From Candidatus Komeilibacteria bacterium RIFOXYD1_FULL_37_29 (GTDB lineage: Bacteria; Patescibacteriota; Patescibacteriia; UBA1558; GWA2-36-10), in NCBI GenBank assembly GCA_001818495.1, contig MHKS01000005.1, forward strand, positions 323,890 to 387,889: a DNA stretch of 64,000 nt, given 5' to 3'. Numbering within the stretch: position 1 is the stretch's first letter; each line of letters opens with the position of its first letter. The position numbers and the translations under genes were made by a program. Below are positions 1 to 64,000 of this stretch, piece after piece. The notes beneath the pieces were generated by a model, which was not told where the DNA came from, did not search any database, and worked only from the letters and a program-made list of their open reading frames with translations.

Positions 1-90
1 GAAGCTTTGGATTATATTGATGAGGTCTCTCAGACCAATCCGGAGTGGGGAGCCAAATTAAAACAATATTGGGGATTAGTAAAAGAGTAG
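1..90 (+). CDS. 3' end of an upstream CDS (partial; ...EALDYIDEVSQTNPEWGAKLKQYWGLVKE*), function unknown
   Basis: Open frame from the window edge to TAG at 88-90; no recognisable family from 29 residues. Confidence 0.3.
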   Translation, partial: EALDYIDEVSQTNPEWGAKLKQYWGLVKE

Positions 91-99
91 TAAATTTTT

Positions 100-2343
100 A
101 TGAATAACAATATAGATCGTTATATAAATAAATTTCTCAAGCTGATTATACCAATTATTTTTTTATTGCCTTTTATAGTAAGTTCAGATTATTATTTTCC
201 TTATATTACACCGAGAAATTTTTTATTTAGAATAATAGTCACTATAATTTTGGCTCTTTATTTATATTTATTTTTTAGAAATAAAGAAAAATATGGTTTT
301 GGAAAAAACAAAGTGATTTTAGCTTATTTCTTCTTGGCGATTATTTTGACGATGGCTAGTATTTTGGGTGGTGATTTTTTGTATAGTTTCTGGAGCAATT
401 ATGAAAGGATGGATGGCTTGGTCACACTTTATTATATTATTGCTTTATTTTTAGTAATTTTGGGTATCTACAGGCACCAGAAAAGCTGGTTGAATTTGTT
501 GAGATTATCCGTCTGGGCAGCTTTTATAATGGGTATTATTGCCCTAGCACAGCATTGGGATATCAATATACTTCTGGAGTCTTCTGGCGGAGATAGAGTG
601 ACTGGTACTTTGGGCAACGCTACTTATTTGGCTGTTTATAGTTTATTTAATTTATTTTTTGCTTTATATCTTTTATTTAAGTATAAAAATCATCGACCGA
701 AATTGGAATTGTGGGCTTTCTATATTTTAGATATTTTTTTAATTATATCAGAAATAGTCAATCCTGGCCGAGGATTTTTGGGGGGTATTTTTTCTGATGT
801 TAGATTGGTCTTATTGTTCATTATTCCGCAAGTATTTATAAATTTGCAGTATTATTTTTATAATATTGGCCAGACTATTCGTTATAGCTGGCCAGCTTAT
901 TTTATCTTGATAATTTTGTTAAATTTTATCGCCTTATTTAATACGCAAACTAGAGGAGTATTGGTTGGTTTGTTTATAGCCGGCGTGGTAGTAGCTATAT
1001 TTTTACTGTTTAGCCACTATGTTAGTAAAAAAGTAAAATACTTTATTGTAGTTGGTTTAACTTTGTTTATTTTATTTACCGGTAGTATTTTTGTTTTTAA
1101 AGATAGCGATTTTATACAAAATAATAGTACCCTGAGGAGAGTGGCAAATATTTCTATAACGGATGCCACTACAGAAACTAGGTTGCTCACTTGGCAGTTG
1201 AGCCTTCGGGGTTTTACGGAAAGACCGATTTTGGGTTGGGGAGTGGAAAATTTTTATTTAGTTTTTAACAAATATTTTCCTAATCAGATTTTTAAAGACG
1301 CTGGTTCAAGAGTATGGTTTGATCGGCCACACAATGTGTTTTTACAATATTTGGTTGATGGCGGTATCTTGGGGCTTTTGGCTTATCTGGCTATATTTAT
1401 TTTTGCTTTACGTAATTTTTGGAAACATTATAAAAAAACTCATGATCCAGTGACTATTAGTATTTTTGGTGGTCTTTTAATTGCTTATTTAGTACAAAAC
1501 TTTTTTGTCTTTGACAGCTTAAATTCCTATATTTTATTAGTAGTATTTTTGGCGGTCAGCATATTTTTGGCTGGCGATTTTGAAACCAATAAAAAATGGC
1601 TGACGTCTAAGTATCTAGCCATACCGTTGGCTTTATTGGTATTGATTTTTGGATTTTATTTAAATATTCCCCAATTGCAAACTAATCGTCAGTTTATTAC
1701 TCGATACACTGATTTACAAAAAGACATTGCTCAGGGTCAATATCGCCGAGCTGATTTGGATAAATTATTGGTGGTGATTGATCAGCAGTATCTTGGTAAA
1801 TTTGAATTGGCGCAGGTTTATTCTGAATTTGTACCAAATTTGGTGCGAGCTCAAATTTTGTCACCGATAGAAACCAAATATTTTATCGACACAGCGGAAG
1901 AAAAAATGCTTCAAAATATCAAAGCCCAGCCGAAAAATGTCCGTCATCATAGTTTTTTGACAAACTTATATTTTAACGCTGCTATGTTAGATCCTGTTTA
2001 TGCTCAAAAGGGCATTGATTTGATAGAAAATCAGGCCTTGGTGCTTAGTCCGACGCGGGTGCAGTTGTATTATGGTTTGGGGCAGTTCTATATAAATTTG
2101 GGAGAAAATGAGCAGGCCATGGCCAATTTTATCAAAGCCAAAGGATTGGCGCCGCGTGTTTTTGACTCCTATTATAATTTAATTATGGCGTCTTTGGCTA
2201 TGGAAGATTTGGATTTGGCCAATGCTTATTTTGAGGAAATGAAACAAAATGTTTCCGTGATAATCAAAGAGAATTATCTGAGCTTATTTATGCTGTACGA
2301 TTATTTTGGCTACAAAGATCAAGCCGCTAAATTACAACAATAA
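100..2343 (+). CDS. Polytopic membrane protein with an O-antigen ligase/Wzy_C-like domain and a C-terminal TPR-like soluble domain
   Basis: More than 10 predicted TM helices; motif GWGVENFYLVFNKYF...RPHNVFLQYLVDGGILGL resembles the O-antigen ligase family signature; C-terminal ~200 aa are helical, repeat-like and TPR-like. Confidence 0.6.
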   Translation: MNNNIDRYINKFLKLIIPIIFLLPFIVSSDYYFPYITPRNFLFRIIVTIILALYLYLFFRNKEKYGFGKNKVILAYFFLAIILTMASILGGDFLYSFWSNYERMDGLVTLYYIIALFLVILGIYRHQKSWLNLLRLSVWAAFIMGIIALAQHWDINILLESSGGDRVTGTLGNATYLAVYSLFNLFFALYLLFKYKNHRPKLELWAFYILDIFLIISEIVNPGRGFLGGIFSDVRLVLLFIIPQVFINLQYYFYNIGQTIRYSWPAYFILIILLNFIALFNTQTRGVLVGLFIAGVVVAIFLLFSHYVSKKVKYFIVVGLTLFILFTGSIFVFKDSDFIQNNSTLRRVANISITDATTETRLLTWQLSLRGFTERPILGWGVENFYLVFNKYFPNQIFKDAGSRVWFDRPHNVFLQYLVDGGILGLLAYLAIFIFALRNFWKHYKKTHDPVTISIFGGLLIAYLVQNFFVFDSLNSYILLVVFLAVSIFLAGDFETNKKWLTSKYLAIPLALLVLIFGFYLNIPQLQTNRQFITRYTDLQKDIAQGQYRRADLDKLLVVIDQQYLGKFELAQVYSEFVPNLVRAQILSPIETKYFIDTAEEKMLQNIKAQPKNVRHHSFLTNLYFNAAMLDPVYAQKGIDLIENQALVLSPTRVQLYYGLGQFYINLGENEQAMANFIKAKGLAPRVFDSYYNLIMASLAMEDLDLANAYFEEMKQNVSVIIKENYLSLFMLYDYFGYKDQAAKLQQ

Positions 2344-2373
2344 AAAAAGACTCTCCTGGCGGAGAGTCTTTTG
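2344..2373. terminator. Bidirectional intrinsic terminator between convergent genes (A-tract, GACTCTCC-TGGC-GGAGAGTC, T-tract)
   Basis: 8-bp perfect stem with a 4-nt loop, flanked by an A-run upstream and TTTTG downstream; lies between the stop of 100..2343 (+) and the stop of 2375..3601 (-). Confidence 0.7.
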
Positions 2374-2374
2374 A

Positions 2375-3601
2375 TTAAAATAATTTTGTATAAAGCTCTT
2401 GGGTTTTTTCTAAGGTATTTTTTAAGTTAAAGTTTTCTTTGATGTTTTGGTAATTTTTTTCTAAAATTTCCGGGTTTATTTCTTTGAAGTTTTTTATAGC
2501 TTTAGCTAAAGCGAGAGCATCGGCTGGGTCAATCAATATCCCAGTCTCATGATCTTTGATGATTTCACCAACACCTCCGACTCGAGTAGCAATAATTGGC
2601 ACCTTGGCTAAGCCGGCTTCTAAAATAGTATAAGGCAGACCTTCTTTGACAGAGGGCAATATAAAAGCTTCAAAAGCGGGTAGGTATTTATAAGCCTCAT
2701 CTTTATCTCCGAGAAAGTGGAAATATTTATCTACCGATGATTCTTTGGCTAAATTTTTTATATTATCCATTTCTGGTCCGTCTCCAATCAGGACAAAATT
2801 ATGGTCTTCTAACAGCGGTGAATTTTCTTGGGCTAGTATTTTTACAGCTTCAATTAAATATGGATAGCCTTTAGTTTTATAAAAGCTGGCAATAGTCCCA
2901 AAGTATTTCTTGCCCTCCGAAGCTTCGGCGTAGGAGGGTTTGCTCAATCCTAGTTTTTCCAAAGCTTCGGCTCGGTCATAAAATTTTATATTATCTATAT
3001 CAATGCCATTGTGGATAGTAAATATTTTTCTAGTCAGAGTTATTTTATTGTCAATGGCACTTTGTTTGTCAGCTTCAGAAACAGTAATTACAGCATTTTG
3101 TATGCTGGTAGAAATTTTTTCAGAAAATTTGTAGAGTTTTTTATTAAACTTTGATAACGGTTCATTAAAAACAAAACCGTGGGCAGTATAGATTAATCTT
3201 AATCGGGTATTCAATAAATTGGCCGAATACATCCGAGCGGCTAGAGATCCCAATAGTCCAGCCTTAGAACTATTGAGGTGTACTAAATCATATTTACCTT
3301 GGTTATAAATTTTTAGTATTTCCATCAGAGTCAGATAGTCTTTTCCCAGATCAATTGACCTGACCAAATATGGTATAGCTATAGCTTTGATCGGGGAATT
3401 TTTTAGCTGATTGGTAAATTTTTCATCTATATCTTTGGCTTCACCATAAGCAATATGGACTTCATTGTCTTTAGAAAAATATTTTGCCAGATCCACTAGG
3501 TATTTTTGAGCCCCACCCCACTTGGTTTGGGTGATAATATAAAGGATTTTCTTGCCTTTTAATTGGTGGATGTTATTATCTTTTTGGCTAATATTAGGCA
3601 T
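2375..3601 (-). CDS. GT4-family glycosyltransferase (GT-B fold)
   Basis: C-terminal motif GDGPEMDN...EGLPYTILEAGLAKVPIIATRVGGVGEIIKDHETGILIDP is typical of GT1/GT4. The ORF track extends to 3703, but the internal Met (MPNISQ..., ATG at ~3601) avoids overlap with the divergent gene and leaves an intergenic promoter region. Confidence 0.75.
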   Translation of the reverse strand: MPNISQKDNNIHQLKGKKILYIITQTKWGGAQKYLVDLAKYFSKDNEVHIAYGEAKDIDEKFTNQLKNSPIKAIAIPYLVRSIDLGKDYLTLMEILKIYNQGKYDLVHLNSSKAGLLGSLAARMYSANLLNTRLRLIYTAHGFVFNEPLSKFNKKLYKFSEKISTSIQNAVITVSEADKQSAIDNKITLTRKIFTIHNGIDIDNIKFYDRAEALEKLGLSKPSYAEASEGKKYFGTIASFYKTKGYPYLIEAVKILAQENSPLLEDHNFVLIGDGPEMDNIKNLAKESSVDKYFHFLGDKDEAYKYLPAFEAFILPSVKEGLPYTILEAGLAKVPIIATRVGGVGEIIKDHETGILIDPADALALAKAIKNFKEINPEILEKNYQNIKENFNLKNTLEKTQELYTKLF

Positions 3602-3609
3602 TTTTAGGA

Positions 3610-3638
3610 TTGATTTATTTGATAAATACTGGTATAAT
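3610..3638 (+). promoter_or_regulatory. Sigma70-like promoter (TTGATT-17-TATAAT) in the divergent intergenic region, driving the + strand GT4 operon
   Basis: Hexamers with a 17-nt spacer read directly; ~50 nt upstream of the ATG at 3690. Confidence 0.4.
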
Positions 3639-3689
3639 TTTATAGTATTTGTAAAGCTAAAGCAAGCTTTTATTAAGCAAATAGCCAAT

Positions 3690-4796
3690 ATGAAGATAGT
3701 CATAGCTCCTGGAGCTTATAAAATTGGTGGACCAGCCACCTATACGCGACTTTTGGTAGAATATCTGCCTTTAAAAAATATTGAAGCGGAAATTTTGAGT
3801 TTTGATCAAGTCAAAGAATTTCCTAAAATAATTAGGCATTTTATTTTTTTTGTTAAAATGTTTATTAAATTATTATCTAGTGATTTAGTATTGGCTCAAG
3901 ATCCAGTTAGTGTCGGGCTCCCTAGCTTAGTAGCTGCTAAGATTCTCAGAAAAAAAATGATTATCCGTTTTGTCGGAGATTATGCCTGGGAGCAGTCTGC
4001 CCAGCGTTTTGGTGTCAAAGATAGTATTGATGTTTTTCAAAATAATAAATATAGTTTTAAAATAGAATTTTTGCGTTGGATTCAGGTTTTTGTTTTAAAT
4101 CATGTGGATAAAATTATTACGCCTAGTATTTATTTTGGTGAACTAGCCAAAAAATTGGTCAATAATAAAGATAAGGTTATAGCTATTTATAACGGTATAG
4201 ATACTAGCTTGCCAGTTTTGGGTCATGAAGAGGCTAGAAAAAAATTGGGTTTAAATAGTGAAGAGATTATTTTATTTTCTGCCGGTCGGCTAGTCAGCTG
4301 GAAGGGCTTTGAATTATTGATAGATCTTTTGCCAGATTTGCTAAAACAAAATAATCGGTATCGATTGATGATAGTCGGCGACGGTCCAGACATGAGTAAA
4401 CTAAGGCAGAAAGTGATGGATCTCAAACTAGAGGGTAAAGTTTATTTAGTGGGGTATTTGGATCGTGAAGATTTATTGGTCAATTTGCAGGCCGCTGATA
4501 TTTTTGTTTTAAATACTGGCTTTGAAAGTTTTTCTTTTCAGGTAGTAGAAGCGATGTATTATAATATTCCGGTTATTACTACCAATGTCTGTAGTTTACC
4601 GGAGGTGATAGCCAATAATAAAGAAGGAATTTTGGTGGATTATAATAATAAAGAACAAATTCGAAAAGCTATAGAAAAATTTTTGGTTGATACTAGTTTT
4701 CGTCAAGAAATAATAAAAAACGCCAAGAAAAAATCAGCGTATTTTTCTATTAAAAAAACGCTGGATAATTTATTTGAGGTATTGAAAAATTTATAA
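3690..4796 (+). CDS. GT4-family glycosyltransferase
   Basis: Start chosen at MKIVIAPG... (the track ORF starts earlier at 3552, overlapping the divergent gene). GDGPDMSKL...EAMYYNIPVITTNVCSLPEVIANNKEGILVD is a GT4 C-terminal signature. Confidence 0.8.
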   Translation: MKIVIAPGAYKIGGPATYTRLLVEYLPLKNIEAEILSFDQVKEFPKIIRHFIFFVKMFIKLLSSDLVLAQDPVSVGLPSLVAAKILRKKMIIRFVGDYAWEQSAQRFGVKDSIDVFQNNKYSFKIEFLRWIQVFVLNHVDKIITPSIYFGELAKKLVNNKDKVIAIYNGIDTSLPVLGHEEARKKLGLNSEEIILFSAGRLVSWKGFELLIDLLPDLLKQNNRYRLMIVGDGPDMSKLRQKVMDLKLEGKVYLVGYLDREDLLVNLQAADIFVLNTGFESFSFQVVEAMYYNIPVITTNVCSLPEVIANNKEGILVDYNNKEQIRKAIEKFLVDTSFRQEIIKNAKKKSAYFSIKKTLDNLFEVLKNL

Positions 4797-4798
4797 TT

Positions 4799-5881
4799 AT
4801 GAAGGTTATAAGTTTAGGTTTGGACCGGACAATATTGAAAGCAGATTCAGCTGTGGCTATAAGGGCTATTTTATTCGGAGAGCTATTGGATAAATATTTT
4901 ATTGTGGTTCCAGCTGAGGAAAAAAGCGTTAAGCTGTCTGATCGAACAGAAGTTTTGGCTGTGGGTGGCTTTAATAAATTTTTTAGCTTATTTAAAATTT
5001 ATCAGTATCTTAAGGCTCATTTAAAAAATAATCATTACCATCTGATGAGTATTCAAGATATTTGTTATTTGGCTTCTGTTGGCATAAATTTGGCACACAA
5101 AGTTGGTTTAAAGGTAGAATTACAGGTTCACGGTCTAGAAAAATTGGCTGGTTTTAGAAAGCTGATAGCTCAGAATAATTTGCGTCAGGCTGATAAAATC
5201 CGTACAGTCAGCGAAAGATTAAAACAAGAGATTATTAGTAAATTTGGAATTGAGCAAGAAAAAATATACATAGTGCCAGTAGCGATTGATAAGGATAAGA
5301 TTTTAAATAGTCAATCGGCTGGCCTAGTCACAGACAAACCAGTAGATAATTTTATATTCTTGACAGTCGCCAGATTGGTGCCAGTCAAAAATATTGCCAT
5401 GCAAATTAGAGCTTTGGCCAGATTAAAAAATAAAAATACGCAATTGATAATAGTTGGTGAAGGAGAGCAGAAAGATGATTTGCTTCACTTAGTTAAGCAG
5501 TTAAAATTATCTGATCGAGTAAATTTTATCGGCTGGTCAGATGATGTTACTTCATATTATCGGAGGGCTGATTGTTTTTTACTTAGTTCAAACAGTGAAG
5601 GATATGGGATGGTTATAGCGGAAGCTGTTTTGTCCGGATTACCGATTATTATGACGGATGTGGGAGTAGCTGGAGAATTGGTTAAAGATAATATAAACGG
5701 TTTAGTAGTCACAGTTGGTGATCAGTCAGCTTTTTCTCAAGCTATGGATAAAATGTCTTCCGAGGATAATTTACGAGAAAAATTTTCCGTTGGCAGTTTA
5801 TCTTTTAAAGATAAGATTTTAGATAAGCCAGAGCTGATTGAGCAGGTAGTTGATAATTGGAGAAAGATATATCATGGCTAA
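4799..5881 (+). CDS. GT4-family glycosyltransferase
   Basis: LIIVGEGEQKDDL...EGYGMVIAEAVLSGLPIIMTDVGVAGELVKDNINGLVV; gap-less operon packing with its neighbours. Confidence 0.75.
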   Translation: MKVISLGLDRTILKADSAVAIRAILFGELLDKYFIVVPAEEKSVKLSDRTEVLAVGGFNKFFSLFKIYQYLKAHLKNNHYHLMSIQDICYLASVGINLAHKVGLKVELQVHGLEKLAGFRKLIAQNNLRQADKIRTVSERLKQEIISKFGIEQEKIYIVPVAIDKDKILNSQSAGLVTDKPVDNFIFLTVARLVPVKNIAMQIRALARLKNKNTQLIIVGEGEQKDDLLHLVKQLKLSDRVNFIGWSDDVTSYYRRADCFLLSSNSEGYGMVIAEAVLSGLPIIMTDVGVAGELVKDNINGLVVTVGDQSAFSQAMDKMSSEDNLREKFSVGSLSFKDKILDKPELIEQVVDNWRKIYHG

Positions 5882-6947
5882 TAATAAAAAACTTTGTTAC
5901 ATCTTGCCGTTTTTTGATCTGGAGACAGACACTCATTATTTTTATTTATATGATTTTATAAAAAGAGTGGCCGATGATTTTGAATTGACTTTGCTGATAG
6001 AAAAAAGTAATTCAGATATAAAGTTTTTTGATAATGTCAAAAATATTAAAGTACAAAAATTTAATAGCGGATTATGGCGAATATTGGAAAATTTTTGGTT
6101 GATATTATTTATTCGCTTGGGTGGTACTAGAGATTTTTATATTCATTATTCACAAATATCAGCTATAAGCGCTTCCCTGATTGCTCGCCTGACTGGTGGA
6201 CGAACTTTTTATTGGAATTGCGGTATGATGTGGCTTTTTGGCGAAAAAAGGCTGTTGGGTCTTATTTTAAAAATGGTCACTTATCTGGTCACGGGAGTTC
6301 AGGCTTTGGTTGACGGCTATAGCCAGCATTATCAGATCACCAAAGATAAAATAAAAATAATGCCCAATTGGGTTGATCTACATAGATTTGAAGATATCCA
6401 AAACGATGAGCTATTGTCCAAATATGCTTTAGAGCCGGGTATTTCTTATGTGCTTTTTGTGCATCGTTTAGCTAAACGCAAAGGAGTACATTATATAGCT
6501 AGTATAGCCAAACAGTTTGCTGGACAGCCGAATATCAAATTTTTGATTGTGGGAGATGGTCCTTATCGTCAGGAGCTGGCACAAGATATCAAAGATTTGA
6601 ATAATGTAATATTATTGGGTAAAATTGCTAATAAGGATATCCCAGGTCTGATGAAAATTTCTAAATTATTTTTTATGCCATCAGAAGAGGAAGGTTTTCC
6701 CAGGGTGCTTTTGGAAGCTATGGCCTCCGGACTGCCTTATGTAGCTTTTGATATTGGTGGAGTACGGGAAATCAGCACCCCAGAACAACAACTATATATT
6801 GTCGATGGTCCAGCTAATATGGCTGTAGCGATTGGTGACATTTTGAAAGATCAGTCAGTATATGATAAGTTACGAGAAGTAAATTTAGTGCAGGTCAGAC
6901 AATTTGATATAATGGTAGTTAAAAATAATTTTAAAGACTTGTTTTAA
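5874..6947 (+). CDS. GT4-family glycosyltransferase
   Basis: Start at MANNKKLCYILPFF; FLIVGDGPYRQEL...EEGFPRVLLEAMASGLPYVAFDIGGVREI. Confidence 0.75.
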   Translation: MANNKKLCYILPFFDLETDTHYFYLYDFIKRVADDFELTLLIEKSNSDIKFFDNVKNIKVQKFNSGLWRILENFWLILFIRLGGTRDFYIHYSQISAISASLIARLTGGRTFYWNCGMMWLFGEKRLLGLILKMVTYLVTGVQALVDGYSQHYQITKDKIKIMPNWVDLHRFEDIQNDELLSKYALEPGISYVLFVHRLAKRKGVHYIASIAKQFAGQPNIKFLIVGDGPYRQELAQDIKDLNNVILLGKIANKDIPGLMKISKLFFMPSEEEGFPRVLLEAMASGLPYVAFDIGGVREISTPEQQLYIVDGPANMAVAIGDILKDQSVYDKLREVNLVQVRQFDIMVVKNNFKDLF

Positions 6948-6952
6948 TAGCT

Positions 6953-8077
6953 ATGGTGGGTAAAAAAATAAAAGTTGTAATTGCCATAAATAATATGATA
7001 ATCGGTGGTGCACAAAAATTGGTTGTTGATCAATTTAAGTGTTTCAATCGGCAGAAATTTGATTATTCTCTTTTGATATTAGAAAAATTTCCTAGTCAGA
7101 AAGATTTTATGGATGAATTGCCCAAAGATATCCCTATTTATCAATTTGATTTTAAAAGTTTCCGAAATTTGGGAGAGTGGTTTAAAATTTTTAAAACTTT
7201 GAGAACTATAAAACCCGATGTGGTCCGCTCTAGTTTGTTTTTGACCAATACGGTGATCAGAGTATTAAAGCCATTTTTGGGTTATCAGGTCATCATTACA
7301 GAAAACAATACTGATGAAAGCAAAGGATTTTTAAAGATTTTGACAGATAAGATATTGTCTTATTGGACTTATAAAATAACCCCGGATTCTCAGACTGTTG
7401 CAGATTTTATTATTAAACAGGAAAATATTAATTATGATAAGTTTTTGACTATCTACAACGGAGTGGATATTAATGAAATAAAAAAGTATTTATCCTCTCT
7501 GCCAAAAAATGATATAAAAAAACACCTTGGTTTGGCCAAAGAAGACAAGGTAGTTTTAAATATCGCTCGGCTGGTTAAACAAAAAAATCATAAGCTACTA
7601 GTAGAAGCATTTGCTGATTTTTCTAAAAAGCATGATGATTATAAATTAGTAATAGTGGGTGACGGGGCGCTACTGCCAGAACTAAAAGAGCAAGCGCAAA
7701 AACAGGGGGTTGGTCATAAGGTATTTTTTCCAGGCGCTACCAAAGATTTGTATCAGTACTATTCTAGCAGTGATTTATTTGTGGTTAGCTCTACTCAAGA
7801 AGGATTTTGTTTGACAGCCGTCATGGCTTTGGCTTTTGGTATACCGGTAGTCGCCACCAAAGTAGCTGGTTTAGTAGAATATATTGAAGACAATTATAAT
7901 GGTCTCCTAACTTCTTATGACTTCAAAGAAATGTCCCAACAGATGTCCAAGCTGGCCAGCTTAGATAATGGAGAGAGGCAAATTTATAAGAAAAATTGCC
8001 AGACGACGGCTGACAATTTTGATATTAAAAAACACGCTCAGGCCTTTGAAGATTTATTTATAGCTAGTTTAAATTAA
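6953..8077 (+). CDS. GT4-family glycosyltransferase
   Basis: N-terminal IGGAQK motif; LVIVGDGALLPELKEQ...EGFCLTAVMALAFGIPVVATKVAGLVEYIEDNYNGLL. Confidence 0.75.
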   Translation: MVGKKIKVVIAINNMIIGGAQKLVVDQFKCFNRQKFDYSLLILEKFPSQKDFMDELPKDIPIYQFDFKSFRNLGEWFKIFKTLRTIKPDVVRSSLFLTNTVIRVLKPFLGYQVIITENNTDESKGFLKILTDKILSYWTYKITPDSQTVADFIIKQENINYDKFLTIYNGVDINEIKKYLSSLPKNDIKKHLGLAKEDKVVLNIARLVKQKNHKLLVEAFADFSKKHDDYKLVIVGDGALLPELKEQAQKQGVGHKVFFPGATKDLYQYYSSSDLFVVSSTQEGFCLTAVMALAFGIPVVATKVAGLVEYIEDNYNGLLTSYDFKEMSQQMSKLASLDNGERQIYKKNCQTTADNFDIKKHAQAFEDLFIASLN

Positions 8078-8080
8078 AAT

Positions 8081-8731
8081 ATGTCAAAAGATTATAATAT
8101 ACAAGTAAAAGCAGATGAGCATTATAAGAGTAAAAAATATGATGATTTAAGTCGTTTTATTTCTTATTATTATCAGATCAATGAAGCTCGTCAGCTAGAG
8201 GTTGAAAATATTTTAGAAATTGGTATCGGTGGCGGTATCGTGGCCGGATATCTAAAAAGCATCGGTAAACAAGTGGTAACTTGTGATTTTGATAAAGATA
8301 CCCAAGCGGATATTATATCAGATGTCAGAAATATAAATGTAGCTGATAAGTCTTTTGATTTAGTCATAGCTTGCCAGATACTGGAGCATATTCCTTTTGT
8401 CGACTTGGCCAAGGGTTTGTCAGAAATCAGACGCGTCAGCAAAAAATACGCGATGATATCACTGCCTTATCGCTCTTCTTATTTTGAAATGGTCATAAAA
8501 TTTCCCTTTAGCCGCACGATATTTAAAAGAGATTTTTTTGATCTAGTGGTTAGAAAATCTGTAAAATTTCCCGGATTTGAAAAATCAGGGCAGCATTATT
8601 GGGAGATAGATCAGAAGAAATATAAATTGGCAGATGTTCGAGCTAAGCTGGAAGATAAATTTAAGATTTTATATGAGTTTAGTCCGGTTTTAAATAAGTA
8701 TCATTATTTTTTTATCCTGGAGGTAAAATAA
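8081..8731 (+). CDS. Class I SAM-dependent methyltransferase
   Basis: Motif I ILEIGIGGGIVAGYL and post-I DLVIACQILEHIP. Confidence 0.6.
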   Translation: MSKDYNIQVKADEHYKSKKYDDLSRFISYYYQINEARQLEVENILEIGIGGGIVAGYLKSIGKQVVTCDFDKDTQADIISDVRNINVADKSFDLVIACQILEHIPFVDLAKGLSEIRRVSKKYAMISLPYRSSYFEMVIKFPFSRTIFKRDFFDLVVRKSVKFPGFEKSGQHYWEIDQKKYKLADVRAKLEDKFKILYEFSPVLNKYHYFFILEVK

Positions 8732-8734
8732 GCC

Positions 8735-9484
8735 ATGTCAGAGAAAAAGTTAGATAATCAATTTGTCAGAGAGACTTATAATAAATTTTTATCCAATTAT
8801 GATAAGGGTTATTCTTATCATCGTTGGTTTAGAGAAGTGATATCCCGCTATCATTATAAGCAAAGTCGTCGCAGTTTTCTTTATGCCTTGCGAGATTCCA
8901 AGTATCAAAAAGCTTTGGAAATAGGTGGAGGAGACGGAGAGTGGACCAAGATTCTTTTAGATTATGCTGAGTCTATAGATTTTTATGATATTTCCGAAGA
9001 AATGATTAAACAAGCTAAAGCTCGCTTGATTGATAAAAAAAATGTCAATTTTATTTTGGGAGATTTTTTGGAAAATAAATTAGCCGATCAGAGTTATGAT
9101 TTTGTCTTGTCTTTTAGATCTTTTGAGTATTTTGATGATCAAGAAAAATTTTTAAAGGAAGTTTACCAACTTTTAAAAAATGGTGGGGAGATGATTCTGG
9201 TGACCAAAAGTCCTCATTATGATTGGACCAAATATTATCAAAGTAAAAAATTGCATTCAGGAATATTGCCCATTAACGATTTAATAGCTTTGTTTAGAAA
9301 ACATGGTTTTGAAATAGAATTGGTCAAACCGGCTATTTTAGGTAAGAAATTGAGCTGGTTAGGGGCTAGGTTTGTTTTTGATATTTTTCATCGTCAGAAT
9401 TATTGGTTTAAATTTAATCTATTGCCTTTGTTTTTACTAAGGTATATAGCGGAAAGTTTTATTATTAAAGTTGTCCGAAAATAA
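8735..9484 (+). CDS. Class I SAM-dependent methyltransferase (Methyltransf_11/12-like)
   Basis: ALEIGGGDGEWTKILL ... DFVLSFRSFEYFDD ... LLKNGGEMIL. Confidence 0.65.
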   Translation: MSEKKLDNQFVRETYNKFLSNYDKGYSYHRWFREVISRYHYKQSRRSFLYALRDSKYQKALEIGGGDGEWTKILLDYAESIDFYDISEEMIKQAKARLIDKKNVNFILGDFLENKLADQSYDFVLSFRSFEYFDDQEKFLKEVYQLLKNGGEMILVTKSPHYDWTKYYQSKKLHSGILPINDLIALFRKHGFEIELVKPAILGKKLSWLGARFVFDIFHRQNYWFKFNLLPLFLLRYIAESFIIKVVRK

Positions 9485-9486
9485 CT

Positions 9487-10101
9487 ATGATTATAGAGCT
9501 CTATGGTTTGTCGGGTAGCGGTAAATCAACACTAGCTAGGCGTTTGGTAGAAATTGACAGTGCAAAATTTGTGCTGGCGGATTTTTCCAATAAATTGGAA
9601 AGATATTTTTATTTGTTACTTTACCTAATAAATAATCCGGTCACTTTTACTAATTGGTTATTATTTTTATGGCAAAATAGAAAATTATTTAGCTATAAGT
9701 TGCATTTGCTATTTTTATCTATGGCCAAGCTACAGAAAGCTGTTTTGATAAAAGATAAAAAAGTTTTGTTAGATGAAGGATTATTACAGCGGGTTTTAAC
9801 TATTGCTGATAGTGAGATTGATAATCGGCTTTTGGATAAATTATTAAAACATCTGAATAAATTGGGACATTTGATTATCATGGAAGGCGGAGATTGGCAG
9901 CGTTTTGTAAAATATAGTAATAAAGAAAATAGCCCCCGAGTAAAAATGGGGCAGGAGTATTTGGAGTCTTGGCAGAATTTACAAAGCAAAAATAATGATA
10001 TTATAAAAAAATATCTGGCCCAAAAGCAGTCATTGAAAAAATATATTTATAATAAAGAAAACATAACGGCAGAAAAAGTGACCCTTGACTTGATTGATTG
10101 A
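9487..10101 (+). CDS. Small P-loop NTPase/kinase-like protein (Walker A GLSGSGKSTLA, identical to the adenylylsulfate-kinase P-loop; remainder unrecognised)
   Basis: Walker A at residues 7-17; no APS-kinase DGDN motif seen, so specific function unknown. Confidence 0.4.
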   Translation: MIIELYGLSGSGKSTLARRLVEIDSAKFVLADFSNKLERYFYLLLYLINNPVTFTNWLLFLWQNRKLFSYKLHLLFLSMAKLQKAVLIKDKKVLLDEGLLQRVLTIADSEIDNRLLDKLLKHLNKLGHLIIMEGGDWQRFVKYSNKENSPRVKMGQEYLESWQNLQSKNNDIIKKYLAQKQSLKKYIYNKENITAEKVTLDLID

Positions 10102-10126
10102 CTTATTTTTTGAAATAAAAAAATTA

Positions 10127-10165
10127 ACTCTCCACCAAACGGTTGTTCAGTGGAGAGTCTTTTTT
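10127..10165 (+). terminator. Intrinsic terminator (ACTCTCCAC-N14-GTGGAGAGT, then TTTTTT)
   Basis: 9-bp stem followed by a U-tract immediately after the stop of 9487..10101. The stem sequence is related to the terminator at 2344..2373. Confidence 0.65.
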
Positions 10166-10177
10166 GTAAGGAGCTTT

Positions 10178-10732
10178 TCATAGATGGTTCTGCAAATCGT
10201 GTAGAAAGTCATTCGCATAGGCTTCTTTGAGAGCATAGAGCTCTTGAGCTTCTGGTAGCAAACAATGGAATTTTCCTAGTACCTGTTCTTGTAGGTACTG
10301 AAGAGATTCTTCCAAGGTTTTACCAATAGCAACACCAGTGCAGAGCGTCTTTACGATGAGGAAGGTTTTACCGCCCTCTAATAGATGTGCATCATGGGCA
10401 ATTTTGCCTTCGATGCTGACAATGGTCTCAGCCGAGGTATTCTTTTCAGAATCCCAAGCTATTCTTATGACCAGATCAATGTTCCGCTTAGACATACCCT
10501 TAGACTGAAGAAAACTTATAATTGACTTTTCGCCGTTTTCCAAATGGATGACCCCATGGAAATATAGTGATAAGTTTATAAGCTTAAGATTAGCTTCCGG
10601 ATAGTTAGCGGCTAGTTCAAGCACTATCTTTTGGACGCGCTTAATGTGACCAAGGTCGTGCATGACATCCTTTATTATGTAATAGGGTCTCACGAAATTA
10701 ATCACAGCTCTTTCGGATGGAAATCTAGCCAC
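10178..10732 (-). CDS. HD-domain phosphohydrolase
   Basis: H...HD...D pattern (MHDLGHIKRVQKIV ... AHDAHLLEGG) typical of HD superfamily metal-dependent phosphohydrolases. It is the only minus-strand gene in this part of the locus. Confidence 0.55.
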   Translation of the reverse strand: MARFPSERAVINFVRPYYIIKDVMHDLGHIKRVQKIVLELAANYPEANLKLINLSLYFHGVIHLENGEKSIISFLQSKGMSKRNIDLVIRIAWDSEKNTSAETIVSIEGKIAHDAHLLEGGKTFLIVKTLCTGVAIGKTLEESLQYLQEQVLGKFHCLLPEAQELYALKEAYANDFLHDLQNHL

Positions 10733-10877
10733 GATTTAACCTTTCTCTGTTTTTAATACTCTAACTTATTTAGGGTATTATATTATAATAACATATTTTA
10801 GTGTTTTTGTCAATATTATTATATCATAATGTATTTGATTTTTGGCTTATGAAATGGTATAGTTTTTTCAGTAATTT

Positions 10878-12116
10878 ATGGAAATTTTACATAATATTAA
10901 GGTAATTGTTCATAGTATATTGGCCTGGTTGGTTTACGGCCTTTCTTTTGTTTTTCCGCGTGATAAAAAGCTCTGGGTGGTGATGGGTTGGCGGATGAGT
11001 AAGCACAGGGAACTATTTGGTGACAATGCTAAGTATTTTTTTCTTTATGTTGCTAATAATTTGCCCAAAGATATTAAAGTAGTTTGGATTGGTCGTGATA
11101 ATGATATTTGCCAAATTCTCAGACAACGCGGTTATCAAGCTTACAATCTTTTCAGTCTAGCTGGCGTTTGGACGTCTTTAAGAGCTGGGTATACTATCGT
11201 TGATGCTAATATTCGTTTGGAAAATTGGCAGTATAGTGGCGGTTCTAGATTGATCCAACTATGGCATGGTAAATCTTTGAAAAAAATGGGGCACAACAGT
11301 CCTTATGCCATGGGGCGGTATAAAAAATTTAGTTCACCAAATTTGTTTAGAAAATTTTATCTTTTAACGGCCGCTTCCAAATTTTTGGGGGATTTCAATG
11401 TTTCTGGATTTAGAATTAATCCTGATGATCTGGTAGTGACTGGATTGCCGCGTTATGATGTGTTGTTTGAATCAGTCAAAGATTCGGATATTGATATTGA
11501 TTTAGGATTAAAAGACAAGCTGGAGCGGTTAAAAAAAGAATATAAGAAAATTGTTTTTTATGCGCCGACTTTTCGTCCGGATGGCAGTAATCCTTTGGTG
11601 GGAGTTGATTTAAATTCTTTAAATAGTGTTTTAGCCGAGGCAAATTATTATTGTTTAATCTCCCTTCATCCAAAATTTGCTAACAAAGATTGGCAGCCCA
11701 AGGAAAAATTTAGCCACCTTGATTTTGTGGAAACTGGATTTGATTTGTATCCTTTGATGAATAAATTTGATTTGTTGATCACTGATTATTCATCGCTAGC
11801 TTTGGATTTTCTATTGGTCAAGGTACCAGCCATTTTATATATTTATGATTTAGAATCTTTTGAAAAGGGCATGGGTATTCATCAGGAAATAGCCGATGCT
11901 CTACCTGGTCCCCGAGTAGAAAATTTTGACAGGCTATTAGAAGTTTTAAAAGGCGATACCTACAACTGGAGCGAGCAGCATGATCAAGCCAGAAATACAT
12001 TTTTTACTTATCAAGATAATAAATCTGCTCAAAGAATAACCAATATCTTGTTGGAAGTGCTCGCTACGCCTGGTCAAACTATAGCCGAAGCCAGAAAATA
12101 TTTGGAGAATAAATAA
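10878..12116 (+). CDS. CDP-glycerol/polyol-phosphate glycerophosphotransferase, TagB/TagF family
   Basis: Family-typical motifs LIQLWHGKSLKKMG, VFYAPTFRPDG and LITDYSSLALDFLL. Confidence 0.7.
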   Translation: MEILHNIKVIVHSILAWLVYGLSFVFPRDKKLWVVMGWRMSKHRELFGDNAKYFFLYVANNLPKDIKVVWIGRDNDICQILRQRGYQAYNLFSLAGVWTSLRAGYTIVDANIRLENWQYSGGSRLIQLWHGKSLKKMGHNSPYAMGRYKKFSSPNLFRKFYLLTAASKFLGDFNVSGFRINPDDLVVTGLPRYDVLFESVKDSDIDIDLGLKDKLERLKKEYKKIVFYAPTFRPDGSNPLVGVDLNSLNSVLAEANYYCLISLHPKFANKDWQPKEKFSHLDFVETGFDLYPLMNKFDLLITDYSSLALDFLLVKVPAILYIYDLESFEKGMGIHQEIADALPGPRVENFDRLLEVLKGDTYNWSEQHDQARNTFFTYQDNKSAQRITNILLEVLATPGQTIAEARKYLENK

Positions 12117-12124
12117 TTAAGTCT

Positions 12125-13126
12125 ATGAAGAAAATAAAAATATTAATTACCGATCCAATAGATACTACTGGCGTTAAAATGTTGGAAGATAATGGATACA
12201 CAATAACTCAAAAATCTGATTTAAACAAAGAGGAGTTATTAAAAATAGCCGGAGATTATGAGGCTATTATTTGTCGTAGCTCTACGCCGATTGACCGGGA
12301 GGTTATGGAGTCAGCCAAAAAATTAAAGTGTATTGCTATTACTTCTACTGGCTGGGATACCATAGATATAAAAACCGCTGATCGTTTGAAGATAGCAGTG
12401 TTTGGTCAGCCGGCTAATTCTAAAGGTGGAGATATCAGTCGAGAAGGTAGTTTTACTCCGACAGCCGAACATACTATTTTGTTTATGTTGGCTTTGGCGG
12501 GAGATTTTTATAATACAGCCAGGGTTATGAAAGAAGGCCGCTGGGAAAAGTTTGGTTTTGCCGGTACGGAATTATTGGATAAAACATTGGGGATTATTGG
12601 TTTTGGTCGTATCGGTCAGTTGGTCTCTCAGCGGGCTCAGGCCTTTGGTATGAAAATAATAGCTTATGATCGGGACGGTAATGATAAGAGTAAAAATTTA
12701 CAGCTGACTTTTCCAGTGGCGTTTGTTGATCTTAAGACACTTTGCCGTCAGGCGGATTTTATAACTATTCATTTGCCTAAGACAGCGGAGACTATTGATA
12801 TGATAGGTGATCGGCAATTAGAGCTAATGAAAAAAGAGGTCATTATTATTAATGCCGCTCGAGGTGGAATTATCAATGAAGAGGCTTTAATCAAAGCCTT
12901 GAAGAATAATAAAATTCGAGCAGCCGGGTTAGATGTTTTTGTCAGTGAAGGCCATGATTTAAATATGGATCTTATATCTTTACCCAATGTGATAGCCACT
13001 CCGCATATTGCCGGAGTCAGTAGCGAAGGTCAAAGAAGAAGATCAGTAGCGACCGCTCAAAATATTATCTCTTTTTTTGAAAAGGGAGACCTAAATAATT
13101 TAGTTAATAATTATAAAAATAGTTAA
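12125..13126 (+). CDS. D-isomer-specific 2-hydroxyacid dehydrogenase (SerA/GyaR/hydroxypyruvate-reductase-like)
   Basis: NAD-binding GIIGFGRIGQLVSQRA; catalytic R/E/H region ...INAARGG... and ...ATPHIAG. Confidence 0.75.
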   Translation: MKKIKILITDPIDTTGVKMLEDNGYTITQKSDLNKEELLKIAGDYEAIICRSSTPIDREVMESAKKLKCIAITSTGWDTIDIKTADRLKIAVFGQPANSKGGDISREGSFTPTAEHTILFMLALAGDFYNTARVMKEGRWEKFGFAGTELLDKTLGIIGFGRIGQLVSQRAQAFGMKIIAYDRDGNDKSKNLQLTFPVAFVDLKTLCRQADFITIHLPKTAETIDMIGDRQLELMKKEVIIINAARGGIINEEALIKALKNNKIRAAGLDVFVSEGHDLNMDLISLPNVIATPHIAGVSSEGQRRRSVATAQNIISFFEKGDLNNLVNNYKNS

Positions 13127-13127
13127 G

Positions 13128-13850
13128 ATGAAAGCAGTCATCATCGCCGGCGGTCAGGGAAAAAGACTCTTACCTTATACTAAAGATATTCCCAAATGTT
13201 TGGTAAAGGTTAATGATAAAGCAATTTTAGATTACCAATTGGAAGCTTTGGATTTTTGTAATATTAAAGATATAGCGATAGTCACCGGTTTTGGCGATAA
13301 ATTTGTCAGGGAGCATTTGAAAGCCAAGGGAATAAAAATTACTGTTATTGAAAATAAAAATTATCAAAATACTAATAATGCTTATGGCATTTGGTTGGCT
13401 CGTGATTATGCGTTAGATAGCCCAGATGGATTTTTATTGATAAATTCTGATTTGATTTTCCCTCCAACAATGTTGAAATTTTTAATAGAGCATTCGGAAA
13501 AAGACGCTATTATTATAGAGCCAACAACTGAGCAGAGTAGTGATATGGTCAAGGTAAAAATGGAAGGAGATAATATAGTGGCCATGAGCAAAGAAATTCC
13601 TCCTCAAGAAACAGCGGCTGAAGCAGTCGGTCCGGTAAAATTTTCTCATGATGGTGGTCAAGCTTTTATGGATTTTATTGGTAGTTTTATTGCTAAGGGA
13701 GAGTTAAATCATTGGTTTTTTTATATGTTAGGCGATTTTGCCAGACAAAGGTGGCTAGCCGGCATAAAAAATCCTGGGTTTGTCTGGACAGAAATTGATA
13801 CACCAGAAGATTTAAAGCAGGCCGAACAGATAGTTAAAAGGCTTAAGTAG
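13128..13850 (+). CDS. LicC-family sugar/head-group phosphate cytidylyltransferase (NTP_transferase fold)
   Basis: MKAVIIAGGQGKRL...PK.LV N-terminus; strong collinear resemblance to pneumococcal LicC, including the ...NYQNTNNAYGIWLARD... block. Confidence 0.6.
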   Translation: MKAVIIAGGQGKRLLPYTKDIPKCLVKVNDKAILDYQLEALDFCNIKDIAIVTGFGDKFVREHLKAKGIKITVIENKNYQNTNNAYGIWLARDYALDSPDGFLLINSDLIFPPTMLKFLIEHSEKDAIIIEPTTEQSSDMVKVKMEGDNIVAMSKEIPPQETAAEAVGPVKFSHDGGQAFMDFIGSFIAKGELNHWFFYMLGDFARQRWLAGIKNPGFVWTEIDTPEDLKQAEQIVKRLK

Positions 13851-13855
13851 CAAGT

Positions 13856-15034
13856 ATGGGTAAAGATCTAATCAGAGAATTGGACAATTTACTGGGTTCA
13901 CAGTTGGAGCCAGTCTTTAAAAGACTGCCAGATTATCAGCCGGCGGTTTTAAATTTTTTACAGAAAAATAAAGAATTATTTGATCAGAAAATAAAACAAC
14001 TAAAAAACGAATATGGTGAAGGCGACTACAAATTATTGCTGGATAAAAAGCTATTAGTGATTGAAGATAAATTGGCCAGTTATTTCAAGGGTCAATCTAT
14101 TTATAATTTGGAAGAGCAACAAGAGATATTAAATTTTATCTTTAGTCGTTGTCCGAAAAATTTAAAATGTGGCTATTTTCTAAAAGAAGAAACTGCCAGA
14201 GATATTTTGACAAAAAATCGGCCATCGACGCTATTAGATTTTTATAAGTGTCAGACCACTCAAGAACTTTTTAAAAAAATATCAGCAATAGAAATTATAA
14301 CAATTTCTCGCTATACAGAATTTCCAATTTGGCAGGAAAATTATAAAAAAATTCTATCAGTTTTAGATAAAAATGACTTTGAAAAAAGAGCCATAGCCTA
14401 TTCATTTTTAGATTATCATAAATATAAAAGTATTTTACGAAATTCTAATCAGCCTGATAAGCCCTGGCGTCTTAGTCACAACAAAGTGACGGGGGCTATT
14501 ATATGTTTTAGTATCAACGATCGGGAAGAATTTAAGACGCCTTTTTTGGAATACTTGGCAGTTTTTATACATTATTATTTTGAAACAGCCTATGCGGGGC
14601 AGTATTATCAGGCCATAGCCTATCACCAAGCAAATCTCGGTCAGGCAGTGTTAGATTCTTTTACTAATCATAATCGTAAATTTGATTTTTTTGGGCCCAA
14701 TGTTTATTCAGAAACGGTTTATTGGCAAGAGGCTATAAATTTGTTGAATCAAGAATTTGATATTCCGGAATTAAAATTTTTTAAGGATACTGTTTATTGC
14801 GGGGCTTTTTCCGGCGTAGAGTTAATTTCTTTGAATTTAGTTGATAAAATTTGGGATGCTAATTTTTCTGGACGACCATTTTTATATCATTTTCAAGAAG
14901 CGGCTTGGAAGGAAATATTTCAAAAAATTGTTAAAATGTCTGATAGAGAGTTTGATCGGGAAATAATGAAAAATCTTAATATGAGGGATTTGGATTTTAC
15001 AGATTATGTAATCAAAAAAAGTTTTAATAAATAA
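13856..15034 (+). CDS. Hypothetical protein (392 aa) embedded in the head-group biosynthesis cassette
   Basis: Uninterrupted ORF with operon packing; no family recognised by eye. Confidence 0.4.
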   Translation: MGKDLIRELDNLLGSQLEPVFKRLPDYQPAVLNFLQKNKELFDQKIKQLKNEYGEGDYKLLLDKKLLVIEDKLASYFKGQSIYNLEEQQEILNFIFSRCPKNLKCGYFLKEETARDILTKNRPSTLLDFYKCQTTQELFKKISAIEIITISRYTEFPIWQENYKKILSVLDKNDFEKRAIAYSFLDYHKYKSILRNSNQPDKPWRLSHNKVTGAIICFSINDREEFKTPFLEYLAVFIHYYFETAYAGQYYQAIAYHQANLGQAVLDSFTNHNRKFDFFGPNVYSETVYWQEAINLLNQEFDIPELKFFKDTVYCGAFSGVELISLNLVDKIWDANFSGRPFLYHFQEAAWKEIFQKIVKMSDREFDREIMKNLNMRDLDFTDYVIKKSFNK

Positions 15035-15036
15035 GC

Positions 15037-17133
15037 ATGCCCAAACCAATTATCATGACCAGCGATTTGTCTATGTTGCCTCCGGCAGTAGCTTTGACCG
15101 TGGCTTCTCAATATGGGCACCATCGGTTTCCTTGGTTTGAAGAAATTTTAAAATATATTAGTGATTATTTTACTAAAGTTTTTGGTAATCAGTATCAGGT
15201 TTTGATATTAACCACTAATTTATCAGGAGCGCGGCAGGCTTTAGATTTTAAAAATTTTAAGGTGCTAGACATCTCTAATTCTTTGGGAGCTGATTACAGC
15301 AGTTTTAAAGACGACGCTATTGATGCCTATCTAATAGCTCCGGAAAGGGTTTTGATGGGGATACCGGGGGCTATCATTGTAGTTTTTAAAAAATCATCAG
15401 TCGCTAAACTAGAAGGTATTTTGGAAAAGCTCACTATCAAGCCATATTCTTTAGATATTTTAAAAGCTTATAATGTTTGGGAGAAGAAACAAAGTACGCC
15501 TTTCTCTCCCAGTATTAGTTCGGTAGTAGGACTGGTGGCAGCCTTAAATTTTATCGAAGCACATGGCGGTTTGTCGGAGCATGTCAAAAGACATCAAGAG
15601 TGGGCGGCTTTTATTCGTAATTATTTGAAAGCTAGCGGCTTAACAGTTATTGATGATAAATCTTTTAGTAATTCTTTTACTGTTTGCCGACTGCCGGTTG
15701 GTATCAAAGCACCGGAGGTAGTGGAAAAATTGGCTAAAGAAAATATTTTTATAGAATTGGGTGACGATCCTAGTAGTATCAAGATTGGCCACTTGGGTTA
15801 TATTACCCAGCAATCCCTGGAAAAATTTATTAAGGAATTTGATAAATTATTCGGTCAGCACAGCGATTTATCATTTGAGGATATCAAAAAATATACTTTC
15901 GATTCGGACGAGAAAGCTTCAGCGTTGGTTTTGAATGCTCTAGATGAAAAATTATTAACACCCGGTCCGACTTTTTTTAATCGGGATGTTTTTAATGTTT
16001 TAGATCAATATACTTATTATAACTCTAAGCAGTTTAGAAAAGATTTTTTCAGCTTGAGTGACAGATTGAGTAATTGGTTAGGAGCTCATAACCAGACACT
16101 CATTTTATCAGCTCCCAGTACTGGGTTTATGGAAGCAGCTATTGTTAGTTTGACAGAGCAAAGTGCTATCGGGTTGGTAGTTTCTCACGGTAAATTTGGT
16201 GATCGTTGGATGGAAATTTGCCAAGCAAAAAATAGAGATTATGTCAGTCTCACTGTAGCCGAAGAAGAATGGGGTAAAGCTTTTTCTCCACTAGAGATAG
16301 AAAATTTTTTAATTAGCCAATCCAAGAAAATTGATTTTATTTGTTTTCAACAAAATGAGACTAGTAGTGGAGTAGCTTATAACCAGCCACAGCTGATAGA
16401 AATTACTAAGGTTGCCAGAAAATATAATCCTGAAATTATAATAATTATGGATTTTGTCAGTGGGTCTTTCGCTCATGATATAAATTTTGACCAAATAGAT
16501 ATTGATGCGGCGGTTATTGGATCACAAAAGGGATTGGGGATATCTTCGGGAATTTCTTTTATGATGGTTAGTGATCGGGTAATCAGTAAATTGTTAAAAT
16601 TAGCGCAGTATCCAAATAATTGGTCAGAATTTTTACAGGAAAAATCCGTTGATAAATATATGGATATTTTTGAAAATAAACAGCAGGCCGGATATTTGAA
16701 TATTTTAAAAATACTTTTTGGGGCAGTTAAAAAGCAAATGATTGATATGCCAAATATTTTTCATGTTTATTCGGCTTTAAAATCTTTGGATTTGATAGAT
16801 AAAATGGGTGGCCAGAAGGTTTTTCTAAAACACCATGAAAATTTAGCTAAACTCACCAGAAAGCATATTAAAGAATTAGGTCTTCAGATATTGGGCGATA
16901 AAGAATATTTATCCAATTCAGTTACTTTAGTCTTGTTTCCTAATAATATTGATGCCAGTCAAATAAAAAAAGCCCTAAAGGATAAATACAGCTTAGCGGT
17001 AGCTGGAGCTCAAGGGGATTATTGGAAATCAAAATTTATTAGGATAGGGCACATGGGTTATCTCAGTAGCCAAGATATAGATAGTTTATTTAAAGCTATT
17101 AAGATTATATTGGAGGGTTATAAAAAAATGTAG
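15037..17133 (+). CDS. Tandem class-V (AGXT/SerC-like) aminotransferase fusion: N-terminal pseudo-domain with the PLP lysine replaced (PERVLMGIPG) and a C-terminal intact domain (SQKGLGISSG)
   Basis: Both halves end with the family motif (K/R)IGH(L/M)GY. The second half starts with LLTPGPT, typical of class-V aminotransferase N-termini. Aligning the two PLP-lysine regions shows a K to R substitution in the first half. Confidence 0.55.
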   Translation: MPKPIIMTSDLSMLPPAVALTVASQYGHHRFPWFEEILKYISDYFTKVFGNQYQVLILTTNLSGARQALDFKNFKVLDISNSLGADYSSFKDDAIDAYLIAPERVLMGIPGAIIVVFKKSSVAKLEGILEKLTIKPYSLDILKAYNVWEKKQSTPFSPSISSVVGLVAALNFIEAHGGLSEHVKRHQEWAAFIRNYLKASGLTVIDDKSFSNSFTVCRLPVGIKAPEVVEKLAKENIFIELGDDPSSIKIGHLGYITQQSLEKFIKEFDKLFGQHSDLSFEDIKKYTFDSDEKASALVLNALDEKLLTPGPTFFNRDVFNVLDQYTYYNSKQFRKDFFSLSDRLSNWLGAHNQTLILSAPSTGFMEAAIVSLTEQSAIGLVVSHGKFGDRWMEICQAKNRDYVSLTVAEEEWGKAFSPLEIENFLISQSKKIDFICFQQNETSSGVAYNQPQLIEITKVARKYNPEIIIIMDFVSGSFAHDINFDQIDIDAAVIGSQKGLGISSGISFMMVSDRVISKLLKLAQYPNNWSEFLQEKSVDKYMDIFENKQQAGYLNILKILFGAVKKQMIDMPNIFHVYSALKSLDLIDKMGGQKVFLKHHENLAKLTRKHIKELGLQILGDKEYLSNSVTLVLFPNNIDASQIKKALKDKYSLAVAGAQGDYWKSKFIRIGHMGYLSSQDIDSLFKAIKIILEGYKKM

Positions 17134-17139
17134 CTACTG

Positions 17140-18399
17140 CTACATTTTTTTATTGACTGCTTTTTTCCAAAGGCAAGTCCTTAATATTATAGATATCAAC
17201 ATGCTGAGCAATTTTGCTATGATGATACCGAAGATACCATAGTAATAACCCAAACAGAACATTAGTACAATGAGTGAGATATTTTGTACCCAGGTGTTTT
17301 TTTGAATAATATCTATCATCTTTTGAGAACGCAAGAGAGAAGCCATAACAGATGAAATAGATTGTAGCAATATCATTATAGAAAATAGTATAGAAAAAGG
17401 CATGGATGATATATACTGCGGAACAAAATATTTAAAAAAGAAGGGGGCGAGTATTATATAAATCGCCATTAGGACTGAGCCCAAAATTGCAGTCATAATC
17501 AGTTTATGGCTTAGACTTTTGTCTAGTTCTTGGGCAGATCTTTGAGATAATTTGGGCAAAGTCAAAGGGACTATATTTTTGACTATTTGTTTTACTTGAT
17601 CAACTGGAGTAATGGCCATAAAATATATAGCCAACTGAACTGGTCCTAGGTATAAGTAGACTAGCAATTTGTCCGCTTGAGCACTAAGAGTATTGACTGA
17701 CTCGGCTATAGTCAGTGCTAGGCCGTATTTTTTTATTGGTTGATTTTTTACATTATCATCAGGAATTTCTTTGGCCGTTAGATATGATACTAAGTAGCGG
17801 GACATCAGAAGACCAACAAAATATATTAGAGTGATAATAAATATATTTTTTGTAACAAAGATAACGCCTAAGATAATTAAAGAATGAAGTATTTTTACTA
17901 TCGAATTTTTCCCAGTAATTTTTTTAAAGAGCTGTCGTCCGTTTAGGGTAGCAGAGTACAAAGTAAAGGCTTCAGCTAATGGTAGAAACATCGCCACAGC
18001 TATAAAAGCCAGAGAAAAATATAAACGGTCGTTTAAAAAATAATATAAGGCTATGCCTAAACTGATTAAGGAGGCGATTAGGCCGTATTTTATTTTATAG
18101 AGCGTTAAGTCTTTGACACTTATTTTTTCCCCTTTAGCTATAGATTGAGTAACGGCTGTATTTATTCCCGGTAGGGTAAAAATACCTATTAAAGCCGCGA
18201 CTGATAATATATATTTGTAGTCGCCATAAGTTTCTTTGGGTAGTAAATTTGCAAAAATTATAGCCAAGACAAAAGATGCGGTGGCTGATATGCCCTGTCC
18301 AACGCTTAACCAAAAACCACCCTTAGCTAGATAGACCATATCTGTTCGGGTGTATTTTTCGCTTCGGCGGAGTAGTTTATATACAAAATCTTTAAGCAT
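17140..18399 (-). CDS. Wzx-type oligosaccharide flippase (MOP/polysaccharide biosynthesis protein family)
   Basis: ~12 TM helices and a length and hydropathy pattern typical of Wzx; glycan-locus context. Confidence 0.6.
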   Translation of the reverse strand: MLKDFVYKLLRRSEKYTRTDMVYLAKGGFWLSVGQGISATASFVLAIIFANLLPKETYGDYKYILSVAALIGIFTLPGINTAVTQSIAKGEKISVKDLTLYKIKYGLIASLISLGIALYYFLNDRLYFSLAFIAVAMFLPLAEAFTLYSATLNGRQLFKKITGKNSIVKILHSLIILGVIFVTKNIFIITLIYFVGLLMSRYLVSYLTAKEIPDDNVKNQPIKKYGLALTIAESVNTLSAQADKLLVYLYLGPVQLAIYFMAITPVDQVKQIVKNIVPLTLPKLSQRSAQELDKSLSHKLIMTAILGSVLMAIYIILAPFFFKYFVPQYISSMPFSILFSIMILLQSISSVMASLLRSQKMIDIIQKNTWVQNISLIVLMFCLGYYYGIFGIIIAKLLSMLISIILRTCLWKKAVNKKM

Positions 18400-19375
18400 T
18401 TTTTTTGTAATACTCTTTGTACCAGTCTGTAAATTTTTTAATCCCTTCTTCTATGGGAGTCTTGGGCGTGAAGCCCAATTTTTTTTGGGAGTTTTTTATA
18501 TCAGCCGCAGTAGATAATATATCTCCCGGTTGCATCGGTAGTAGTTTCTTTTTGGCTTTTTGGCCGATATTTTTTTCTAGCAGAGCTATAAAATATTGCA
18601 AATTAATTGGTCGGTTATTGCCCAGATTAAATATTTCGTAGGGGTAAGAATGGTGGAGGGCTGATAAGACACCGTCGACTATGTCGTCTATGTAAGTAAA
18701 ATCCCTTTTCATTTTTCCATAGTTGAACACTTTTATAACTTGGTTTTGGGATATAGCTTTACTAAAAATTATCGGTGACATGTCTGGGCGGCTATAGGGT
18801 CCATAGACCGTGAAAAATCTAAGTCCTGTGCAGTTTATTCCAAAAAGATGATGATAAGCGTGAGCTATTAGTTCATTAGATTTTTTGGTAGCCGCATAAA
18901 GAGATATCGGCCTATCAACATTGTCTTCTACGGAGAATGGTGTTTTTTTATTTTTGCCATAAACTGAGCTAGAAGAAGCATAAATAAAATCTTTGATCTT
19001 ATGTTTTCGGACTTCTTCTATTAAATGGGAAAAGGCTATTAGATTTGATTGTATATAAGCTTGAGGATTAATTAGACTATATCTGACTCCTGGCTGAGCA
19101 GCCAAATGGCAGACTTTATCTATTTTTTCTGAATTTAAAACTTTTTTTATAAAATTTAGATTGGCCAAATCTCCTTTGCAGAATTTGTAGTTTTTATATT
19201 TTTTTAAAATATTGTTGCGATCTTTTTTAAGGTTGACATCGTAATAATTATTAAGGTTATCGATGCCGATGACTCTTACTCCCATTTCCAATAATTTTTT
19301 GGCTACATGAAAGCCGATAAAGCCGGCTGAGCCGGTAACCAATATGCTCGTGCCTTTTTTAAATTTTATATTCAT
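18392..19375 (-). CDS. NAD-dependent nucleotide-sugar epimerase/dehydratase (UDP-glucuronate 4-epimerase-like SDR)
   Basis: Rossmann motif ILVTGSAGFIGFHV; catalytic YAATKKSNE (YxxxK). Confidence 0.8.
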   Translation of the reverse strand: MNIKFKKGTSILVTGSAGFIGFHVAKKLLEMGVRVIGIDNLNNYYDVNLKKDRNNILKKYKNYKFCKGDLANLNFIKKVLNSEKIDKVCHLAAQPGVRYSLINPQAYIQSNLIAFSHLIEEVRKHKIKDFIYASSSSVYGKNKKTPFSVEDNVDRPISLYAATKKSNELIAHAYHHLFGINCTGLRFFTVYGPYSRPDMSPIIFSKAISQNQVIKVFNYGKMKRDFTYIDDIVDGVLSALHHSYPYEIFNLGNNRPINLQYFIALLEKNIGQKAKKKLLPMQPGDILSTAADIKNSQKKLGFTPKTPIEEGIKKFTDWYKEYYKKNA

Positions 19376-20736
19376 TAGCGTCCCAAAGTTTTATTAAAAA
19401 TAGTGTTGATAGTTTTGAGTATAATAGAAATGTCCAGGGCGATAGAACGATTTTTGATATAAAATAAATCGTATTGTAATTTTTCTTTAGCGTCTTCAAC
19501 ACTGGCTCCGTAGGGAAAATTTATCTGGGCCCAGCCGCTTAGTCCTGGTTTAACTAGGTGTCTTTCATTGTAAAAGGGGATTGATTGTTTGAGGGTATCT
19601 ACAAACTCGGGTCTTTCGGGACGTGGGCCGACAAAACTCATATTACCTTTTAAAATATTGATAAATTGCGGTATTTCATCGATTCTGGTTTTACGTATAA
19701 ATTTTCCAATTTTAGTAACCCGAGAGTCGTTTTCTTTAGCCCACTGGGCGCCGTTGGTTTCAGCATTGGCAGTCATGGAACGGAGTTTGTAAACAGTAAA
19801 TATTTTATTATTTAAACCCACTCTAGTTTGTTTGTAAATAAGTGGTCCTTTTGATTCCAATTTGATGGCCAGGGCTATAAAAGGGAGTATCAGTAAAGAC
19901 AGTAGACCAAAAAATGCCGACAATAATATATCGATAATCCTTTTAGTGACCGCTACCCATTGTTGATTTTTGTGCGTGATATTTTCCAAAAACCAATGGC
20001 GCTCCAAGGAACTGATTGGTACTTTGCCGGTAATTTTTTCGTAAAAATCTGTTAGATTGAAGTATTGAATTTTTAAATCTATGTTTTCAAATAAATAACG
20101 AGCTACCTCGGGGCTGTATTTTGGATCATTGACCGCTACCACAATGTTTATTTTATGCTCCAATATTTTATGGCGCATTTCACTGATATCTCGAGTAATA
20201 TCCAGTGTTTTAAATTTTTCTGGAATATCTGACAAATCAGGATTGATTATTAACTTGAGCTTGTAACCCAATTGTGGTTTGGCCAGTATTTCTTCAGCCA
20301 AAAGTAGCGATTCGCTATTTATGCCGATAATAGATAAACTATCACCCAATCTGTCACTAGAAATAAGTTTGTAGAAAATTTTTCTCCAGAGTAGGAAAAG
20401 AATGGCAAAGACAGCCACTAGTATCAGTAAGATGGTTTGCGGTCTGATGCCGGTCACAGTACCAACCAAATAAAAGAATAATATAGCCAAGAGGCCGTTG
20501 ATAAATAGATTTTGTACCAAGGCACCATAAAATTTAAAGCCTTGTTGGACTTTGTTTATTTCATATAAGCCATTTATAAAGAAAACAATAATCCAAACCG
20601 CAAAGACAATAGAAAATGGACCAAGGTGTTTAAGCCATAGTTCTTGATCAAGATAAGAAAAGCGCAGCCATAGAGTGATAGCTAGCGCACTATAAAGCAA
20701 TAGCAAATCTCCGATTAAAAGGATTATTTTCCGCAT
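19375..20736 (-). CDS. Polyprenyl-phosphate hexose-1-phosphate transferase (WbaP/CpsE-like initiating bacterial sugar transferase)
   Basis: C-terminal catalytic domain KIFTVYKLRSM...RIDEIPQFINILKGNMSFVGPRPERPEF; N-terminal TM helices. Confidence 0.8.
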   Translation of the reverse strand: MRKIILLIGDLLLLYSALAITLWLRFSYLDQELWLKHLGPFSIVFAVWIIVFFINGLYEINKVQQGFKFYGALVQNLFINGLLAILFFYLVGTVTGIRPQTILLILVAVFAILFLLWRKIFYKLISSDRLGDSLSIIGINSESLLLAEEILAKPQLGYKLKLIINPDLSDIPEKFKTLDITRDISEMRHKILEHKINIVVAVNDPKYSPEVARYLFENIDLKIQYFNLTDFYEKITGKVPISSLERHWFLENITHKNQQWVAVTKRIIDILLSAFFGLLSLLILPFIALAIKLESKGPLIYKQTRVGLNNKIFTVYKLRSMTANAETNGAQWAKENDSRVTKIGKFIRKTRIDEIPQFINILKGNMSFVGPRPERPEFVDTLKQSIPFYNERHLVKPGLSGWAQINFPYGASVEDAKEKLQYDLFYIKNRSIALDISIILKTINTIFNKTLGR

Positions 20737-20907
20737 GATATTTTTAAATAATGACTATATTATAATAAGAAATATCAGTTTTTGTCAATAAAATATGTTT
20801 GTAATCCATTATTGATGCGTGGTATAATTTAGCTGATTTTAATGCTTTTTTCTATTAGTCTATTGCTCCATTAATTATTAAAATATGGTTATTCTATAAA
20901 GGTAGCT

Positions 20908-22536
20908 ATGAAAAAAAGATATTTATTAATTTTTTCATTTATTATCGCAATTTTTGGTATTGGTTATGGATTGCCGATGCATTTTATTGGCGATGAAGAA
21001 TCTCTAATTGGTGGTGCTATAAAAATGATGGAGTTAAAAAATCTTTTTCCAGTTTTAGCTCCAGAACAACTTAAACTTTTATATTATCCGCCCATCATAC
21101 CATATTTGTATATCCTAGCATTTTTACCAGTCATTATTTTCAAATTTTTTGTTAGCGGTTTCGATTTGTTGTCTCTCAAAGACTATTTTGTCACGGATTT
21201 AGATTTACTTTGGATTAGCGCCAGATTGACCACGGCAGTTTTTTCTATCGGAATCTTAGTAATAGTCTATCAAATATCTAAAATAGTTTTTTCAAAAAAA
21301 TCTGCTTATTTATCCACGGCTTTACTCGCTTTTAGTTTTTTTCATGTGCTTTTATCTAGTGTGGCTCGTCATTGGATATTTACAGTATTTTTAGTTTACT
21401 TGATTATATTGTTAACTTTATGGTTTGTTCATGGGCATATCAAAAAATATTGGTTGATTGGTCTGGCGGTGGGCGTGGCCATGGGTACCTCTTACGTTAC
21501 ATTTTTGGTTTTACCTTTAGTAGTTTTAATTTTATGGTTTTATCGTCAGCAAATTATAAATCCAATTAAAAAAATATTAATAAATATTTCTTTAGCTTTG
21601 GCCGTTGGAGCTCCTTTGGTTTTTATAAATTTGCCAGATTTACTTCGTTTTAAGTATGGTGGTGATCTTTTGGGTGAGCCTCTTAAAAAGAGTTTTGTTG
21701 GATTTTTGTATCACCTGGTGCAAGTAGTTACTGTTTTGTTTAATCAAGAATTACTGATATTATTTTTGGCAATTTTCGCTTTGTTGTTATGGAAGCGTAA
21801 TATTAAAATTAAAATTTTTATCTCCTTTTTCATTTTTATATATTGTTTTGTTTTATACTATTTTCTTCATTTTGAGGGTAGATATATTTATTTTGTGATG
21901 CCAGCTCTGGCTATTTTGTCAGCAGATTTTTTAGTGTATTTATCTGAAAAAATACCTAATCTCAAAGTATATTATTTTTTGCTTATTTTATTATTTTTAT
22001 GGCCGGCACTGGGGATATTTCATTATAAACGTTTACTTTTGGTTGATGACACCAGAGAATTGGCTGTCCAATATATCGAACAAGAAATTTCCGATAAAGA
22101 ATTTTTGTTGTCGTCACCTCATATACGTTTGCCTAGAAGTTACGATAGTTTGACTTTGGCACAGGAGCAGGGGCATATCAATGCTACCGAAACATATATA
22201 TATAACAATTATGATCGGTTGGCTAATAATTTTGAAAAAAAATATAATTATCAAAATATACATTTTTGGAAAGAGGATTTAAAAAATCAGGCTTCGTTGG
22301 AAGAGTATATTGATAAACACGAAACTGTTTATTTTGTGTTGGAATACTGGAGTGATGATGGTTTAGAAGATTATTATAGTTATTTGCGTAAAAATGCAAA
22401 GTTAGTTAAGATATTTAGGCAATCAAATTTGGGTAGGGATTATAATGTTGCCAATGGCAATTTTTGGGCTTTTAATACAATTTTGTTTAAATTGGACAGA
22501 TTGGGCCCCAGCGTAGAAATATATCAATTAAAATAA
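20908..22536 (+). CDS. GT-C fold membrane glycosyltransferase (ArnT/PMT-like, GT39/GT83-type)
   Basis: ~11 TM N-terminal domain followed by a soluble C-terminal domain; paired with the adjacent polyprenol-phosphate-sugar synthase. Confidence 0.5.
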   Translation: MKKRYLLIFSFIIAIFGIGYGLPMHFIGDEESLIGGAIKMMELKNLFPVLAPEQLKLLYYPPIIPYLYILAFLPVIIFKFFVSGFDLLSLKDYFVTDLDLLWISARLTTAVFSIGILVIVYQISKIVFSKKSAYLSTALLAFSFFHVLLSSVARHWIFTVFLVYLIILLTLWFVHGHIKKYWLIGLAVGVAMGTSYVTFLVLPLVVLILWFYRQQIINPIKKILINISLALAVGAPLVFINLPDLLRFKYGGDLLGEPLKKSFVGFLYHLVQVVTVLFNQELLILFLAIFALLLWKRNIKIKIFISFFIFIYCFVLYYFLHFEGRYIYFVMPALAILSADFLVYLSEKIPNLKVYYFLLILLFLWPALGIFHYKRLLLVDDTRELAVQYIEQEISDKEFLLSSPHIRLPRSYDSLTLAQEQGHINATETYIYNNYDRLANNFEKKYNYQNIHFWKEDLKNQASLEEYIDKHETVYFVLEYWSDDGLEDYYSYLRKNAKLVKIFRQSNLGRDYNVANGNFWAFNTILFKLDRLGPSVEIYQLK

Positions 22537-22540
22537 ATTT

Positions 22541-23488
22541 ATGAAATTATCTATTGTTTTGCCAATTTATAATGAAGAAGAAAACCTCAGATTACTTTAT
22601 GATCAGCTTATTAGCCCTTTAAATAAATTGGGAGAAAAATATGAAATTGTTTGTGTCAATGATGGATCATCTGATAATAGTTGGGGGGTCTTAAAAGATT
22701 TGGCTAGCCAGGATAGTAATGTAAAAGTGGTTAATTTTAAAAATAATTTTGGACAAACCGCCGCTATGTCCGCCGGTATAAAATTTTCTCAGGGAGAAAT
22801 AATTATACCAATGGATGCGGATTTACAAAATGATCCGGCCGATATTTACAAATTTTTAGAAAAAATAAATGAAGGTTTTGATGTGGTGTCTGGCTGGAGA
22901 AAAAATAGACAAGATACTCTCATTAGTCGTAAACTGCCTTCTTGGATTGCCAATTGGATTATTGGTAAGATTACTGGCGTAAAAATTCATGATTACGGCT
23001 GTTCTATGAAAGCTTATAAAAGAGAAATTATAAAAGATGTTAATCTTTATGGTGAAATGCATCGTTTTATACCGGCTTATGCTTCGTGGCAAGGAGCCAA
23101 AGTTACAGAGATAGTTGTAAATCATCATCCTCGCATTCATGGGCAGACCAAATACGGCCTAGGCAGAACTTTTAAAGTCGTTTTAGATTTAATAGTTGTA
23201 AAATTTTTATCGGTTTATATGAACAGGCCGATTCACTTTTTCGGGGGTTTAGGTTTTATGTCCTTGTTTTTAGGAATAGTAATTGGTATTATGGCTGTCT
23301 TGCTTAGAATTTTTGAAATAAAATATATTGTGGAAACTCCCTTACCTACTTTGTCGGCTCTTTTGGTTATTGTCGGTGTTCAACTGATAGCCATGGGCAT
23401 TTTAGCAGAGATGATTATGCGAACTTATTATGAGTCACAGCATAAAGAACCTTATATTATAAAAGACAAAATTAATTTTACTGATTAA
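22541..23488 (+). CDS. GT2 polyprenol-phosphate sugar synthase (ArnC/GtrB/DPM1-like)
   Basis: LSIVLPIYNEEENL...VCVNDGSSDNS...DADLQNDP (DxD) plus two C-terminal TM helices, the typical GtrB/ArnC architecture. Confidence 0.7.
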   Translation: MKLSIVLPIYNEEENLRLLYDQLISPLNKLGEKYEIVCVNDGSSDNSWGVLKDLASQDSNVKVVNFKNNFGQTAAMSAGIKFSQGEIIIPMDADLQNDPADIYKFLEKINEGFDVVSGWRKNRQDTLISRKLPSWIANWIIGKITGVKIHDYGCSMKAYKREIIKDVNLYGEMHRFIPAYASWQGAKVTEIVVNHHPRIHGQTKYGLGRTFKVVLDLIVVKFLSVYMNRPIHFFGGLGFMSLFLGIVIGIMAVLLRIFEIKYIVETPLPTLSALLVIVGVQLIAMGILAEMIMRTYYESQHKEPYIIKDKINFTD

Positions 23489-25353
23489 TGTGTGGTATTG
23501 CCGGTTACCTTGGTTATGGTAATCAAAAAATATTAGAAGAAATGACAAATACTCTTTATCATCGGGGTCCCGATGATAAAGGTTTTTTACTAGACGGAAA
23601 AGTGGGATTAGGACATCGTCGTTTGTCTATTATTGACCTGAGTCACTCTGGTCATCAACCAATGTCCAATGAAGATGGATCAATCCAGATTGTTTTAAAT
23701 GGCGAGATTTATAATTACTTAGATTTAAAGAAACAGTTAAAAAATAAACACCAATTTGTTAGCCAGACTGATACAGAAATTATTATTCATTTATATGAGG
23801 AAGTCGGTGAGCGAGTATTTCAATATCTTAGTGGTATGTTTGCTCTGGCTATTTATGATAAAAACAAGCAGAAATTGATTTTGGCCAGAGACAGAATGGG
23901 TAAAAAACCTTTATATTGGGCCAAATTTGAAGATACACTGATGTTTTCTTCCGAATTAAAATCCTTGATTAAACATCCAAAATTTAAAAAAGAGCTTAAT
24001 TTAGAGGCTTTGAATAAGTATTTGCGTTATGAATATGTGCCCACCCCACATTCCATATTTAAAAATGTCTATAAATTGGAGCCTGGCCATTATTTAGAAT
24101 ATGATGGACAAAATATAAAAAAAGTAAAATTTTGGGATGTTAGTTTTCAGGCAACGGATTTGAGTTTTGATCAGGCTGTCAGTAAACTGGATGAAAAAAT
24201 CAATCAGGCTACAAAAATCAGACTAGTCAGTGATGTACCACTGGGGGTATTTCTAAGTGGTGGTATTGATAGTAGTTTGGTGACTTATTATGCACAAAAA
24301 AATAGTTTACAGAAGATAAAAACATTTTCCATTGGTTTTAAGGAAAAGAGTTTCGACGAATCAGATTATGCTAAGCAGGTAGCCGATTATTTAGGTACCG
24401 ATCATCAGCAAGCTATTTTATCAGCTCAGGATTCCTTGGAATTTATTCCGCAAATTGCCGATTTATTGGACGAACCCATGGCCGATCCGTCCATCGTGCC
24501 CACATATTTATTATCAAAATTTACCAAACAGCAGGTTACTGTAGCCTTAGGTGGAGACGGGGGAGATGAATTATTTTTAGGCTATGACACTTTTGTGGCT
24601 CAGCGTTATGCCGATATTTATGATAAAGCACCGATGTTTTTGAGAAAACTTATAGCCAAAGCTACCAGCGGCCTGCCGAGCTCTTTTAGTAATATTAGTT
24701 TGGATTTTAAAATAAAAAAATTTACCCAGGATTTTGAAGGAAATAGAATGTATCGTCATCATCGTTGGTTGGGCTCTTTTGATTATAATCAGAAAGCGAA
24801 TTTATTCACTGAGGATATTTGGCGCAATCTAAAAAATAACAACGAATTTGATGATCTTGATAATTATTTAAAAATTTTCAAGGAGAATAATTATTATAAA
24901 AAATTAATTTATTTTTATTTTAAAACTTATTTATTAGATGATATTTTAGTAAAAATAGATAGAGCTAGTATGTTTAATGCTTTGGAAGTTCGGGCTCCTT
25001 TATTGGATTATAATGTAGTGGATTTTGCTAATTCTTTGCCACTAGATTATAAATTAAAAGGTACAGAAACAAAATATATCCTTAAAAAATTGATGTCTGG
25101 TAAATTGCCAGATGATATCATTTATCGCAAAAAAAAGGGTTTTGGTATGCCCATTGCTTCTTGGTTAAGCAATGAATTAAAGCCGCTGGTGCAAACATTA
25201 TTAGCTCCAGACAAGATAAAACAAGAGGGTTTGTTTAATTATAAATATATAGAGAAATTATTAAATAATCATTTTGAAAAAAAACAAGATAATCGTAAGT
25301 TGATCTGGACGCTTCTAGTATTTGAAATGTGGAGAGAAAAATGGTTTAATTAA
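23488..25353 (+). CDS. asnB: Asparagine synthetase (glutamine-hydrolysing) family amidotransferase, probably a glycan/uronate amidating enzyme
   Basis: N-terminal MCGIAGY (Cys2 nucleophile); PP-loop SGGIDSS; start overlaps the upstream stop (TAATG) within the glycan operon. Confidence 0.8.
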   Translation: MCGIAGYLGYGNQKILEEMTNTLYHRGPDDKGFLLDGKVGLGHRRLSIIDLSHSGHQPMSNEDGSIQIVLNGEIYNYLDLKKQLKNKHQFVSQTDTEIIIHLYEEVGERVFQYLSGMFALAIYDKNKQKLILARDRMGKKPLYWAKFEDTLMFSSELKSLIKHPKFKKELNLEALNKYLRYEYVPTPHSIFKNVYKLEPGHYLEYDGQNIKKVKFWDVSFQATDLSFDQAVSKLDEKINQATKIRLVSDVPLGVFLSGGIDSSLVTYYAQKNSLQKIKTFSIGFKEKSFDESDYAKQVADYLGTDHQQAILSAQDSLEFIPQIADLLDEPMADPSIVPTYLLSKFTKQQVTVALGGDGGDELFLGYDTFVAQRYADIYDKAPMFLRKLIAKATSGLPSSFSNISLDFKIKKFTQDFEGNRMYRHHRWLGSFDYNQKANLFTEDIWRNLKNNNEFDDLDNYLKIFKENNYYKKLIYFYFKTYLLDDILVKIDRASMFNALEVRAPLLDYNVVDFANSLPLDYKLKGTETKYILKKLMSGKLPDDIIYRKKKGFGMPIASWLSNELKPLVQTLLAPDKIKQEGLFNYKYIEKLLNNHFEKKQDNRKLIWTLLVFEMWREKWFN

Positions 25354-25359
25354 CAGCAT

Positions 25360-25935
25360 ATGAATGATAGCAAAAAGTTAAATTTAGGAGCGGGTGAGGA
25401 TAGGCAAGATGGTTATATTAATATAGATTGGAATGATTTGACCAAGCCTGATATTAAACATAATTTAAATCAATTTCCTTATCCATTCCCCGATAGTCAT
25501 TTTGATGAAATATTAGCTTCACACATTTTAGAACATTTAGATAGACCATTTCAAGTGATGACGGAGTTGCACAGAATTTTAAAACCCAACGGACATTTGA
25601 TAATTAAGGTTCCGCATTTTAGTCGTGGTTTTACTCATGCTGAACATAATCATGGTTTTGATGTGTCTTTCCCCAAATATTTTGATAAGAATTTCACTAA
25701 ATCGGGTTTTTACGGTGTGGAATTTGAGTTACAAGATCTGAAATTACATTGGGCGGCTTTTAGCCATTTGCTTACTTATTATGGCTATGGAAAAGGCCTG
25801 ACGGCAGTGATAAGATTTTTGAGCTTTATATTTTCTTTTTTAGCCAACCTCAGTCCAAATTTTTGTAGCCGAGTTTGGTGTTTTTGGGTGGGAGGATTTG
25901 AAGAAATAAGATTTAAATTTATTTGTAAAAAATAA
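25360..25935 (+). CDS. Class I SAM-dependent methyltransferase (Methyltransf_11)
   Basis: LGAGEDRQDGYINID ... ILASHILEHL ... LKPNGHLIIKVP. Confidence 0.6.
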   Translation: MNDSKKLNLGAGEDRQDGYINIDWNDLTKPDIKHNLNQFPYPFPDSHFDEILASHILEHLDRPFQVMTELHRILKPNGHLIIKVPHFSRGFTHAEHNHGFDVSFPKYFDKNFTKSGFYGVEFELQDLKLHWAAFSHLLTYYGYGKGLTAVIRFLSFIFSFLANLSPNFCSRVWCFWVGGFEEIRFKFICKK

Positions 25936-25936
25936 A

Positions 25937-26701
25937 ATGTCATCTAGTGAACGTTTTGGTTATGAGTGGGATAAGTATAATAAAGTAGATCCTATTTATG
26001 CAGAACAATTTAAAAATTGGGTTTATCCTTTAAATAAGGAATTTTTTAAAGATCAGAAAGTTTTAGATGCCGGTTGTGGTATGGGACGTAATAGTTTATG
26101 GCCACTACAGTGGGGTGCCTCAGAACTTTTGGCTTTTGATTTTGATAAGCGTTCTGTTAAAGCTGCTCAAGAAAATTTAAAGAATTTTCACAACGCTAAA
26201 GTAGTTTATCAGAGTATTTATGATGTAGATTTTAGTGATTATTTTGATATAGTTTTTAGTATTGGAGTTATCCATCATCTTAAAGATCCTAAACAGGCTT
26301 TGAAAAATCTAGTTAAATCTTTGAAGCCCGATGGTACATTGTTGGTTTGGGTGTATAGTTATGAAGGTAACGAATGGCTTGTCAGAATTATTGATCCAAT
26401 TAGGAAAAATATTACCTCCAAGCTTCCTCTCAATTTGGTTCATTTCCTAAGTTATTTTTGTTCTATCCCTCTTTATATTTTTGTAAAAATATTTAAAGGA
26501 CCAAGCGGTTATTTAAAACAAATTTCTAATTTTAATTTTTGGCATATCCATAGTATAGTTTTTGATCAGCTTATTCCGGAGGTGGCTAACTATTGGAAAA
26601 AGTCCGAAGTCAATGATTTGTTTAGTGAGTTAGATTTAAAAGACCTAGATGTGCATCAACCACCGAATAAATCTGGCTGGGTTATTATCGGTAGAAAATA
26701 A
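25937..26701 (+). CDS. Class I SAM-dependent methyltransferase
   Basis: VLDAGCGMGRNS ... DIVFSIGVIHHL ... LKPDGTLLVWVY. Confidence 0.6.
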   Translation: MSSSERFGYEWDKYNKVDPIYAEQFKNWVYPLNKEFFKDQKVLDAGCGMGRNSLWPLQWGASELLAFDFDKRSVKAAQENLKNFHNAKVVYQSIYDVDFSDYFDIVFSIGVIHHLKDPKQALKNLVKSLKPDGTLLVWVYSYEGNEWLVRIIDPIRKNITSKLPLNLVHFLSYFCSIPLYIFVKIFKGPSGYLKQISNFNFWHIHSIVFDQLIPEVANYWKKSEVNDLFSELDLKDLDVHQPPNKSGWVIIGRK

Positions 26702-26757
26702 TATTTTATACTTTTTGAGTGTTGACAGAGAGCTCTGAGTCAAGGGTTCTTTTTATT

Positions 26758-26786
26758 TTGTTGTAAAAGGCAAAATGTGTTATAAT
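26758..26786 (+). promoter_or_regulatory. Sigma70-like promoter with extended -10 (TTGTTG-17-TGT-TATAAT) upstream of the chemosensory/pilus operon
   Basis: Read directly from the sequence; ~55 nt upstream of the GTG start at 26840. Confidence 0.45.
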
Positions 26787-26839
26787 TTATTTGCCTACCT
26801 GTTTATAAATAGGCCGGAAAAACAAAAATAAATTACCCA

Positions 26840-27982
26840 GTGAAAGTATTTGAAACGAAAATTTATCTAAGGTTTTTATCTTGGTTTATTGCCGTAGCTT
26901 TTTGGCCCTTAGCAGCCTTATTTAGTCTCATATATTTTTTTGACCCCATGTTGTTTAGATCGGTATTTTCTGAATCCAGAGATACCGTTTTATTTGTCAT
27001 TTTTGTATCTTTAGCGGTAGTTTTATTACTATCTTTACTAGCTACCAGACTATTATCTCAGTCAATTACTAAACCAATTAAAATATCGGTTTTGGAGTTA
27101 TCTAAAGTAGTGGATAATCTATTCAAAACTATTCAAAATCTCTCTGAGATAACCCAAAATAATAGTAGCCTATCGCAATCTTTATTAGCGAGCAGCCAGA
27201 CGCAACAAGACGGATTAAAGACCGGTAACAAAGCTGTCCTAGATATCGCCAAATCTTTAAACGAAGTAGCTCAAAAAACCAAATCGGCCTCAGTCAAAGC
27301 TCGTAACGTTGATAAATTGGCCGGTGAAAGTGACGAGAAATCAAAAGAAGCTCTGGATAGTTTGGTGGTAGTGAAGCAGCTTTTAACCGAAAATCAAAAA
27401 TTAAGTCAAGCCTTAGATAAATATGCTAGCGATGTCAAAGATGTGGCTGGTCGGGTGGTAGCTTTGGCGGAGACAGTCAAGTTTCTTAGTTTAAATGTTT
27501 CTATTGAAGCCAGCAAAAATTCTTTTAGTGAAGATTTTTCCGAATTGGTTTCTCAAATTAGGGAGTTAAATATTGTCAGTGAACAGGCTGCTAACGCCAT
27601 TGGAGCTTTGGCCTCTAAGATGCAAAAGCAAATTGAGCAATCAAAAGACAGTTCTGATTACCAATGGAAAGAGACCACCAAAACGATTAGTGTGGTCAGT
27701 CAAACTATTATGTTTTTGGGCAAAATTGCTGAAAATATGACCCAAATATCTCAAAATGTCCAAGTAATTGATCAAGAGGCTCAAGAAACCAAAAACGATG
27801 CTCAAGACATTAGTAACATGATCAAGAAATTGAGTTCGGAAGCCAAAGCTCTAGTTGGCAATGTCGATGTAGTGATGCATACGATCAATCGGCAGGTATC
27901 TATTACCAAAGCTTTAAATGTATCTTCATCAGCCCTTAATGCCGTTACTAAAACTCTTAACGATTTAGTAGGAGAAAAATAA
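26840..27982 (+). CDS. Divergent methyl-accepting chemotaxis protein (MCP)-like transducer with two N-terminal TM helices and no periplasmic sensor domain
   Basis: GTG start per the ORF track. Two TMs separated by ~15 aa. A cytoplasmic coiled coil with LSLNVSIEASKNS...FSELVSQIRELN resembles the MCP signalling tip LALNAAIEAAR...FAVVADEVRKLA. Confidence 0.5.
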   Translation: MKVFETKIYLRFLSWFIAVAFWPLAALFSLIYFFDPMLFRSVFSESRDTVLFVIFVSLAVVLLLSLLATRLLSQSITKPIKISVLELSKVVDNLFKTIQNLSEITQNNSSLSQSLLASSQTQQDGLKTGNKAVLDIAKSLNEVAQKTKSASVKARNVDKLAGESDEKSKEALDSLVVVKQLLTENQKLSQALDKYASDVKDVAGRVVALAETVKFLSLNVSIEASKNSFSEDFSELVSQIRELNIVSEQAANAIGALASKMQKQIEQSKDSSDYQWKETTKTISVVSQTIMFLGKIAENMTQISQNVQVIDQEAQETKNDAQDISNMIKKLSSEAKALVGNVDVVMHTINRQVSITKALNVSSSALNAVTKTLNDLVGEK

Positions 27983-27983
27983 T

Positions 27984-28406
27984 ATGGCAGTCAGAACAGA
28001 AAAGTTTATATTATTTTATCTTGGTGGAGAAAAATATGCCTTACCGGCTTTATCGGCTAATCAGTTTATTGAGTTTAGTGATTTAGCTTTGGTGCCCAAG
28101 GCCGATCAGGATATCAGGGGCTTGATTTATCATAACGGCAATATTATTACTATTATTGATTTGAAGAGAGTTTTAAAGATTGTATCACCAAAACGAGAAG
28201 CTTCTCACATGTGTCTTACTTTTGAATACGGTGGGTATTATTATGGTCTATTGGTTGATCAAGGTGATGAGACTTTAGCAGTCAAAAATATTTCCAGTGA
28301 TAGACAAAGGCCAGTGTTTAAAAGATATTTTACAACGCCGGATAAAAAAAGAATTTATATTTTGGATATTGAGGAAGTATTGTCCCAAATAAATATTTAT
28401 GATTAG
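27984..28406 (+). CDS. cheW: CheW-like coupling protein
   Basis: Single CheW domain (FILFYLGGEKYALPALSANQFIEF...IRGLIYHNGNIITIIDLKRVL); good RBS GGAGAAAAA. Confidence 0.7.
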   Translation: MAVRTEKFILFYLGGEKYALPALSANQFIEFSDLALVPKADQDIRGLIYHNGNIITIIDLKRVLKIVSPKREASHMCLTFEYGGYYYGLLVDQGDETLAVKNISSDRQRPVFKRYFTTPDKKRIYILDIEEVLSQINIYD

Positions 28407-29943
28407 TGAAAAATATAAAGATTTATATTTAAGTACGACTAAACAGCAGTTGAAGAAATTGTCGGATCTGTTGTTATATTTGGAGAAAAAGCCTAGCAAT
28501 CAGAATTTGATTGAAAATATTTTTCGTTTAATCCATTCTATGAAGGGAGCGGCGGCTACGATGGGCTATAAAAAAACCGTTGATCTTTTGCATGCTATGG
28601 AATCAGTGGTAGATGGAGCTTATCACAGGGATTTGATTATAGACAGTAAAATATTAAATTTATTTTTTGATACTTTTGGTGTTTTGCAAGAAAATTTTAA
28701 AAGTATTGATAAAAGCAGTCGGGAAATAGTTTTGAATAAACCTATTTTGGCTTTAAAAAATTCATTAGGTCAAAAGCAAAAAAATAAAAAGCCAAACCAG
28801 CCCAGAGAAAAACATATCTTAGGATCTTTGCCTAGCGTAGCTGAGGTCACAATATCGACAGAAAAATTAGATGCCGTCTCTAATTCATTGGATGATCTTT
28901 TGATCAATTTTATGAAAGCGAAAAATAAGGTCAAGGATCTAGGGGATGTGGAATTTTTGAAGATATACGCTGAAAATGATCAGGTTTTGTCCAGTTTGAG
29001 ACGACAGTTGGAAAAAATCAGGATAGTTTCATTAAAAGATGTTTTATCTTCTTTGCCATATTTAGCCAAGGAAATAGCTAGAAATGAAGGGAAAAAAGTA
29101 GAAATAATTATTCGTGATCACGATTTATCTTTGGATAAAGCTATCTTGGATGAGCTCATGGAGATACTTATTCAATTGATAAAAAATGCCGTATCCCATG
29201 GTATTTCTAAGCAGCAAAGCAATGGTAAGGTAGTGATAGATTTTTCATTGTTAGATGACCGGATGCATATTTTAGTTAGTGATAATGGGCAGGGTATTAA
29301 TTGGACGGAGGTGGCTGATTTAGCAGTCAAAAATAAGCTTATCACTCGCCAAAAATTAAAAACCATGTCCCCAGAAGAAAGGAAAAAGGTTATTTTTTAT
29401 GTGGGAGTTTCCAAAGCTCAGACTCTTAGCACAGTTTCTGGAAGGGGTGTGGGTTTGAGTTTAGTCAAGAATAAAATAAGTGAATTAAACGGTTCTATCA
29501 GTGTCAGTAGTTCTTTGGGCAAGGGTACTCAGTTTGCCATTGATTTACCCCAACCCCTATCTGTTTTTCGGGGGATGATTTTTGGAGTTTTGAATTATAA
29601 TTTTGCTTTGCCGTTGGATCACATTGAAAAATTAGTATATTTGGACGAGGTAAAAAATTTTTCTAAAGCCAAGATTTTTACTTATCAGAAAAAAAAGTAT
29701 GAGGTAGTTTCTGTTTTAAATATTTTAAATATCAAAAAATTTGAGCCTCTTTATAAATATGTAGCTTTGATACATTATCAGAATAAAAAATTTGCTTTGC
29801 CAATTTTTCGGCAAGTAGAGGAAGAGGAATTGGTCATGAAAAAAATACCATTGGTTTTAAAAAATAATAAACATATCAAAGGTGTAGCCGTTTCGTCTCA
29901 GGGGCAAGTAATATTAGTTTTAAATATAAGTAGTCTAATCTAA
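28399..29943 (+). CDS. cheA: CheA-like histidine kinase (HPt P1, HATPase_c with N/G1/G2 boxes, C-terminal CheW-like P5; no P2)
   Basis: HPt motif IHSMKGAAATMGY; N-box NAVSHGI; G1 DNGQGI; G2 GRGVGLS; C-terminal CheW-like domain. Confidence 0.75.
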   Translation: MISEKYKDLYLSTTKQQLKKLSDLLLYLEKKPSNQNLIENIFRLIHSMKGAAATMGYKKTVDLLHAMESVVDGAYHRDLIIDSKILNLFFDTFGVLQENFKSIDKSSREIVLNKPILALKNSLGQKQKNKKPNQPREKHILGSLPSVAEVTISTEKLDAVSNSLDDLLINFMKAKNKVKDLGDVEFLKIYAENDQVLSSLRRQLEKIRIVSLKDVLSSLPYLAKEIARNEGKKVEIIIRDHDLSLDKAILDELMEILIQLIKNAVSHGISKQQSNGKVVIDFSLLDDRMHILVSDNGQGINWTEVADLAVKNKLITRQKLKTMSPEERKKVIFYVGVSKAQTLSTVSGRGVGLSLVKNKISELNGSISVSSSLGKGTQFAIDLPQPLSVFRGMIFGVLNYNFALPLDHIEKLVYLDEVKNFSKAKIFTYQKKKYEVVSVLNILNIKKFEPLYKYVALIHYQNKKFALPIFRQVEEEELVMKKIPLVLKNNKHIKGVAVSSQGQVILVLNISSLI

Positions 29944-29948
29944 CAATT

Positions 29949-30428
29949 ATGGGAGATAAAAAAGCAAAAATTTTATTTGTCGACGACGATAATTTTCTCC
30001 GAAAAGTCTATAAAGCAGAACTTAGTGAGCAGGGCTATGATGTTATTTTAGCGGCTGATGGCGAGGAGGGTTTGGAAAAGGCCAAAATAGCTGATCCGGA
30101 TTTAATTATCTTAGATATGATTATGCCAAAAAAGAATGGTTTCGAAGTTTTGACTGAGCTACAAAATGACCACAATACTCAAAACATACCGGTTATTATA
30201 TTATCAAACCTCGGGCAGGAAGATGACATTAAAAAGGGTTTGGATTTGGGAGCGGTTGATTATTTGGTCAAAGACAATATCACCTTAACCACCATTGTAG
30301 AAAAAGTAAGTTTATATTTAAATTCTAAGACCAGATCCAAGGTAGCTAAAATGAAAAATAATCATTCCGAAAAAAAAGAAGACCAACCGGAAGTGAAGGA
30401 TGTGGATAAATCAAACTTAGTCTACTAA
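29949..30428 (+). CDS. cheY: CheY-like single-domain response regulator with a short acidic/basic C-terminal tail
   Basis: KILFVDDDNFLRKV...DLIILDMIMPKKNGFEVL...KGLDLGAVDYLVK: receiver-domain signature residues (DD, D, T, K) all present. Confidence 0.75.
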   Translation: MGDKKAKILFVDDDNFLRKVYKAELSEQGYDVILAADGEEGLEKAKIADPDLIILDMIMPKKNGFEVLTELQNDHNTQNIPVIILSNLGQEDDIKKGLDLGAVDYLVKDNITLTTIVEKVSLYLNSKTRSKVAKMKNNHSEKKEDQPEVKDVDKSNLVY

Positions 30429-30462
30429 TTTTATGTTTTTAAAACGATAAATTTCAAATAGC

Positions 30463-32148
30463 ATGAGTATTATAAGTGATGAGAAAATTTATAAGATTAT
30501 TAGCAAAATCAGTTTGATTGAACCGAGTGTTTTGGATACGGCTTTGCAAACCGCCAAAGAAAAAAATGAAGATTTTGTAGATTTTTTAATAAAACAAGAA
30601 TTGATAAAATCTGATGAAATTGGCCAATTGATAGCCAATGACTTACATCTTAAATATGTTGACTTAAGTAAAGAAAAAATTGATTTGACGACACTTAATA
30701 CTATTCCAGAAATTGTCGCCCGTCGGCAGAAGCTCATAGTTTTTAAAAGAGATGAAGAGGGAGTAAAAGTAGCTATGGCGAATCCTTATGATTACGGCAT
30801 GATCAAAATGATTGAGAAAAAAGTTGGTGATCGGGTCTTCCCTTATTTTTCTACAGAGTATGATATCAACAATGCTTTTTCTTTTTATAGAAAATCAATT
30901 CAGCAAGAATACGCCGTCAATATCCAGAAGCATGCTATCAAGGCCCAGGGCACAAACGTAGAGTCTGTGCCAGTAGTCAAACTGGTTGATGATGTTTTTT
31001 CTTATGCTTATACCAATCATGCCTCCGATATACACATTGAACCAGAGGATAAAGAAATAAAGATTCGTTTTCGAATAGATGGTCTATTATATGATGTTTT
31101 ATCTTTAAATAAAGCCATTTTGGAATTGATAGTGGCTAGAATAAAAATTTTAGCCAAACTCAGAACCGATGAAAGTCGGTCCGCTCAAGATGGTAAAATT
31201 ATTACTAGAGTTGAGGGAGAAAAAGTGGATATTCGTGTTTCTATTGTACCAGTTACGCACGGTGAAAAAATAGTTATGCGTCTTTTATCTTCCAAGGGAC
31301 GACAGTTTAGTTTGGAAGATTTGGGCATGAATGAACGTGATTTAAAAATAGTTAAAAAAGCGTCCAGTCGACCCTATGGTATGATCTTATCCACTGGACC
31401 AACTGGTTCTGGTAAAACTACTACCCTTTATGCTTTGATCAAACTTTTAAATAATCGTAACATAAATATTTGTACTATTGAGGATCCAGTGGAATATGAT
31501 TTGGAAGGAGTAAATCAGATACAAGTAAATACTGCTACCAATCTTACTTTTGCCCAGGGGCTGAGGTCTTTGCTTCGTCAGGATCCGGACATCATCATGG
31601 TCGGAGAAATTAGAGACGAAGAGACCGCTGGCATTGCTGTCAATTCTGCTATGACTGGACATTTGGTATTATCTACTCTACATACCAACGACGCGGCTAC
31701 TTCTTTGCCTCGTCTTTTGGATATGAAAATCGAGCCGTTTCTGGTAGCCTCAACTGTTAATGTAATCATTGCTCAAAGATTATTGCGCAAAATTTGTATG
31801 AAATGTATTGTCTCTTATACTTTGACTGATCGAGAGTTGGAAGATTTAAAAACGGAAGTCGAGATTAGTCAGTTTTTAGATGTGAATAAAATCAGTGATA
31901 TTCGTTTTTATAAAGGTAAGGGTTGTAAATCTTGCAATAATAGCGGCTATAGCGGTCGGGTAGGTATTTTTGAAGTATTGGAAGTGAGTGACGATATAAA
32001 AGAGCTGATTTTGGCCAGAGCCAACAATGAACAGATCAAGAAAAAAGCTATGGCCAGTGGTATGACCAGTATGTTTGAAGATGGCTTTGAAAAAGCTGTC
32101 TCAGGAAAAACAACTTTAGAAGAAATATTTAGAGTTACTAAACAATAA
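30463..32148 (+). CDS. pilB: Type IV pilus assembly ATPase PilB (GspE family)
   Basis: N-terminal GSPII_E_N domain; Walker A GPTGSGKTTT; Asp and His boxes; tetracysteine CMKC...CKSC zinc motif. Confidence 0.85.
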   Translation: MSIISDEKIYKIISKISLIEPSVLDTALQTAKEKNEDFVDFLIKQELIKSDEIGQLIANDLHLKYVDLSKEKIDLTTLNTIPEIVARRQKLIVFKRDEEGVKVAMANPYDYGMIKMIEKKVGDRVFPYFSTEYDINNAFSFYRKSIQQEYAVNIQKHAIKAQGTNVESVPVVKLVDDVFSYAYTNHASDIHIEPEDKEIKIRFRIDGLLYDVLSLNKAILELIVARIKILAKLRTDESRSAQDGKIITRVEGEKVDIRVSIVPVTHGEKIVMRLLSSKGRQFSLEDLGMNERDLKIVKKASSRPYGMILSTGPTGSGKTTTLYALIKLLNNRNINICTIEDPVEYDLEGVNQIQVNTATNLTFAQGLRSLLRQDPDIIMVGEIRDEETAGIAVNSAMTGHLVLSTLHTNDAATSLPRLLDMKIEPFLVASTVNVIIAQRLLRKICMKCIVSYTLTDRELEDLKTEVEISQFLDVNKISDIRFYKGKGCKSCNNSGYSGRVGIFEVLEVSDDIKELILARANNEQIKKKAMASGMTSMFEDGFEKAVSGKTTLEEIFRVTKQ

Positions 32149-32152
32149 AAAT

Positions 32153-33370
32153 ATGTTATTTGCTTATAAAATTTCTGATGCTAAGAATAAAATAACTCAA
32201 GGAACCATTGAGGCGCCCAGTCGTGCCCAAGCCAGAAATCAGCTGATTTTAAAAGATGGAGCTTTAATATCTTTGGAACCAATCAGTCATAGAAAATCAA
32301 ATAATAATTTAGCCGGAAAGCAATTTTCATTGAGTAGAGTCAAGCTTTTAGAAAGAGTGATGTTTGCCAAACATTTGGCGGTCATGATAAAAGCTGGTAT
32401 GTCTATTGATAGTTCCATTGAGACACTAAGCGACAATTCTTCTCCAGCTATGTCTAGAGTTTTATTTGGTATTTTAAATGATGTGCGCACAGGTAATTCT
32501 TTTTCTTCAGCTTTGAGTAAATATAAACGGGATTTTGATTTATTGTTTATCAATATGGTGGCGGCTGGAGAAAAGGGTGGTAATTTAGCAAAAAATCTAA
32601 ATCTTTTAGCTATTCAACAGCAAAAAACTTATGAGCTTCGTAAAAAAATAAAATCAGCCTCTATTTATCCGACAGTTATAGCTTTGGCTATAGTCGGTCT
32701 AACGGCCGTAGTATCAAAATTTGTTTTACCAAAGATTGTGAATTTTTTTAGTAGCTTAAATGTTGAATTACCGTGGAGCACCAGAATATTAATAATGACT
32801 GCTCAGTTTTTTAGTACTTATTGGTTGTGGGTGGTAGTAATAGCGTTGGTTTTAGTAATTATTTGGGTAACCATGCTTAGGTTTACTGCTGGGCGCTTAA
32901 TCATACACGCTTTTATATTAAGATTGCCAATTTTAGGAAAATTGATATCTAATATGAACCTGGCTTTATTTTGTCGGACTTTGGCTAGTCTTTTAAATAG
33001 TGGTATTACCATTGATCAAGGGCTCCAAATTGTTTCCCAAACAATGACCAGTGAGGTTTATAAACAGCAAACTATACAGGTTTATTATCGTGTTTTAAAA
33101 GGAAATTCTTTGGCTAATTCTATTTCCAACAAAAGATATTTTCCCAGCATTGTTTCCCGTATGAGTATGGTGGGTGAAGAATCCGGTAATTTGAGTGAAG
33201 TATTGGATCATTTGGCAGATTTTTATGAACTAGAAGTGGACAATACTACTAAAAATCTTTCTAGTATGTTGGAGCCAGTACTACTAGTAGTTATTGGTTT
33301 GGCGGTTGGTTTTGTGGCTATGTCTATCATCAATCCTATTTATGATCTAACCAGTAAAATTAGTCCTTAG
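32153..33370 (+). CDS. pilC: Type IV pilus inner-membrane platform protein PilC (GspF family)
   Basis: Two T2SSF repeats and 3-4 TM helices; characteristic ...MVAAGEKGGNL... motif. Confidence 0.8.
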   Translation: MLFAYKISDAKNKITQGTIEAPSRAQARNQLILKDGALISLEPISHRKSNNNLAGKQFSLSRVKLLERVMFAKHLAVMIKAGMSIDSSIETLSDNSSPAMSRVLFGILNDVRTGNSFSSALSKYKRDFDLLFINMVAAGEKGGNLAKNLNLLAIQQQKTYELRKKIKSASIYPTVIALAIVGLTAVVSKFVLPKIVNFFSSLNVELPWSTRILIMTAQFFSTYWLWVVVIALVLVIIWVTMLRFTAGRLIIHAFILRLPILGKLISNMNLALFCRTLASLLNSGITIDQGLQIVSQTMTSEVYKQQTIQVYYRVLKGNSLANSISNKRYFPSIVSRMSMVGEESGNLSEVLDHLADFYELEVDNTTKNLSSMLEPVLLVVIGLAVGFVAMSIINPIYDLTSKISP

Positions 33371-34450
33371 ATGATCAGCTATAAAAAACAATTTGGCTTT
33401 ACTTTATTGGAAGTTTTGTTAATGGTCACTATTTTTGCTATTATTTTGTCTTATTCTTTTTCTTTGTCCAATAGCCAGATTTTTGAAGATGATTTGCACG
33501 CTAAGGTATTAGAAGTATCTGATTTGATAGAAAAAGCTAGAAATAATTCAGCCACCGGTTATCGCGGTGATGTCTGGAGCATCAAAGTGTTGGATAGTGA
33601 TGCCTTGTGTGATAATAGTGGTGATTGTATTTTGCTTTTTAAGGGTAATGATTTTAGTGGTCGAGATGCTATCTATGATTATTTTGTCCAATTTGATCAG
33701 AGTATCACTGGAGTTTATATAAATTCTGATCAGGAAAATGAATTTTATTTTGATTATAGTTCTGGTTGGCTGGCCACTACGACCGCATCTTCTTTGGAAC
33801 AACAATATATTATCTTCAATAATAATGCCGGAGATTCACAATCATTAGTAGTTTCTCCCAGCGGTGCAGTAAATACTTTTGTTTGTGGTGAAGATCAGGT
33901 TTTTGATATTAGTGGTCATGGTTATAATACTGTTAAAATCGGTAGTGATTGTTGGATGGCGGAAAATCTTAACACTGGTGAGATGATTGCCAGTGTCAGT
34001 ACCAGTCCCACCAATGATGGTGATATAGAAAAATGGTGTTATGCTGATTCGTCTGCCAATTGCGATATTTATGGTGGTCTCTATGCTTGGGATGAAGCAA
34101 TGAGCTATGTTACTACGGCTGGAGTCCAAGGCATTTGTCCCAATGGCTGGCATATACCCACTACTTCGGAAGTGAATTTGCTGGATAATTTTTATTCAGC
34201 CAATAATTTAAAAATTGGTGGTAACTCTGGTTTTGATCTTATGGCCGCCGGTGTGAGATTGGAATCATCTCCAGATGTCTATGGTAATATAGACGGCACG
34301 AGCGGTGACGGTGGATCTCTGTGGAGCTCCAATCAAAATGGCAGTAGTGAAGCTTATTATTATTGGTCAGAGGAAAATTTGAGTAATCTGGATCAATTTA
34401 GTGTTGATAAAGATTATGGTTTTAGTATTCGTTGCGTAAAAGATTATTAA
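33371..34450 (+). CDS. Prepilin-type protein (G|FTLLEVLL class III signal) with a C-terminal Fibrobacter-succinogenes-major-paralogous (Fib_succ_major, TIGR02145-like) domain
   Basis: N-terminal KKQFGFTLLEVLLMVTIFAIIL with Glu at +5; C-terminal motifs CWMAENLN, YGGLYAWDEA, GICPNGWHIPT and GFSIRCVKD match the Fib_succ_major signature. Confidence 0.6.
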   Translation: MISYKKQFGFTLLEVLLMVTIFAIILSYSFSLSNSQIFEDDLHAKVLEVSDLIEKARNNSATGYRGDVWSIKVLDSDALCDNSGDCILLFKGNDFSGRDAIYDYFVQFDQSITGVYINSDQENEFYFDYSSGWLATTTASSLEQQYIIFNNNAGDSQSLVVSPSGAVNTFVCGEDQVFDISGHGYNTVKIGSDCWMAENLNTGEMIASVSTSPTNDGDIEKWCYADSSANCDIYGGLYAWDEAMSYVTTAGVQGICPNGWHIPTTSEVNLLDNFYSANNLKIGGNSGFDLMAAGVRLESSPDVYGNIDGTSGDGGSLWSSNQNGSSEAYYYWSEENLSNLDQFSVDKDYGFSIRCVKDY

Positions 34451-34451
34451 A

Positions 34452-35369
34452 ATGTTTAAAATAATATTTAATAAAAATGGTTTTTCACTGGTTGAAGTAT
34501 TGGTGGCCTTGGGTATTTTTGCTGTATTAGCGGCCGGAATTTTTAATATTGTGACCAGCTCTTATAAAAATTTTTATGGTAAAGGCGACAAACAATCTTT
34601 GACACAATTTGCTCAGGAGGGCATAGAAGCGGTTCGCTCTATCCGTGATAATTCTTGGCAGGAAATAGAAAGCGTCGCCGGAGCAGGCAATAAAGGTTTG
34701 GTTAAAACCGATGGCTATTGGAGATTTAGCGGTACTAGTAATACTTTGAGTGCTTTGACTAGAGTAGTAGCCATTACCAATGCCCAGCGCAGTAGCGATA
34801 GTCAGATAGTGACTTCTGGTGGTACTACTGATCCCAATACTAAAAAAGTTACAGTCACAGTATCAAGTACCGGTATTGATGATTATGTTTTGGAAACTTA
34901 TTTGACTAACTGGTCTTATAAAACTTGGATACAGACTGATTGGTCGGGAGTGGGGGCTAGAGAATTTTGGTCAAACTCAGCTATGGCTTCTTCTTCTTAT
35001 AGCAATATCGCTACTTCCACTGGGCAGATAACAGTTACAAGCACCGCCAGCGTCTATGAGCCTACGGCCTATATTTATTCTTCTATTTACAGTATAGAGT
35101 CTGATGATCGGGAACTAAGAAGCGTTGAGGTAGAGCAAAATGTACCAGCTGGTTGTAGTCTGCAAATTACCGTTGAAGCTAGTAATACTACAAATATGGC
35201 TAGCGCTAGCAGTCAAGTTTTTAGTGACACTTCAGCTGGGTATTATGTCAGTTCTACTCCCACTAGTTTAAATGGTAAAAAGTTTTTGAGATATAAGCTA
35301 GATTTGACTTCTTGTAGCAGTCAAAGTGAGGCACCTATATTTTATTCTTTAAGTATTAATTATCGATGA
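34452..35369 (+). CDS. Prepilin-type minor pilin (G|FSLVEVLV), Ser/Thr-rich
   Basis: Class III signal peptide and hydrophobic alpha1 helix; globular domain rich in S/T. Confidence 0.55.
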   Translation: MFKIIFNKNGFSLVEVLVALGIFAVLAAGIFNIVTSSYKNFYGKGDKQSLTQFAQEGIEAVRSIRDNSWQEIESVAGAGNKGLVKTDGYWRFSGTSNTLSALTRVVAITNAQRSSDSQIVTSGGTTDPNTKKVTVTVSSTGIDDYVLETYLTNWSYKTWIQTDWSGVGAREFWSNSAMASSSYSNIATSTGQITVTSTASVYEPTAYIYSSIYSIESDDRELRSVEVEQNVPAGCSLQITVEASNTTNMASASSQVFSDTSAGYYVSSTPTSLNGKKFLRYKLDLTSCSSQSEAPIFYSLSINYR

Positions 35370-36652
35370 TGACTTTAAATAAAAAGGGTTTTTCTTTGGT
35401 GGAGGCCATAATCTATTTGGCTATCGTTGGTATTTTACTAACGGCGGTGATCAGTTTGCATTTGACGCTAGGAGGAACGTCTAGCAAGTTGGTCAACAAT
35501 ATTTTAGCTTCCCGCAACAGGCGTGTGTCTATGGGAGCAATGAACTATTTAGTCAAAAATTCTGATGGCTTATTGAAAGATTTGTCTGGTGATTGTTCAT
35601 CATTTGGAGCTACTCCGCCGGTTTTGGCTTTATATTTTGAGGATGATAATCATTTGCCAGGTACTTGCGTCGAAAGTGGCGGTGGAGTCAGGATAGCAGT
35701 GGCGGATAAAAAAATATCTTTAACTTGCTATCCTAATATGTCTGGTAATGGTTATTATCAAAATTGTTCTACCAGTGTTTATCCAGCCGGCAATGTTTAT
35801 TATCTTAGTTCAGACGATGTAGCAGTTTTAAATAATTCACTAGCCTTTTCTACTTCCACTTCTAGTTCTACAGCCAATAATTTTTTGGCCTTGACCACTC
35901 ATTTAAGTGTTGGTACCTTTGCTGGTCAGCAGGCACGTTTGACAGCTACCTCCACGGCTACTTCAACGGTTATTTTGCGTAATGAAGAAGCTAGTGGGCT
36001 GATCAGCTGGTACAAAATGGATGCCAGTCCAGGTTACACAGTAGATTCTAAGGGTCCAAATAACTTACAATGTGCCGGTGGGTCTGGTGTAACTGGTTTA
36101 ATAAATGGTAGTACCAACGCTTTTGATTTTGAAGCCAGCTCCGGTGATCCAGCGTGTTTTGATGTTAGTCCGCAATCATTTTATTTTAATAATGCTTTTA
36201 CTATTACGGCTTGGGTCAAAGAAGAAAGCAGCGGTGTGGATAGGCAAATACTGGGTATCTCAGATTATACTAATCGCGGTTATTCTTTTTATATAGACAA
36301 TGCTTATCCGATGTTGCGTATCGGTGATAGTAGTACTTATACTGATTATAATGGCACTGGTACAGCCATGACCACTGCTACGGTCTATAATGTAGCAGCC
36401 ACCTATGATTTGAATAATAATAAAATAGTCCTTTATGTTTATCAAAACGGAATTGGTGGTGTAGCGACTACCACTTTTACTACGGCTGCTACCCTGACCA
36501 ATTCTTATAGTAGTTTGTTTATTAGTGATGATGCTTCTGAAACAGCTGGCACAGATGAAAATTTTGATGGAGTAATAGATGAAGTAAGGGTTTACAATCG
36601 TGCTCTGACACCTCAGGAAATTTGGGCTATCCAATCGCAGGGTGCTCCTTAG
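35366..36652 (+). CDS. Prepilin-type protein (G|FSLVEAII) with a C-terminal LamG/concanavalin-A-like (Laminin_G_3) lectin-fold domain; candidate pilus-tip adhesin
   Basis: C-terminal ...FDGVIDEVRVYNRALTPQEIWAIQSQ is the hallmark ending of Laminin_G_3 domains; the start overlaps the upstream stop (ATGA). Confidence 0.6.
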   Translation: MMTLNKKGFSLVEAIIYLAIVGILLTAVISLHLTLGGTSSKLVNNILASRNRRVSMGAMNYLVKNSDGLLKDLSGDCSSFGATPPVLALYFEDDNHLPGTCVESGGGVRIAVADKKISLTCYPNMSGNGYYQNCSTSVYPAGNVYYLSSDDVAVLNNSLAFSTSTSSSTANNFLALTTHLSVGTFAGQQARLTATSTATSTVILRNEEASGLISWYKMDASPGYTVDSKGPNNLQCAGGSGVTGLINGSTNAFDFEASSGDPACFDVSPQSFYFNNAFTITAWVKEESSGVDRQILGISDYTNRGYSFYIDNAYPMLRIGDSSTYTDYNGTGTAMTTATVYNVAATYDLNNNKIVLYVYQNGIGGVATTTFTTAATLTNSYSSLFISDDASETAGTDENFDGVIDEVRVYNRALTPQEIWAIQSQGAP

Positions 36653-36656
36653 TTAA

Positions 36657-37538
36657 TTGTTCGTAATTTGCTATAATATAGTTATGCTCATAAAAATCAA
36701 AGAGGCCTTTAATCTTTCTTACCAGCGCTCTAGCAGTGGTGCTGTGGCTTTGATTTTGGTGATTATGATTACGGCTTTGACCATAGTTTCAGCGGTAGTA
36801 ATTTCTATGGTCAATACCTCCAATCTTATGTCTGCTTATTATTTCAGTGAGGATGAAAAAACATCAGTTGATTTGGATGCTTGTTTAGAAGATGCCCTGT
36901 TTCGTTTAGCCTCCAGTACTACTGCTTCTGGTACTTATTATCTAAATGGAGCCGGAGTCAATTGTTATTATCAGATAGCTTCCTCTATTTCTGGTGGTCT
37001 GAAAACAGTTACCTCTACGGCTAGTAGTACTTCGGATATTGGTTATTGGGAAGATACTATTGTTATGCAAATCAATGTTTCTAGTAGTCCAATTAGTGTT
37101 TACTCTTATAAAAATTTTGACATGTCCTATGCTTCGATTGTTGAGGGTGGTAGTTGTACTGCTACCTGTGGTAATGGTGCGGTAGAATGTGATGAAGTTT
37201 GTGATGATAGCAATACGACTACCGAATCTTGTGGAAATGGTAGTACAGATGTAGGTAAATGTAATGCTGATTGTAGTGCAGTAGTACCAGACGAAGTTTG
37301 TGATGATGGCAATACCAACACCGAAGCTTGTGGTGATGGTGTCAAGCAAACTGGCGGGGCTATTTATTGCAACAGTACTTGCACGGCCGTAGTTACTAGA
37401 AACGAAGCTTGTGATTATACCGGTGCTGAAGAGCCAAGTGATCCGGGTTGTTATTATGGAGATGTTGGTTGCACTATTAGATATAATGGTTGTCGGAATA
37501 GTTGTACTGCTTGCGCTATGTGTGCGATTGAACTGTAA
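36657..37538 (+). CDS. PilX_N-like pseudopilin with tandem Myxococcus-type cysteine-rich repeats (C-x-CGNG/CGDG...ECDDGN...)
   Basis: N-terminal QRSSSGAVALILVIMITALTIV resembles PilX N-domains; the C-terminal half has three CG(N/D)G-x-ECD(D/E)(S/G)N repeats and ~20 Cys. The start may instead be the internal Met at ~36684. Confidence 0.5.
   Translation: MFVICYNIVMLIKIKEAFNLSYQRSSSGAVALILVIMITALTIVSAVVISMVNTSNLMSAYYFSEDEKTSVDLDACLEDALFRLASSTTASGTYYLNGAGVNCYYQIASSISGGLKTVTSTASSTSDIGYWEDTIVMQINVSSSPISVYSYKNFDMSYASIVEGGSCTATCGNGAVECDEVCDDSNTTTESCGNGSTDVGKCNADCSAVVPDEVCDDGNTNTEACGDGVKQTGGAIYCNSTCTAVVTRNEACDYTGAEEPSDPGCYYGDVGCTIRYNGCRNSCTACAMCAIEL
37130..37400 (+). repeat. Three imperfect ~54-60 nt tandem direct repeats inside the CDS, encoding the cysteine-rich repeats
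   Basis: gaagtttgtgatgatagcaat...tgtggaaatggt / gaagtttgtgatgatggcaatacc...tgtggtgatggt read directly. Confidence 0.5.
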
Positions 37539-37572
37539 TTTTATATGGTTAATAAATTATATATTATATGCT

Positions 37573-39309
37573 ATGGCAAAAAATATAATTGGTCTGGATA
37601 TTTCCGATTCTTCTATTGAAGCTCTGTCCTTAGAAAAACATCGGGGAAATTTTGTAGTAGAAGCATATTCTCGTTTTCGTTTGTCGCCGGAAATAGTGGC
37701 TAATGGTCGAGTTTTAGATAAGGAAAAACTCAAGGAAGCTATTGTTAAATTGTTTAACAATGCCAAGCCCGTAGCTTTTGACAAATCACGCAAAGTTTTT
37801 TTATCTATTCCGGAGTCACAAACATTTTCTAAAGTTTTATCTATCCCCAGAAATATCAAAAATAAAGATTTAGAAACAGCGGCTTTTACTCAGGCCGAGG
37901 AATTAATCCCAGAAAATATTAATCGGTTGACCGCTATTATAAAGGTTTTATCGGAAAAAAATGATCAAAAACAGGTTTGTTATGTAGCTGCCGAAACCGA
38001 GGTTTTGCAGGAGTTTGTCGATGTTTTCAAGGAATTGGATATTGAGATAGCTGGTATTACTACTGAAACCACCAGCTCTTTCAATGGTTTGAAAAAAGAT
38101 AAAGATAAAAAAAATACTTTACTTTTAGATTTGGGTGCTAGTACTACCATTGCTTCTGTTTTTTCTGAGGAAGGCCTTGGCTCTAGTATAAATATAAATA
38201 TTGGCGGTAATAATATTACCGAAGCGATTGCCCAAAAATTAAATATTACTCATAGTAAAGCGGAGCAGAAAAAAGTTAAAAATGGTTTGACCTCCACTGA
38301 ATCGGGTGAGATTATGTTGATTTCGCAGGGGCAGCTTCAGCCGCTAGTTGATGAATTAAAGATTTTTGTAAATTTTTGGCAGACATCTACTGGTTTGGTT
38401 ATAGAGCGGGTAGTTTTAATCGGAGGATTGTCTCAAATGAAAGGAGCTGATAAATATTTTGGTGACAATTTAAATTTACCGACCAAAATTGGCGAGCCAT
38501 TTATTGATAAAAGTTCTTTGCCGGCCAAATTGGAGTTTAGCAAGTATATAAATGTTTTGGGATTGGCTAGATTGGCCCAACAGGAAGCTGAAGTTGATTT
38601 TTATAAAAAATTACCAAAAGATTTTGGTAAAAAAACAGATCTTGGCCAAACGGTATTGGTTAAAGAAAATGTGTTTAAAAAATTTTTACGGATTATCAAT
38701 CCACTAAATTTATTAGTAGTGTTTAAAAATAAATATTTCGTGGTAGTCTTGGCGCTAGCAGTTTTGGCAGTAGTCGGATTTTTGTTTAAAGATAGGCTGT
38801 GGCCAGAGCCAGGGCCAATCAGCGTCGAGCAGCTTATAATAATTTCTAATGACGAGACAAAAATAGCAGAAAATTTTGTCGGGGGAGAATATTTTGATTT
38901 TCGTGTGTTTAAATTTTATGACACCGCTACTGACAGCGAATTGCCGGCCGACTATGTGGATAATTTTGCCAACACTTTAAAACGTTTGGAGGCCAACGCC
39001 AACGCCAAGGTGGAGTCTTTGATCAAAGAGTATAATCCTGAGGATTTCTATGTCTTACCTAGGGTAATATCTTATGAGATTATAAGCACCAAACCAACGG
39101 CCGAGGATTATCAGCCCGGTCAAGAATTAAAGGCTGATTTCAACTATGTATTTATGATGGTATCCGAAGAAGAAATCAAGAAAATATTGGTAGCCGAATA
39201 CCCAGAATTGACCAACAAGATCAATACTTTAGCTTATGAAGTAGTAGTCTATAGTCATAGTGAGGGAGGCGAGTATTTTGAAGTTTTGGTTTCAGTTAAT
39301 AAGAGATAG
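37573..39309 (+). CDS. pilM: PilM (actin-like ATPase fold) fused to a PilN-like TM segment and a PilO/periplasmic-like C-terminal domain
   Basis: Start at MAKNIIGLDISDSSIEAL (PilM N-terminus); a mid-protein TM YFVVVLALAVLAVVGFLF; ~150 aa C-terminal extracytoplasmic domain. The track ORF starts upstream at 37411 in the overlap. Confidence 0.6.
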   Translation: MAKNIIGLDISDSSIEALSLEKHRGNFVVEAYSRFRLSPEIVANGRVLDKEKLKEAIVKLFNNAKPVAFDKSRKVFLSIPESQTFSKVLSIPRNIKNKDLETAAFTQAEELIPENINRLTAIIKVLSEKNDQKQVCYVAAETEVLQEFVDVFKELDIEIAGITTETTSSFNGLKKDKDKKNTLLLDLGASTTIASVFSEEGLGSSININIGGNNITEAIAQKLNITHSKAEQKKVKNGLTSTESGEIMLISQGQLQPLVDELKIFVNFWQTSTGLVIERVVLIGGLSQMKGADKYFGDNLNLPTKIGEPFIDKSSLPAKLEFSKYINVLGLARLAQQEAEVDFYKKLPKDFGKKTDLGQTVLVKENVFKKFLRIINPLNLLVVFKNKYFVVVLALAVLAVVGFLFKDRLWPEPGPISVEQLIIISNDETKIAENFVGGEYFDFRVFKFYDTATDSELPADYVDNFANTLKRLEANANAKVESLIKEYNPEDFYVLPRVISYEIISTKPTAEDYQPGQELKADFNYVFMMVSEEEIKKILVAEYPELTNKINTLAYEVVVYSHSEGGEYFEVLVSVNKR

Positions 39310-39329
39310 TCGAGGGTATTGGCATTTAT

Positions 39330-39358
39330 TTGAAAAATTGCTATAATGTCTGTATAAT
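39330..39358 (+). promoter_or_regulatory. Sigma70-like promoter (TTGAAA-17-TATAAT) for the major pilin gene, followed by a (TA)7 tract at ~39365-39379
   Basis: Hexamers and spacer read directly; the (TA)n run lies between the -10 element and the RBS. Confidence 0.45.
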
Positions 39359-39399
39359 ATGTTATATATATATATATAATTTTAATAATTTTATAAAGT

Positions 39400-39894
39400 A
39401 TGCAAATTAAACAAAAAGGTTTCACTCTTATTGAGTTGATCATAGTAATAGCTATTATAGCTTTATTAGCGGCTGCCACCTTTGTAGCTGTCAATCCAGC
39501 TAAGCGTATCGGCGATGCCAACAATGCCCAGCGTTGGGCAGATATATCGGCAATTGCTGACGCCTGGCAGACGTATACAGCCGACAATAGTGGTACTACC
39601 GCTACTACAGTTACCAATGGAGTAACTTATTCTATTACTTCATCTACCCCTCCAAGTGGCGCAGCTGTTAATGTTTGTCAGGGTAATACTGGCAATCCTA
39701 CCACCACCTCAGCTTTTGTTAGTTTGGTAGCATTAAGAACAAGCGGTTATATTGGTCAAATACCTTCTGATCCAACTTATGTTGTGGGCGATGGTCGAAA
39801 TACTGGTTATTATTTTTATACTGATTCAACCGGCGCTGTCAAAGTTGGTTCTTGCGAAACCTACAATACTCAAAATGTTGAAGTAGTCCGCTAA
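39400..39894 (+). CDS. pilA: Type IVa major pilin (PilA-like)
   Basis: MQIKQKGFTLIELIIVIAIIALLAAATFVAV: canonical G|FTLIE prepilin signal with Glu5; 164 aa; its own promoter and a strong terminator. Confidence 0.8.
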   Translation: MQIKQKGFTLIELIIVIAIIALLAAATFVAVNPAKRIGDANNAQRWADISAIADAWQTYTADNSGTTATTVTNGVTYSITSSTPPSGAAVNVCQGNTGNPTTTSAFVSLVALRTSGYIGQIPSDPTYVVGDGRNTGYYFYTDSTGAVKVGSCETYNTQNVEVVR

Positions 39895-39910
39895 ATATTT
39901 TAAATTATTA

Positions 39911-39943
39911 TCCAGTCCCTCCTTTGGTGGGGCTGGATTTTTG
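39911..39943 (+). terminator. Intrinsic terminator (TCCAGTCCC...GGGGCTGGA, then TTTTT)
   Basis: 9-bp stem with one G.U pair plus a T-run, 17 nt after the pilA stop. Confidence 0.6.
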
Positions 39944-40035
39944 TTGCCAGAGTAACTTTTATAGTTTATTATAAGATAGTTTGTAAAAATGTTTTGATTT
40001 AAGTATAATACACATACATAATATTAATAAAAGAT

Positions 40036-41697
40036 ATGCTAAACAAGCTAAAAAGTAAGTGGTTTTGGATTATATTGGTTATTATAATCTTGGGGCTGAT
40101 AATTATTTTTCAAGTATTTAAGAAAGAAGAGTCCAATTATATAACCGAAAAAACTACTAGAGCTGATATTATTCAGACCGTAGAAGTAACCGGATCTGTG
40201 GAATCAGCCGAAGAAATAGACCTCAATTTCAATCGAGTAGGCACTTTGCAAAATGTATCTGTCACAGCTGGCCAAGCAGTAAAAAAAGGTGATATTTTAG
40301 CCAAGCTGATAGCTGGCGACGCTGCTTCTCAGGTAGCGGATGCTCGGGCTAGTTTGGAGATTGCTAAATTACAATTAGCTGAGCTGTTGGCCGGAGCCAG
40401 TAAGCAGGATGTGGAAGTAACCAAACAAGAGTTGATTAGCGCTCAAACGACTTATCAAACAGCTTTGGATGATTTATCTTATTTAGAGCAAACCAGAAAT
40501 CAGGAAATTACCAACATCAAAGCGGAGACTATCAATACTTTGAAGGACAAACTTTCTACCGCTCAATACTCCTTGGATTTGATTTTTGATGTGATTGATG
40601 ATCCAGACGCTGACAATTATCTTTATGTTAGTGATATAGTATTGCTCAATAATACTAGATGGAATTATCAGAGCACCAAGAGTGCTTTCGTCTCTTTGAA
40701 GGATCAGATTTTAGTAGCTGAAGTAGCCAATGATCAAACTAGCATTTTGACAGCATCTGATGAACTAGAAGATTATTTAGGTGAAGTTCTAGATATTTTA
40801 AATGATACTTTTGATGTGATGACGGTCACAATAGACAATTCTGTTTATACGGAGGCGGTGATTGCAGCTTTTAAGGCCGATATTAGTGCCAACACTACCA
40901 GTATTAATACAGCCATTTCAGCTGTCCAGACTGATAGTAGCAATTTGCGTACTAGAGATTTGTATTATCAGACTCAAATTACTGCCAAGCAAAATAGCAT
41001 TTCTTCTTATAAAATAGCTATGGATTTGGCACAGGCTCGGTTAGATTTAAAAATTGCTCCACCGAGAGATTTTGAAATTTCTACAGCTCAGGCCAATATC
41101 CAAAGGGCTCAAGCTACTCTTAATCGTTATTTGAGTGATTTGTCGGAGACGGCTATTGTTGCGCCAGTAGACGGTATAATAACCGAGGTCAATTTTGATG
41201 CTGGTGAGCAAACCTCGACTGCTAAACCAGCGATTTCTATGATTGGTATCAGCAACATGCAAATAGAAGTCAATGTTCCAGAATCTGATGTTATCAAGCT
41301 AGCGGTGGGTGATCAGGTAGAAATCACTTTGGACGCTTTTTCATCAGATGATAAATTTATTGGAACAGTTACTTTTATTGATCCAGCAGCCACAGATATT
41401 GATGGAGTCATTTATTATGCTACCAAAGTGTCTTTTAATGAAAAAGATGAACGTATTAAATCTGGTATGACCGCTGATCTAACCATCTCTACAGATAGTC
41501 GAGAGGATGTTTTGGTAGTGCCATCTCGAGCGGTTATTTATCGGGAAGATAAAAAATATGTTCAAGTGTTAAATGGGGAAATATTATCAGAAATAGAAGT
41601 CAGTACTGGTCTAAGAGGCGATGGTGGATTAACAGAGATTTTAAGTGGTTTAACAGAAGGAACGGAAGTAGTTACTTTTATAAAGGCTGAAAAATAA
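40036..41697 (+). CDS. HlyD/MacA/YknX-family periplasmic adaptor (membrane fusion protein)
   Basis: N-terminal TM anchor, long coiled-coil region, lipoyl/beta-barrel C-terminal (...VAPVDGIITEVNFDAGE...). Confidence 0.65.
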   Translation: MLNKLKSKWFWIILVIIILGLIIIFQVFKKEESNYITEKTTRADIIQTVEVTGSVESAEEIDLNFNRVGTLQNVSVTAGQAVKKGDILAKLIAGDAASQVADARASLEIAKLQLAELLAGASKQDVEVTKQELISAQTTYQTALDDLSYLEQTRNQEITNIKAETINTLKDKLSTAQYSLDLIFDVIDDPDADNYLYVSDIVLLNNTRWNYQSTKSAFVSLKDQILVAEVANDQTSILTASDELEDYLGEVLDILNDTFDVMTVTIDNSVYTEAVIAAFKADISANTTSINTAISAVQTDSSNLRTRDLYYQTQITAKQNSISSYKIAMDLAQARLDLKIAPPRDFEISTAQANIQRAQATLNRYLSDLSETAIVAPVDGIITEVNFDAGEQTSTAKPAISMIGISNMQIEVNVPESDVIKLAVGDQVEITLDAFSSDDKFIGTVTFIDPAATDIDGVIYYATKVSFNEKDERIKSGMTADLTISTDSREDVLVVPSRAVIYREDKKYVQVLNGEILSEIEVSTGLRGDGGLTEILSGLTEGTEVVTFIKAEK

Positions 41698-41699
41698 TT

Positions 41700-42410
41700 A
41701 TGATTGAGCTAAAGGATGTCCATAAAGATTTTATCAATGGTGATGTAGTCACCAAGGTGTTGCACGGCGTCAGTTTAAAGATAGGCCGGGGGGAATTTTT
41801 GGCTATCATGGGTCCTTCTGGTTCGGGTAAGTCAACCCTCATGCATATCTTGGGTTTTTTGGATACTCTAAGTAGCGGGCAGTATTTTTTTAATAATAAA
41901 GATGTTTCCAGCTTGGATGATGATACTTTAGCCCAGTATCGAAATAAAAAGGTGGGTTTTGTTTTTCAGAGTTTTAATTTATTGCCCAAAACAACTGTTT
42001 GGGAAAATGTCCGTTTGCCCCTTTTATATAGTAATGAAAAAATGGATTCACGGATTATTGATGAAGCTATTAAAAGTGTCGGTTTAGAGCATCGAAGAGA
42101 TCATCTGTCCAATCAGCTCTCTGGTGGTGAAAAACAACGCGTGGCTATTGCTCGAGCACTGGTTAATAAACCGGATATTATTTTTGCTGACGAGCCGACC
42201 GGTAATCTTGATTCTAAATCAGGCATTGCCATTATGTCTATTTTGGCCGAACTTTCCAAAGTCGGCAAAACTGTAGTTTTGGTTACTCACGAGTCTACCA
42301 CAGCTCGCTATGCCAATCGGATCATTACTATTAGAGATGGCTTGATTGTCGGTGATGATAAAAACACTAGTATTATCCGGACCGAGGAAATAAACGGCCA
42401 ATTAAAATAA
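41700..42410 (+). CDS. ABC transporter ATP-binding protein (MacB/LolD/YknY-like)
   Basis: Walker A GPSGSGKST; signature LSGGEKQRVAIARAL; Walker B IIFADEPTGNLD. Confidence 0.85.
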   Translation: MIELKDVHKDFINGDVVTKVLHGVSLKIGRGEFLAIMGPSGSGKSTLMHILGFLDTLSSGQYFFNNKDVSSLDDDTLAQYRNKKVGFVFQSFNLLPKTTVWENVRLPLLYSNEKMDSRIIDEAIKSVGLEHRRDHLSNQLSGGEKQRVAIARALVNKPDIIFADEPTGNLDSKSGIAIMSILAELSKVGKTVVLVTHESTTARYANRIITIRDGLIVGDDKNTSIIRTEEINGQLK

Positions 42411-42413
42411 TTT

Positions 42414-43655
42414 ATGCATCTCGATTTAAGAACATCGATGGGTGTTGTACAGGCATTGAAGCGTAATAAGATGCGCTCTTTTTTGACTTCCTTGGGGATT
42501 ATTATTGGTATTTCAGCGGTGGTTATTATTATGTCGGTTGGTGCGGGGGCTCACTCTTTGATTGCCAATGAAATCAATAGTATGGGCACTGATTTGATTG
42601 GTATTTTGCCGGGAGCCAGTGATGATGAAGGTCCACCAGCGTCAGTTATGGGCATAAATATTACTACCTTAACTTTGGATGATGCTCAGGCGATTGAAAA
42701 AGAAGTAGAAGAAATATCAGGAGCCACTGCTTATGCTCGGGGAGCTTGTAATATCAGTTGGCAGAATAAGACAGAGGATACTAGTTTTGTCGGCGTGACC
42801 GGCAATTACCCGCAAGTAGAATCAGGGGCAGAAGTGGCTCTTGGTCGTTTTATTAGTGAAGAAGAATCTACCCAGATTTCCAAATCAGTAGTTTTGGGTA
42901 GCAGTGTCTCAGAAGCGCTTTTTGGTACATCTAATCCGATAGACCAACGTGTCAAAATAAATAAAGAATCTTTTCGGGTAGTGGGTGTCATGAAAGAAAG
43001 GGGCTCGGCTGGTTTCCAAGATCAAGATGATCAGGTTTTTATGTCACTAATCACTGCTCAAAAATTAATGCTTGGTATCAGTCATGTTAGTATGATTAGA
43101 GCCAAGGTCATTGGCGATTCAGAGCTGGATTTTGTTGTAGAAAAAATAAAAAATGTTTTACGGGAACAGCATGATATTGATAATCCAGCGGAAGATGATT
43201 TTAGTGTCCGGTCACAGGAGCAGTCACTGGATACTTTGGAGAGTGTCACTGGTGCCTTAAATTATTTTTTAGCCATGGTGGCGGCTATTTCGCTTTTGGT
43301 GGGCGGTATTGGTATTATGAATATTATGTTGGTTTCGGTTTCAGAAAGCACTAAAGAGATTGGTCTAAGGAAAGCCGTGGGGGCTACGGCCAAAGATATT
43401 AGTAATCATTTCTTGATTCAGACAATTATGTTGACTTTTTTGGGGGGCATTGTCGGTATTTTAATTGGTGTTTTTGTGTCTCTGATGATTAGTATAGTAG
43501 TTAATTATTTGGGGTATAACTGGGATTATGTTATATCGTTATCTTCCATTTTAATAGCCGTTATTTTTACTTTATTAGTTGGACTTAGTTTTGGTTGGTA
43601 TCCAGCTAGAAAAGCGGCTCGTCTAGATCCGATTGAAGCTTTGCGTTACGAATAA
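42414..43655 (+). CDS. ABC transporter permease, FtsX/MacB-permease family
   Basis: TM1, a large extracytoplasmic MacB_PCD-like loop, then three C-terminal TMs of the FtsX fold. Confidence 0.75.
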   Translation: MHLDLRTSMGVVQALKRNKMRSFLTSLGIIIGISAVVIIMSVGAGAHSLIANEINSMGTDLIGILPGASDDEGPPASVMGINITTLTLDDAQAIEKEVEEISGATAYARGACNISWQNKTEDTSFVGVTGNYPQVESGAEVALGRFISEEESTQISKSVVLGSSVSEALFGTSNPIDQRVKINKESFRVVGVMKERGSAGFQDQDDQVFMSLITAQKLMLGISHVSMIRAKVIGDSELDFVVEKIKNVLREQHDIDNPAEDDFSVRSQEQSLDTLESVTGALNYFLAMVAAISLLVGGIGIMNIMLVSVSESTKEIGLRKAVGATAKDISNHFLIQTIMLTFLGGIVGILIGVFVSLMISIVVNYLGYNWDYVISLSSILIAVIFTLLVGLSFGWYPARKAARLDPIEALRYE

Positions 43656-43660
43656 TAAAT

Positions 43661-44899
43661 ATGCTGAGATTAATCAATGCGTTTCAAATTGCTATAAAAG
43701 CCCTGACTAAAAATAAGATCAGAACTTTTTTGACTGTTTTGGGAGTTTTGGTAGGTATTTCTTCAGTTACTATTATTATCTCAGCCGGTGATAGTGTCGA
43801 GCAGTTGATATTTAAGCAGGTAGAAAGTTTTGGTTCCAACTATATCCAAACGGAAGTGCGGGTGCCAAAAGGTAGTGGTGGAACTATGTCCCAAGCGCAG
43901 GGGGTAGTTATTAGTACTTTAAAAGAAAAAGATCGTCAGGATTTTTTGGAGCTAGAAAATATAGATAAAGCTTACGGAGCAGTCATGACCCAAGATGTCA
44001 TCAGTTGGCAAGGCGAGCTCAATAAGGTCATGATTTATGGAGTGGGAGCAGATTATATTGATATCGATACTACGGAAGTAGATCAGGGAAGATTTTATAC
44101 CGAAGAAGAAGATAATAGTCTAGCTAGGGTAATAGTTTTGGGTTCCAAGGTCAAAGAGGATCTTTTTGGCGCTAGCGAGGCGATTGGTCAAAATGTTAAA
44201 ATAAATAAAACTAGCTTTAGGGTGGTCGGAGTGGCCAAACCGCGGGGAACAATTTTTACTTTTGATTTGGACGACATAGTTTATGTTCCGGTCCAAACCG
44301 CCCAAAAAGTTTTGATGGGTATTGATTACTTGTCGTCTATTACTTCGCAGATGAATGATTCTAGTCAAGAGGATGAAACAGCCGAACAAATGCGTCAGAT
44401 TTTGAGAGAGAACCATGATATTGATGATCCGACTAAAGATGATTTTGAAGTAATGTCATCGGCCGATGCCAAGGAATTGATGGGTACTATTTTAGGAGGA
44501 GTGACTATTCTTTTGGTGGTCTTGGCTGGCTTATCTTTGATTGTCGGTGGGGTGGGTATTATGAATATTATGTATGCTACAGTAGCAGAAAGAACTTTTG
44601 AAATAGGCCTCAGAAAAGCTGTCGGAGCTAGCCCCCAAAGTATTTTAACGCAGTTTTTGTTAGAGGCTATTACGATTACTTCTTTGGGGGGATTTTTTGG
44701 CATAATTTTAGGCATTATGGTTATTTATTTGGTTTATTTGATAGCCAATTATTATAATATGGATTGGCCTTTTGCTTTGTCCTGGAGCGGTATTTTACTG
44801 GCTATAGGGTTTTCTGTGGCCGTCGGGCTTATTTTTGGTCTTTATCCAGCTAAAAAAGCAGCCAATCTAGACCCCATTACAGCCCTGAGGAAGGAATAA
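43661..44899 (+). CDS. Second ABC transporter permease, FtsX/MacB-permease family (paralogue of the preceding gene)
   Basis: Same architecture; ~35-40% identical blocks (e.g. GIGIMNIM..VS.ER..EIGLRKAVGA). Confidence 0.75.
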   Translation: MLRLINAFQIAIKALTKNKIRTFLTVLGVLVGISSVTIIISAGDSVEQLIFKQVESFGSNYIQTEVRVPKGSGGTMSQAQGVVISTLKEKDRQDFLELENIDKAYGAVMTQDVISWQGELNKVMIYGVGADYIDIDTTEVDQGRFYTEEEDNSLARVIVLGSKVKEDLFGASEAIGQNVKINKTSFRVVGVAKPRGTIFTFDLDDIVYVPVQTAQKVLMGIDYLSSITSQMNDSSQEDETAEQMRQILRENHDIDDPTKDDFEVMSSADAKELMGTILGGVTILLVVLAGLSLIVGGVGIMNIMYATVAERTFEIGLRKAVGASPQSILTQFLLEAITITSLGGFFGIILGIMVIYLVYLIANYYNMDWPFALSWSGILLAIGFSVAVGLIFGLYPAKKAANLDPITALRKE

Positions 44900-44936
44900 A
44901 AGTAGCTCTAAAATTAATTGAAATAACATAGCCAAT

Positions 44937-44963
44937 TAGCACTCCTTGACGTCGAGTGCTAAT
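44937..44963 (+). promoter_or_regulatory. CIRCE operator (TTAGCACTC-N9-GAGTGCTAA), HrcA binding site, followed by -10 TATAAT at ~44968
   Basis: Perfect match to the CIRCE consensus inverted repeat with a 9-nt spacer, directly upstream of the hrcA-grpE-dnaK-dnaJ operon. Confidence 0.85.
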
Positions 44964-44983
44964 TTGTATATAATGGAATATAT

Positions 44984-45055
44984 ACCCCGTTAGAAATTGA
45001 AAGTAATTCATTGGACGGGGTAAAATATGAATAAATAGTATTTCTAACGGGGTAT
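44984..45055 (+). promoter_or_regulatory. 15-nt perfect inverted repeat (TACCCCGTTAGAAAT ... ATTTCTAACGGGGTA) in the hrcA 5'-UTR; the 3' arm overlaps the SD-like GGGG and the ATG. Candidate RNA thermometer or second operator.
   Basis: Arms at ~44984-44998 and ~45041-45055; an extra internal copy of ACGGGGTA at ~45016 could allow alternative pairing. Confidence 0.4.
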
Positions 45056-45713
45056 GGAAGATAGAGGACAAAAATTGTTAAAGGAAATTATTGATATATA
45101 CGTTAAAACCGCTCGACCGGTTGGTTCTTCTAACTTGGCTTTCAGTAAGAAGTTTGATTTATCTCCAGCTACTATCAGAAGTGCCATGGGTGAGTTGGAA
45201 GAACAGGGCTATATCGCCCAGCCGCATACTTCCGCTGGCCGGGTGCCGACCACCTTGGGTTATAAGTTTTATTTGGACAATTTGCTCAGTGTTAAAAATT
45301 TAAATGACAAAGAAAATAAAGAATTGTCTGATGCATATAACAAAGATATGCGCGATTTGGCTAAGCTCTTGGTAGCCAAGACAAATTTAGCGGCCATTGT
45401 CGGATTTTCTCCAAGCGATCTTTATTTTACCGGGTTATTCAATTTATTTTCTCAGCCGGAATTTGAAGATTATAAAATGGTTCTGTCCATGACCAAGGTG
45501 GTTGATTCTTTAGAAAAAGCTATGACCAGTATTTATCCGCAAATTAATAAGCCAATAGTTCTAATCGGTGAGGACAATCCTTTTAGCTCTGATTGTTCGG
45601 TGGCTATTACACCGCTTAAAGATGAAAAAGTTTTGGCAATCTTGGGCCCGATGCGCATGGATTATAATCGAGTCTTAGCTTTACTTGAAGAAACAGTCAG
45701 AATTATTAAATAA
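45054..45713 (+). CDS. hrcA: Heat-inducible transcription repressor HrcA (compact 219-aa form)
   Basis: N-terminal wHTH KLLKEIIDIYVKTARPVGSSNL...LSPATIRSAMGELEEQGYIAQPHTSAGRVPTTLGYKFY is highly HrcA-like; C-terminal ILGPMRMDY motif; CIRCE upstream. Confidence 0.7.
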   Translation: MEDRGQKLLKEIIDIYVKTARPVGSSNLAFSKKFDLSPATIRSAMGELEEQGYIAQPHTSAGRVPTTLGYKFYLDNLLSVKNLNDKENKELSDAYNKDMRDLAKLLVAKTNLAAIVGFSPSDLYFTGLFNLFSQPEFEDYKMVLSMTKVVDSLEKAMTSIYPQINKPIVLIGEDNPFSSDCSVAITPLKDEKVLAILGPMRMDYNRVLALLEETVRIIK

Positions 45714-45742
45714 TTTACTAGTTCACTATAATTTTAAAAATA

Positions 45743-46261
45743 ATGTCAGATAAAGATAAAAAAGATAAAGATAAGAAACATCAGAGCGAAAGTGGTGTTT
45801 CTAAAATTGAGCAAAAAATAGATTTTGCCCAGCAGGCGACAGAAAATTTGGCTGGCTGGCAAAAAGCCCTGGCTGATTATCAGAATTTACAAAAAGAAAT
45901 GGATAAGCGCTTGTCTGGTATGAACGATTTTGTGGCCGCTGGTATTATTTTGGATCTTTTGCCAATTTTTGATAATTATCAGATAGCCATTTCTCATATT
46001 CCCAAAGATCAAAAAAATCATTCTTGGGCTGTTGGTTTAGAGCATATCTTGAAGCTGTGGGCTACATTTTTGGCCGATTACGGAGTAGAAAAAATTCAAA
46101 CAATTGATCAAAAATTTAATCCGCATTTACATGAAACAGTTGGTGAGGTCAATAACCAAAATCAAGAAGATCAAATGATTGTCGAAGAAAAATTAGCTGG
46201 CTATAGCTCTAAAGATAGAGTGATTCGTCCGGCTAAAGTAATCATTAATAATAAAAATTAA
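45743..46261 (+). CDS. grpE: Nucleotide exchange factor GrpE
   Basis: Position in the hrcA-grpE-dnaK operon; coiled-coil N-terminus and C-terminal beta domain (...FNPHLHETVGEV...). Confidence 0.7.
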   Translation: MSDKDKKDKDKKHQSESGVSKIEQKIDFAQQATENLAGWQKALADYQNLQKEMDKRLSGMNDFVAAGIILDLLPIFDNYQIAISHIPKDQKNHSWAVGLEHILKLWATFLADYGVEKIQTIDQKFNPHLHETVGEVNNQNQEDQMIVEEKLAGYSSKDRVIRPAKVIINNKN

Positions 46262-46285
46262 TAATTAAAGAAAGGAGAAAACATT

Positions 46286-46684
46286 ATGTCACTTATACCA
46301 TGGAGTCCACTTTTAGACACCTTTGACTCTTTAGAAAAAGGGTTCAGCAATTTTTTGCCGGCTATGGATGTCTATGAAGAAAATGACAATGTAGTCGTTG
46401 AAGCTACTTTAGCCGGTATCAAGCCGGAAAATGTCAGCATCAATGTCCATGACGATGTTTTAACTTTGGAAGGTAAAAGGGAAACTTCTAGCGAAATAGA
46501 AGAGAAAAATTATTATCGCAAAGAAGTCAGAAGCGGATCATTTCATCGAGCGGTCGTCTTACCAGTAGCCGTCCAAGCTGACAAAGCTCAAGCTGATTTT
46601 GAAAACGGACTGCTTAAAATTATCTTGCCCAAGCAAGAAGAAGCTCGGTCAAAGAGTATTAAGATCAATGTAAATAAAAAATAA
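46286..46684 (+). CDS. Hsp20/alpha-crystallin family small heat-shock protein
   Basis: MDVYEENDNVVVEATLAGIKPENVSINVHDDVLTLEG...GSFHRAVVLP...ENGLLKIILPK is the ACD signature; strong RBS AAAGGAGAAAA. Confidence 0.8.
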   Translation: MSLIPWSPLLDTFDSLEKGFSNFLPAMDVYEENDNVVVEATLAGIKPENVSINVHDDVLTLEGKRETSSEIEEKNYYRKEVRSGSFHRAVVLPVAVQADKAQADFENGLLKIILPKQEEARSKSIKINVNKK

Positions 46685-47020
46685 ATGATAAGTAGTTTTA
46701 ATTCGCCACTTAATTTGCATTTAATCAAAAAATGTCCAATCTGTTCGGCTGATTATCAGCAGTCCAACGTTCAGGTTTTGGATGAAAATGAGCTTGGTAT
46801 TTTGACTTATGCCTCTTGTCTTAGTTGTCGGGCCAATCTTTTGACCAAATTCACCTCACTACCACAAGGGGTGATTGGTAATGCTATACTGACCGATTTG
46901 AGTCCACAGGAAGTTTTGGATTTTGCCAGTCAAAGCCCTATAGAAGCCGATGATGTTTTGGATATACAAACCATGCTGTCTAAAAAAGAGTTGATTAAGA
47001 ATTTTAAAAAATTAATATAA
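46685..47020 (+). CDS. Small hypothetical protein with CxxC...CxxC (zinc-ribbon-like) inside the heat-shock operon
   Basis: [10 protein letters not shown]...CLSCRANLL; its start overlaps the hsp20 stop; no known family recognised. Confidence 0.3.
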
Positions 47021-47030
47021 TTTAAAAAAT

Positions 47031-48929
47031 ATGGGAAAAATTATTGGAATTGACTTGGGCACCACCAACTCGGCTGTAGCGATAGTCGAGGGTGGCAAAC
47101 CAAAAATTTTGGAAAACAAAGAGGGTAATCGTACTACCCCATCAATAGTGGCTATTTCCAAAAACGGAGAGCGTTTGGTTGGCATTCCAGCCAAACGTCA
47201 GGCCGTCACCAATCCAGCCAACACTATTTTTTCAGTCAAAAGATTAATTGGCCGAAAGTATAATGACAGTGCCATTAAAAAGGATATTGAAACCGTACCT
47301 TATAAAATAGTGCAATCAGGAGAGGGTGTTAAAGTAAAAATGGGGGATAAAGAGCACACACCACAAGAGATATCAGCCATGATATTACAAAAAATAAAGG
47401 CTGATGCTGAAGAGAAATTGGGCGAACCAGTGACTGAGGCCGTGATTACTGTACCAGCCTATTTTGACGACAGCCAGCGTCAGGCTACCAAAGATGCCGG
47501 TAAAATTGCTGGTTTGGAAGTCAAGCGTATTATCAATGAGCCGACAGCCGCTGCTTTGGCCTATGGTTTTGATAAGAAAAAAGACCAGCAAGTTGTAGTC
47601 TATGATTTGGGTGGTGGTACTTTTGATGTGTCTATTTTGGATGTGTCAGCCGATACAGTAGAGGTCAAAGCTACCAATGGTGATACTCACTTAGGTGGTG
47701 ATGACTTTGATCAAATAGTAATTCATTGGATTTTGACCGAGTATAAAAAACAAGAAGGGATTGATTTGTCCAAAGATATTTTGGCTATGCAGAGACTCAA
47801 AGAATCGGCTGAAAGAGCCAAGATTGAGCTTTCTTCTTCTATGGAAACAGAAATCAATCAGCCTTTTATTACTACTGACGAATCAGGTCCTAAACACTTG
47901 GTTATGAAAATGACCAGGGCTAAATTGGAAGAACTAGTTGGTGACTTAGTTACCAAAACTTTAGAACCATGTCGCAAAGCTTTAGCTGACGCTAAGGTTA
48001 CTACCAAAGATATTGAAGAAGTGATTATGGTCGGTGGTATGACTAGGATGCCCTTGGTTCAAAAGAAAGTAGAAGAATTTTTTGGCAAAAAACCAAACAT
48101 ATCAGTTAACCCAGACGAAGTAGTAGCTTTGGGCGCCGCTGTTCAGGCCGGAGTACTACAGGGTGATGTCAAAGATGTTTTGCTTTTAGATGTTACTCCT
48201 TTGACCTTGGGTATTGAAACTATGGGCGGTATTCGGACACCATTGATTGAAAGAAATACCACTATTCCTACTTCTAAGTCTCAGATTTTTTCTACCGCCG
48301 CTGATAATCAAAACACCGTAGAAATTCATGTTTTACAAGGCGAGCGTCAAATGGCGGTTGATAACAAAACTCTGGGTCGTTTTACTTTGTCTGGTATTCC
48401 ACCCGCTCCACGCGGTATTCCACAGATTGAGGTCAGCTTTGATATTGATGCCAATGGTATTTTAAATGTGAAAGCCGTAGATAAGGCTACCAACAAAGAA
48501 CAATCCATTACCATCAAATCATCTTCTGGTTTGAGCGAAGCGGAAGTAGAAAAAATGAAAAAAGACGCCGAAGCTCACGCCGAGGAAGATAAAAATAAAA
48601 AAGCTGAAGTGGAAGTTAGAAATAATGCTGAAAATATTATCTTCCAAACCGAAAGATTTATCAAAGACAATAAGGATAAAATCAAAGAGGAAGATAAAAA
48701 GCAAATGGAAGAAAAGATGGAGGCTTTAAAGAAAGTCAAAGACAGTAAAGATTTGGAGATTGTCAAAGCCGCTGTTAAGGAGATGGAAGATGTTGTCCAA
48801 AAAATTGGTGCAGCTATGTATCAGCAACAGTCCCAAGCTCAATCAGATGCCGCTGGAGCAGCTGGTCCAAAAGACGACAAAGGTCCAGTGGAAGGAGATT
48901 TTGAAGAAGTAAAAGAAGACAAAAAATAA
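47031..48929 (+). CDS. dnaK: Molecular chaperone DnaK (Hsp70)
   Basis: [18 protein letters not shown] and the full Hsp70 length with its signatures. Confidence 0.95.
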
Positions 48930-48985
48930 TTAATATTTGATGAGTCTAACCCCTCGGCTTTGCTCGGGGGGTTACTCTAGTAACC

Positions 48986-50092
48986 ATGGCCAAAGATTAT
49001 TATAAAACATTAGGCGTTGATAAGACAGCTAGCGAAGCTGAGATTAAAAAAGCTTTTCGTAAACTGGCGCACCAGCATCATCCTGACAAAGCCAACGGCA
49101 ATGCCGATAAGTTTAAAGAAATAAATGAAGCTTATCAGGTTTTGTCCAACAAAGAAAAACGTCAAAACTATGATCAATTTGGTCAGGCTTTTGATGGTGC
49201 CTCCGGCGGTAATCCTTTTGGTTATGGCAGTCCCTTTGGTCAGGGCAATATGGGGGGCTTCGATTTTTCTGGTCAGAATATGGATTTTGATTTGGGGGAT
49301 TTATTTGGTCAATTTTTTGGCGGTGGAGCCCCTGGTGGCCGTTCTAGAAGCCAGAAAGGTGCTGATATCCAGGTTGATCTAGAAATAAGCCTTAAAGAGG
49401 CAGTTTTTGGCAAAACAGAGGTATTCTCTTTGCGTAAGCAAGTGGCTTGCCAGCCCTGTCACGGTACAGGGGCTGATAAAGGCACAGCCTATGAAAAGTG
49501 TTCTACTTGTGGCGGTAGTGGTAAAATTGCTACTACTGTCCTAGGTACTTTTCGTACCCAGACTATTTGTCCAGAGTGTCAGGGTAAAGGCAAAAGTATT
49601 AAAGAAAAATGTCGGGCTTGTTCGGGTAATGGTTTTAATGAAGAGCAAACTGATATCAGAGTGGAAATTCCCGCTGGTATTAATGACGGTCAAGCCGTGC
49701 GCTTGTCTGGTCAAGGCCATGCCGGAAAACATGGTGCTTCCGCCGGTGATTTGTATGTGACAGTCCGTGTCAAAGAAGAGCCAGGTTTTGTCCGTGAAGA
49801 CAACGACCTGATTAGTGAATATGATATTCCTTTTACTATGGCTACACTAGGAGGAGAAATGGAAATAAAAACTATTGATGGTCGAGTTAAGCTCAAGATT
49901 CCAGCTGGCACACCTAGTGGCAAGCAATTTGTCTTACGGGACAAAGGGGTTACTAATTTGCGTGGTAGAAGCAGGGGAGATCAGATTGTGATAGTCAATG
50001 TGGAGGTACCCAAGAAACTCAGTAAAAAACAAAGAGAATTATTGGAACAATTGGATCGGGAGTTTGATAGCAAGAAAAAGTCTTGGTTTTAG
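48986..50092 (+). CDS. dnaJ: Molecular chaperone DnaJ (type I: J-domain, G/F-rich region, four CxxCxGxG zinc repeats)
   Basis: HPD motif in the J domain (HQHHPDKA); G/F region; CQPCHGTG, CSTCGGSG, CPECQGKG and CRACSGNG. Confidence 0.9.
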   Translation: MAKDYYKTLGVDKTASEAEIKKAFRKLAHQHHPDKANGNADKFKEINEAYQVLSNKEKRQNYDQFGQAFDGASGGNPFGYGSPFGQGNMGGFDFSGQNMDFDLGDLFGQFFGGGAPGGRSRSQKGADIQVDLEISLKEAVFGKTEVFSLRKQVACQPCHGTGADKGTAYEKCSTCGGSGKIATTVLGTFRTQTICPECQGKGKSIKEKCRACSGNGFNEEQTDIRVEIPAGINDGQAVRLSGQGHAGKHGASAGDLYVTVRVKEEPGFVREDNDLISEYDIPFTMATLGGEMEIKTIDGRVKLKIPAGTPSGKQFVLRDKGVTNLRGRSRGDQIVIVNVEVPKKLSKKQRELLEQLDREFDSKKKSWF

Positions 50093-50211
50093 GCTCCTTG
50101 GTCGTAGACTGACTACGGACTACACTTGACTTTTTTTATATTTTTCTTTATAATTTAATCCGTTATTTATATATTGTTTAGCAGTTTGGCTGTTTTACCA
50201 ATATAAAGTGC

Positions 50212-50287
50212 CGAGATAGCTCAGCTGGTAGAGCAACGGTTTTGTAAACCGTCGGTCGCTGGTTCGAATCCAGTTCTCGGCTCCATC
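50212..50287 (+). tRNA. tRNA-Thr (anticodon TGT)
   Basis: Cloverleaf folded by hand: acceptor GCCGAGA/TCTCGGC, anticodon stem ACGGT/ACCGT with loop TTTGTAA, T-loop TTCGAAT, encoded CCA. Confidence 0.8.
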
Positions 50288-50311
50288 GATTATTTATTAA
50301 AATAACTTAAT

Positions 50312-50467
50312 ATGTCACAAGACAATTTAGCTAAATTAGAATGCACCCAGTGTCATACTATCAATTACCATGATCACCGTAATAAAAAAACGGTTAAGAC
50401 CAGGTTGGAAATGAAAAAGCATTGTAAGAGATGTAAGAAACACACTTTGCATAAAGAAACTAAATAA
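50312..50467 (+). CDS. rpmG: 50S ribosomal protein L33 (51 aa)
   Basis: [51 protein letters not shown]: CxxC...CxxC zinc ribbon and the C-terminal HTLHKE typical of L33. Too short for the ORF track. Confidence 0.7.
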
Positions 50468-50504
50468 ATAATCCCAGCCCATTTTGGGAGGGGTTATTTT
50501 TTAA

Positions 50505-50578
50505 GGGGGCGTAGTATAGTGGTAGTACAGGGGTCTCCAAAACCTCTAGCGTGGGTTCGATTCCTACCGCCCCTGCCA
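50505..50578 (+). tRNA. tRNA-Trp (anticodon CCA)
   Basis: Acceptor GGGGGCG/CGCCCCT(G.U), anticodon loop CTCCAAA, T-loop TTCGATT, encoded CCA. Classical tRNA-Thr...rpmG-tRNA-Trp arrangement. Confidence 0.75.
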
Positions 50579-50609
50579 AAAAGCAAGATATTAATTATCT
50601 TGTTTTTTT
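50574..50609 (+). terminator. Copy 1 of a ~35-nt motif: tRNA-Trp 3' end (TGCCAAAA) plus hairpin GCAAGATA-TTAAT-TATCTTG plus T7; tRNA terminator
   Basis: 7-8 bp stem, 5-nt loop and a T-run immediately after the tRNA CCA end. Confidence 0.55.
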
Positions 50610-50702
50610 GTATAGAGAAAAGCGGTCATTTTTATATAACCGCTAATTTTTTGAAGCCTGATGGCTGTTTATTTTTCAAGGAAGAAATTTCTTCCAGTAG
50701 AA

Positions 50703-51005
50703 TTAGGCTTTTTTTACTGGGAGTACTTTTATCCCTCCATTTTTTCTACACGCATCCATTTTAGAAGGCCAATTAAAAGAATCAACCCTTTCTTTACCGT
50801 TACCAAATCTTTTTGTATCAATTACTTCATACCATATTGGGCCGTAGTCTTTACCAAATAAAGGCTTAACCAGCCATGGTTGTGCTATAAAACGTGGTTC
50901 TGGTTTTTTGTGCTCATTCTTCTTTTTATCTTCTTTCTTTGCAAGATAACAAAGTAGTCGAAAGAATAGAGCGATAGCTATTGCTATGAGTATTAAGGTT
51001 GTCAT
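50703..51005 (-). CDS. Small N-terminally anchored hypothetical protein (100 aa)
   Basis: Good SD (AAGGGGG, 5 nt before the ATG on the minus strand); N-terminal TM LILIAIAIALFF, then a soluble Lys/Trp-rich domain; no family recognised. Confidence 0.35.
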   Translation of the reverse strand: MTTLILIAIAIALFFRLLCYLAKKEDKKKNEHKKPEPRFIAQPWLVKPLFGKDYGPIWYEVIDTKRFGNGKERVDSFNWPSKMDACRKNGGIKVLPVKKA

Positions 51006-51103
51006 TTTGACCCCCTTTCAAGAGGTTGTTGGTTAGAACAATTAGTAATATTTCAATGTGTCATAAAATAATTGTTTTGTCAACTGTTATATATCCTAAT
51101 CTA

Positions 51104-51140
51104 TGCCAAAAGAGCAAGATATTAATTATCTTGCTTTTTT
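51104..51140 (+). repeat. Copy 2 of the tRNA-Trp-3'-end/terminator motif (TGCCAAAAGAGCAAGATATTAATTATCTTGCTTTTTT). No upstream + strand gene to terminate.
   Basis: Near-identical to copy 1 (one indel) ~530 bp downstream in direct orientation. Confidence 0.5.
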
Positions 51141-51201
51141 GTATAAATTATTTAGTAAAATTATATTTTTGGGTAAATATATGTTATAATATAAAATATT
51201 A

Positions 51202-52050
51202 TTGTTTATGCTTATTAAAAGAAAAAAGGGTTTATTAATAGGCTTACCAGATGGAGGACATATTAGAGAGGCTACTTATGAGATTTTAAGGAAGTCTGGT
51301 TTTATGATTATAGATTACGGTGATACAAAGAGCAGAAAATATACAGCAAATTTGACTCTCCCTTCGGGAATAATTAGTGAAATTATTATAGATAAACCTA
51401 GAGATTTATTATATTCTTTGGCATTGGGTAAGGTTGATATGATAATAACTGGCAGTGATTATGTAAATGATTTTTGTTTATTCCATAATACTCTACAAAA
51501 AACTATTTTTAGTTCCGGGTGCAAATTAATTGAATCTGCTCATATTAATTTAGAACATCTCGGTTATCCAGGAGCACAATTAGGATTTATGGTCAGAAGA
51601 GATAATATGTATAATGATTTAGATGATCTTATACGGAAGGAAGATAAAATTATTTGTTATACGGAGTTTCCCATGATGGCTGCTCAATATTTATCACAAT
51701 TTAGCGCTTATCAAAAGCGATTTGGAAATATTTTACCATATGTAGTATCAAATTTTTCTGTCAATGGCTCAAACTCAGATATTACAATCATTTATTCCCA
51801 TGGAGCCACTGAGTCAAAAGCGGTTCTTGACAATTCATCTCTTATTTTTGAGCTTATATTAAGTGGGCGTACATTTAGGGATAATAAATTAAAATTGTTG
51901 TGTAATGTAGGAGGACCAATTTTTAATCTTATATATAAAAGAAATGATTCAGTCAATCAGCAGGGGATAGAAGAATTTGTAAAATTATTAGAGTCTACAG
52001 TACAGAGATATTCTGATTTATATATGATATCAAAAAAACATAATAAATAA
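51202..52050 (+). CDS. Hypothetical protein with weak resemblance to the ATP phosphoribosyltransferase (HisG)/type-II periplasmic-binding fold
   Basis: KKGLLIGLPDGGHIREATYEILRKSGF and LGKVDMIITGSDYV recall the HisG LxIALPKG and VDLGITGxD motifs. Sits in a very AT-rich context; low confidence. Confidence 0.3.
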   Translation: MFMLIKRKKGLLIGLPDGGHIREATYEILRKSGFMIIDYGDTKSRKYTANLTLPSGIISEIIIDKPRDLLYSLALGKVDMIITGSDYVNDFCLFHNTLQKTIFSSGCKLIESAHINLEHLGYPGAQLGFMVRRDNMYNDLDDLIRKEDKIICYTEFPMMAAQYLSQFSAYQKRFGNILPYVVSNFSVNGSNSDITIIYSHGATESKAVLDNSSLIFELILSGRTFRDNKLKLLCNVGGPIFNLIYKRNDSVNQQGIEEFVKLLESTVQRYSDLYMISKKHNK

Positions 52051-52129
52051 TTTATATTTTATTATAAAATATAAATTATCTTATTTTTTTGATACAATTA
52101 TATTAGTAATAATTAACATACATTTATTT

Positions 52130-52984
52130 ATGTTTAAATATAAAAAGATAGTTGAGGTTTTGAATGCAAGAACTACATTGGAAGGGGCTGGCGTTCACTT
52201 GCATCGTGGCTTTGGACAACCACAAATACCAAAATTTGACCCATTTCTTTTATTTGATGACTTTAGTGCTCAAGAACCAGCAGATTACTTAGCAGGTTTT
52301 CCTTGGCATCCTCATCGTGGGATTGAAACAGTAACGTATGTTCTGAAAGGCAAAGTAAATCATAAAGATTCTATTGGAAATTCGGGCCAGATTGCAGTTG
52401 GTGATGTACAATGGATGTCCGCTGGCTCAGGTATATTGCACGAAGAAATGCCCCAAGGGACAAGTGGTATGGTGGGATTCCAGTTGTGGGTAAATTTGCC
52501 AAAAAATAAAAAAATGTCAAAGCCAAATTATCAGGACATAAAGAAAAAAGATATTAGCGAAGTCTCACTTGGTAGCTATGCCACAGTAAGAACAATTGCT
52601 GGTAATTTTGGTGATATTAATGGGCCGGTTAAAGATATCGCAGCAGCCCCAATGTATTTGGATATAGAACTGGTGAATGGAAAGGATGTCATAATACCAA
52701 TTCCATCAACATACAACAGTTTTGTTTATATTATAGATGGTAATTTGGGCTTAGGATTTGATGAAGAAATTGTTTATCAAAAGGGAAATATTTTACATTT
52801 TGATAAGTCTGACGGCGATATATTTTTGAAAGCTGGCTCGACAGGGGCAAGGTTTTTATTAGCTTCTGGAAAACCACTCAATGAAACAATTGCTTGGAAG
52901 GGACCAATAGTCATGAATACCGAAGAAGAGCTAAATCGTGCTTGGCAGGATTTAGAAGATAACACGTTTATAAAAAACAAATAA
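52130..52984 (+). CDS. Pirin-family cupin protein
   Basis: HPHRGIETVTYVLKGKVNHKDSIGN...GDVQWMSAGSGILHEE matches the pirin N-terminal cupin metal site (HxH...H...E). Confidence 0.8.
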   Translation: MFKYKKIVEVLNARTTLEGAGVHLHRGFGQPQIPKFDPFLLFDDFSAQEPADYLAGFPWHPHRGIETVTYVLKGKVNHKDSIGNSGQIAVGDVQWMSAGSGILHEEMPQGTSGMVGFQLWVNLPKNKKMSKPNYQDIKKKDISEVSLGSYATVRTIAGNFGDINGPVKDIAAAPMYLDIELVNGKDVIIPIPSTYNSFVYIIDGNLGLGFDEEIVYQKGNILHFDKSDGDIFLKAGSTGARFLLASGKPLNETIAWKGPIVMNTEEELNRAWQDLEDNTFIKNK

Positions 52985-52990
52985 AAAATT

Positions 52991-53305
52991 ATGAAAACAT
53001 GTATGGCCTGTAGTATGCCTTTGGAAAAGGTAGAAGATATTGGTCTTGAAAATGAGAGTGGTATTTTTTGTAAATATTGCGTCAGTGATGACGGTAGCGT
53101 CAAAAGCTGTCAGAAAATATTTTTTGGTGGCGTACAGTTTTTTATGGGTGCTGTGCCAGGCACAGAACGGGCTTTGGCTGAGCGTTTGACTCGCAAAAAT
53201 ATGAAAGCTTTGTCTTATTGGCAAACTCATGAACATGAATGTTTAAATGGTTCAGAAGCTAGCGCAGAAGAGTATGACGAAGCGATGTCAAAGCTAGCAC
53301 AGTAG
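52991..53305 (+). CDS. Zinc-ribbon-containing hypothetical protein
   Basis: CMACSMP...CKYCVSDDGS: two CxxC pairs; no family recognised. Confidence 0.35.
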   Translation: MKTCMACSMPLEKVEDIGLENESGIFCKYCVSDDGSVKSCQKIFFGGVQFFMGAVPGTERALAERLTRKNMKALSYWQTHEHECLNGSEASAEEYDEAMSKLAQ

Positions 53306-53327
53306 TTGATTTTTTGTTGTTTTATTA

Positions 53328-53356
53328 TTGACATTTATAAATTTTTCTGGTATAAT
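53328..53356 (+). promoter_or_regulatory. Consensus sigma70 promoter TTGACA-17-TATAAT driving the cold-shock-protein gene through a ~155-nt 5'-UTR
   Basis: Perfect -35 and -10 hexamers with a 17-nt spacer read directly. Confidence 0.55.
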
Positions 53357-53515
53357 TAAGTAGCTTCTTAAGAGGTTTAAATAGTTTATTTTTCTTAAGG
53401 TTTTGGAGCTTATAGGAGGTAATTTCTATAAATGCTACAAAGTATAGTTGGTTTGAAATGTAGTCGGATTTCTAATTGCTATTGCAAATTAATTCATTAT
53501 ATTTACAAAACAATT

Positions 53516-53716
53516 ATGCAAGGAATTATAAAAAAAATCGTTGCTGATAAAAAAATTGGTTTTATCAGCCAAAAAGATGTCGAAAAGGACACTTTTTTTA
53601 GTAGCGAAAAACTTGATGGAGTAAAGTTTGAAGACCTTAAAGAAGGCGACACAGTTACTTTTGAAATTGAAGAAGGTGCCAAAGGTCCAGTGGCTGTTAA
53701 AGTTAAAAAAGCTTAA
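53516..53716 (+). CDS. Cold-shock-domain (CspA-like OB fold) protein, 66 aa
   Basis: Start at MQGIIKK (the track ORF starts at 53432). GIIKKIVADKKIGFISQ...DTFF....L.....LKEGDTVTFEIEEGAKGPVAVKV parallels CspA G.VKWFN..KGFGFI...DVF.H.....L.EGQ.V.F.IE.G.KGP.A.NV. Confidence 0.6.
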   Translation: MQGIIKKIVADKKIGFISQKDVEKDTFFSSEKLDGVKFEDLKEGDTVTFEIEEGAKGPVAVKVKKA

Positions 53717-53740
53717 ATAGTCTATTACATATTCTTTGAA

Positions 53741-53778
53741 AAATCGTTTGATAACGATTTTTCAAAGAATTGTAGGTT
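53741..53778 (+). terminator. 17-bp perfect hairpin (TTCTTTGAAAAATCGTT-TGAT-AACGATTTTTCAAAGAA) 25 nt after the csp stop; terminator or stabilising 3' stem-loop (no clean U-tract)
   Basis: Perfect inverted repeat read directly. Confidence 0.45.
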
Positions 53779-54083
53779 AGTAATTTTAATATCAAAAATA
53801 TCAAAAAAGATAAATTACATAAATTTGTAACTGGCGAGTCCAGATATTGTCAAAATTGCGGGCAAGAACCCAGTGAGCTATTTGAGGTTACACACAATAT
53901 TCAAAAAATACAGCAATTACAATATTGTAACAAATGTAAACTAGAGTATAAGGTAAAAGCTAAAGCAGGTTAAAATATTATTTTTAGTTAAAAAGGTTAT
54001 AAAATTGTCCCACAGTAACTACCAAAAAAGCATGATATATGTCATGTTTTTTTAGTAAGTTTAAATTATTAAGTATGAAGTGT

Positions 54084-54902
54084 TTAGGATTTTTTTGTAC
54101 AGACTGCCAATATATCCAAAGATTCATCAGTGTTTGGGCTGATATAAAAATCATCTACATTTAGGCTCTTAGTATAGTCAATTTTTTCCGGAGTATGTTT
54201 TTGAGTAATCAGACGCATTAAAAGGACTAGTTTTTGTTTCCATGATTCTGGCAATAGCAATCTTATTCCCAGCGGATCTAGACGTAATAATTTTTGTATT
54301 TTAGCTATTCTTTGTGTTTCTATTTTTTGTATACTTGGTGATCCGTAAATACCATAAATTTCAATTTTAGAAAATATTTGTTCAAGTGTTTGTCTTAATT
54401 CAAGACCATTATATTCTCGGACATGGAAATGGTTCCACGGTTTTTGTTGCGATTTAAGACGCATTTTTTTATTTGGGGTAGTAAAAATGCATATCCCATT
54501 TTTTTTGAGAACCCTAGATATTTCCTCTAAATATTTTTGGGCATTTTTAATATGTTCAATGACCTGTAATGAAATAACTATATCGAATGTTTCTGTAGCA
54601 AAAGGGATGTCTGTTCCGTTGTATATTTGAAATACACAGTTATTGGAGCCGTATTTTTTAGCTGCCCTGATTATAACTTCCTGTTCAACGTCAAGGCCGA
54701 TGGCACTATCTGAAACAGAGGATATGATATGCGTGCCATATCCTTCACCACAGCCAACATCTAAGACAGCGGCTTTTGGTGGTATGCGCTGGGAGCAAAA
54801 ATTATAAGCGAATACATGTCTTATGTACATTATATATTCATCAATAGACTTAAAGCTCTCTGGTATCATGCGCTCTCCTGTTTTGGAGATATTAGGTGTC
54901 AT
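54084..54902 (-). CDS. Class I SAM-dependent methyltransferase (Methyltransf_11/23)
   Basis: VLDVGCGEGYGTHII ... FDIVISLQVIEHI ... LKKNGICIFTTPN. Confidence 0.65.
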   Translation of the reverse strand: MTPNISKTGERMIPESFKSIDEYIMYIRHVFAYNFCSQRIPPKAAVLDVGCGEGYGTHIISSVSDSAIGLDVEQEVIIRAAKKYGSNNCVFQIYNGTDIPFATETFDIVISLQVIEHIKNAQKYLEEISRVLKKNGICIFTTPNKKMRLKSQQKPWNHFHVREYNGLELRQTLEQIFSKIEIYGIYGSPSIQKIETQRIAKIQKLLRLDPLGIRLLLPESWKQKLVLLMRLITQKHTPEKIDYTKSLNVDDFYISPNTDESLDILAVCTKKS

Positions 54903-54920
54903 AGTTTTTTGTTTACAATA

Positions 54921-56453
54921 TTATTTAAAATATTTTTGTAGAATTTGATTGTCCAAGGTATTTGGTGCTACATCTTCTATTGAAGCCAATGATTCAAGTA
55001 GTTTCTCCGCGTTGCCTTTAGTATCAATAGTTTTGACATCCAACTCTCCATCGGAGGCTAAAAATAAATAAACATAATTTGGTTCTTCAAATTCAGCAAA
55101 AACTACATTGTCAAAAACTGCCTTAAAAGTATTGACCAAACTTTTTAAATATCTGGGGTCAGATGACATATAACCCCACAGAGCTACCCGGCCGTCGGTT
55201 TTTAAGTGTTCTTTAGCGTAGCGAAAATATTCTATGGTATAAAGTGGTGAAGAATGAGCAATCATCGGATGTTCAATATCTATGACAATCACGTCGTATT
55301 TTTCTTGACTGGTCCGCAAAAATTCAGCGCCATCTTTGATGATAATATTAACTTTTGGGTCATCAATAGCATTGTTGGTATATTCTTTAAAAAATTGAGC
55401 CGCTTCGTAAATAACGGGATTTATTTCAGCCACTGTGACCTGATGAGGGTTATTATTTAACACTGAAGCCAAAGTAAAACCACAACCCAATCCGATATTT
55501 AAGACATCGGCCTCTGGCTTACCACCGAGCGCTCCGTCGGCGATTAAACTTTCTGACTGATGACTTAGGACAGAGCATTGCCCCCAATTATCAATATTTA
55601 GTATTTTGTCTAGACCTAGTTCAGTTTCTTCTTCAGTTACAGTTATTACTCCCCAAGGCGATGCCTTTTCCCAAAGTATGTCTTTTTGTCCTATAATGTC
55701 AATATTTTTGGATTGGCGATAAGGGTCTTTTATTGTAGCTAGATTTTTGGGTATAACATACATTTTTTGATTTCGGATAGCCAGTCCGGCGACTATAGTA
55801 AAAAGTAATATAAAGATTAGCCAAGCTAAGCGCAATTTTTTGCCAGCCGGAAAAACTATTAGCGCGGCTAAAATATTTAAGCTACCAGCCAGGACAATAG
55901 TAGCAGTATGGCCATAATTAGGCATAATAAAAAATCCGGCTAAAGCTGCTCCAGTGACTGATCCCAAAACATCCAAAGTATAGAGCCAGCCGATTCGACT
56001 GCTGATCTGATCATTTGGACCATCAATAATCATGGCAATGGCCAGAGGAAAAATAGCGCCCAAGAGCACTGTCGGGATTAATATAAAAATAGCCCCGCCG
56101 GTAAATTGTAATAGTAATGGCGAACTGATTAATTTGGCTAAGGCATCAAATAATTTTGGTAAATTAATAAATTGGCTTAATATCAGGATGCCGTAGAAAG
56201 CAATTGTTAATTGCAAGATACTAAAAACAAGACCGGTGGAGCTTATTCTTTTTTTAAAAATAGTCATCAGCGCCGCTCCTAATGACAGGCCACCTAAGAA
56301 AATTATTAAGACAATGGTGAGTGATGTTAGAGCGCTCCCGAAAAATAACAGCAAAATGCGAGAAGTAATCAGTTCATAGATCAAAGCACTGGCTCCGGAA
56401 AAAGCCGTCGCCAAAATTACCAAGCGCCAATTGTACAAATTTTGTTGTAGCAT
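54921..56453 (-). CDS. Fusion protein: N-terminal polytopic membrane domain (~8 TM) plus C-terminal spermidine/spermine-synthase-like (aminopropyltransferase fold) domain
   Basis: C-terminal VLNIGLGCGFTLASVL...VTVAEINPVIYEAAQ...YDVIVIDIEHP is a SpeE-like Rossmann signature; the N-terminus is hydrophobic and MFS-like. Confidence 0.6.
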   Translation of the reverse strand: MLQQNLYNWRLVILATAFSGASALIYELITSRILLLFFGSALTSLTIVLIIFLGGLSLGAALMTIFKKRISSTGLVFSILQLTIAFYGILILSQFINLPKLFDALAKLISSPLLLQFTGGAIFILIPTVLLGAIFPLAIAMIIDGPNDQISSRIGWLYTLDVLGSVTGAALAGFFIMPNYGHTATIVLAGSLNILAALIVFPAGKKLRLAWLIFILLFTIVAGLAIRNQKMYVIPKNLATIKDPYRQSKNIDIIGQKDILWEKASPWGVITVTEEETELGLDKILNIDNWGQCSVLSHQSESLIADGALGGKPEADVLNIGLGCGFTLASVLNNNPHQVTVAEINPVIYEAAQFFKEYTNNAIDDPKVNIIIKDGAEFLRTSQEKYDVIVIDIEHPMIAHSSPLYTIEYFRYAKEHLKTDGRVALWGYMSSDPRYLKSLVNTFKAVFDNVVFAEFEEPNYVYLFLASDGELDVKTIDTKGNAEKLLESLASIEDVAPNTLDNQILQKYFK

Positions 56454-56509
56454 ATTATAAATAGTATAGCATAAATTATGTTATTTTTGCAGATAAGTTT
56501 AGGTAAAAT

Positions 56510-56538
56510 ATTGACTATTATCCTAAATAGTTTATAAT
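56510..56538 (+). promoter_or_regulatory. Sigma70 promoter TTGACT-17-TATAAT for the small basic protein gene
   Basis: Read directly from the sequence. Confidence 0.5.
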
Positions 56539-56566
56539 TATTAAATAAATAATATATATAATATCT

Positions 56567-56686
56567 ATGGCAAAAAGAAGACATGCTTTCGGCCGTCAGC
56601 AAAAATCCAGTTCTCGTAAGACCAAGAAAAGACTGGAAACAAAAAAACAAATGCTGGAAGCCAAAGCCAAAAAGAAACACAAATAA
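56567..56686 (+). CDS. Small, highly basic 39-aa protein (MAKRRHAFGRQQKSSSRKTKKRLETKKQMLEAKAKKKHK), possibly ribosome- or nucleic-acid-associated
   Basis: Near-consensus promoter upstream and a hairpin terminator (copy 3 of the motif) downstream; too short for the ORF track; family not recognised. Confidence 0.35.
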   Translation: MAKRRHAFGRQQKSSSRKTKKRLETKKQMLEAKAKKKHK

Positions 56687-56712
56687 CACCTAATTTTCCA
56701 GCAATCTAGTTT

Positions 56713-56746
56713 TCAAAACAACAAGATGCTAATTATCTTGTTTTTT
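56713..56746 (+). terminator. Copy 3 of the hairpin/terminator motif (TCAAAACAACAAGATGCTAATTATCTTGTTTTTT)
   Basis: Variant of copies 1 and 2 (~80% identical over ~34 nt), with the same stem CAAGAT/ATCTTG and a T-run. Confidence 0.5.
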
Positions 56747-56782
56747 GATATACTATAGAAATAAAAATTAATTTTAAAAAAT

Positions 56783-57523
56783 ATGTCATTAGAAAATAAA
56801 ATAGCCATTGTTACGGGCGCCGCCATGGGTATTGGTTTGGGTATTGCCAAAGCTTTGGCTAAACAAAAATGCCAAGTAGTAGTGGCTGATATCAATTTGG
56901 CCGAGTGTCAAAAAGCGGCCAAAGAGCTGGAAGCTTTGGGAGCTAAAGTCTTCGCGGTTAAGTGTGATGTTAGTAAAAAATCAGATGTCACTAAGTTGTT
57001 TGAACAAACGATTAAAAAATTTGGTAAAGTGGATGTTTTGGTCAACAATGCCGGTATTTATCCTTTTGTCTCTTTGGAGAAAATGACCGAAGCAGACTGG
57101 GACAAGGTCATGGCAGTCAATCTTAAGAGTATTTTCTTGACTTGCAAAGAAGCATTGCGTCTCATGTCCTCTGGCGGAAGAATTGTTAATATTTCTTCCA
57201 TTGCTTCGCTGGTTGGTTTTGAAGGGTTAACTCATTATTGTGCTTCTAAGGGTGCTATAAATGGTTTTACCAGGGCTTTGGCTTTGGAGGCAGCTCACAA
57301 AAACATTTTGGTCAATGTGGTAGCTCCGGGGGCTATTGAAACACCAGGCGTTAGTCAAGGTATGAGCGCTGATCTTAAAAAACAGACAACAGCCGCTATC
57401 CCACTAGCTAGGATGGGTCAGCCGGCGGACATTGCTGGAGCCGTAGTATTTTTGGCTTCTGATGATTCTGCCTATATTACTGGTCAGGTGATAGTAGTAG
57501 ATGGTGGTTGGACTTTACGTTAA
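56783..57523 (+). CDS. SDR-family oxidoreductase (FabG-like 3-oxoacyl-ACP reductase fold)
   Basis: TGAAMGIGLGIA (TGxxxGxG); NNAG; catalytic S...YCASKGA (YxxxK). Confidence 0.85.
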   Translation: MSLENKIAIVTGAAMGIGLGIAKALAKQKCQVVVADINLAECQKAAKELEALGAKVFAVKCDVSKKSDVTKLFEQTIKKFGKVDVLVNNAGIYPFVSLEKMTEADWDKVMAVNLKSIFLTCKEALRLMSSGGRIVNISSIASLVGFEGLTHYCASKGAINGFTRALALEAAHKNILVNVVAPGAIETPGVSQGMSADLKKQTTAAIPLARMGQPADIAGAVVFLASDDSAYITGQVIVVDGGWTLR

Positions 57524-57562
57524 AGATAAAATTTTATTTATATATTTATCTCGGATTATTTT

Positions 57563-58222
57563 ATGAAGAATATCATAATTTTAAGCTTGGCTTTTTTTCT
57601 AACCAGCGCTTGTATTTTACCGTCTGATAATTCCACTAATATTTTAAATACTAATATTCAGTTGCCGACAGAAAATCGAGAAGCCGAAGTAGCCGATATC
57701 CCTGTAACAGTAGAGGATAGGGCAGTGATTGAACCAATAGCCGAGTTTTCAGAGCGGATTACCAAAAAGCCCTTTGGTATTTATATTACTAGAGAGACAT
57801 CGCCTGTTCAGCCAGAAAAATTTACCGGTTATCATACGGGTGTTGATGTGGAATATGGTGATAAGCCGGAGGAAGAAATAAAAGTTTTAGCTATCGCTGA
57901 TGGAGTAGTAGTCAGGTCGGGTTGGGTCAGTGGTTATGGTGGGATGCTGGCTATTCGACATAGTATCGATAAAGAGGAGTATGTAGTAATTTATGGGCAT
58001 TTAGCACCCAATTCTTTGCCTGAACTAAATCAAAAAGTATCCCAGGGGGATACTGTCGGTGTGTTAGGTGATGCTTATAGCAACGAGACAGCTGGTGAGC
58101 GTAAGCATTTGCATTTGGCTATTTACACAGGCACTGATATAAATGTCCGAGGATATGTGTCTAAACAGTCCGATTTGGTCAAATGGCTTGATCCATTAGA
58201 GTTTTTTACCCAAGCTGATTAA
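57563..58222 (+). CDS. M23-family (LytM/lysostaphin-like) metallopeptidase, lipoprotein
   Basis: Lipobox LTSAC; HTGVDVEYG (HxxxD); GHLAP...HLHLAIY (HxH). Confidence 0.7.
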   Translation: MKNIIILSLAFFLTSACILPSDNSTNILNTNIQLPTENREAEVADIPVTVEDRAVIEPIAEFSERITKKPFGIYITRETSPVQPEKFTGYHTGVDVEYGDKPEEEIKVLAIADGVVVRSGWVSGYGGMLAIRHSIDKEEYVVIYGHLAPNSLPELNQKVSQGDTVGVLGDAYSNETAGERKHLHLAIYTGTDINVRGYVSKQSDLVKWLDPLEFFTQAD

Positions 58223-58495
58223 AGCCGGCATCAACTTTAAGAAGCTTTTACCCAAAGCAGTCAGCGAATAAACTACTTTTGGAGGAATTTGATTGTAGTT
58301 TTTTCTTTTAACAATTTTAAATTTTTCCAGATTTTTTAGATTTTGGATAAGCATTTTTTCGCTGATGTCGGGGATAGAAACTTTTAGTCCACTATACCTT
58401 TGGGGTTTGGCTAGATAATAGACTATCAACATGGACCATTTTCCGCCAATTATTTTGAGTACTTTGCGAACCGGACATTTGGTATTTTTTAGCAT
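58196..58495 (-). CDS. HxlR/MarR-type winged-helix transcriptional regulator
   Basis: CPVRKVLKIIGGKWSMLIVYYL is the HxlR family signature. Confidence 0.7.
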   Translation of the reverse strand: MLKNTKCPVRKVLKIIGGKWSMLIVYYLAKPQRYSGLKVSIPDISEKMLIQNLKNLEKFKIVKRKNYNQIPPKVVYSLTALGKSFLKLMPALISLGKKL

Positions 58496-58583
58496 AATTA
58501 CTTACTAATTAGTTAGTACTTGACTATAATATAGTCTAAATATATAATTATGTAAAGTTTTAATTATTAATTTATAAAATATA

Positions 58584-59069
58584 ATGCAAAAGTTTAAAAT
58601 AGTAATGAGCTTTTTCGCGGTAGTAGTACTAGCCGGCGTATTGTCTGGTTGTATTCTTACCCAAACAAAAGATCAAGCGATTGTCGTTGAGGAAAATCCT
58701 CAGGGGACAGAAGAGCAGGTTACTGAAGAAGTAGCTAAAGAAAATAACGAAGTTGATGAGTCCAATTCTGCTGTTCAGGAATTTGAGATGGAATCATTTA
58801 CTGAGATTATTGATGGTCAATATTTCCCCCAATTTTCTAAGAAGGAAATAACGGTCAATAAGGGTGATAAAGTTAGATTGAAAATAAATGCTACCAGTGG
58901 TATGCATAACATTAAAATAGATGAATTTAATGTTTTGGCAGAGACGCCGATTGGTGAAGTAACGGTAGTAGAATTTGTGGCTAATCAGGCCGGAGAATTT
59001 GTCTACTATTGTGCCAAACCAGGTCACCGCGCCTTAGGTCAGTGGGGCACCTTAAAAGTCATAGAATAA
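58584..59069 (+). CDS. Cupredoxin-fold (type-1 copper, azurin/plastocyanin-like) lipoprotein
   Basis: Lipobox LSGC; C-terminal YYCAKPGHRALGQWG corresponds to the Cys-x-x-Pro-Gly-His ligand loop, with Gly/Gln where the axial Met is expected; upstream His in SGMHNIKI. Confidence 0.55.
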   Translation: MQKFKIVMSFFAVVVLAGVLSGCILTQTKDQAIVVEENPQGTEEQVTEEVAKENNEVDESNSAVQEFEMESFTEIIDGQYFPQFSKKEITVNKGDKVRLKINATSGMHNIKIDEFNVLAETPIGEVTVVEFVANQAGEFVYYCAKPGHRALGQWGTLKVIE

Positions 59070-59090
59070 TAGTTTTTAAATCTTTTGAAA

Positions 59091-59125
59091 AACCCTCCTA
59101 CGCTAAAGCTTTGGAGGGTTTTTTG
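59091..59125 (+). terminator. Intrinsic terminator (AACCCTCC-N14-GGAGGGTT, then TTTTTT)
   Basis: 8-bp GC-rich stem plus a U-tract 22 nt after the cupredoxin stop. Confidence 0.6.
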
Positions 59126-59161
59126 ATTTACAGCTCTTTGTTGGCTTGCTATAATTTAGTC

Positions 59162-59758
59162 ATGGATTTTAAATTAATTTTTGGTTTATTAGCCACCATT
59201 TTGTCTATTTTTGCTTTTCTGCCTTATATCAGAGATATTTTTAAAAATAAGACTAAACCCCACCTGTATTCTTGGCTAGTCTGGAGCATTATCCAAAGTG
59301 TTGGTGTTTTAGCTATGATCAAAGGCGGTGCTGAGTTTGGATCATGGGGATTGGCTATTGGTTGTTTATTTTGTATTTTGATATTTTTTCTTTCTTTTAA
59401 ATACGGCACCAAAAATATTACTAAAATAGATACAATTTTACTGCTAGCGACCTTAATCACCATTGTTATTTGGTTAAGAGAGGAAGATCCGTTGTGGTCA
59501 GTAATTTTAATAACCATTATTGATTTATTGGGTTTTATACCGACTTATCGCAAGACCTATTTGGCACCAGATACCGAAACTCTAGATATCTATGTTTTAG
59601 ATGTTTTTTCTTACGGAGCGGCTATTGTGGCTATAGCCAGCTATTCGCTAGCTACTACTTTATATGTTGGTAGTTTGGTTCTGACCAACCTTGTTATGGT
59701 TATTATTGTCTTGAGACGTCGCAGCCAGTCTTTAATTCAGAAAAAATATGAAGGTTAA
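59162..59758 (+). CDS. Polytopic membrane protein (~6 TM), function unknown
   Basis: Start at MDFKLIFGLL (the track ORF starts at 59009, before the terminator, which is implausible); purely hydrophobic repeat-like halves. Confidence 0.45.
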   Translation: MDFKLIFGLLATILSIFAFLPYIRDIFKNKTKPHLYSWLVWSIIQSVGVLAMIKGGAEFGSWGLAIGCLFCILIFFLSFKYGTKNITKIDTILLLATLITIVIWLREEDPLWSVILITIIDLLGFIPTYRKTYLAPDTETLDIYVLDVFSYGAAIVAIASYSLATTLYVGSLVLTNLVMVIIVLRRRSQSLIQKKYEG

Positions 59759-60548
59759 ATTTTTGTGTCTCAATTTATGGCAGGGTGGTAATTTGATGGA
59801 TGATATTTTGGCTTTTATAAAAAAAGAAGATCCAGATATTTTGGTTTTACAAGAAGTTTATGATGGCCACAATCCCAGCTGGGACAGACAATATCGTTCT
59901 ATGGATGTTTTGAGAAAAGAGCTAAATTATCAGTATTCGCATTTTGCTAAGTCTTATTTGGATAATCGTGATATTGGTAAAGTAGACTATGGCAATGCCG
60001 TATTTTCCAAATTTCCTATCAAAGACAGTAATTTTATTTTTTATGATATTCCTTACCGCGATGATTATGTAGAGAGTTTTGAAAACTTTCCTCTGGCTTC
60101 TCGCAATTTACAACAAGTAACACTGGATGTCTCTGGTAAAGAACTGAGTATTTTTAATACTCAGGGTATTTGGGGAAAAGATGGTGATGATAATGAGCGG
60201 CGTTTTCAGATGATAGAAACTATAATTTCTCAAATTAAAGGTAAAAAAAATGTTATTGTAGCTGGTGATTTTAATTTTAAAGATACTACGCAGGCCATTG
60301 CCAATTTGGAAAAATATTTGGTCAATATTTTTAAAGGAGAAGCTCAAACTAGTTTTAATATTAAAAGAAAGATAAATGCTGGTGTAGCTTCTTTTGCCGC
60401 TTTTGCCAGACCCCAGGAAGTAACTGGCTATGCTCAAGCTGTAGTAGATATGGTCTTTGTTAGTCGTAATATAAAAGTACTTGAGCATAGGTATGTTCAA
60501 GTGGATATTTCGGATCATTTGCCACTTTTGGCTGTTTTAGAAATTTAG
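59748..60548 (+). CDS. Endonuclease/exonuclease/phosphatase (EEP) family protein
   Basis: EEP catalytic motifs DILVLQEV, VIVAGDFNF and SDHLPLLAVLEI. Confidence 0.7.
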   Translation: MKVKFLCLNLWQGGNLMDDILAFIKKEDPDILVLQEVYDGHNPSWDRQYRSMDVLRKELNYQYSHFAKSYLDNRDIGKVDYGNAVFSKFPIKDSNFIFYDIPYRDDYVESFENFPLASRNLQQVTLDVSGKELSIFNTQGIWGKDGDDNERRFQMIETIISQIKGKKNVIVAGDFNFKDTTQAIANLEKYLVNIFKGEAQTSFNIKRKINAGVASFAAFARPQEVTGYAQAVVDMVFVSRNIKVLEHRYVQVDISDHLPLLAVLEI

Positions 60549-60561
60549 CTAAAATAAAACC

Positions 60562-60633
60562 GGGACGCAGAGGCTGATAGTAGCGTGCGTCCCAGCAGGG
60601 GGAGGTGATGGCAGCTCTGAAGAGCTGTTTTTT
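60562..60633 (+). terminator. Two consecutive hairpins after the EEP gene: GGGACGCA-N16-TGCGTCCC (no U-tract) then CAGCTC-TGAA-GAGCTG-TTTTTT (intrinsic terminator)
   Basis: Read directly. The second hairpin, with a T6 tract, is the likely terminator; it could also serve the convergent small minus-strand ORF. Confidence 0.5.
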
Positions 60634-60646
60634 AAAATTCTATGAT

Positions 60647-60781
60647 TTAATAGTACTCCAGATTGGATGCACCACAGTCCGAAAACAGCGTCCCAGGATT
60701 GAGTTTGATGGCCACAATTATTACCAGAATAAGTAATATGATAATTCCAATTACGATAAAAACATGAGTTCTGGGTTTCAT
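60647..60781 (-). CDS. Possible 44-aa single-TM micro-protein (MKPRTHVFIVIGIIILLILVIIVAIKLNPGTLFSDCGASNLEYY)
   Basis: ATG preceded by GGAAAGGAAAG (SD-like), a hydrophobic core, and ends at the bidirectional hairpin; very short, so low confidence. Confidence 0.25.
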   Translation of the reverse strand: MKPRTHVFIVIGIIILLILVIIVAIKLNPGTLFSDCGASNLEYY

Positions 60782-60963
60782 AAAATTTCTTTCCTTTCCA
60801 AGGCATGTTTGAGTTGTTAGGAACAAAGTTAATTATATATATTAGCATTTTTTTGGTAATTTGTCAATGTATATAAGTTAATTTTGTTAAATAAAATGAG
60901 CCTAGAGGCTTGCTTTTTTAGTCAAATAATGAGATGATGGGAGAGTTTTAATAATAATTTAAA

Positions 60964-61962
60964 ATGAATTTAGAAAAAATATACAAAATTTTAGAAGATC
61001 AACCCAAATATAGGATTCAACAGGTCAAAGACGCTATCTTTAAAACATTAGCTAGCAATTGGTCAGATGTTTCCAATATTTCTAAAGAGTTAAAAGCCAA
61101 ATTAAACAAAGAATGTCCCTTAGAAATTAATGGACAGATTTTTAGTTCTAAAAGTACTAGAACTATTAAAGCGTTGATTACTTTGGCTGACGGTTTGCAG
61201 ATTGAGACTGTTCTTTTGTCTCACAAAGATGGTCGGCATACAGTTTGCGTCTCCACTCAGGTCGGTTGTCCCTTGCGTTGTAAATTTTGTGCCACTGGTA
61301 AGCTAGGGCTAAAAAGAAATTTGGAAGTAGGAGAAATGTTGGAGCAAGTTTTATTTTTTTCTAGGCTTTTGAAACAAGAAAACATGCGCGTGTCCAATGT
61401 AGTTTTTATGGGCATGGGAGAACCATTTTTAAATTATAGTAAGACTATTAAAGCTATTCATTATCTCAATGAAGATTTACTGATTGGTGCTCGGCATATT
61501 TCTGTTTCCACCAGCGGTCTAATACCAGGTATAGAAAAATTGTCTAGAGAAAAAATGCAGATAAATTTAGCCGTGTCTTTGCACGCGCCCAATCAAAAAT
61601 TACGTAGCGATCTGATGCCAATTAGCAAACGTTTCCCTTTGGACAGTTTGTTGAAAGCCGTTGATAAATATATTGGTAAAACCGGTCGTCGAGTCATGTT
61701 TGAGTATTTGATGATTAAAGGTGTAAATGATAGTCCAGAGTTGGCTAGAGAACTAGCTGGGTTAATGAACAAACCTTTATATGTGGTTAATCTAATAGCC
61801 TATAATCCAACGGATGTTTTCCGACCCTCTGATAAAAGAACCATTGAAAATTTTCGAGGTATCTTGGAGAAAGAAGGCGTAGCAGTAACTCAGCGTTATA
61901 GTTTTGGTCAAGATATTGATGCGGCTTGTGGGCAGTTGGCCAATAAAGGCCAGTGTCGTTAA
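60964..61962 (+). CDS. rlmN: Radical-SAM 23S rRNA/tRNA (adenine-C2)-methyltransferase RlmN/Cfr family
   Basis: CVSTQVGCPLRCKFCATG (CxxxCxxC) and the conserved downstream ...MGMGEPFLNY... and C-terminal Cys. Confidence 0.85.
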   Translation: MNLEKIYKILEDQPKYRIQQVKDAIFKTLASNWSDVSNISKELKAKLNKECPLEINGQIFSSKSTRTIKALITLADGLQIETVLLSHKDGRHTVCVSTQVGCPLRCKFCATGKLGLKRNLEVGEMLEQVLFFSRLLKQENMRVSNVVFMGMGEPFLNYSKTIKAIHYLNEDLLIGARHISVSTSGLIPGIEKLSREKMQINLAVSLHAPNQKLRSDLMPISKRFPLDSLLKAVDKYIGKTGRRVMFEYLMIKGVNDSPELARELAGLMNKPLYVVNLIAYNPTDVFRPSDKRTIENFRGILEKEGVAVTQRYSFGQDIDAACGQLANKGQCR

Positions 61963-62072
61963 TTTTTTAAAAAGCTTTATTAAAAGCCTCTTGGAGGGGT
62001 TTTTGTTTTTGTGGTTGATGTTTTACATTATCCCTAAAATATGGTATAAAAAACTTTACTGATTTTATATTT

Positions 62073-63965
62073 ATGAACGATAAAATATTTAAAATTAAAG
62101 CCAATTTTGAGCCAGCTGGTGATCAGCCGCAAGCCATAGTCAAACTAAACAAAGGTTTGAAAAGTGGTTACGAGCACCAGACTCTTTTGGGTGTGACCGG
62201 CTCTGGTAAGACCTATACCATGGCCAATATAATTGCTGATTATAATAAGCCGACCCTAGTCATTGCTCCCAACAAGGCCTTAGCGGCCCAACTTTATCGT
62301 GAATATAAAAATTTTTTTCCACAAAATTCCGTAAATTATTTTGTTTCTTATTACGATTATTATCAGCCGGAAGCCTATATGCCGATTTCCGATACTTATA
62401 TTGAGAAAGAGGCCATGATCAACGATGAGATAGATAGACTGCGTCATCGGGCTACCAGCGCTCTTTTGACCAGACGGGATGTAATTATTGTGGCTTCGGT
62501 TTCTTGTATCTATAATCTAGGTATTCCGCTAAATTATCTGGAGCATTCGCTTCGCTTGGCTATAACCCAGCCGATTGTCAGAGGAGACCTGATCAAACAA
62601 TTGGTTAAAATCCAGTTTGATCGTACGCCAGGTGAACTAAAAAGGGGTTTATTTAGAGTGCGAGGGGATGTCTTTGAGATTATGCCAGCGGCTGAAGATT
62701 TGGTTTACCGCATAGAGCTAGCTGAACAAAAAATTAGTTCAATATCAGTAGTAGATAAGCTGACTCGTAAAGTCAAAGAAGAGCTCAAAGAAACTTTGAT
62801 TTTTCCACCCAAACATTTTGTCTCTTCCCAGCCAGAAATTGTCAGAGCCATCAAAGATATTAAAGCTGAACTTAAAGAACGCTTGGGTTTTTTTGAAAAA
62901 CATAAACTTTATTTGGAATATGAAAGACTAGCCAGACGGACTCGTTTTGATATGGAAATGATGAGATCATTGGGGTATTGTCATGGTATTGAAAATTATT
63001 CTCGTCATTTAACTGGCAAACTATCGGGCCAGGCACCTGATACACTCTTGGCTTATTTTCCAGTCAAAGATGGTCGACCAGATTTTTTGACTATTGTTGA
63101 TGAATCTCATATTGGTTTGCCACAGATTCGAGGTATGTATGCTGGTGATAAAAGCCGTAAAGAAACTTTGGTTAAATATGGTTGGCGTTTGCCGTCAGCT
63201 TTGGATAATCGGCCACTACGTTTTGAAGAATTTGAACAAAGGGTTGGGCAGATGATCTTTACTACGGCTACGCCAGGTGATTGGGAAATGAAATATTCCC
63301 AGCAGATAGTCGAGCAAGTAATCAGACCAACCGGACTGATAGATCCATCAATTGATGTGCGACCAGTTTTTGATAAACGCACCAAGCGCAGTCAGATTGA
63401 TGATATCGTGTCCGAAATAGAAATACTAGCCAAAAAAGGTCAGAGAGTGATAGTCAATACTTTGACCAAGCGTCAGGCCGAAGATTTGCATAGCTATTTA
63501 AAGAATAAAAAGATAAAATCAAATTATATTCATTCGGATATCAAAACTATTGAGCGAACGGAGATTTTGATGAATTTTCGACAGGGTAAATTTGATGTTT
63601 TGGTGGGTGTCAATTTACTGCGAGAAGGTTTGGATTTACCAGAAGTGGGATTGGTGGCCATCTTGGATGCTGATCGGGAAGGATTTTTAAGAAGCGAAAC
63701 TTCACTGATTCAGATTATGGGGCGAGCGGCCAGAAATCTTCGTGGCACGGTTATTCTTTATGCTGATAAAACCACTGGTTCTATCAAAAGAGCCATGGCC
63801 GAGGTCAATAGACGTCGCATTATTCAGTCGGCTTACAATAAAAAACACAATATTAAACCACAAACAATTGTTAAAAAAATTGAGCAGTTTTTGGATATTG
63901 ACCCAGCCTCTCCTGCCTACCGCAGGCCGGCGCGAGAAGTTGGATTAAAGAAAAAAGGAAAATAA
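62073..63965 (+). CDS. uvrB: Excinuclease ABC subunit B (UvrB)
   Basis: FEPAGDQPQAI...GVTGSGKTYTMANII (helicase motif I); beta-hairpin YYDYYQPEAY; DESH box; helicase motifs V and VI. Confidence 0.9.
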   Translation: MNDKIFKIKANFEPAGDQPQAIVKLNKGLKSGYEHQTLLGVTGSGKTYTMANIIADYNKPTLVIAPNKALAAQLYREYKNFFPQNSVNYFVSYYDYYQPEAYMPISDTYIEKEAMINDEIDRLRHRATSALLTRRDVIIVASVSCIYNLGIPLNYLEHSLRLAITQPIVRGDLIKQLVKIQFDRTPGELKRGLFRVRGDVFEIMPAAEDLVYRIELAEQKISSISVVDKLTRKVKEELKETLIFPPKHFVSSQPEIVRAIKDIKAELKERLGFFEKHKLYLEYERLARRTRFDMEMMRSLGYCHGIENYSRHLTGKLSGQAPDTLLAYFPVKDGRPDFLTIVDESHIGLPQIRGMYAGDKSRKETLVKYGWRLPSALDNRPLRFEEFEQRVGQMIFTTATPGDWEMKYSQQIVEQVIRPTGLIDPSIDVRPVFDKRTKRSQIDDIVSEIEILAKKGQRVIVNTLTKRQAEDLHSYLKNKKIKSNYIHSDIKTIERTEILMNFRQGKFDVLVGVNLLREGLDLPEVGLVAILDADREGFLRSETSLIQIMGRAARNLRGTVILYADKTTGSIKRAMAEVNRRRIIQSAYNKKHNIKPQTIVKKIEQFLDIDPASPAYRRPAREVGLKKKGK

Positions 63966-63969
63966 AATT

Positions 63970-64000
63970 ATGGAGGAGAATATAATTATCAAAGGTGCCC
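63970..64000 (+). CDS. 5' end of the next gene (MEENIIIKGA...), plausibly uvrA (partial)
   Basis: RBS AAAGGAAAA then ATG; IIIKGA resembles the UvrA N-terminus (I.V.GAR); only 10 codons visible. Confidence 0.3.
   Translation, partial: MEENIIIKGA

What the first reader, a model, noticed from the sequence alone, without database searches (positions are those of the whole stretch)
10878..17133. Head-group biosynthesis/transfer cassette inside the glycan locus: TagF-like transferase, 2-hydroxyacid dehydrogenase, LicC-like cytidylyltransferase, unknown 392-aa protein and tandem aminotransferase
The combination resembles routes that make CDP-activated small polar head groups. A SerA/hydroxypyruvate-reductase-type dehydrogenase plus a class-V aminotransferase could interconvert 3-carbon hydroxy/keto/amino acids (glycerate, serine or serinol-type compounds). 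The LicC-like enzyme would CMP-activate the phosphorylated product and the TagB/F-family enzyme would transfer the phospho-head group onto a glycan. This predicts a teichoic-acid-like or phospho-amino-alcohol-decorated surface polymer whose exact head group I cannot name from the sequence. The 392-aa unknown could be the missing kinase or phosphatase.
Basis: inference. Interest (0 to 1): 0.6.

Follow-up and report, generated by a model that had tools for sequence, protein, structure and literature searches.

The report
CDP head-group cassette with new enzyme
A five-gene operon in a candidate-phyla-radiation bacterium most likely makes a CDP-activated, serine-type phospho head group and attaches it to a surface polysaccharide, and it includes a previously undescribed metalloenzyme-like protein family that always travels with the pathway.

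Summary
Five tightly packed + strand genes at 10878-17133 encode a TagF-like phosphotransferase, a short PGDH-like dehydrogenase (DH), a LicC/PntC/IPCT-like nucleotidyltransferase (NT), a 392-aa unknown (called ZL here) and a 698-aa class-V aminotransferase protein (AT). The host is a Komeilibacteria MAG, and the genes sit in a Wzx/Wzy glycan locus.

DH, NT, ZL and AT form one conserved module. Gene order is kept in CPR relatives down to 47% identity. In other loci, one named Vicinamibacterales, the module is two coupled genes: an NT-ZL fusion and an ATn-DH-ATc fusion. A TagF-like gene is the usual neighbour; one locus has a CDP-alcohol phosphotransferase-like gene instead. This supports a CDP-linked donor.

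The "tandem" aminotransferase is one active domain plus a truncated copy without the catalytic lysine. ZL has no Pfam, NCBIfam or PDB sequence match. A confident model (pLDDT 96.6) resembles zincin metallopeptidases only distantly, with H-Y-x-x-E...E in place of HExxH...E. It is not an APH or HAD fold.

Best reading (inferred): 3-phosphoglycerate to O-phosphoserine to CDP-serine or a ZL-tailored derivative, then transfer to the glycan. The head group and ZL's reaction remain unproven. New variant of a known kind.

The parts
10878..12116 (+). TagF/TarF-like CDP-alcohol:glycan phosphotransferase (412 aa); predicted to transfer the phospho head group from the CDP donor to the glycan
   Evidence: PF04464 1.5e-54, covering 41-392. 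Best PDB matches are TarL 8va1 (7.4e-23), TagF 3l7i and Bcs3. The WHG and LHP histidine motifs and the ITDYSS motif align with TagF. NCBIfam TarF/TarL/TarB equivalog cutoffs are not reached.
12125..13126 (+). Short (type III-like) D-3-phosphoglycerate-dehydrogenase-like 2-hydroxyacid dehydrogenase (333 aa)
   Evidence: PF02826 and PF00389. TIGR01327 PGDH scores 306.9 bits against 222 for glyoxylate reductase. Top PDB match is the P. horikoshii PGDH 1wwk (1.1e-56), followed by human PHGDH. The Arg/Glu/His triad, the 'RS' motif and the W-E-K cationic residue are conserved. There is a ~13-residue insertion at positions 97-110.
13128..13850 (+). LicC/PntC/IPCT-like nucleotidyltransferase (240 aa), predicted CTP-dependent activator of the phosphorylated head group
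   Evidence: PF00483 and PF12804. PDB matches are LicC 1jyk (4.7e-14, N-terminal) and the Tde1415 PntC domain 6pd1 (6.9e-14, residues 2-232). R13, K23, D108 and the EID motif are conserved. The PntC amine-binding residues Glu104 and Glu196 align with Asn106 and Asn194. The domain is fused to ZL in P0008, P0012, P0017 and in L066-L076.
13856..15034 (+). ZL: 392-aa protein of an undescribed family, remotely zincin-like, with invariant R152, G213, H239, Y240, E243, E286; reaction unknown
15037..15936 (+). ATn: truncated class-V-fold pseudo-aminotransferase domain (residues 1-300 of the 698-aa protein) lacking the catalytic lysine
   Evidence: 28% identical to the C-domain (E 6e-14), missing ~115 residues, with GSQK replaced by APER. 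The Lys position is G, R, H or K in homologues, while the motif PExALMGIPG is conserved.
15937..17133 (+). ATc: complete AGXT-type class-V aminotransferase domain (residues ~301-698)
   Evidence: PF00266. PDB match 2dr1 'serine aminotransferase' at 4e-38, plus SGAT and AGAT. NCBIfam BhcA, PhnW-AepZ and pyridoxamine-pyruvate AT all score ~146-150 bits, below their cutoffs. The GSQK lysine is invariant and the RIGHMGY Arg is conserved.
10733..10877 (.). Divergent intergenic region upstream of the operon
   Evidence: Contains promoter-like matches on both strands: minus strand 10813-10785 (11/12) and plus strand 10835-10863 (9/12 with TG). The number of sites in the region is not above shuffles.
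17140..18399 (-). Convergent Wzx-type flippase that bounds the cassette (context, same glycan locus)
   Evidence: PF01943 1.8e-24. The position is conserved in L001 and L005.

Best explanation
The operon is the split, CPR version of a conserved biosynthetic module that makes a CDP-activated small phospho head group for a Wzx/Wzy-dependent surface polysaccharide.

Most likely route:
1. The PGDH-like dehydrogenase oxidises 3-phosphoglycerate to 3-phosphohydroxypyruvate.
2. The active C-terminal AGXT-type aminotransferase domain converts that to O-phospho-L-serine.
3. The LicC/PntC/IPCT-like nucleotidyltransferase condenses it with CTP to give CDP-serine.
4. The zincin-like metalloprotein ZL acts immediately next to the nucleotidyltransferase step, either tailoring the CDP-linked head group or handling a nucleotide or phosphate product.
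5. The TagF-like enzyme transfers the phospho head group to a hydroxyl of the undecaprenyl-linked repeat unit, releasing CMP, before Wzx flips the unit.

Shown here: gene content, domain families, catalytic motifs, conserved linkage and domain fusions.
Inferred: substrates, direction, CTP use, the identity of the head group, and any activity of ZL.
For: 1. All five genes and domains are present, with 1-8 nt spacing.
2. The module is conserved. The same order occurs in L001/L002/L010/L069, L003/L004 and L005, and a permuted order (Wzx-DH-NT-ZL-AT-TagF) in L011.
3. Domain fusions link the steps. NT-ZL fusions are seen in P0008, P0012 and P0017. ATn-DH-ATc fusions of ~1100-1216 aa form roughly 30 clusters. 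The two fused genes are adjacent or overlapping in L006, L066-L068, L070, L071 and L073-L076.
4. The downstream enzyme is always a CDP-donor type: TagF-like in 9 loci and a weak CDP-OH_P_transf hit in L006.
5. The DH is closest to PGDH (307 bits against 222 for glyoxylate reductase). It keeps the Arg/Glu/His triad and the cationic residues equivalent to PHGDH R54 and R135.
6. ATc keeps the Schiff-base Lys and the carboxylate Arg. Its best solved relative is an archaeal 'serine aminotransferase'.
7. The NT matches the PntC domain of a PntC-aminotransferase fusion over its full length. The acidic amine-binding residues of PntC are Asn here, which fits a less cationic substrate.
8. TagF's catalytic His motifs are conserved.
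9. The surrounding locus encodes a polyprenyl-phosphate sugar transferase, five GT4 enzymes, Wzy-TPR and Wzx.
Against: - No enzyme was assayed, and CDP-serine is not a described metabolite. One irrelevant hit came from 8 million papers, and no paper links serine phosphate to cytidylyltransferases in polysaccharides.
- The route 3-phosphoglycerate to phosphoserine to CDP-serine needs only DH, AT and NT. It therefore gives no necessary role to the obligatory ZL.
- Loci assigned to other phyla (e.g. the Vicinamibacterales-named L066), whose hosts presumably have SerA/SerC (not checked here), still carry a dedicated DH-AT. This could mean the substrate is not 3-phosphoglycerate.
- DH, AT and NT all score below the curated cutoffs of every NCBIfam equivalog.
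- AT scores equally with BhcA, PhnW-AepZ and pyridoxamine-pyruvate transaminase models.
- The NT's best NCBIfam hit is a sugar-1-P nucleotidyltransferase model, N-terminal part only.
- The N194 equivalent is not conserved in P0017. This is my reading of the sequences.
Confidence: 0.42

Rival explanations
1. A different, more ordinary CDP donor. The NT activates a common phospho-alcohol such as glycerol-3-P or ribitol-5-P. Alternatively it activates phosphoethanolamine or phosphocholine made from phosphoserine by decarboxylation and by the locus methyltransferases. The TagF-like enzyme then adds that group. DH/AT only supply serine or phosphoserine as a precursor, and ZL performs the missing conversion (for example decarboxylase- or phosphatase-like).
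For: TagF-family enzymes characterised so far use CDP-glycerol or CDP-ribitol (established knowledge; PDB names). The NT's best single PDB hit is the phosphocholine cytidylyltransferase LicC. Two SAM methyltransferases sit directly upstream in the CPR loci. This reading gives ZL a needed step.
Against: The methyltransferases are absent next to the module in the non-CPR loci. The LicC/PntC acidic residues that bind a cationic amine are Asn in this NT. A zincin-like fold is not a known decarboxylase scaffold. No GpsA, TarJ or LicA-type gene is found in the cassette.
Confidence: 0.2
2. Glycerate-phosphate head group. The aminotransferase and dehydrogenase run in the catabolic direction (serine to hydroxypyruvate to D-glycerate). 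ZL phosphorylates or otherwise prepares the glycerate. The NT makes CDP-glycerate, and the TagF-like enzyme adds glycerate phosphate, possibly amidated later by the AsnB-like enzyme at 23488-25353.
For: ATc's solved relatives are serine:pyruvate and serine:glyoxylate aminotransferases. The DH also scores well with glyoxylate/hydroxypyruvate reductases (222 bits; 5aov and 2dbq). An AsnB-type amidotransferase is conserved in the locus.
Against: 2- and 3-phosphoglycerate are glycolytic intermediates, so a route from serine would be redundant. The DH scores 85 bits higher with PGDH and keeps PGDH-type cationic residues. ZL shows no kinase fold or P-loop. AsnB also occurs in loci that have ZL but no NT, DH or AT.
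Confidence: 0.12
3. Phosphonate tailoring. The module makes a CMP-activated phosphonate (AEP, phosphonoalanine or phosphonolactate type), as in the PntC pathway.
For: The NT aligns over its full length with the PntC domain of Tde1415, which is itself fused to a class-V aminotransferase. ATc scores 148 bits with the PhnW-AepZ model. PGDH-like reductases of phosphonopyruvate are known (from my memory of the valinophos pathway; not checked here).
Against: No PEP mutase or phosphonopyruvate decarboxylase was found in any of the related loci for which Pfam families are listed. None was found among the window ORFs scanned. PhnW-AepZ and PhnW cutoffs are not met. ZL has no resemblance to the PEP mutase TIM barrel. 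TagF and CDP-alcohol transferases act on phosphodiester-forming CDP donors.
Confidence: 0.06
4. The genes are merely neighbours. The NT is a sugar-1-phosphate nucleotidyltransferase for the glycan backbone, DH and AT are housekeeping serine-pathway enzymes, and ZL is unrelated.
For: Several sugar-1-P nucleotidyltransferase models hit the N-terminal half of the NT. CPR operons often mix functions.
Against: The NT-ZL and ATn-DH-ATc fusions and their translational coupling occur in at least 10 independent loci from different lineages. The order is conserved at 47% identity. Sugar-1-P models do not cover the C-terminal substrate half, whereas PntC and IPCT models do.
Confidence: 0.04

Closest known systems
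Lic (phosphocholine) and Pnt (CMP-2-aminoethylphosphonate) surface-tailoring pathways: LicC of S. pneumoniae, PntC-AEP transaminase fusion Tde1415 of T. denticola (PMC6697681)
   Same: A small LicC-like nucleotidyltransferase activates a phosphorylated or phosphonylated two- or three-carbon amine for transfer to a surface glycan. A class-V aminotransferase makes the substrate just before activation. Sequence similarity extends over the whole NT.
   Different: There is no PEP mutase and no lic genes. The transferase is TagF-like or CDP-alcohol-transferase-like rather than LicD-like. A PGDH-like dehydrogenase and the ZL protein are obligatory. The amine-binding Glu/Asp residues are Asn.
Teichoic-acid and capsule CDP-alditol phosphotransferases (TagF/TagB/TarF/TarL, Bcs3, Cps3D)
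   Same: Pfam PF04464 domain, conserved histidine motifs and CDP-binding motif. Predicted chemistry is transfer of an alcohol phosphate from a CDP donor with release of CMP.
   Different: Below all NCBIfam equivalog cutoffs. It is paired with a donor pathway unlike TagD/TarI-TarJ. It lies in a Wzx/Wzy repeat-unit locus, so it is probably a single-addition decorating enzyme rather than a polymerase (inference).
Phosphorylated serine pathway SerA/SerC, especially the short archaeal type (P. horikoshii PGDH 1wwk; AGXT-type aminotransferase 2dr1)
   Same: DH and ATc have these as their best solved relatives. The catalytic residues are conserved, and DH and AT are fused in relatives, as expected for consecutive steps.
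   Different: No ACT or ASB regulatory domain and no SerB. The genes are embedded in a glycan locus and coupled to a nucleotidyltransferase. An extra lysine-less aminotransferase-like domain is present.
Campylobacter jejuni O-methyl phosphoramidate pathway
   Same: Precedent for cytidylylation of an amino-acid phosphate (phosphoglutamine to CDP-glutamine), followed by a hydrolase acting on the CDP-linked amino acid. This is a possible analogy for NT followed by ZL.
   Different: The enzyme families are unrelated except for the NT, and the start and end products differ.
Zincin/gluzincin metallopeptidase fold (DUF885 3u24/3iuk, M32, M1, thermolysin)
   Different: The motif is H-Y-x-x-E rather than H-E-x-x-H, so the catalytic Glu is missing. 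Foldseek and sequence profiles find nothing significant. The genomic and fusion partners are nucleotide and sugar-phosphate enzymes, not proteolysis.

Membership tests
TagF/TagB/TarL CDP-alditol phosphotransferases (PF04464) | Glyphos_transf domain above the Pfam gathering score | tested here: met
   185.8 bits against a cutoff of 22.1, covering 41-392
TagF/TagB/TarL CDP-alditol phosphotransferases (PF04464) | Two catalytic histidines (TagF H444 and H584; residue numbers from memory) and the D-Y-S-S nucleotide-binding motif | tested here: met
   WHG, LHP and ITDYSS align with IQTWHG, RMHY and ITDYSS of 3l7i
TagF/TagB/TarL CDP-alditol phosphotransferases (PF04464) | Equivalog-level identity with TarF, TarL or TarB (CDP-glycerol or CDP-ribitol donor) | tested here: not met
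   109, 93 and 55 bits against cutoffs of 550, 1000 and 500. Donor specificity is not testable in silico.
D-3-phosphoglycerate dehydrogenase (SerA) | 2-Hacid_dh catalytic and NAD domains with the Arg/Glu/His triad | tested here: met
   PF00389 and PF02826. R, E and H align with 1wwk and human PHGDH.
D-3-phosphoglycerate dehydrogenase (SerA) | TIGR01327 trusted cutoff | tested here: not met
   306.9 bits against 454. Only model positions 1-311 of 525 are matched, so this is a short form without the ASB/ACT domains.
D-3-phosphoglycerate dehydrogenase (SerA) | Activity on 3-phosphoglycerate/3-phosphohydroxypyruvate | not testable with these tools
   Only residue conservation is available: the RS motif and a Lys at the PHGDH R135 position. 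Residue roles are recalled from the literature.
LicC / PntC small-molecule cytidylyltransferases | N-terminal G-x-G-x-R...K signature and metal-binding Asp/Glu | tested here: met
   GGQGKRL...PK, SDL and EID align with 1jyk and 6pd1
LicC / PntC small-molecule cytidylyltransferases | Acidic pair contacting the substrate amine (Tde-PntC E104/E196; LicC D105/D192, PMC6697681) | tested here: not met
   Asn106 and Asn194 occupy the aligned positions. The C-terminal alignment has low confidence.
LicC / PntC small-molecule cytidylyltransferases | Genomic association with ppm (Pnt) or licA/licD (Lic) | tested here: not met
   None found in the window ORFs scanned or in the related loci with listed Pfam families
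Class-V (AGXT-type) aminotransferases | PF00266 domain with the Schiff-base lysine in S-x-Q-K | tested here: met
   C-terminal domain: GSQK is invariant in 11 homologues. N-terminal domain: not met (APER; G, R, H or K in homologues).
Class-V (AGXT-type) aminotransferases | Equivalog cutoffs of PhnW-AepZ, PhnW, SerC and BhcA | tested here: not met
   148 against 361, 84 against 401, 41 against 444, and 150 against 650
Zincin metallopeptidases | HExxH motif with a catalytic Glu | tested here: not met
   H239-Y240-x-x-E243 is invariant in 62 sequences. One further homologue outside that set, the P0017 fusion, has Arg at position 239.
Zincin metallopeptidases | Zincin fold | tested here: inconclusive

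The most novel reading that the evidence does not exclude
ZL founds a new enzyme family: a zincin-derived metalloenzyme with an H-Y-x-x-E...E site that acts on a cytidine-diphosphate-linked amino-acid phosphate. Together with NT, DH and AT it makes a donor never described before (CDP-serine or a derivative). This would define a new class of phospho-amino-acid, teichoic-like decoration on exopolysaccharides of CPR bacteria and of other, soil-type bacteria (one such locus is named Vicinamibacterales). Its paralogues next to PfkB or PFK would point to a second, unknown reaction in sugar-phosphate or nucleotide metabolism of Saccharibacteria.
Probability: 0.3. Interest if true: 0.78.

Novelty: new variant of a known kind. 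Interest (0 to 1): 0.62.

Why it matters
Surface chemistry of CPR/Patescibacteria, which live attached to host cells, is almost unknown. This module predicts a charged phosphodiester-linked head group built directly from a glycolytic intermediate, in organisms that lack most biosynthesis. The same module in fused form occurs in exopolysaccharide loci of other phyla, so the predicted modification would be widespread yet undescribed.

The analysis also assigns a biochemical neighbourhood to a protein family with no annotation: 334 representatives at 50% identity. That family can now be tested with a short list of substrates. A TagF-family enzyme using a non-alditol donor would also widen the known donor range of that family.

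Tried and rejected
- **Phosphonate pathway.** No PEP mutase or decarboxylase was found in the window ORFs scanned or in the related loci with listed Pfam families.
- **CDP-serinol made by oxidation and amination of CDP-glycerol.** This is disfavoured because DH and AT keep their carboxylate-binding arginines.
- **Two active aminotransferases.** Rejected, because the N-domain lacks the lysine in most homologues.
- **Literature.** Searches for CDP-serine, for serine phosphate with cytidylyltransferase, and for Patescibacteria teichoic-type loci found nothing relevant.
- **Genome scan.** The first scan, with the 62-sequence alignment, failed because it had no conserved stretch. It was repeated with 17 sequences.
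- **Promoter and terminator scan.** The number of sites was no higher than in shuffled sequence.
- **Wider ZL contexts.** The PfkB, PFK, adenylate kinase, LOG and SbnA-like neighbours suggest nucleotide or phosphoester chemistry, but they did not identify the reaction.

Full report
**Observation**

- 10878-12116 (412 aa)
- 12125-13126 (333 aa)
- 13128-13850 (240 aa)
- 13856-15034 (392 aa)
- 15037-17133 (698 aa)

Pfam assigns Glyphos_transf (1.5e-54), 2-Hacid_dh_C plus 2-Hacid_dh (9.1e-58, 1.2e-25), NTP_transferase and NTP_transf_3 (1.1e-17, 7e-13), nothing, and Aminotran_5 (3.5e-17), in that order. The 392-aa protein is 100% identical to a hypothetical protein of a Candidatus Komeilibacteria MAG, so the host is a CPR/Patescibacteria bacterium.

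The cassette lies in a Wzx/Wzy-type glycan locus:
- Wzy-TPR at 100-2343
- five GT4 genes
- two methyltransferases
- a P-loop protein
- Wzx at 17140-18399 (-)
- an epimerase
- a polyprenyl-phosphate sugar transferase at 19375-20736 (-)
- PMT_2, GT2 and AsnB

**The individual proteins**

*TagF-like protein.* It aligns with TarL, TagF, Bcs3 and Cps3D and keeps the WHG and LHP histidine motifs and the ITDYSS motif. It is far below the TarF, TarL and TarB equivalog cutoffs.

*Dehydrogenase (DH).* It is most similar to 3-phosphoglycerate dehydrogenases. TIGR01327 scores 307 bits against 222 for glyoxylate reductase. The best solved relatives are the short P. horikoshii PGDH 1wwk and human PHGDH. It keeps the Arg/Glu/His triad and the cationic positions corresponding to PHGDH R54 and R135. 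It has a ~13-residue insertion near residues 97-110.

*Nucleotidyltransferase (NT).* Its N-terminus matches LicC. Over its full length it matches the AEP cytidylyltransferase (PntC) domain of Tde1415, a protein in which PntC is fused to a class-V aminotransferase (PMC6697681). Sugar-1-phosphate transferase models match only the NTP-binding N-terminal part. The two acidic residues that contact the substrate amine in PntC align with Asn106 and Asn194. This hints at a less cationic substrate, although the C-terminal alignment is weak.

*698-aa protein (AT).* It is not two aminotransferases. Residues ~305-698 are a complete AGXT-type domain with the GSQK lysine and the RIGHMGY arginine. Residues 1-300 are a diverged copy lacking ~115 residues. 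Its lysine position is Arg here and Gly, Arg, His or Lys in homologues.

**The module is conserved and fused elsewhere**

The order TagF-DH-NT-ZL-AT recurs in contigs whose ZL proteins are 47-59% identical (L001/L002/L010/L069, L003/L004, L005). A Spechtbacterales MAG has Wzx-DH-NT-ZL-AT-TagF (L011).

A full profile search of 1.84 billion representatives found 334 ZL relatives. Three of the best are ~650-aa proteins with an N-terminal NTP_transferase domain.

A search with the 698-aa protein found about 30 clusters of 1100-1216-aa proteins with the architecture ATn-2-Hacid_dh-ATc. One of these is named from a Vicinamibacterales MAG.

In L006, L066-L068, L070, L071 and L073-L076 the NT-ZL gene is directly followed by the ATn-DH-ATc gene, often overlapping it. 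TagF-like genes lie close by in L067, L068, L070 and L076. In L006 the neighbour is instead a 245-aa protein with weak CDP-alcohol phosphatidyltransferase hits.

Three conclusions follow:
- DH, AT, NT and ZL are one pathway.
- DH and AT are consecutive steps, and NT and ZL are consecutive or cooperating steps.
- The product is used by enzymes that take CDP-linked donors.

In the CPR lineages a stand-alone PGDH-like gene accompanies a decaying embedded DH segment (L003, L011). In the window that segment has been lost completely.

**The 392-aa protein (ZL)**

ZL has no hit in Pfam, NCBIfam or PDB sequences, even with a 62-sequence profile. With that alignment AlphaFold2 gives a confident model (pLDDT 96.6, pTM 0.94).

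Across 62 family members R152, G213, H239, Y240, E243 and E286 are invariant. E155, W159, K202, H208, K210, W290, D330, Y344 and H345 are nearly so. One further homologue outside that set, the NT-ZL fusion P0017, has Arg at position 239.

H239 and E243 lie on the long helix after the beta-sheet, and E286 lies on a following helix. These are the positions of the three metal ligands in gluzincins. The motif, however, is H-Y-x-x-E rather than H-E-x-x-H. I infer a metal site without the peptidase general base, and therefore a different reaction.

More distant family members sit in other contexts:
- In Saccharimonadia, an RpiB-Rpe-Tkt-FBA-PfkB-ZL operon, with PfkB overlapping ZL in 48 of 51 loci.
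- Fusions to PFK, adenylate kinase, a cytidylate-kinase-like domain or LOG.
- In Saccharibacteria glycan loci, next to an SbnA/CysK-like PLP enzyme.

The common theme is nucleotide and phosphoester metabolism. The exact reaction remains unknown.

**Mechanism proposed**

The most economical chemistry needs three things: a 2-hydroxyacid dehydrogenase, then an aminotransferase that keeps an alpha-carboxylate, then a nucleotidyltransferase that needs a phosphate monoester. That chemistry is 3-phosphoglycerate to 3-phosphohydroxypyruvate to O-phosphoserine to CDP-serine. The TagF-like enzyme would then transfer serine phosphate to the lipid-linked repeat unit.

Dedicated SerA- and SerC-like enzymes make sense in CPR bacteria, which generally lack amino-acid biosynthesis (general knowledge).

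The weaknesses are:
- This route leaves the obligatory ZL without a required step.
- Non-CPR hosts also keep a dedicated DH-AT.
- No curated equivalog cutoff is met.
- CDP-serine is undescribed.

I therefore give about 0.75 to 'CDP-activated small head group transferred by the TagF-like enzyme' and about 0.4 to 'phosphoserine-derived'.

The rivals are an ordinary or decarboxylated/methylated donor, glycerate phosphate, a phosphonate, and mere neighbourhood. They are listed with their evidence in the rival-explanations section.

**Comparison and novelty**

The logic matches the Lic and Pnt tailoring pathways and teichoic-type phosphotransfer. No known system combines a PGDH-like dehydrogenase, an AGXT-type aminotransferase with a pseudo-domain, a LicC-like transferase and this new protein family. 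No paper in the library describes it. I rate it a new variant of a known kind, containing an uncharacterised enzyme family.

Noticed in passing
window 9487-10101 (+): A 204-aa P-loop protein (GLSGSGKST) with no family or PDB match. It is conserved directly upstream of the cassette in CPR loci L001, L003 and L005 but is absent from the non-CPR loci. It could be an accessory kinase.
   Followed up: partly
window 10178-10732 (-), hairpin 10159-10126: A 184-aa protein with HD-domain-like motifs (MHDLGH, AHDAH) and a weak phosphohydrolase hit, transcribed divergently from the cassette. A 15-bp terminator-like hairpin follows it. It is conserved in L001/L010 only.
   Followed up: partly
L015-L064 (e.g. 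L034 4114-9469; L017 2609-4618): Distant ZL paralogues in Saccharimonadia sit in a pentose-phosphate/glycolysis operon (RpiB, Rpe, transketolase, class II FBP aldolase, PfkB ribokinase-like kinase, ZL, sometimes a LOG-like gene). PfkB overlaps the ZL start in 48 of 51 loci.
   Followed up: partly
P0127 (4065 aa, Endomicrobiales), P0048, P0075, P0114: ZL-like domains are fused to PFK (P0127, which also has an epimerase domain), to a cytidylate-kinase-like domain in a protein that also carries a glucan-synthase domain (P0048), to LOG (P0075) and to adenylate kinase (P0114). This suggests the family deals with nucleotides or sugar phosphates.
   Followed up: partly
L009, L013, L014 (e.g. L013 7992-10187): In Saccharibacteria glycan loci ZL lies next to an SbnA/cysteine-synthase-like PLP enzyme and an AsnB-like protein. 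These loci have no NT, DH, AT or TagF.
   Followed up: partly
L066 1-1198 and 5145-6716; L067 519-5918; L068 4210-5637 and 12537-15365: Non-CPR loci with the fused module also encode Exo_endo_phos, PLDc_2 and Metallophos proteins, most of them with carbohydrate-binding (CBM) or Ig-like (Big_7, fn3) modules. These may be phosphodiesterases that remodel a phosphodiester-containing glycan.
   Followed up: no
window 15037-15936 and homologues: The lysine-less N-terminal aminotransferase-like domain keeps its own conserved motif (PExALMGIPG) across phyla. It is probably functional in some non-catalytic or non-canonical way.
   Followed up: partly
window 26840-37538: Downstream of the glycan locus are chemotaxis genes (an MCP-like gene and CheA) and type IV pilus/T2SS-F genes, including pilin-like proteins with lectin-type domains.
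   Followed up: no

Follow-up and report, generated by a model that had tools for sequence, protein, structure and literature searches.

The stretch of DNA analysed here, 64 kb in full length and hereafter called the window, derives from an ultrasmall bacterium of the Patescibacteria (CPR). It carries a Wzx/Wzy-type polysaccharide cluster, in which five open reading frames on the plus strand, located as in the original prediction, are arranged in the order GT-C, GT2, AsnB, MT1, and MT2. The features of the locus are as follows.

100–2343, plus strand: Wzy_C (O-antigen ligase/polymerase-like) membrane protein with a TPR tail
17140–18399, minus strand: Wzx/MOP-family flippase (Pfam Polysacc_synt)
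18392–19375, minus strand: SDR, UDP-glucuronate 4-epimerase-like (PDB matches and residue alignment)
19375–20736, minus strand: polyprenyl glycosylphosphotransferase, PGT (Bac_transf; TIGR03025, 375 bits, above the cut-off)
20788–20759, minus strand: divergent promoter-like site, a perfect TTGACA-18-TATAAT
20799–20828, plus strand: sigma-70-like promoter-like site upstream of the five-gene operon, TTGTAA-18-TGnTATAAT
20908–22536, plus strand: GT-C fold membrane glycosyltransferase, 542 aa, PMT_2/GT39-like (Pfam and AlphaFold/Foldseek)
22541–23488, plus strand: GT2 polyprenyl-phosphate glycosyltransferase, 315 aa, ArnC/GtrB/PgfS-like (Pfam, NCBIfam, and PDB matches)
23488–25353, plus strand: glutamine-dependent AsnB-family amidotransferase, 621 aa (GATase_7 and Asn_synthase)
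25360–25935, plus strand: MT1, compact class I SAM methyltransferase, 191 aa (Pfam/NCBIfam)
25937–26701, plus strand: MT2, class I SAM methyltransferase, 254 aa (Pfam/NCBIfam)
26727–26752, plus strand: terminator-like hairpin and T-run, 3' of MT2

Both promoter-like sites are located in a 171-bp intergenic region, from which the operon and the PGT gene are divergently transcribed; by its family assignment, the PGT starts the polysaccharide repeat unit. The stop codon of GT2 and the start codon of AsnB share 1 nt (TAATG).

GT2 matched Glycos_transf_2 of Pfam (E = 3.8e-34) and, over the full length, the NCBIfam models of ArnC (NF007986, 211 bits) and PgfS (187 bits). Both scores were below the equivalog cut-offs (529 and 500, respectively), and GT2 was not accepted as an ArnC equivalog, i.e., an Und-P-L-Ara4FN transferase. 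Residues 2–310 of 315 were aligned with the solved ArnC (9hwj, 180 bits) and GtrB (5ekp, 171 bits), and the hydrophobic helices at approximately 237–292 corresponded to the C-terminal transmembrane hairpin, colinear with the solved members. The scores for ArnC, GtrB, and PgfS were similar and gave no readout of sugar specificity.

The GT-C protein passed the Pfam model PMT_2 marginally (28.0 bits; cut-off 26.1), and no match to PF02366 was found in the Pfam search, nor any match in NCBIfam. Its family profile reached PF02366- and PF13231-bearing proteins at E = 1e-46 to 1e-23, with ArnT (5ezm, E = 0.017, colinear) as the top PDB sequence match. Approximately 12 segments of the protein are hydrophobic, and its C-terminal part, from about residue 380, forms a soluble domain of approximately 170 residues. 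When its AlphaFold model (pLDDT 73, pTM 0.80) was compared with the PDB by Foldseek, 36 of the best 38 matches were GT-C enzymes (ALG12, ALG9, AglB/STT3, ArnT, Pmt1/2/4, PglB, Emb, Aft, and PimE), and the other two (ranks 37–38) were GPI transamidase entries; TMq ranged from 0.28 to 0.55 and was about 0.40–0.55 for the best matches. Neither the sequence nor the modelled fold favours PMT over ArnT or ALG as the nearest family. Directly after TM1 (residues 6–24) is a DEE motif, D29-E30-E31, predicted to face outward, with the KKR-rich N-terminus predicted inside. E30, R106, and W156 were invariant in 137 relatives, and D29 was at least 90% conserved. Some members of this family are fused to a methyltransferase, a Dpm1-like GT2, a GT4, or an HAD domain.

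AsnB contains GATase_7 and Asn_synthase (E = 2e-99). Its top NCBIfam model was TIGR03108 (eps_aminotran_1; 591 bits, below the cut-off of 816.9), and the alignment was nearly full length (protein 1–614 to model 1–623 of 628). The generic asparagine synthase model TIGR01536 was also passed (507 bits; cut-off 267), whereas identity with the E. coli-type asparagine synthetase B (NF006949) was rejected, as only 327 bits against 499 were obtained, in three separate stretches. In the PDB, the hydroxyamidotransferase 7ylz matched best, with E. coli AsnB ranking lower. The glutaminase Cys2 and the equivalents of R49, N74, G75, E76, and D98 are present, and the PP-loop is intact (S267-GGIDS; family pattern SGGxDS). 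An acidic cluster of the SGEGSDE type binds the amino group of aspartate (PMC6748925); it is retained in AsnB as GGDGGDE, so that loss of aspartate binding is not implied by the sequence. Each methyltransferase has a moderately hydrophobic segment (residues 146–164 in MT1 and approximately 165–185 in MT2), which is kept in both families and hints at membrane association.

For the SDR, the PDB matches were 5u4q (371 bits), an uncharacterised structural-genomics entry, followed by the UDP-glucuronate 4-epimerase of Bacillus cereus, BcUGAepi (6zl6, 183 bits), as the nearest solved relative. The equivalents of S/T126, S127, S128, Y149, K153, T178, and R185 were conserved in the alignment to 6zl6, comprising the YxxxK catalytic pair as well as Arg185 and the Ser/Thr cluster, which hold the carboxylate. 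The latter two have been described for BcUGAepi (PMC12338863), and the other residue numbers were read off the 6zl6 alignment. The SDR is thus a probable supplier of UDP-GalA. No UDP-glucose dehydrogenase gene was found in the window.

The original prediction had proposed an ArnC/GtrB-like GT2 with C-terminal transmembrane segments, a GT-C enzyme of the ArnT/PMT type, a glutamine-dependent AsnB homologue akin to WbpS that overlaps the GT2 gene at TAATG, and a UDP-GlcA-epimerase-like SDR. These assignments agreed with the above results, that of GT-C through its modelled fold and the marginal PMT_2 match, and that of AsnB through its intact catalytic residues and its top, below-cut-off score for TIGR03108.

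Comparison with relatives indicated that GT2, AsnB, and a methyltransferase are kept together, usually with GT-C, in many rearranged loci with GC contents of 26–63%. GT-C, GT2, and AsnB co-occurred at GT-C identities of 66%, 64%, 61%, 47–48%, 40%, 33%, and 24–33%, and most of these loci also carried MT2 and/or MT1, while the flanking genes varied from locus to locus. The order was GT2-AsnB-MT2-GT-C in L018 and GT-C-GT4-GT2-SDR-AsnB-MT2 in L022, where the SDR between GT2 and AsnB is UDP-glucuronate-4-epimerase-like. The adjacency of GT2 and AsnB survived rearrangements that placed GT-C elsewhere (L005, L008, L013, L028, and L029), and their stop/start coupling was also observed in L001 and L004. 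MT2 was located beside AsnB or within about 350 bp in loci having both genes. In each of four loci anchored on AsnB orthologues (58–61% identical), an MT1- or MT2-like gene was at most one gene downstream; GT2 directly preceded AsnB in two of the four and lay 2.4 kb before it in a third. GT-C, GT2, and MT2 were kept in L009–L011 without AsnB within range, and amidation is therefore not obligatory. Chance does not explain why these genes lie together, as they do so in many independent loci, and this comparison lends real support to the view that GT2, AsnB, the methyltransferases, and GT-C are functionally coupled. The enzyme types are familiar, and the main new result is this recurrence of the gene set across the phylum.

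Here, we propose that the operon encodes a three-component-type system that adds a tailored hexuronic acid to a cell-surface glycan on the outer side of the cytoplasmic membrane, a model to which we give roughly even chances. Which sugar is used, when it is amidated, and what accepts it are all inferred. The SDR, judging from its homology and conserved carboxylate-binding residues, would convert UDP-GlcA to UDP-GalA, and the hexuronic acid on the polyprenyl-phosphate donor would probably be GalA. GT2, as expected from its family and architecture, would load the sugar onto polyprenyl phosphate on the inner side of the membrane. Before or after this transfer, AsnB with glutamine and ATP would convert the C6 carboxylate to a carboxamide, as do WbpS, WbqG, and PGN_1234, and one or both methyltransferases may methylate the same residue; alternatively, the targets of AsnB and the methyltransferases could be other residues elsewhere in the polysaccharide. 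The donor would then be flipped. No genuine-looking GtrA-like ORF (70–220 aa with at least three hydrophobic segments) was found in the 64 kb, and the nearby Wzx/MOP protein may flip the repeat unit, the donor, or both. Finally, GT-C would move the sugar to the acceptor by means of its conserved extracytoplasmic D29/E30 motif, the acceptor being most likely the Wzx/Wzy-built heteropolysaccharide of the surrounding cluster.

A more specific form of this model is that the sugar, when already attached to the carrier, is modified by AsnB and the two methyltransferases, these being membrane-associated, yielding a polyprenyl-phosphate-(methyl)hexuronamide donor used widely across Patescibacteria. 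We regard it as speculative and unlikely to be correct as a whole. Such tailoring would parallel the action of ArnD on Und-P-Ara4FN or of LtsA on peptidoglycan lipid intermediates. If true, this would define a hitherto undescribed class of lipid-linked donor, which would neutralise and methylate the surface glycans of Patescibacteria and might have a role in host-cell attachment.

The original prediction allowed either an amidated, methylated uronic-acid surface glycan or glycosylation of pilins or S-layer proteins. The former was favoured by the gene identities and the functional coupling and, as regards the uronic acid, by the epimerase-like SDR with its Arg185 equivalent and the top score of AsnB for TIGR03108. 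In the latter, GT-C would be a counterpart of PMT, PgfM, or TfpW, with Ser/Thr residues of type IV pilins or of an S-layer protein receiving the sugar. A precedent is TfpW, a GT-C enzyme reported to glycosylate pilins (bioRxiv 10.1101/2020.04.19.049825). The match to PMT_2, the PMT structures among the fold matches, and the NCBI name of a 66%-identical relative (GT39 family protein) are consistent with this idea, as are the pilus genes that begin approximately 3.8 kb downstream of the operon in the window and in its closest relatives. The pilins are indeed Ser/Thr-rich, as the original prediction had suggested (21–26% Ser+Thr vs a window mean of 12%), but pilins are commonly so, and GT-C is not placed nearer PMT than ArnT or ALG by its sequence and fold. 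Moreover, Che and pilus genes were adjacent only in relatives with a GT-C identity of at least 61% (L001, L002, and L024). In L004, L007/L016, L017, and L022, where enough flank is kept, other genes replaced the pilus neighbours, but GT4, Wzy_C, Wzx, and PGT remained linked; the Wzy_C protein accompanied the module in distant loci as well. The association with the Wzx/Wzy/PGT/GT4 polysaccharide genes is conserved much further than that with pilus genes. Because the pilus linkage is confined to close relatives, the pilin-target idea is weakened, and we consider protein O-glycosylation improbable.

It is also rather doubtful that GT2 and GT-C add a side branch of a neutral sugar (Glc or GlcNAc) while AsnB and the methyltransferases separately tailor nucleotide sugars or main-chain residues in the cytoplasm. 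Unrelated tailoring genes are routinely mixed in glycan clusters, numerous other methyltransferases as well as additional AsnB paralogues are encoded in these Patescibacteria clusters, and L009–L011 lack AsnB beside GT2. However, the persistence of the GT2-AsnB pair when GT-C is relocated, its 1-nt overlap in the window and closer relatives, the position of the SDR in L022, and the hydrophobic segments of the methyltransferases all speak against this reading. A role of AsnB apart from the glycan, in housekeeping asparagine synthesis or in meso-diaminopimelate amidation like LtsA and the AsnB of Bacillus/Listeria, seems very remote. It would fit the TIGR01536 score, the public annotation of the homologue as asparagine synthase, the intact glutaminase residues, PP-loop, and acidic cluster, and the existence of AsnB-type peptidoglycan amidotransferases (PMC5485061, PMC8554201, PMC7920481). 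Nevertheless, the synteny with GT2 and methyltransferase genes in glycan clusters of such diverged genomes and the low NF006949 score are against it; the presence of two, three, or more AsnB paralogues per glycan cluster in relatives (L004, L017, and L005) argues against a housekeeping role, and amino-acid biosynthesis is generally missing in Patescibacteria (PMC11665869).

The operon is a modestly interesting variant on a known kind of system. As in GtrA/GtrB/GtrC of Shigella and Salmonella, GacI/GacL and CsbB/YfhO of Gram-positives, and the GT136 pentofuranose systems, all of them three-component systems (PMC11127046), a GtrB/ArnC-type GT2 with a C-terminal hairpin adjoins a GT-C enzyme within a Wzx/Wzy polysaccharide locus, and the predicted polyprenyl-phosphate-monosaccharide donor would be used outside the membrane. 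In contrast to those systems, the present one lacks a GtrA-type flippase gene in the window, has AsnB translationally coupled to GT2 and two methyltransferases in the operon, and belongs to a Patescibacteria bacterium, in which neither an outer membrane nor LPS is expected.

The proposal also resembles the Rgt system of Rhizobium, Mesorhizobium, and Aquifex (RgtE with RgtA-D and RgtF), in which RgtE synthesises bactoprenyl-phosphate-GalA and operates together with RgtD and RgtF, both of them GalA transferases (PMC7663294), and the Arn system (ArnC, ArnD, and ArnT). Both combine a charged sugar linked to lipid phosphate, an ArnC-like GT2, and an ArnT/PMT-type GT-C, to which the UDP-GlcA 4-epimerase-like gene of our locus is a further likeness; in the Arn pathway, the sugar is also tailored on the lipid (ArnD deformylation). 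Unlike in those pathways, amidation and methylation are predicted here, GT2 is not an ArnC equivalog, GT-C is weakly ArnT-like by sequence, and the acceptor cannot be lipid A.

AsnB shares its general AsnB-type make-up, its size (approximately 620 aa), the N-terminal Cys nucleophile, the PP-loop, and its location in a surface-glycan cluster with WbpS, WbqG, and PGN_1234, the uronamide-forming amidotransferases of the TIGR03108 family (PMC7468200). It differs from them in falling below the trusted cut-off of TIGR03108 (591 vs 817), and from WbpS in that its partner is a polyprenyl-phosphate GT2 instead of Wbp nucleotide-sugar enzymes. Finally, GT-C is similar to PMT and bacterial PMT-like systems (GT39; PgfS/PgfM of streptococci, PMC11092751; TfpW) in its marginal PMT_2 match and the acidic motif of the first external loop, and to PgfS/PgfM in its pairing with a polyprenyl-phosphate GT2; unlike in PMT systems, it has no MIR domain and its linkage to pilin genes is not conserved.

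Five closely packed open reading frames (ORFs) were called on the + strand at 20908-26701 of the window, with GT-C upstream of GT2.

Features of the putative operon and its flanks
18392-19375, - strand: SDR, an epimerase-like gene near the operon; best PDB match 5u4q, an uncharacterised structural-genomics entry, 371 bits
20799-20828: sigma-70-like site of the extended -10 type, within the 171 bp that separate the operon from a divergent polyprenyl glycosylphosphotransferase gene
20908-22536, + strand: GT-C, polytopic membrane protein, 542 aa; Pfam PMT_2 28.0 bits, a narrow pass of the 26.1 cut-off
22541-23488, + strand: GT2, 315 aa; NCBIfam ArnC 211 bits and PgfS 187 bits, full length, both below the equivalog cut-offs
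23488-25353, + strand: AsnB-family enzyme, 621 aa; Pfam GATase_7 and Asn_synthase, E = 2e-99
25360-25935, + strand: MT1, class I methyltransferase, 191 aa; Pfam/NCBIfam
25937-26701, + strand: MT2, class I methyltransferase, 254 aa; Pfam/NCBIfam
26727-26752: hairpin and T-run 3' of MT2

The stop codon of GT2 and the start codon of AsnB have one base in common, in agreement with the TAATG overlap noted in the original prediction, and the remaining junctions are 1-6 bases. Because of this packing, the promoter-like site upstream and the hairpin with T-run after MT2, the five genes look like a single operon. The window belongs to a genome of the Patescibacteria (CPR), and the closest relatives of the operon's proteins were found in metagenome-assembled genomes (MAGs) of Patescibacteria and Komeilibacteria. 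A surface-polysaccharide cluster of 26 kb ends with the operon. Five GT4 genes, two more methyltransferase genes and SDR belong to this cluster, together with genes for a Wzy_C-TPR membrane protein, a TagF-like glycerophosphotransferase, a 2-hydroxyacid dehydrogenase, a nucleotidyltransferase, a class V aminotransferase fusion of 698 aa, a Wzx-like flippase and an initiating phosphoglycosyltransferase. An MCP-CheW-CheA-CheY set and then a type IV pilus cluster lie downstream.

Another hairpin (13 bp, followed by a T-run) was observed at 23553-23582, 65 nt into the AsnB ORF. Its nucleotides are invariant in six orthologous loci, synonymous sites included; in distant paralogues the hairpin is weaker. 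The encoded peptide is LYHRGPDDKGF, in which the codons of HRGPD are palindromic by nature. This hairpin is probably a by-product of the coding sequence; alternatively, it may be an internal attenuator.

GT-C has approximately 12 hydrophobic segments, and its soluble C-terminal domain comprises about 170 aa. Immediately after TM1 comes a D29-E30-E31 motif, which is predicted to face outward because the N-terminus is KKR-rich. An exhaustive profile search returned 199 cluster representatives at E ≤ 1e-30, and the number rose to 7746 at E ≤ 1e-3; the query of the metagenome scan was a 7-sequence alignment. Among 137 aligned full-length relatives, E30, R106 and W156 were invariant, and D29, R325, D381 and R383 were at least 90% conserved. 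The 7-sequence profile yielded no match among PDB sequences. Among PDB sequences, the 137-sequence profile matched ArnT alone (5ezm, E = 0.017, colinear across about 275 positions); elsewhere it reached PF02366- and PF13231-bearing proteins at 1e-46 to 1e-23. An AlphaFold model built from 7 sequences was unusable (pLDDT 56); one built from 19 sequences, including PF02366-bearing bridge proteins, gave a pLDDT of 73 and a pTM of 0.80. In a Foldseek search of the PDB with the GT-C model, 36 of the top 38 matches were GT-C enzymes and the remaining two were GPI transamidase entries; the matches included ALG12, ALG9, AglB/STT3, ArnT, Pmt1/2/4, PglB, AftD, Emb and PimE. Judged by profile and predicted fold, GT-C appears to be a divergent member of the ArnT/PMT-type families, and neither approach sets it nearer to ArnT than to the PMT or ALG enzymes. 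A failure to match such families would have refuted the original prediction; instead, PMT_2 was narrowly passed, and the family profile and the fold search gave matches of these types.

Natural N-terminal fusions occur in the GT-C family (relatives P0041, P0051, P0068, P0120, P0131 and P0132), the partners being a Zn-ribbon methyltransferase (P0051 and P0068), a Dpm1-like GT2 (P0131), a GT4 (P0041) and an HAD phosphatase. Comparison of the fused methyltransferase domains with MT1 and MT2 gave no clear orthology (E = 0.02 or weaker).

GT2 aligned end to end with the solved structures of ArnC (9hwj, 180 bits) and GtrB (5ekp, 171 bits), C-terminal membrane helices included, as expected of the GtrB/ArnC-like enzyme that had been proposed. 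By this alignment, its architecture is that of a polyprenyl-phosphate glycosyltransferase. Its sugar is not deducible from sequence, because every specific equivalog model of NCBIfam scored below the cut-off. A six-frame search of the 64-kb window for a small GtrA-like flippase returned spurious ORFs only.

In AsnB, Cys2 is present as the glutaminase nucleophile, together with counterparts of R49, N74, G75, E76 and D98 and with a PP-loop that reads SGGIDS. The best NCBIfam model was TIGR03108 (eps_aminotran_1), at 591 bits over the full length and below the cut-off of 816.9; the generic asparagine synthase model was passed at 507 bits, and the E. coli-type AsnB model was failed at 327 bits. 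The closest solved relative was the hydroxyamidotransferase 7ylz (218 bits), compared with 151 bits for E. coli AsnB. Two enzymes are established genetically as uronamide formers, WbqG of E. coli O121 and PGN_1234 of Porphyromonas gingivalis; both belong to eps_aminotran_1, as does WbpS of Pseudomonas aeruginosa, for which the same role has long been proposed (PMC7468200). In asparagine synthetase, an acidic cluster holds the amino group of aspartate (PMC6748925). This cluster was rejected as a discriminator between asparagine synthetases and uronamide synthases: it reads SGEGSDE in human and E. coli ASNS, GGDGGDE in AsnB here and SGEAADE in 7ylz. It is thus retained in conservative form, and inspection of the active site does not single out a substrate for AsnB. 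MADPS of AsnB here aligns with the region of T322/T323/R325 in the E. coli enzyme.

Searches of MT1 and MT2 against the PDB returned generic class I methyltransferases only. In each of the two families, a 19-residue stretch of moderate hydrophobicity is kept at a constant position, which is weakly suggestive of membrane association. After 5u4q, the closest solved enzyme to SDR was the UDP-glucuronate 4-epimerase of B. cereus (6zl6, 183 bits), which outranked GalE-type and WbpP-type epimerases in the PDB search. The YxxxK pair and the Ser/Thr cluster are retained in the alignment, and so is a counterpart of Arg185, the residue that grips the carboxylate of UDP-GalA (PMC12338863). The match and these residues bear out the earlier description of SDR as UDP-glucuronate-epimerase-like.

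The proteins of the window were compared by tblastn with loci anchored on GT-C relatives of 66% to about 24% identity. The full GT-C-GT2-AsnB-MT1-MT2 cassette was found at 61-66% identity (L001, L002 and L024) and at 47-48% (L004 and L017), the latter two having different flanks and a second AsnB paralogue upstream. MT1 was missing from L007 and L016 (64%). The order was GT2-AsnB-MT2-GT-C in L018 (40%) and GT-C-GT4-GT2-SDR-AsnB-MT2 in L022 (33%), where an epimerase-like SDR stands between GT2 and AsnB. GT2 and AsnB adjoin in L005, L008 and L013, with GT-C 2-5 kb off. L009-L011 kept GT-C, GT2 and MT2, and L009 also MT1 and SDR; AsnB was not found within range of these three by tblastn. Reverse anchoring used four AsnB orthologues (58-61% identity) from other Patescibacteria lineages (L026-L029). 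An MT1- or MT2-like gene lay 3' of AsnB in all four, directly in L026, L028 and L029 and past one radical SAM gene in L027. GT2 was directly upstream of AsnB in L028 and L029; in L027 it was 2.4 kb 5', and a PMT_2 GT-C adjoined AsnB. Diverged GT-C candidates were present in these AsnB-anchored loci. The GC content of the related loci ranged from 26% to 63%. The tightest unit is GT2-AsnB-methyltransferase, with GT-C as a regular partner.

Clusters around the AsnB orthologues of L005 and L026-L029 contain up to 8 or more methyltransferases within about 18 kb, as well as genes for B12-binding radical SAM proteins. They also have several AsnB paralogues each, L005 having at least three. Such richness in methyltransferases and AsnB paralogues implies that the glycans of these Patescibacteria are heavily methylated and amidated. 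L008-L011 are four TPA MAG contigs (44-49% GC, one of 633 kb) labelled uncultured Gammaproteobacteria bacterium, which share the Wzy_C-TPR, GT4, GT-C, GT2 and MT2 gene set with Patescibacteria loci; either the label is unreliable or the module was transferred between phyla.

The best-supported reading of the operon is an extracytoplasmic glycosylation pathway of the three-component type, a scheme described previously (PMC11127046). GT2 would move the sugar of a nucleotide sugar onto polyprenyl phosphate, a putative flippase would carry the lipid-linked sugar across the membrane, and GT-C would hand it to an acceptor outside. RgtE makes bactoprenyl-phosphate-GalA, which is used by RgtD and RgtF (PMC7663294). 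From this precedent, the epimerase-like SDR and the WbpS-like AsnB, we infer that the transferred sugar is a hexuronic acid, probably GalA, that would be amidated and methylated. LtsA acts on peptidoglycan lipid intermediates (PMC7920481), and by this analogy AsnB-family enzymes can use polyprenyl-linked substrates; the sugar may therefore be tailored while on the lipid carrier. The conservation of gene linkage across rearranged loci is strong evidence that GT2, AsnB, the methyltransferase and GT-C share one pathway, and it is doubtful that the operon merely groups independent tailoring activities.

The most likely acceptor would be the cluster's own Wzx/Wzy polysaccharide, since it is this linkage to the module that is conserved. 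The original prediction named an amidated, methylated uronic-acid glycan or, alternatively, pilins or S-layer proteins; synteny favors the former. Pilins are possible acceptors, as those in the window contain 21-26% Ser+Thr; however, it is only in the closest relatives that Che and pilus genes flank the module, and a system for O-glycosylating pilins or S-layer protein seems unlikely. Enzymes of the AsnB type also amidate mDAP (PMC5485061, PMC8554201), but such a non-glycan role, or asparagine synthesis, is the least likely of the rivals and very improbable here, because of the synteny and because several AsnB paralogues occur inside glycan clusters.

Patescibacteria are ultrasmall bacteria whose cultivated members live attached to other microbes, and to our knowledge almost nothing is known of their cell-surface chemistry. 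In its overall logic the operon follows the Gtr, Arn and Rgt systems, and all of its parts come from known families. Unlike these systems, it pairs a polyprenyl-phosphate GT2 with AsnB and methyltransferases in an arrangement that is conserved and in places translationally coupled, has no GtrA-type flippase in the 64-kb window and belongs to another host phylum. We found no published description of a GT2-AsnB-methyltransferase-GT-C module in open-access text. With the conserved module now defined, specific genes can be chosen for heterologous expression, and glycan analysis can be directed at the few Patescibacteria that are cultivable. Of greater interest, tailoring on the lipid carrier, if true, would represent a new donor type for the three-component scheme and provide extra candidate enzymes for glycoengineering; if not, the operon would be an ordinary but well-delimited surface-polysaccharide operon.

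Other features of the window were also recorded. The Wzy_C (O-antigen ligase-like) protein with a TPR tail (100-2343, 747 aa) and the adjoining divergent GT4 (2375-3703, - strand) accompany the GT-C/GT2/MT2 module in the distant loci L009-L011 and L017; the former could be a polymerase, a ligase or a PglL-like O-oligosaccharyltransferase. The sub-cluster at 10878-17133, syntenic in L001, comprises the TagF-like glycerophosphotransferase, the 2-hydroxyacid dehydrogenase, the nucleotidyltransferase, a 392-aa protein with no Pfam match and the 698-aa protein, whose class V aminotransferase domain is C-terminal (residues 421-682). It suggests a nucleotide-activated polyol- or aminoalcohol-phosphate substituent of the same glycan. 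An Rfam scan of the window found nothing within the operon, its sole matches being tRNA genes at 50210-50282 and 50505-50575, downstream of the dnaK-dnaJ region. At 26840-39894, MCP-CheW-CheA-CheY lies directly 5' of PilB, PilC, four prepilin-like genes and a PilM-like gene, which looks like chemosensory control of type IV pili. One prepilin of this cluster carries a lectin-like Laminin_G_3 domain, and another cluster protein carries a Fib_succ_major domain.

What the first reader, a model, noticed from the sequence alone, without database searches (positions are those of the whole stretch)
26758..39943. Minimal chemosensory cassette (MCP-like, CheW, CheA, CheY) transcriptionally fused to a type IV pilus operon
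Nine genes from the MCP-like transducer to PilM-PilN run gap-less or overlapping on one strand behind a single recognisable promoter (CheW/CheA overlap 8 nt; pilin genes overlap 1-4 nt). The separately promoted major pilin follows immediately. The transducer has two TMs with only a ~15-aa external loop, so no ligand-binding domain, and a divergent signalling tip. The window contains no CheR, CheB, CheZ or CheD, so there is no adaptation module; CheA lacks P2. By analogy with Pil-Chp/Frz-type systems this looks like a stripped-down chemosensory pathway dedicated to controlling pilus extension, twitching or adhesion rather than flagella; no flagellar genes are present in the window. In a small-genome, possibly episymbiotic CPR-like organism this could be the host- or surface-sensing circuit. 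A chemosensory module hard-wired into the pilus operon itself is unusual.
Basis: partly seen in the sequence, partly recalled or inferred. Interest (0 to 1): 0.78.

Follow-up and report, generated by a model that had tools for sequence, protein, structure and literature searches.

The report
Chemosensory kinase module heading a pilus operon
In a clade of ultra-small Patescibacteria (CPR) bacteria, a stripped-down chemotaxis-type signalling module sits at the head of the operon that builds their type IV pili, which suggests how these host-dependent cells could steer or trigger the appendage they use to reach and hold other cells.

Summary
Window 26758-39944 is one tightly packed plus-strand gene array: MCP-like transducer, CheW, CheA, a CheY-like receiver, PilB, PilC, four minor pilins and a PilM-PilN-like fusion. 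That is eleven genes, not nine. A separately promoted major pilin and a strong terminator follow. All domain calls were recovered.

The window matches Candidatus Komeilibacteria RIFOXYC1_FULL_37_11. The same gene order is kept in every related locus examined: about 33 CheA-anchored loci and 14 PilB-anchored loci. The cheY-pilB gap has a median of 6 nt.

- **Transducer:** no sensor domain, no HAMP and no methylation consensus. Its hairpin tip is one residue shorter than in TM1143.
- **CheA:** P1-P3-P4-P5, with no P2.
- **Receiver:** as conserved as PilB.

More distant CPR pilus operons carry a classical histidine kinase plus one to three related receivers in front of pilB. One subclade keeps only a P1-P4 mini-kinase. 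The general scheme is therefore kinase, then single-domain receiver, then pilus motor, and the Che array is one clade's version of the kinase.

It is not a member of the Pil-Chp (Tfp) class. I rate it a new variant of a known kind. Whole-genome absence of CheR/CheB/PilT could not be tested.

The parts
26727..26752 (+). Terminator-like hairpin followed by a T-run. It closes the upstream methyltransferase/glycan operon.
   Evidence: Terminator scan. RNA fold -11.4 kcal/mol.
26758..26786 (+). Candidate operon promoter: weak -35 TTGTTG (26758-63), 17-nt spacer including the TG motif, extended -10 TGTTATAAT (26778-86).
   Evidence: Read directly from the sequence. Not statistically supported on its own.
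26840..27982 (+). MCP-like transducer, 380 aa, GTG start. It has two TM helices (about 10-33 and 49-71), a variable 15-aa outer loop, no HAMP, and a roughly 44-heptad hairpin with a shortened tip.
   Evidence: Pfam MCPsignal 38.5 bits. Family alignments. PDB alignment to TM1143. AF2 model. No methylation consensus.
27984..28406 (+). CheW coupling protein, 140 aa.
   Evidence: Pfam CheW 66.6 bits.
28399..29943 (+). CheA kinase, 514 aa: P1 (Hpt, His46), disordered linker, P3, P4, P5. No P2.
   Evidence: Pfam. Invariant H46 and N/G1/F/G2 boxes. Alignment to E. coli and T. maritima CheA. AF2 model with pLDDT 79. Foldseek top hit 1b3q.
29949..30428 (+). CheY-like single-domain receiver, 159 aa. The phospho-acceptor set is conserved, and a conserved extra C-terminal helix precedes a disordered tail.
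   Evidence: Pfam Response_reg 88 bits. Family alignment. 65-84% identity across the family (86% in the closest PilB-anchored loci).
30463..32148 (+). PilB-type extension ATPase, 561 aa, with an N-terminal MshEN/T2SSE_N domain and a tetracysteine motif.
   Evidence: Pfam T2SSE 440 bits. NCBIfam PilB 528 bits and GspE 533 bits. Sequence.
32153..33370 (+). PilC platform protein, 405 aa.
   Evidence: Pfam T2SSF 187 bits. NCBIfam GspF/PilC.
33371..34450 (+). Modular minor pilin 1: class III signal peptide (KKQFG|FTLLE) plus a Fib_succ_major (FISUMP) module.
34452..35369 (+). Minor pilin 2 (NKNG|FSLVE).
35366..36652 (+). Modular minor pilin 3 (NKKG|FSLVE) with a concanavalin-A-like lectin (Laminin_G_3) module.
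36657..37538 (+). Fourth minor pilin, GspK/PilX-like: hydrophobic N-terminus without Glu5, and Cys-rich C-terminal repeats. The true start is probably ATG 36684.
   Evidence: Translation. Syntenic homologue in most loci. No Pfam hit.
37573..39309 (+). PilM actin-like ATPase fused to a TM helix and a roughly 170-aa outer domain (PilN-like by position). 578 aa from ATG 37573.
   Evidence: Pfam PilM_2 110 bits. NCBIfam pilM. Translation. Homologues are 583-591 aa.
39319..39358 (+). Strong internal promoter(s) for the major pilin: TTGGCA-17-TATAAT with TG, and an overlapping TTGAAA-17-TATAAT.
   Evidence: 11 of 12 matches. Sequence.
39400..39894 (+). Major type IV pilin, 164 aa (KG|FTLIEL), 21% Ser/Thr.
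   Evidence: Pfam N_methyl. NCBIfam..
39911..39944 (+). Intrinsic terminator closing the operon.
   Evidence: Hairpin of -20 kcal/mol followed by UUUUUGUU.

Best explanation
The locus is a lineage-specific, minimal chemosensory phosphorelay that is part of the type IV pilus operon of a clade of Patescibacteria (Komeilibacteria and related Parcubacteria).

**Proposed mechanism**
1. A sensor-less, HAMP-less two-TM transducer forms a signalling complex with CheW and a P1-P3-P4-P5 CheA.
2. CheA autophosphorylates on His46 and passes the phosphoryl group to the single-domain receiver encoded directly in front of pilB.
3. The phosphorylated receiver acts post-translationally on the pilus motor (PilB, or its PilC/PilM partners) to switch or tune extension of a lectin-tipped, probably adhesive pilus.
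4. No methylation-based adaptation takes place.

**What is shown**
- The domain content and the catalytic residues.
- The gene packing.
- Strict synteny across the clade.
- Receiver-pilB adjacency in many other CPR lineages.

**What is inferred**
- A single transcript.
- Phosphotransfer from CheA to this receiver.
- The motor as the target.
- The nature of the input. The likeliest input is something sensed through TM1 and the N-terminus or in the cytoplasm, such as the state of the pilus machinery or the membrane pilin pool, rather than an external ligand.
For: **Synteny**
- The order is identical in about 33 CheA-anchored loci at 38-75% CheA identity, and in L007 at 26%.
- In the independent PilB-anchored scan, 14 of 14 loci with PilB at 65% identity or more have the receiver directly upstream. 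All 7 with enough upstream DNA have CheA, and 6 of those 7 have the MCP.

**Gene packing**
- Across the family the cheY-pilB gap has a median of 6 nt and CheW/CheA overlap by a median of 8 nt.
- No terminator or hairpin lies at the junction.

**Functional residues**
- H46 and the N, G1, F and G2 boxes are invariant in 22 CheAs.
- The receiver keeps DD, D57, S87 and K109.
- The P3-P4-P5 fold is confirmed.

**Link between receiver and motor**
- The receiver (65-84% identity) is as conserved as PilB (68-87%) and far more conserved than MCP, CheW or CheA.
- 37 of 60 more distant CPR pilB loci carry one to three related receivers (42-56% identity) directly upstream of pilB, fed by classical histidine kinases.
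- A reduced subclade lost MCP, CheW, P3 and P5 but kept P1-P4, the receiver and PilB.

**No adaptation**
- The window transducer has no methylation consensus, and the motif is not conserved across the family (strict matches in only 4 of 24 members). There is no C-terminal pentapeptide.
- No CheR, CheB, CheD or CheZ occurs in the window, in its flanks, or in the family loci whose called genes were listed (L001-L007, L090).

**Precedent**
- CheY-like regulators act on PilB in Pseudomonas (PMC12632253) and in Synechocystis (10.1101/2021.06.11.447907).
Against: - There is no experimental evidence of any kind: no transcript data, phosphotransfer assay or interaction data.
- The receiver has no feature that marks it as PilB-binding. 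By sequence it resembles generic receivers (PhoP, RR468, PleD) as much as CheY.
- The MCP Pfam score is only just above its threshold (38.5 against 34.6), and NCBIfam has no hit for it.
- The one-residue deletion in the tip could impair canonical array packing.
- No retraction ATPase or prepilin peptidase is nearby, so the type of pilus dynamics being controlled is unknown.
- Whole genomes could not be searched. A second che locus, CheR/CheB, or another target cannot be excluded.
Confidence: 0.7

Rival explanations
1. The Che module is an 'alternative cellular function' pathway that happens to be co-transcribed with the pilus genes. In this view the receiver controls something else, such as expression of pilus or surface-glycan genes or a second-messenger enzyme, and not the pilus motor.
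For: - The operon is always next to a surface-glycan cluster (Bac_transf, Polysacc_synt, Wzy_C).
- In basal and divergent members the receiver carries a C-terminal zinc ribbon that could bind nucleic acid or another partner.
- The receiver sequence is generic.
Against: - In the window the receiver has no output domain at all.
- Its position immediately 5' of pilB is kept even in lineages where the kinase type differs.
- The glycan genes are on separate, partly divergent transcription units, and in the window they are separated from Wzy_C by 24 kb.
Confidence: 0.12
2. The machine is not a motility or adhesion pilus. It is a DNA-uptake (competence) pilus or a secretion pseudopilus, and the phosphorelay gates uptake or secretion.
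For: - PilB scores as well against GspE as against PilB, and also matches ComGA.
- No PilT is present in the window or in any family locus.
- CPR bacteria lack nucleotide synthesis, and type IV pili have been linked to competence in Saccharibacteria (PMC11623550).
Against: - Two minor pilins carry lectin-type modules (Fib_succ_major and Laminin_G_3), which suits adhesion to glycans.
- ComGA matches only the ATPase core, whereas the full-length architecture is PilB-like.
- This reading changes the output, not the signalling logic, so it is not exclusive of the best explanation.
Confidence: 0.13
3. The che genes are a decaying relic of an ancestral chemotaxis system and no longer signal.
For: - The tip is divergent and carries a one-residue deletion.
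- The Pfam score is borderline.
- One subclade has lost MCP, CheW, P3 and P5.
Against: - All catalytic residues are invariant across 22 CheAs that share only 26-75% identity.
- Nearly all full-length transducers are 377-386 aa long, most exactly 380, in 80 clusters.
- No frameshifts or stop codons were seen in the family loci aligned.
- Even the reduced form keeps His46 and the ATP-binding boxes.
Confidence: 0.05

Closest known systems
Pil-Chp system of Pseudomonas aeruginosa (Tfp class of chemosensory systems)
   Same: An MCP, a CheW-like coupler, a CheA-type kinase and CheY-like single-domain regulators control type IV pilus extension through the PilB ATPase (PMC12632253).
   Different: **Pil-Chp**
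- A large periplasmic ligand-binding domain on PilJ.
- Two CheWs.
- ChpA with nine Hpt-like domains and a C-terminal receiver.
- Two antagonistic regulators, PilG and PilH.
- CheR (PilK) and CheB (ChpB).
- By my own knowledge, it lies in a locus separate from pilBCD.

**Here**
- No sensor domain.
- One CheW, one Hpt, no receiver on CheA, and one regulator.
- No CheR or CheB found.
- The genes head the pilB-pilC operon itself.
Cyanobacterial Tax1/Pix phototaxis systems (PixJ-PixL-PixG/PixH; PATAN-CheY regulators binding PilB1)
   Same: A chemotaxis-like kinase phosphorylates CheY-like regulators that interact with the type IV pilus motor (PMC11181946; 10.1101/2021.06.11.447907).
   Different: The cyanobacterial receptors carry photosensory domains. 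Their kinase is a hybrid CheA-receiver, their regulators often carry PATAN domains, and (by my own knowledge) their loci are not fused to pilB-pilC.
Archaeal Che system controlling the archaellum (F1-type Che, CheY-CheF-archaellum motor)
   Same: A Che module controls a type IV filament machine built around PilB/PilC homologues. The window CheA scores best against the haloarchaeal CheA model: 256 bits, against 148 bits for the E. coli type. Its transducer length matches the 44-heptad class of TM1143.
   Different: By my own knowledge and PMC7289035, archaeal systems keep CheR, CheB, CheC and CheD and need the adaptor CheF, and the filament rotates. None of those genes is seen here.
PilS-PilR two-component systems inside pilus gene clusters
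   Same: A kinase and a response regulator are encoded among the pilus genes. PilS is thought to monitor membrane pilin (my own knowledge), which is a possible analogy for a sensor-less two-TM transducer.
   Different: PilR is a sigma-54 transcriptional activator with a DNA-binding domain. The receiver here is a single domain, and the kinase is CheA-type.
Modular pilins of Streptococcus sanguinis (monoderm type IV pili)
   Same: These are pilins with grafted lectin-like modules in a monoderm pilus with PilM/N components (my own knowledge). Here, the modules are Fib_succ_major and Laminin_G_3.
   Different: No chemosensory or receiver genes are reported in that operon, as far as I know.

Membership tests
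Chemosensory (Che-type) signalling system, core definition | CheA-type kinase with Hpt (P1), dimerisation (P3), HATPase (P4) and CheW-like (P5) domains | tested here: met
   Pfam finds Hpt, HATPase_c and CheW. P3 was not found by Pfam, but it aligns to CheA P3 of E. coli and T. maritima and is modelled as a helical hairpin at 154-208. The Foldseek top hit is 1b3q.
Chemosensory (Che-type) signalling system, core definition | Separate CheW coupling protein | tested here: met
   Pfam CheW 66.6 bits against a cut-off of 23.5.
Chemosensory (Che-type) signalling system, core definition | Transducer with an MCP signalling hairpin and a conserved tip | tested here: inconclusive
   MCPsignal scores 38.5 bits against a cut-off of 34.6. 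The tip motif LSLNxSIEA...F..LV.QIRELN is recognisable, but it is one residue shorter than in TM1143. NCBIfam has no hit.
Chemosensory (Che-type) signalling system, core definition | CheY-like receiver with a complete phospho-acceptor pocket | tested here: met
   DD, D57, S87 and K109 equivalents are conserved in 28 sequences. Pfam Response_reg scores 88 bits.
Methylation-based adaptation (CheR/CheB) | cheR and cheB genes, and the methylation consensus [ASTG][ASTG]xx[EQ][EQ]xx[ASTG][ASTG] on the receptor | tested here: not met
   The window transducer has no match to the consensus, and the motif is not conserved in the family: strict matches occur in only 4 of 24 members. No CheR or CheB Pfam hit occurs in the window, in about 15 kb of flanks, or in the +/-10 kb loci L001-L007 and L090. 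Whole genomes were not searchable.
Tfp class (Pil-Chp-like) chemosensory systems | CheA with multiple Hpt domains and a C-terminal receiver domain (94% of Tfp CheAs with multiple Hpt domains; PMC10782961) | tested here: not met
   There is a single Hpt and no receiver on CheA.
Tfp class (Pil-Chp-like) chemosensory systems | Phylogenetic placement of CheA (P3-P4-P5) within the Tfp clade | not testable with these tools
   No class reference profiles are available. Indirectly, the nearest named matches are haloarchaeal and Thermotoga-type CheAs, and the nearest non-CPR relative sits in a full che locus with CheB, CheC, CheD and CheR.
Type IVa-like pilus assembly system (monoderm type) | PilB ATPase, PilC platform, PilM(-N), a major pilin and a set of minor pilins with class III signal peptides | tested here: met
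Type IVa-like pilus assembly system (monoderm type) | Prepilin peptidase PilD and retraction ATPase PilT | tested here: not met
   Neither is present in the window, in its flanks, or within +/-10 kb of 33 family loci. They may be encoded elsewhere in the genome, which was not testable.

The most novel reading that the evidence does not exclude
The sensor-less transducer does not read the environment at all. Instead it reads the pilus machine. Through its invariant N-terminus and TM1 (T6-K7-I8-Y9, F12, F16, P23) it monitors the membrane pilin pool or the PilC/PilM-N platform. The receptor array, CheA and the receiver would then form a built-in mechanosensory feedback loop in which the phosphorylated receiver is an obligatory cofactor of PilB. 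Under this reading, kinase, then single-domain receiver, then PilB is an ancestral and general control principle of type IV pili across the Candidate Phyla Radiation. Different lineages plug in a Cache-PAS histidine kinase, a bare kinase core, a full chemoreceptor array or a P1-P4 mini-CheA. This is the circuit by which these episymbionts detect and commit to a host cell.
Probability: 0.2. Interest if true: 0.85.

Novelty: new variant of a known kind. Interest (0 to 1): 0.66.

Why it matters
Type IV pili are essential for the episymbiotic life of the few cultivated Patescibacteria and drive their motile, host-seeking phase (PMC11665869, PMC11623550). How these cells sense hosts or regulate their pili is not known. 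The recent perspective (PMC11665869) does not mention chemotaxis, chemosensing, two-component or signal-transduction systems, and the pilus survey (PMC11623550) does not mention chemotaxis, chemosensing, CheY or response regulators.

This locus, and the broader kinase-receiver-pilB pattern found around it, gives a concrete and compact candidate circuit. It has four small proteins and a single obvious target.

It also offers the chemotaxis field a natural minimal system for studying signalling and array formation:
- no sensor domain;
- no HAMP;
- no P2;
- no evidence of methylation-based adaptation;
- a tip one residue shorter than in TM1143;
- a naturally occurring P1-P4 mini-CheA in a related subclade.

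Tried and rejected
**Literature.** Nine full-text searches were run for CPR, Patescibacteria, Parcubacteria or Komeilibacteria combined with chemotaxis, CheA, CheW, chemosensory or pili. No paper describing this arrangement was found. One search was useless because 'CheW' matched 'chewing'. The library excludes most subscription journals, so absence there is weak evidence.

**Tandem-receiver proteins.** The roughly 275-aa tandem-receiver proteins that scored high with the CheY query (P0179, P0232) sit next to classical kinases in unrelated contexts. I dropped this lead.

**Methyltransferase next to the MCP.** I considered whether the methyltransferase gene just upstream of the MCP (25937-26701) might be a CheR substitute. 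It matches generic Methyltransf_11 rather than CheR, and the adjacency is not conserved across loci. I rejected the idea.

**Structure prediction input.** The third homologue search was used to rebuild the alignment.

**Promoter and terminator scans.** These are no better than shuffled sequence and were not used as evidence.

**Rfam.** The scan finds only two tRNAs, so there is no riboswitch in the operon leaders.

**Whole-genome search.** A search for cheR, cheB, pilT and pilD was not possible. Extending the window by about 6 kb on one side and about 9 kb on the other found none.

**Family size.** A full HMMER scan with the CheA profile showed that only about eight 50%-identity representatives stand above the continuum of ordinary CheAs. 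The genomic context of the new ones could not be fetched.

Full report
**1. What is there**

The window has about 35% GC. Its CheY-like protein is 100% identical to a protein of Candidatus Komeilibacteria bacterium RIFOXYC1_FULL_37_11 (P0121).

Between 26758 and 39944 the plus strand carries these genes:
- an MCP-like transducer (26840-27982);
- CheW (27984-28406);
- CheA (28399-29943);
- a CheY-like receiver (29949-30428);
- PilB (30463-32148);
- PilC (32153-33370);
- three pilins with class III signal peptides (33371-34450, 34452-35369, 35366-36652);
- a fourth, GspK/PilX-like pilin (36657-37538);
- PilM fused to a TM helix and an outer domain (37573-39309, from the most likely ATG);
- after a 90-nt spacer with a near-consensus promoter, the major pilin (39400-39894).

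Gaps range from an 8-nt overlap to +34 nt.

The array is bracketed by two structures. Upstream lies a terminator-like hairpin (26727-26752) followed by an extended -10 element (TGTTATAAT, 26778-26786). Downstream lies a -20 kcal/mol terminator (39911-39944). The cheY-pilB spacer has no structure. The generic promoter and terminator scan is no better than shuffled sequence, so a single transcript is an inference from gene packing.

**2. The parts**

*CheA.*
- It has an Hpt domain with the phospho-acceptor His46 in the HSMKGAA motif.
- Residues 124-153 form a disordered, Lys-rich linker.
- A helical hairpin at 154-208 aligns with the P3 dimerisation domain of E. coli and T. maritima CheA.
- P4 and P5 domains follow.
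- There is no P2.
- His46 and the N, G1, F and G2 boxes are invariant in 22 family members that share as little as 26% identity.

*Transducer.*
- It has two TM helices joined by a 15-residue loop. That loop is the least conserved part of the protein, with a mean column identity of 0.31. The N-terminal stub scores 0.81 and the tip 0.72.
- The AF2 model, which is moderate in quality (pLDDT 66), shows TM2 running on as one unbroken helix from residue 47 to 181. The hairpin turn lies at 224-231.
- The two arms are about 156 and 150 residues long. That leaves no room for a HAMP domain and matches the length of 44-heptad receptors such as TM1143, which is the best PDB match (E = 0.003).
- The tip motif LSLNVSIEASKNS-FSEDFSELVSQIRELN is recognisable, but it is one residue shorter than the TM1143 tip.
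- The window transducer carries no methylation consensus, and the motif is not conserved across the family. There is no C-terminal pentapeptide.

*Receiver.*
- It keeps the whole phospho-acceptor pocket and adds a conserved C-terminal helix (KVSxYLNSKTxSK).
- In basal and divergent members, a zinc ribbon follows that helix.

*Minor pilins.* Two of them carry lectin-type modules, Fib_succ_major and Laminin_G_3. This suggests an adhesive, glycan-binding pilus tip.

**3. Is the fusion real and conserved?**

*CheA-anchored view.*
- A CheA search found about 58 clusters of 511-521-aa CheAs from Patescibacteria, Parcubacteria and Komeilibacteria at 38-75% identity. Below that, scores drop sharply to ordinary CheAs at about 26% identity.
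- A word-index-free HMMER scan shows only about eight 50%-identity representatives above the continuum of 22,989 CheA-like proteins.
- In every locus fetched, the order is MCP-CheW-CheA-CheY-PilB-PilC-minor pilins-PilM-major pilin. This covers five context look-ups and about 30 species representatives from the genome collection.
- A lineage with only 26% CheA identity (L007), whose MCP is 621 aa, has the same order.
- Across the family, the cheY-pilB gap has a median of 6 nt.

*PilB-anchored view.* Because that set was selected on CheA, I repeated the test starting from PilB in the metagenome collection.
- All 14 loci with PilB at 65% identity or more have the receiver directly upstream.
- All 7 of those with enough upstream DNA have CheA.
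- 6 of those 7 have the MCP.

*Nearest relatives outside the clade.* The nearest non-CPR CheAs have no PilB within 10 kb. One that I inspected sits in a full che locus with CheB, CheC, CheD and CheR.

**4. The wider pattern**

The PilB-anchored scan also returned 66 loci with PilB at 51-58% identity. Names attached to identical proteins place some of them in other CPR groups: Buchananbacteria, 'Patescibacteria group' and ACD_50.
- 37 of the 60 with enough sequence have one to three single-domain receiver genes within 400 nt upstream of pilB. These receivers are 42-56% identical to the window receiver.
- None of these loci has an MCP.
- The gene in front of the receivers is a classical histidine kinase. 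It is dCache-HAMP-PAS-HisKA-HATPase in L132, L145 and L165, and PAS-HisKA-HATPase in L127, L137, L155 and L167.
- In L113 and L125 a bare HisKA-HATPase lies between pilB and the receivers.

The conserved core is therefore a single-domain receiver next to pilB, and the kinase feeding it is interchangeable.

The loci L041, L090 and L101 fit the same picture. They have lost MCP, CheW, P3 and P5, yet they keep a 296-aa P1-P4 protein with His46 and the ATP-binding boxes, followed by the receiver and PilB. What this subclade retains is the ability to phosphorylate the receiver, not the ability to sense.

**5. How it most likely works**

I judge the following sequence most likely, with confidence of about 0.7.
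1. The transducer, CheW and CheA form a signalling complex.
2. CheA phosphorylates the adjacent receiver.
3. The phosphorylated receiver acts directly on PilB or its platform to control pilus extension.

This parallels PilG in Pseudomonas (PMC12632253) and the CheY-like regulators that bind PilB1 in Synechocystis (10.1101/2021.06.11.447907; PMC11181946).

Two observations support the motor as the target. The receiver is as conserved as PilB (65-84% against 68-87%), whereas MCP (33-72%), CheW (25-63%) and CheA (38-75%) drift much more. Its position 5' of pilB also survives a change of kinase type.

The input is unknown. The outer loop is short and variable, whereas the N-terminus and TM1 are nearly invariant. 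An external ligand is therefore unlikely. Sensing within the membrane or the cytoplasm, for instance of the pilin pool or the machinery, is more plausible, but this is speculation.

I found no evidence of adaptation by methylation. Whole genomes could not be searched.

**6. Comparison with known systems**

It works like Pil-Chp, Tax1 or Frz, but it fails the tested architectural features of the Tfp class:
- a single Hpt rather than several;
- no receiver domain on CheA;
- one CheW and one regulator;
- no CheR or CheB found.

These features of Pil-Chp and the Tfp class come from PMC10782961 and PMC12632253.

Its CheA and its transducer length resemble the F1-type systems of Thermotoga, Firmicutes and Archaea. 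That recalls the archaeal Che-archaellum coupling, another Che module driving a type IV filament machine. The auxiliary proteins of that system are absent here.

I found no description of this arrangement in the searchable literature. A 2024 perspective on Patescibacteria and a survey of pilus genes across 868 CPR genomes mention neither chemosensing nor response regulators. The library is incomplete, and public annotation already labels the individual genes as MCP and CheA.

**7. Verdict**

I rate it a new variant of a known kind: chemosensory control of type IV pili, here reduced to four proteins and built into the pilus operon of a CPR clade.

The more general and possibly more important point is that kinase-receiver-pilB modules are common in CPR pilus operons. 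Interest: 0.66.

Noticed in passing
L090:10001-13243; also L041 and L101: A reduced variant of the system. There is no MCP and no CheW, and CheA has shrunk to 296 aa: P1 plus P4, with His46 and the N/G1/G2 boxes kept but P3 and P5 deleted. A receiver with a zinc ribbon, PilB and PilC follow.
   Followed up: partly
L105-L170 (e.g. L132:2820-7680, L145:2772-7680, L137:4003-7680, L113:5995-9177): In other CPR lineages (PilB 51-58% identical), the pilus operon starts with a classical histidine kinase, either dCache-HAMP-PAS-HisKA-HATPase or a shorter form. One to three single-domain receivers (42-56% identical to the window receiver) follow, and then pilB-pilC. 37 of 60 loci have such a receiver within 400 nt of pilB.
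   Followed up: partly
L003:11569-12243, L005:11569-12240, L007:4599-5192, L030, L041, L090:10896-11552: In basal and divergent members, the pilB-adjacent receiver carries a C-terminal zinc ribbon (CPxC...CPxCG) after a long linker. The window protein lacks it.
   Followed up: partly
window 100-26701; upstream of the MCP in nearly all related loci: A surface-glycan cluster always lies next to the operon: Polysacc_synt flippase, epimerase and Bac_transf on the minus strand, then one or two Wzy_C (O-antigen-ligase/PglL-like) genes. In the window, about 24 kb of GT4 glycosyltransferases, methyltransferases, AsnB and a PMT_2 enzyme are inserted between Wzy_C and the MCP. The major pilin is 21% Ser/Thr, so pilin O-glycosylation is a candidate function.
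   Followed up: partly
window 36657-37538: The fourth minor pilin has no Pfam hit. It ends in Cys-rich repeats of the form CGNG..C..C...V.DE.CDD.N, an unusual module for a pilin.
   Followed up: no
window 40036-44899; also L029:12540-12950: A HlyD/MacA-like adaptor, an ABC ATPase and two MacB-type permeases follow the pilin terminator. A HlyD homologue also follows the pilin gene in L029.
   Followed up: no
L016, L020, L021, L024-L027, L030, L031 (record titles): Several third-party-annotated MAG records that carry this CPR-type operon are titled 'uncultured Gammaproteobacteria bacterium'. This looks like a mislabelled taxonomy.
   Followed up: no
window 45054-50092: The heat-shock operon reads hrcA-grpE-hsp20-(111-aa ORF without a Pfam hit)-dnaK-dnaJ. 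The predicted HrcA is only 219 aa and matches just the C-terminal part of the HrcA profile. tRNA-Thr and tRNA-Trp follow at 50210 and 50505.
   Followed up: no
L007:793-2658: The divergent lineage with the same che-pil order has a 621-aa transducer. Its first roughly 390 residues match no Pfam family, so they may be a novel sensor region.
   Followed up: no
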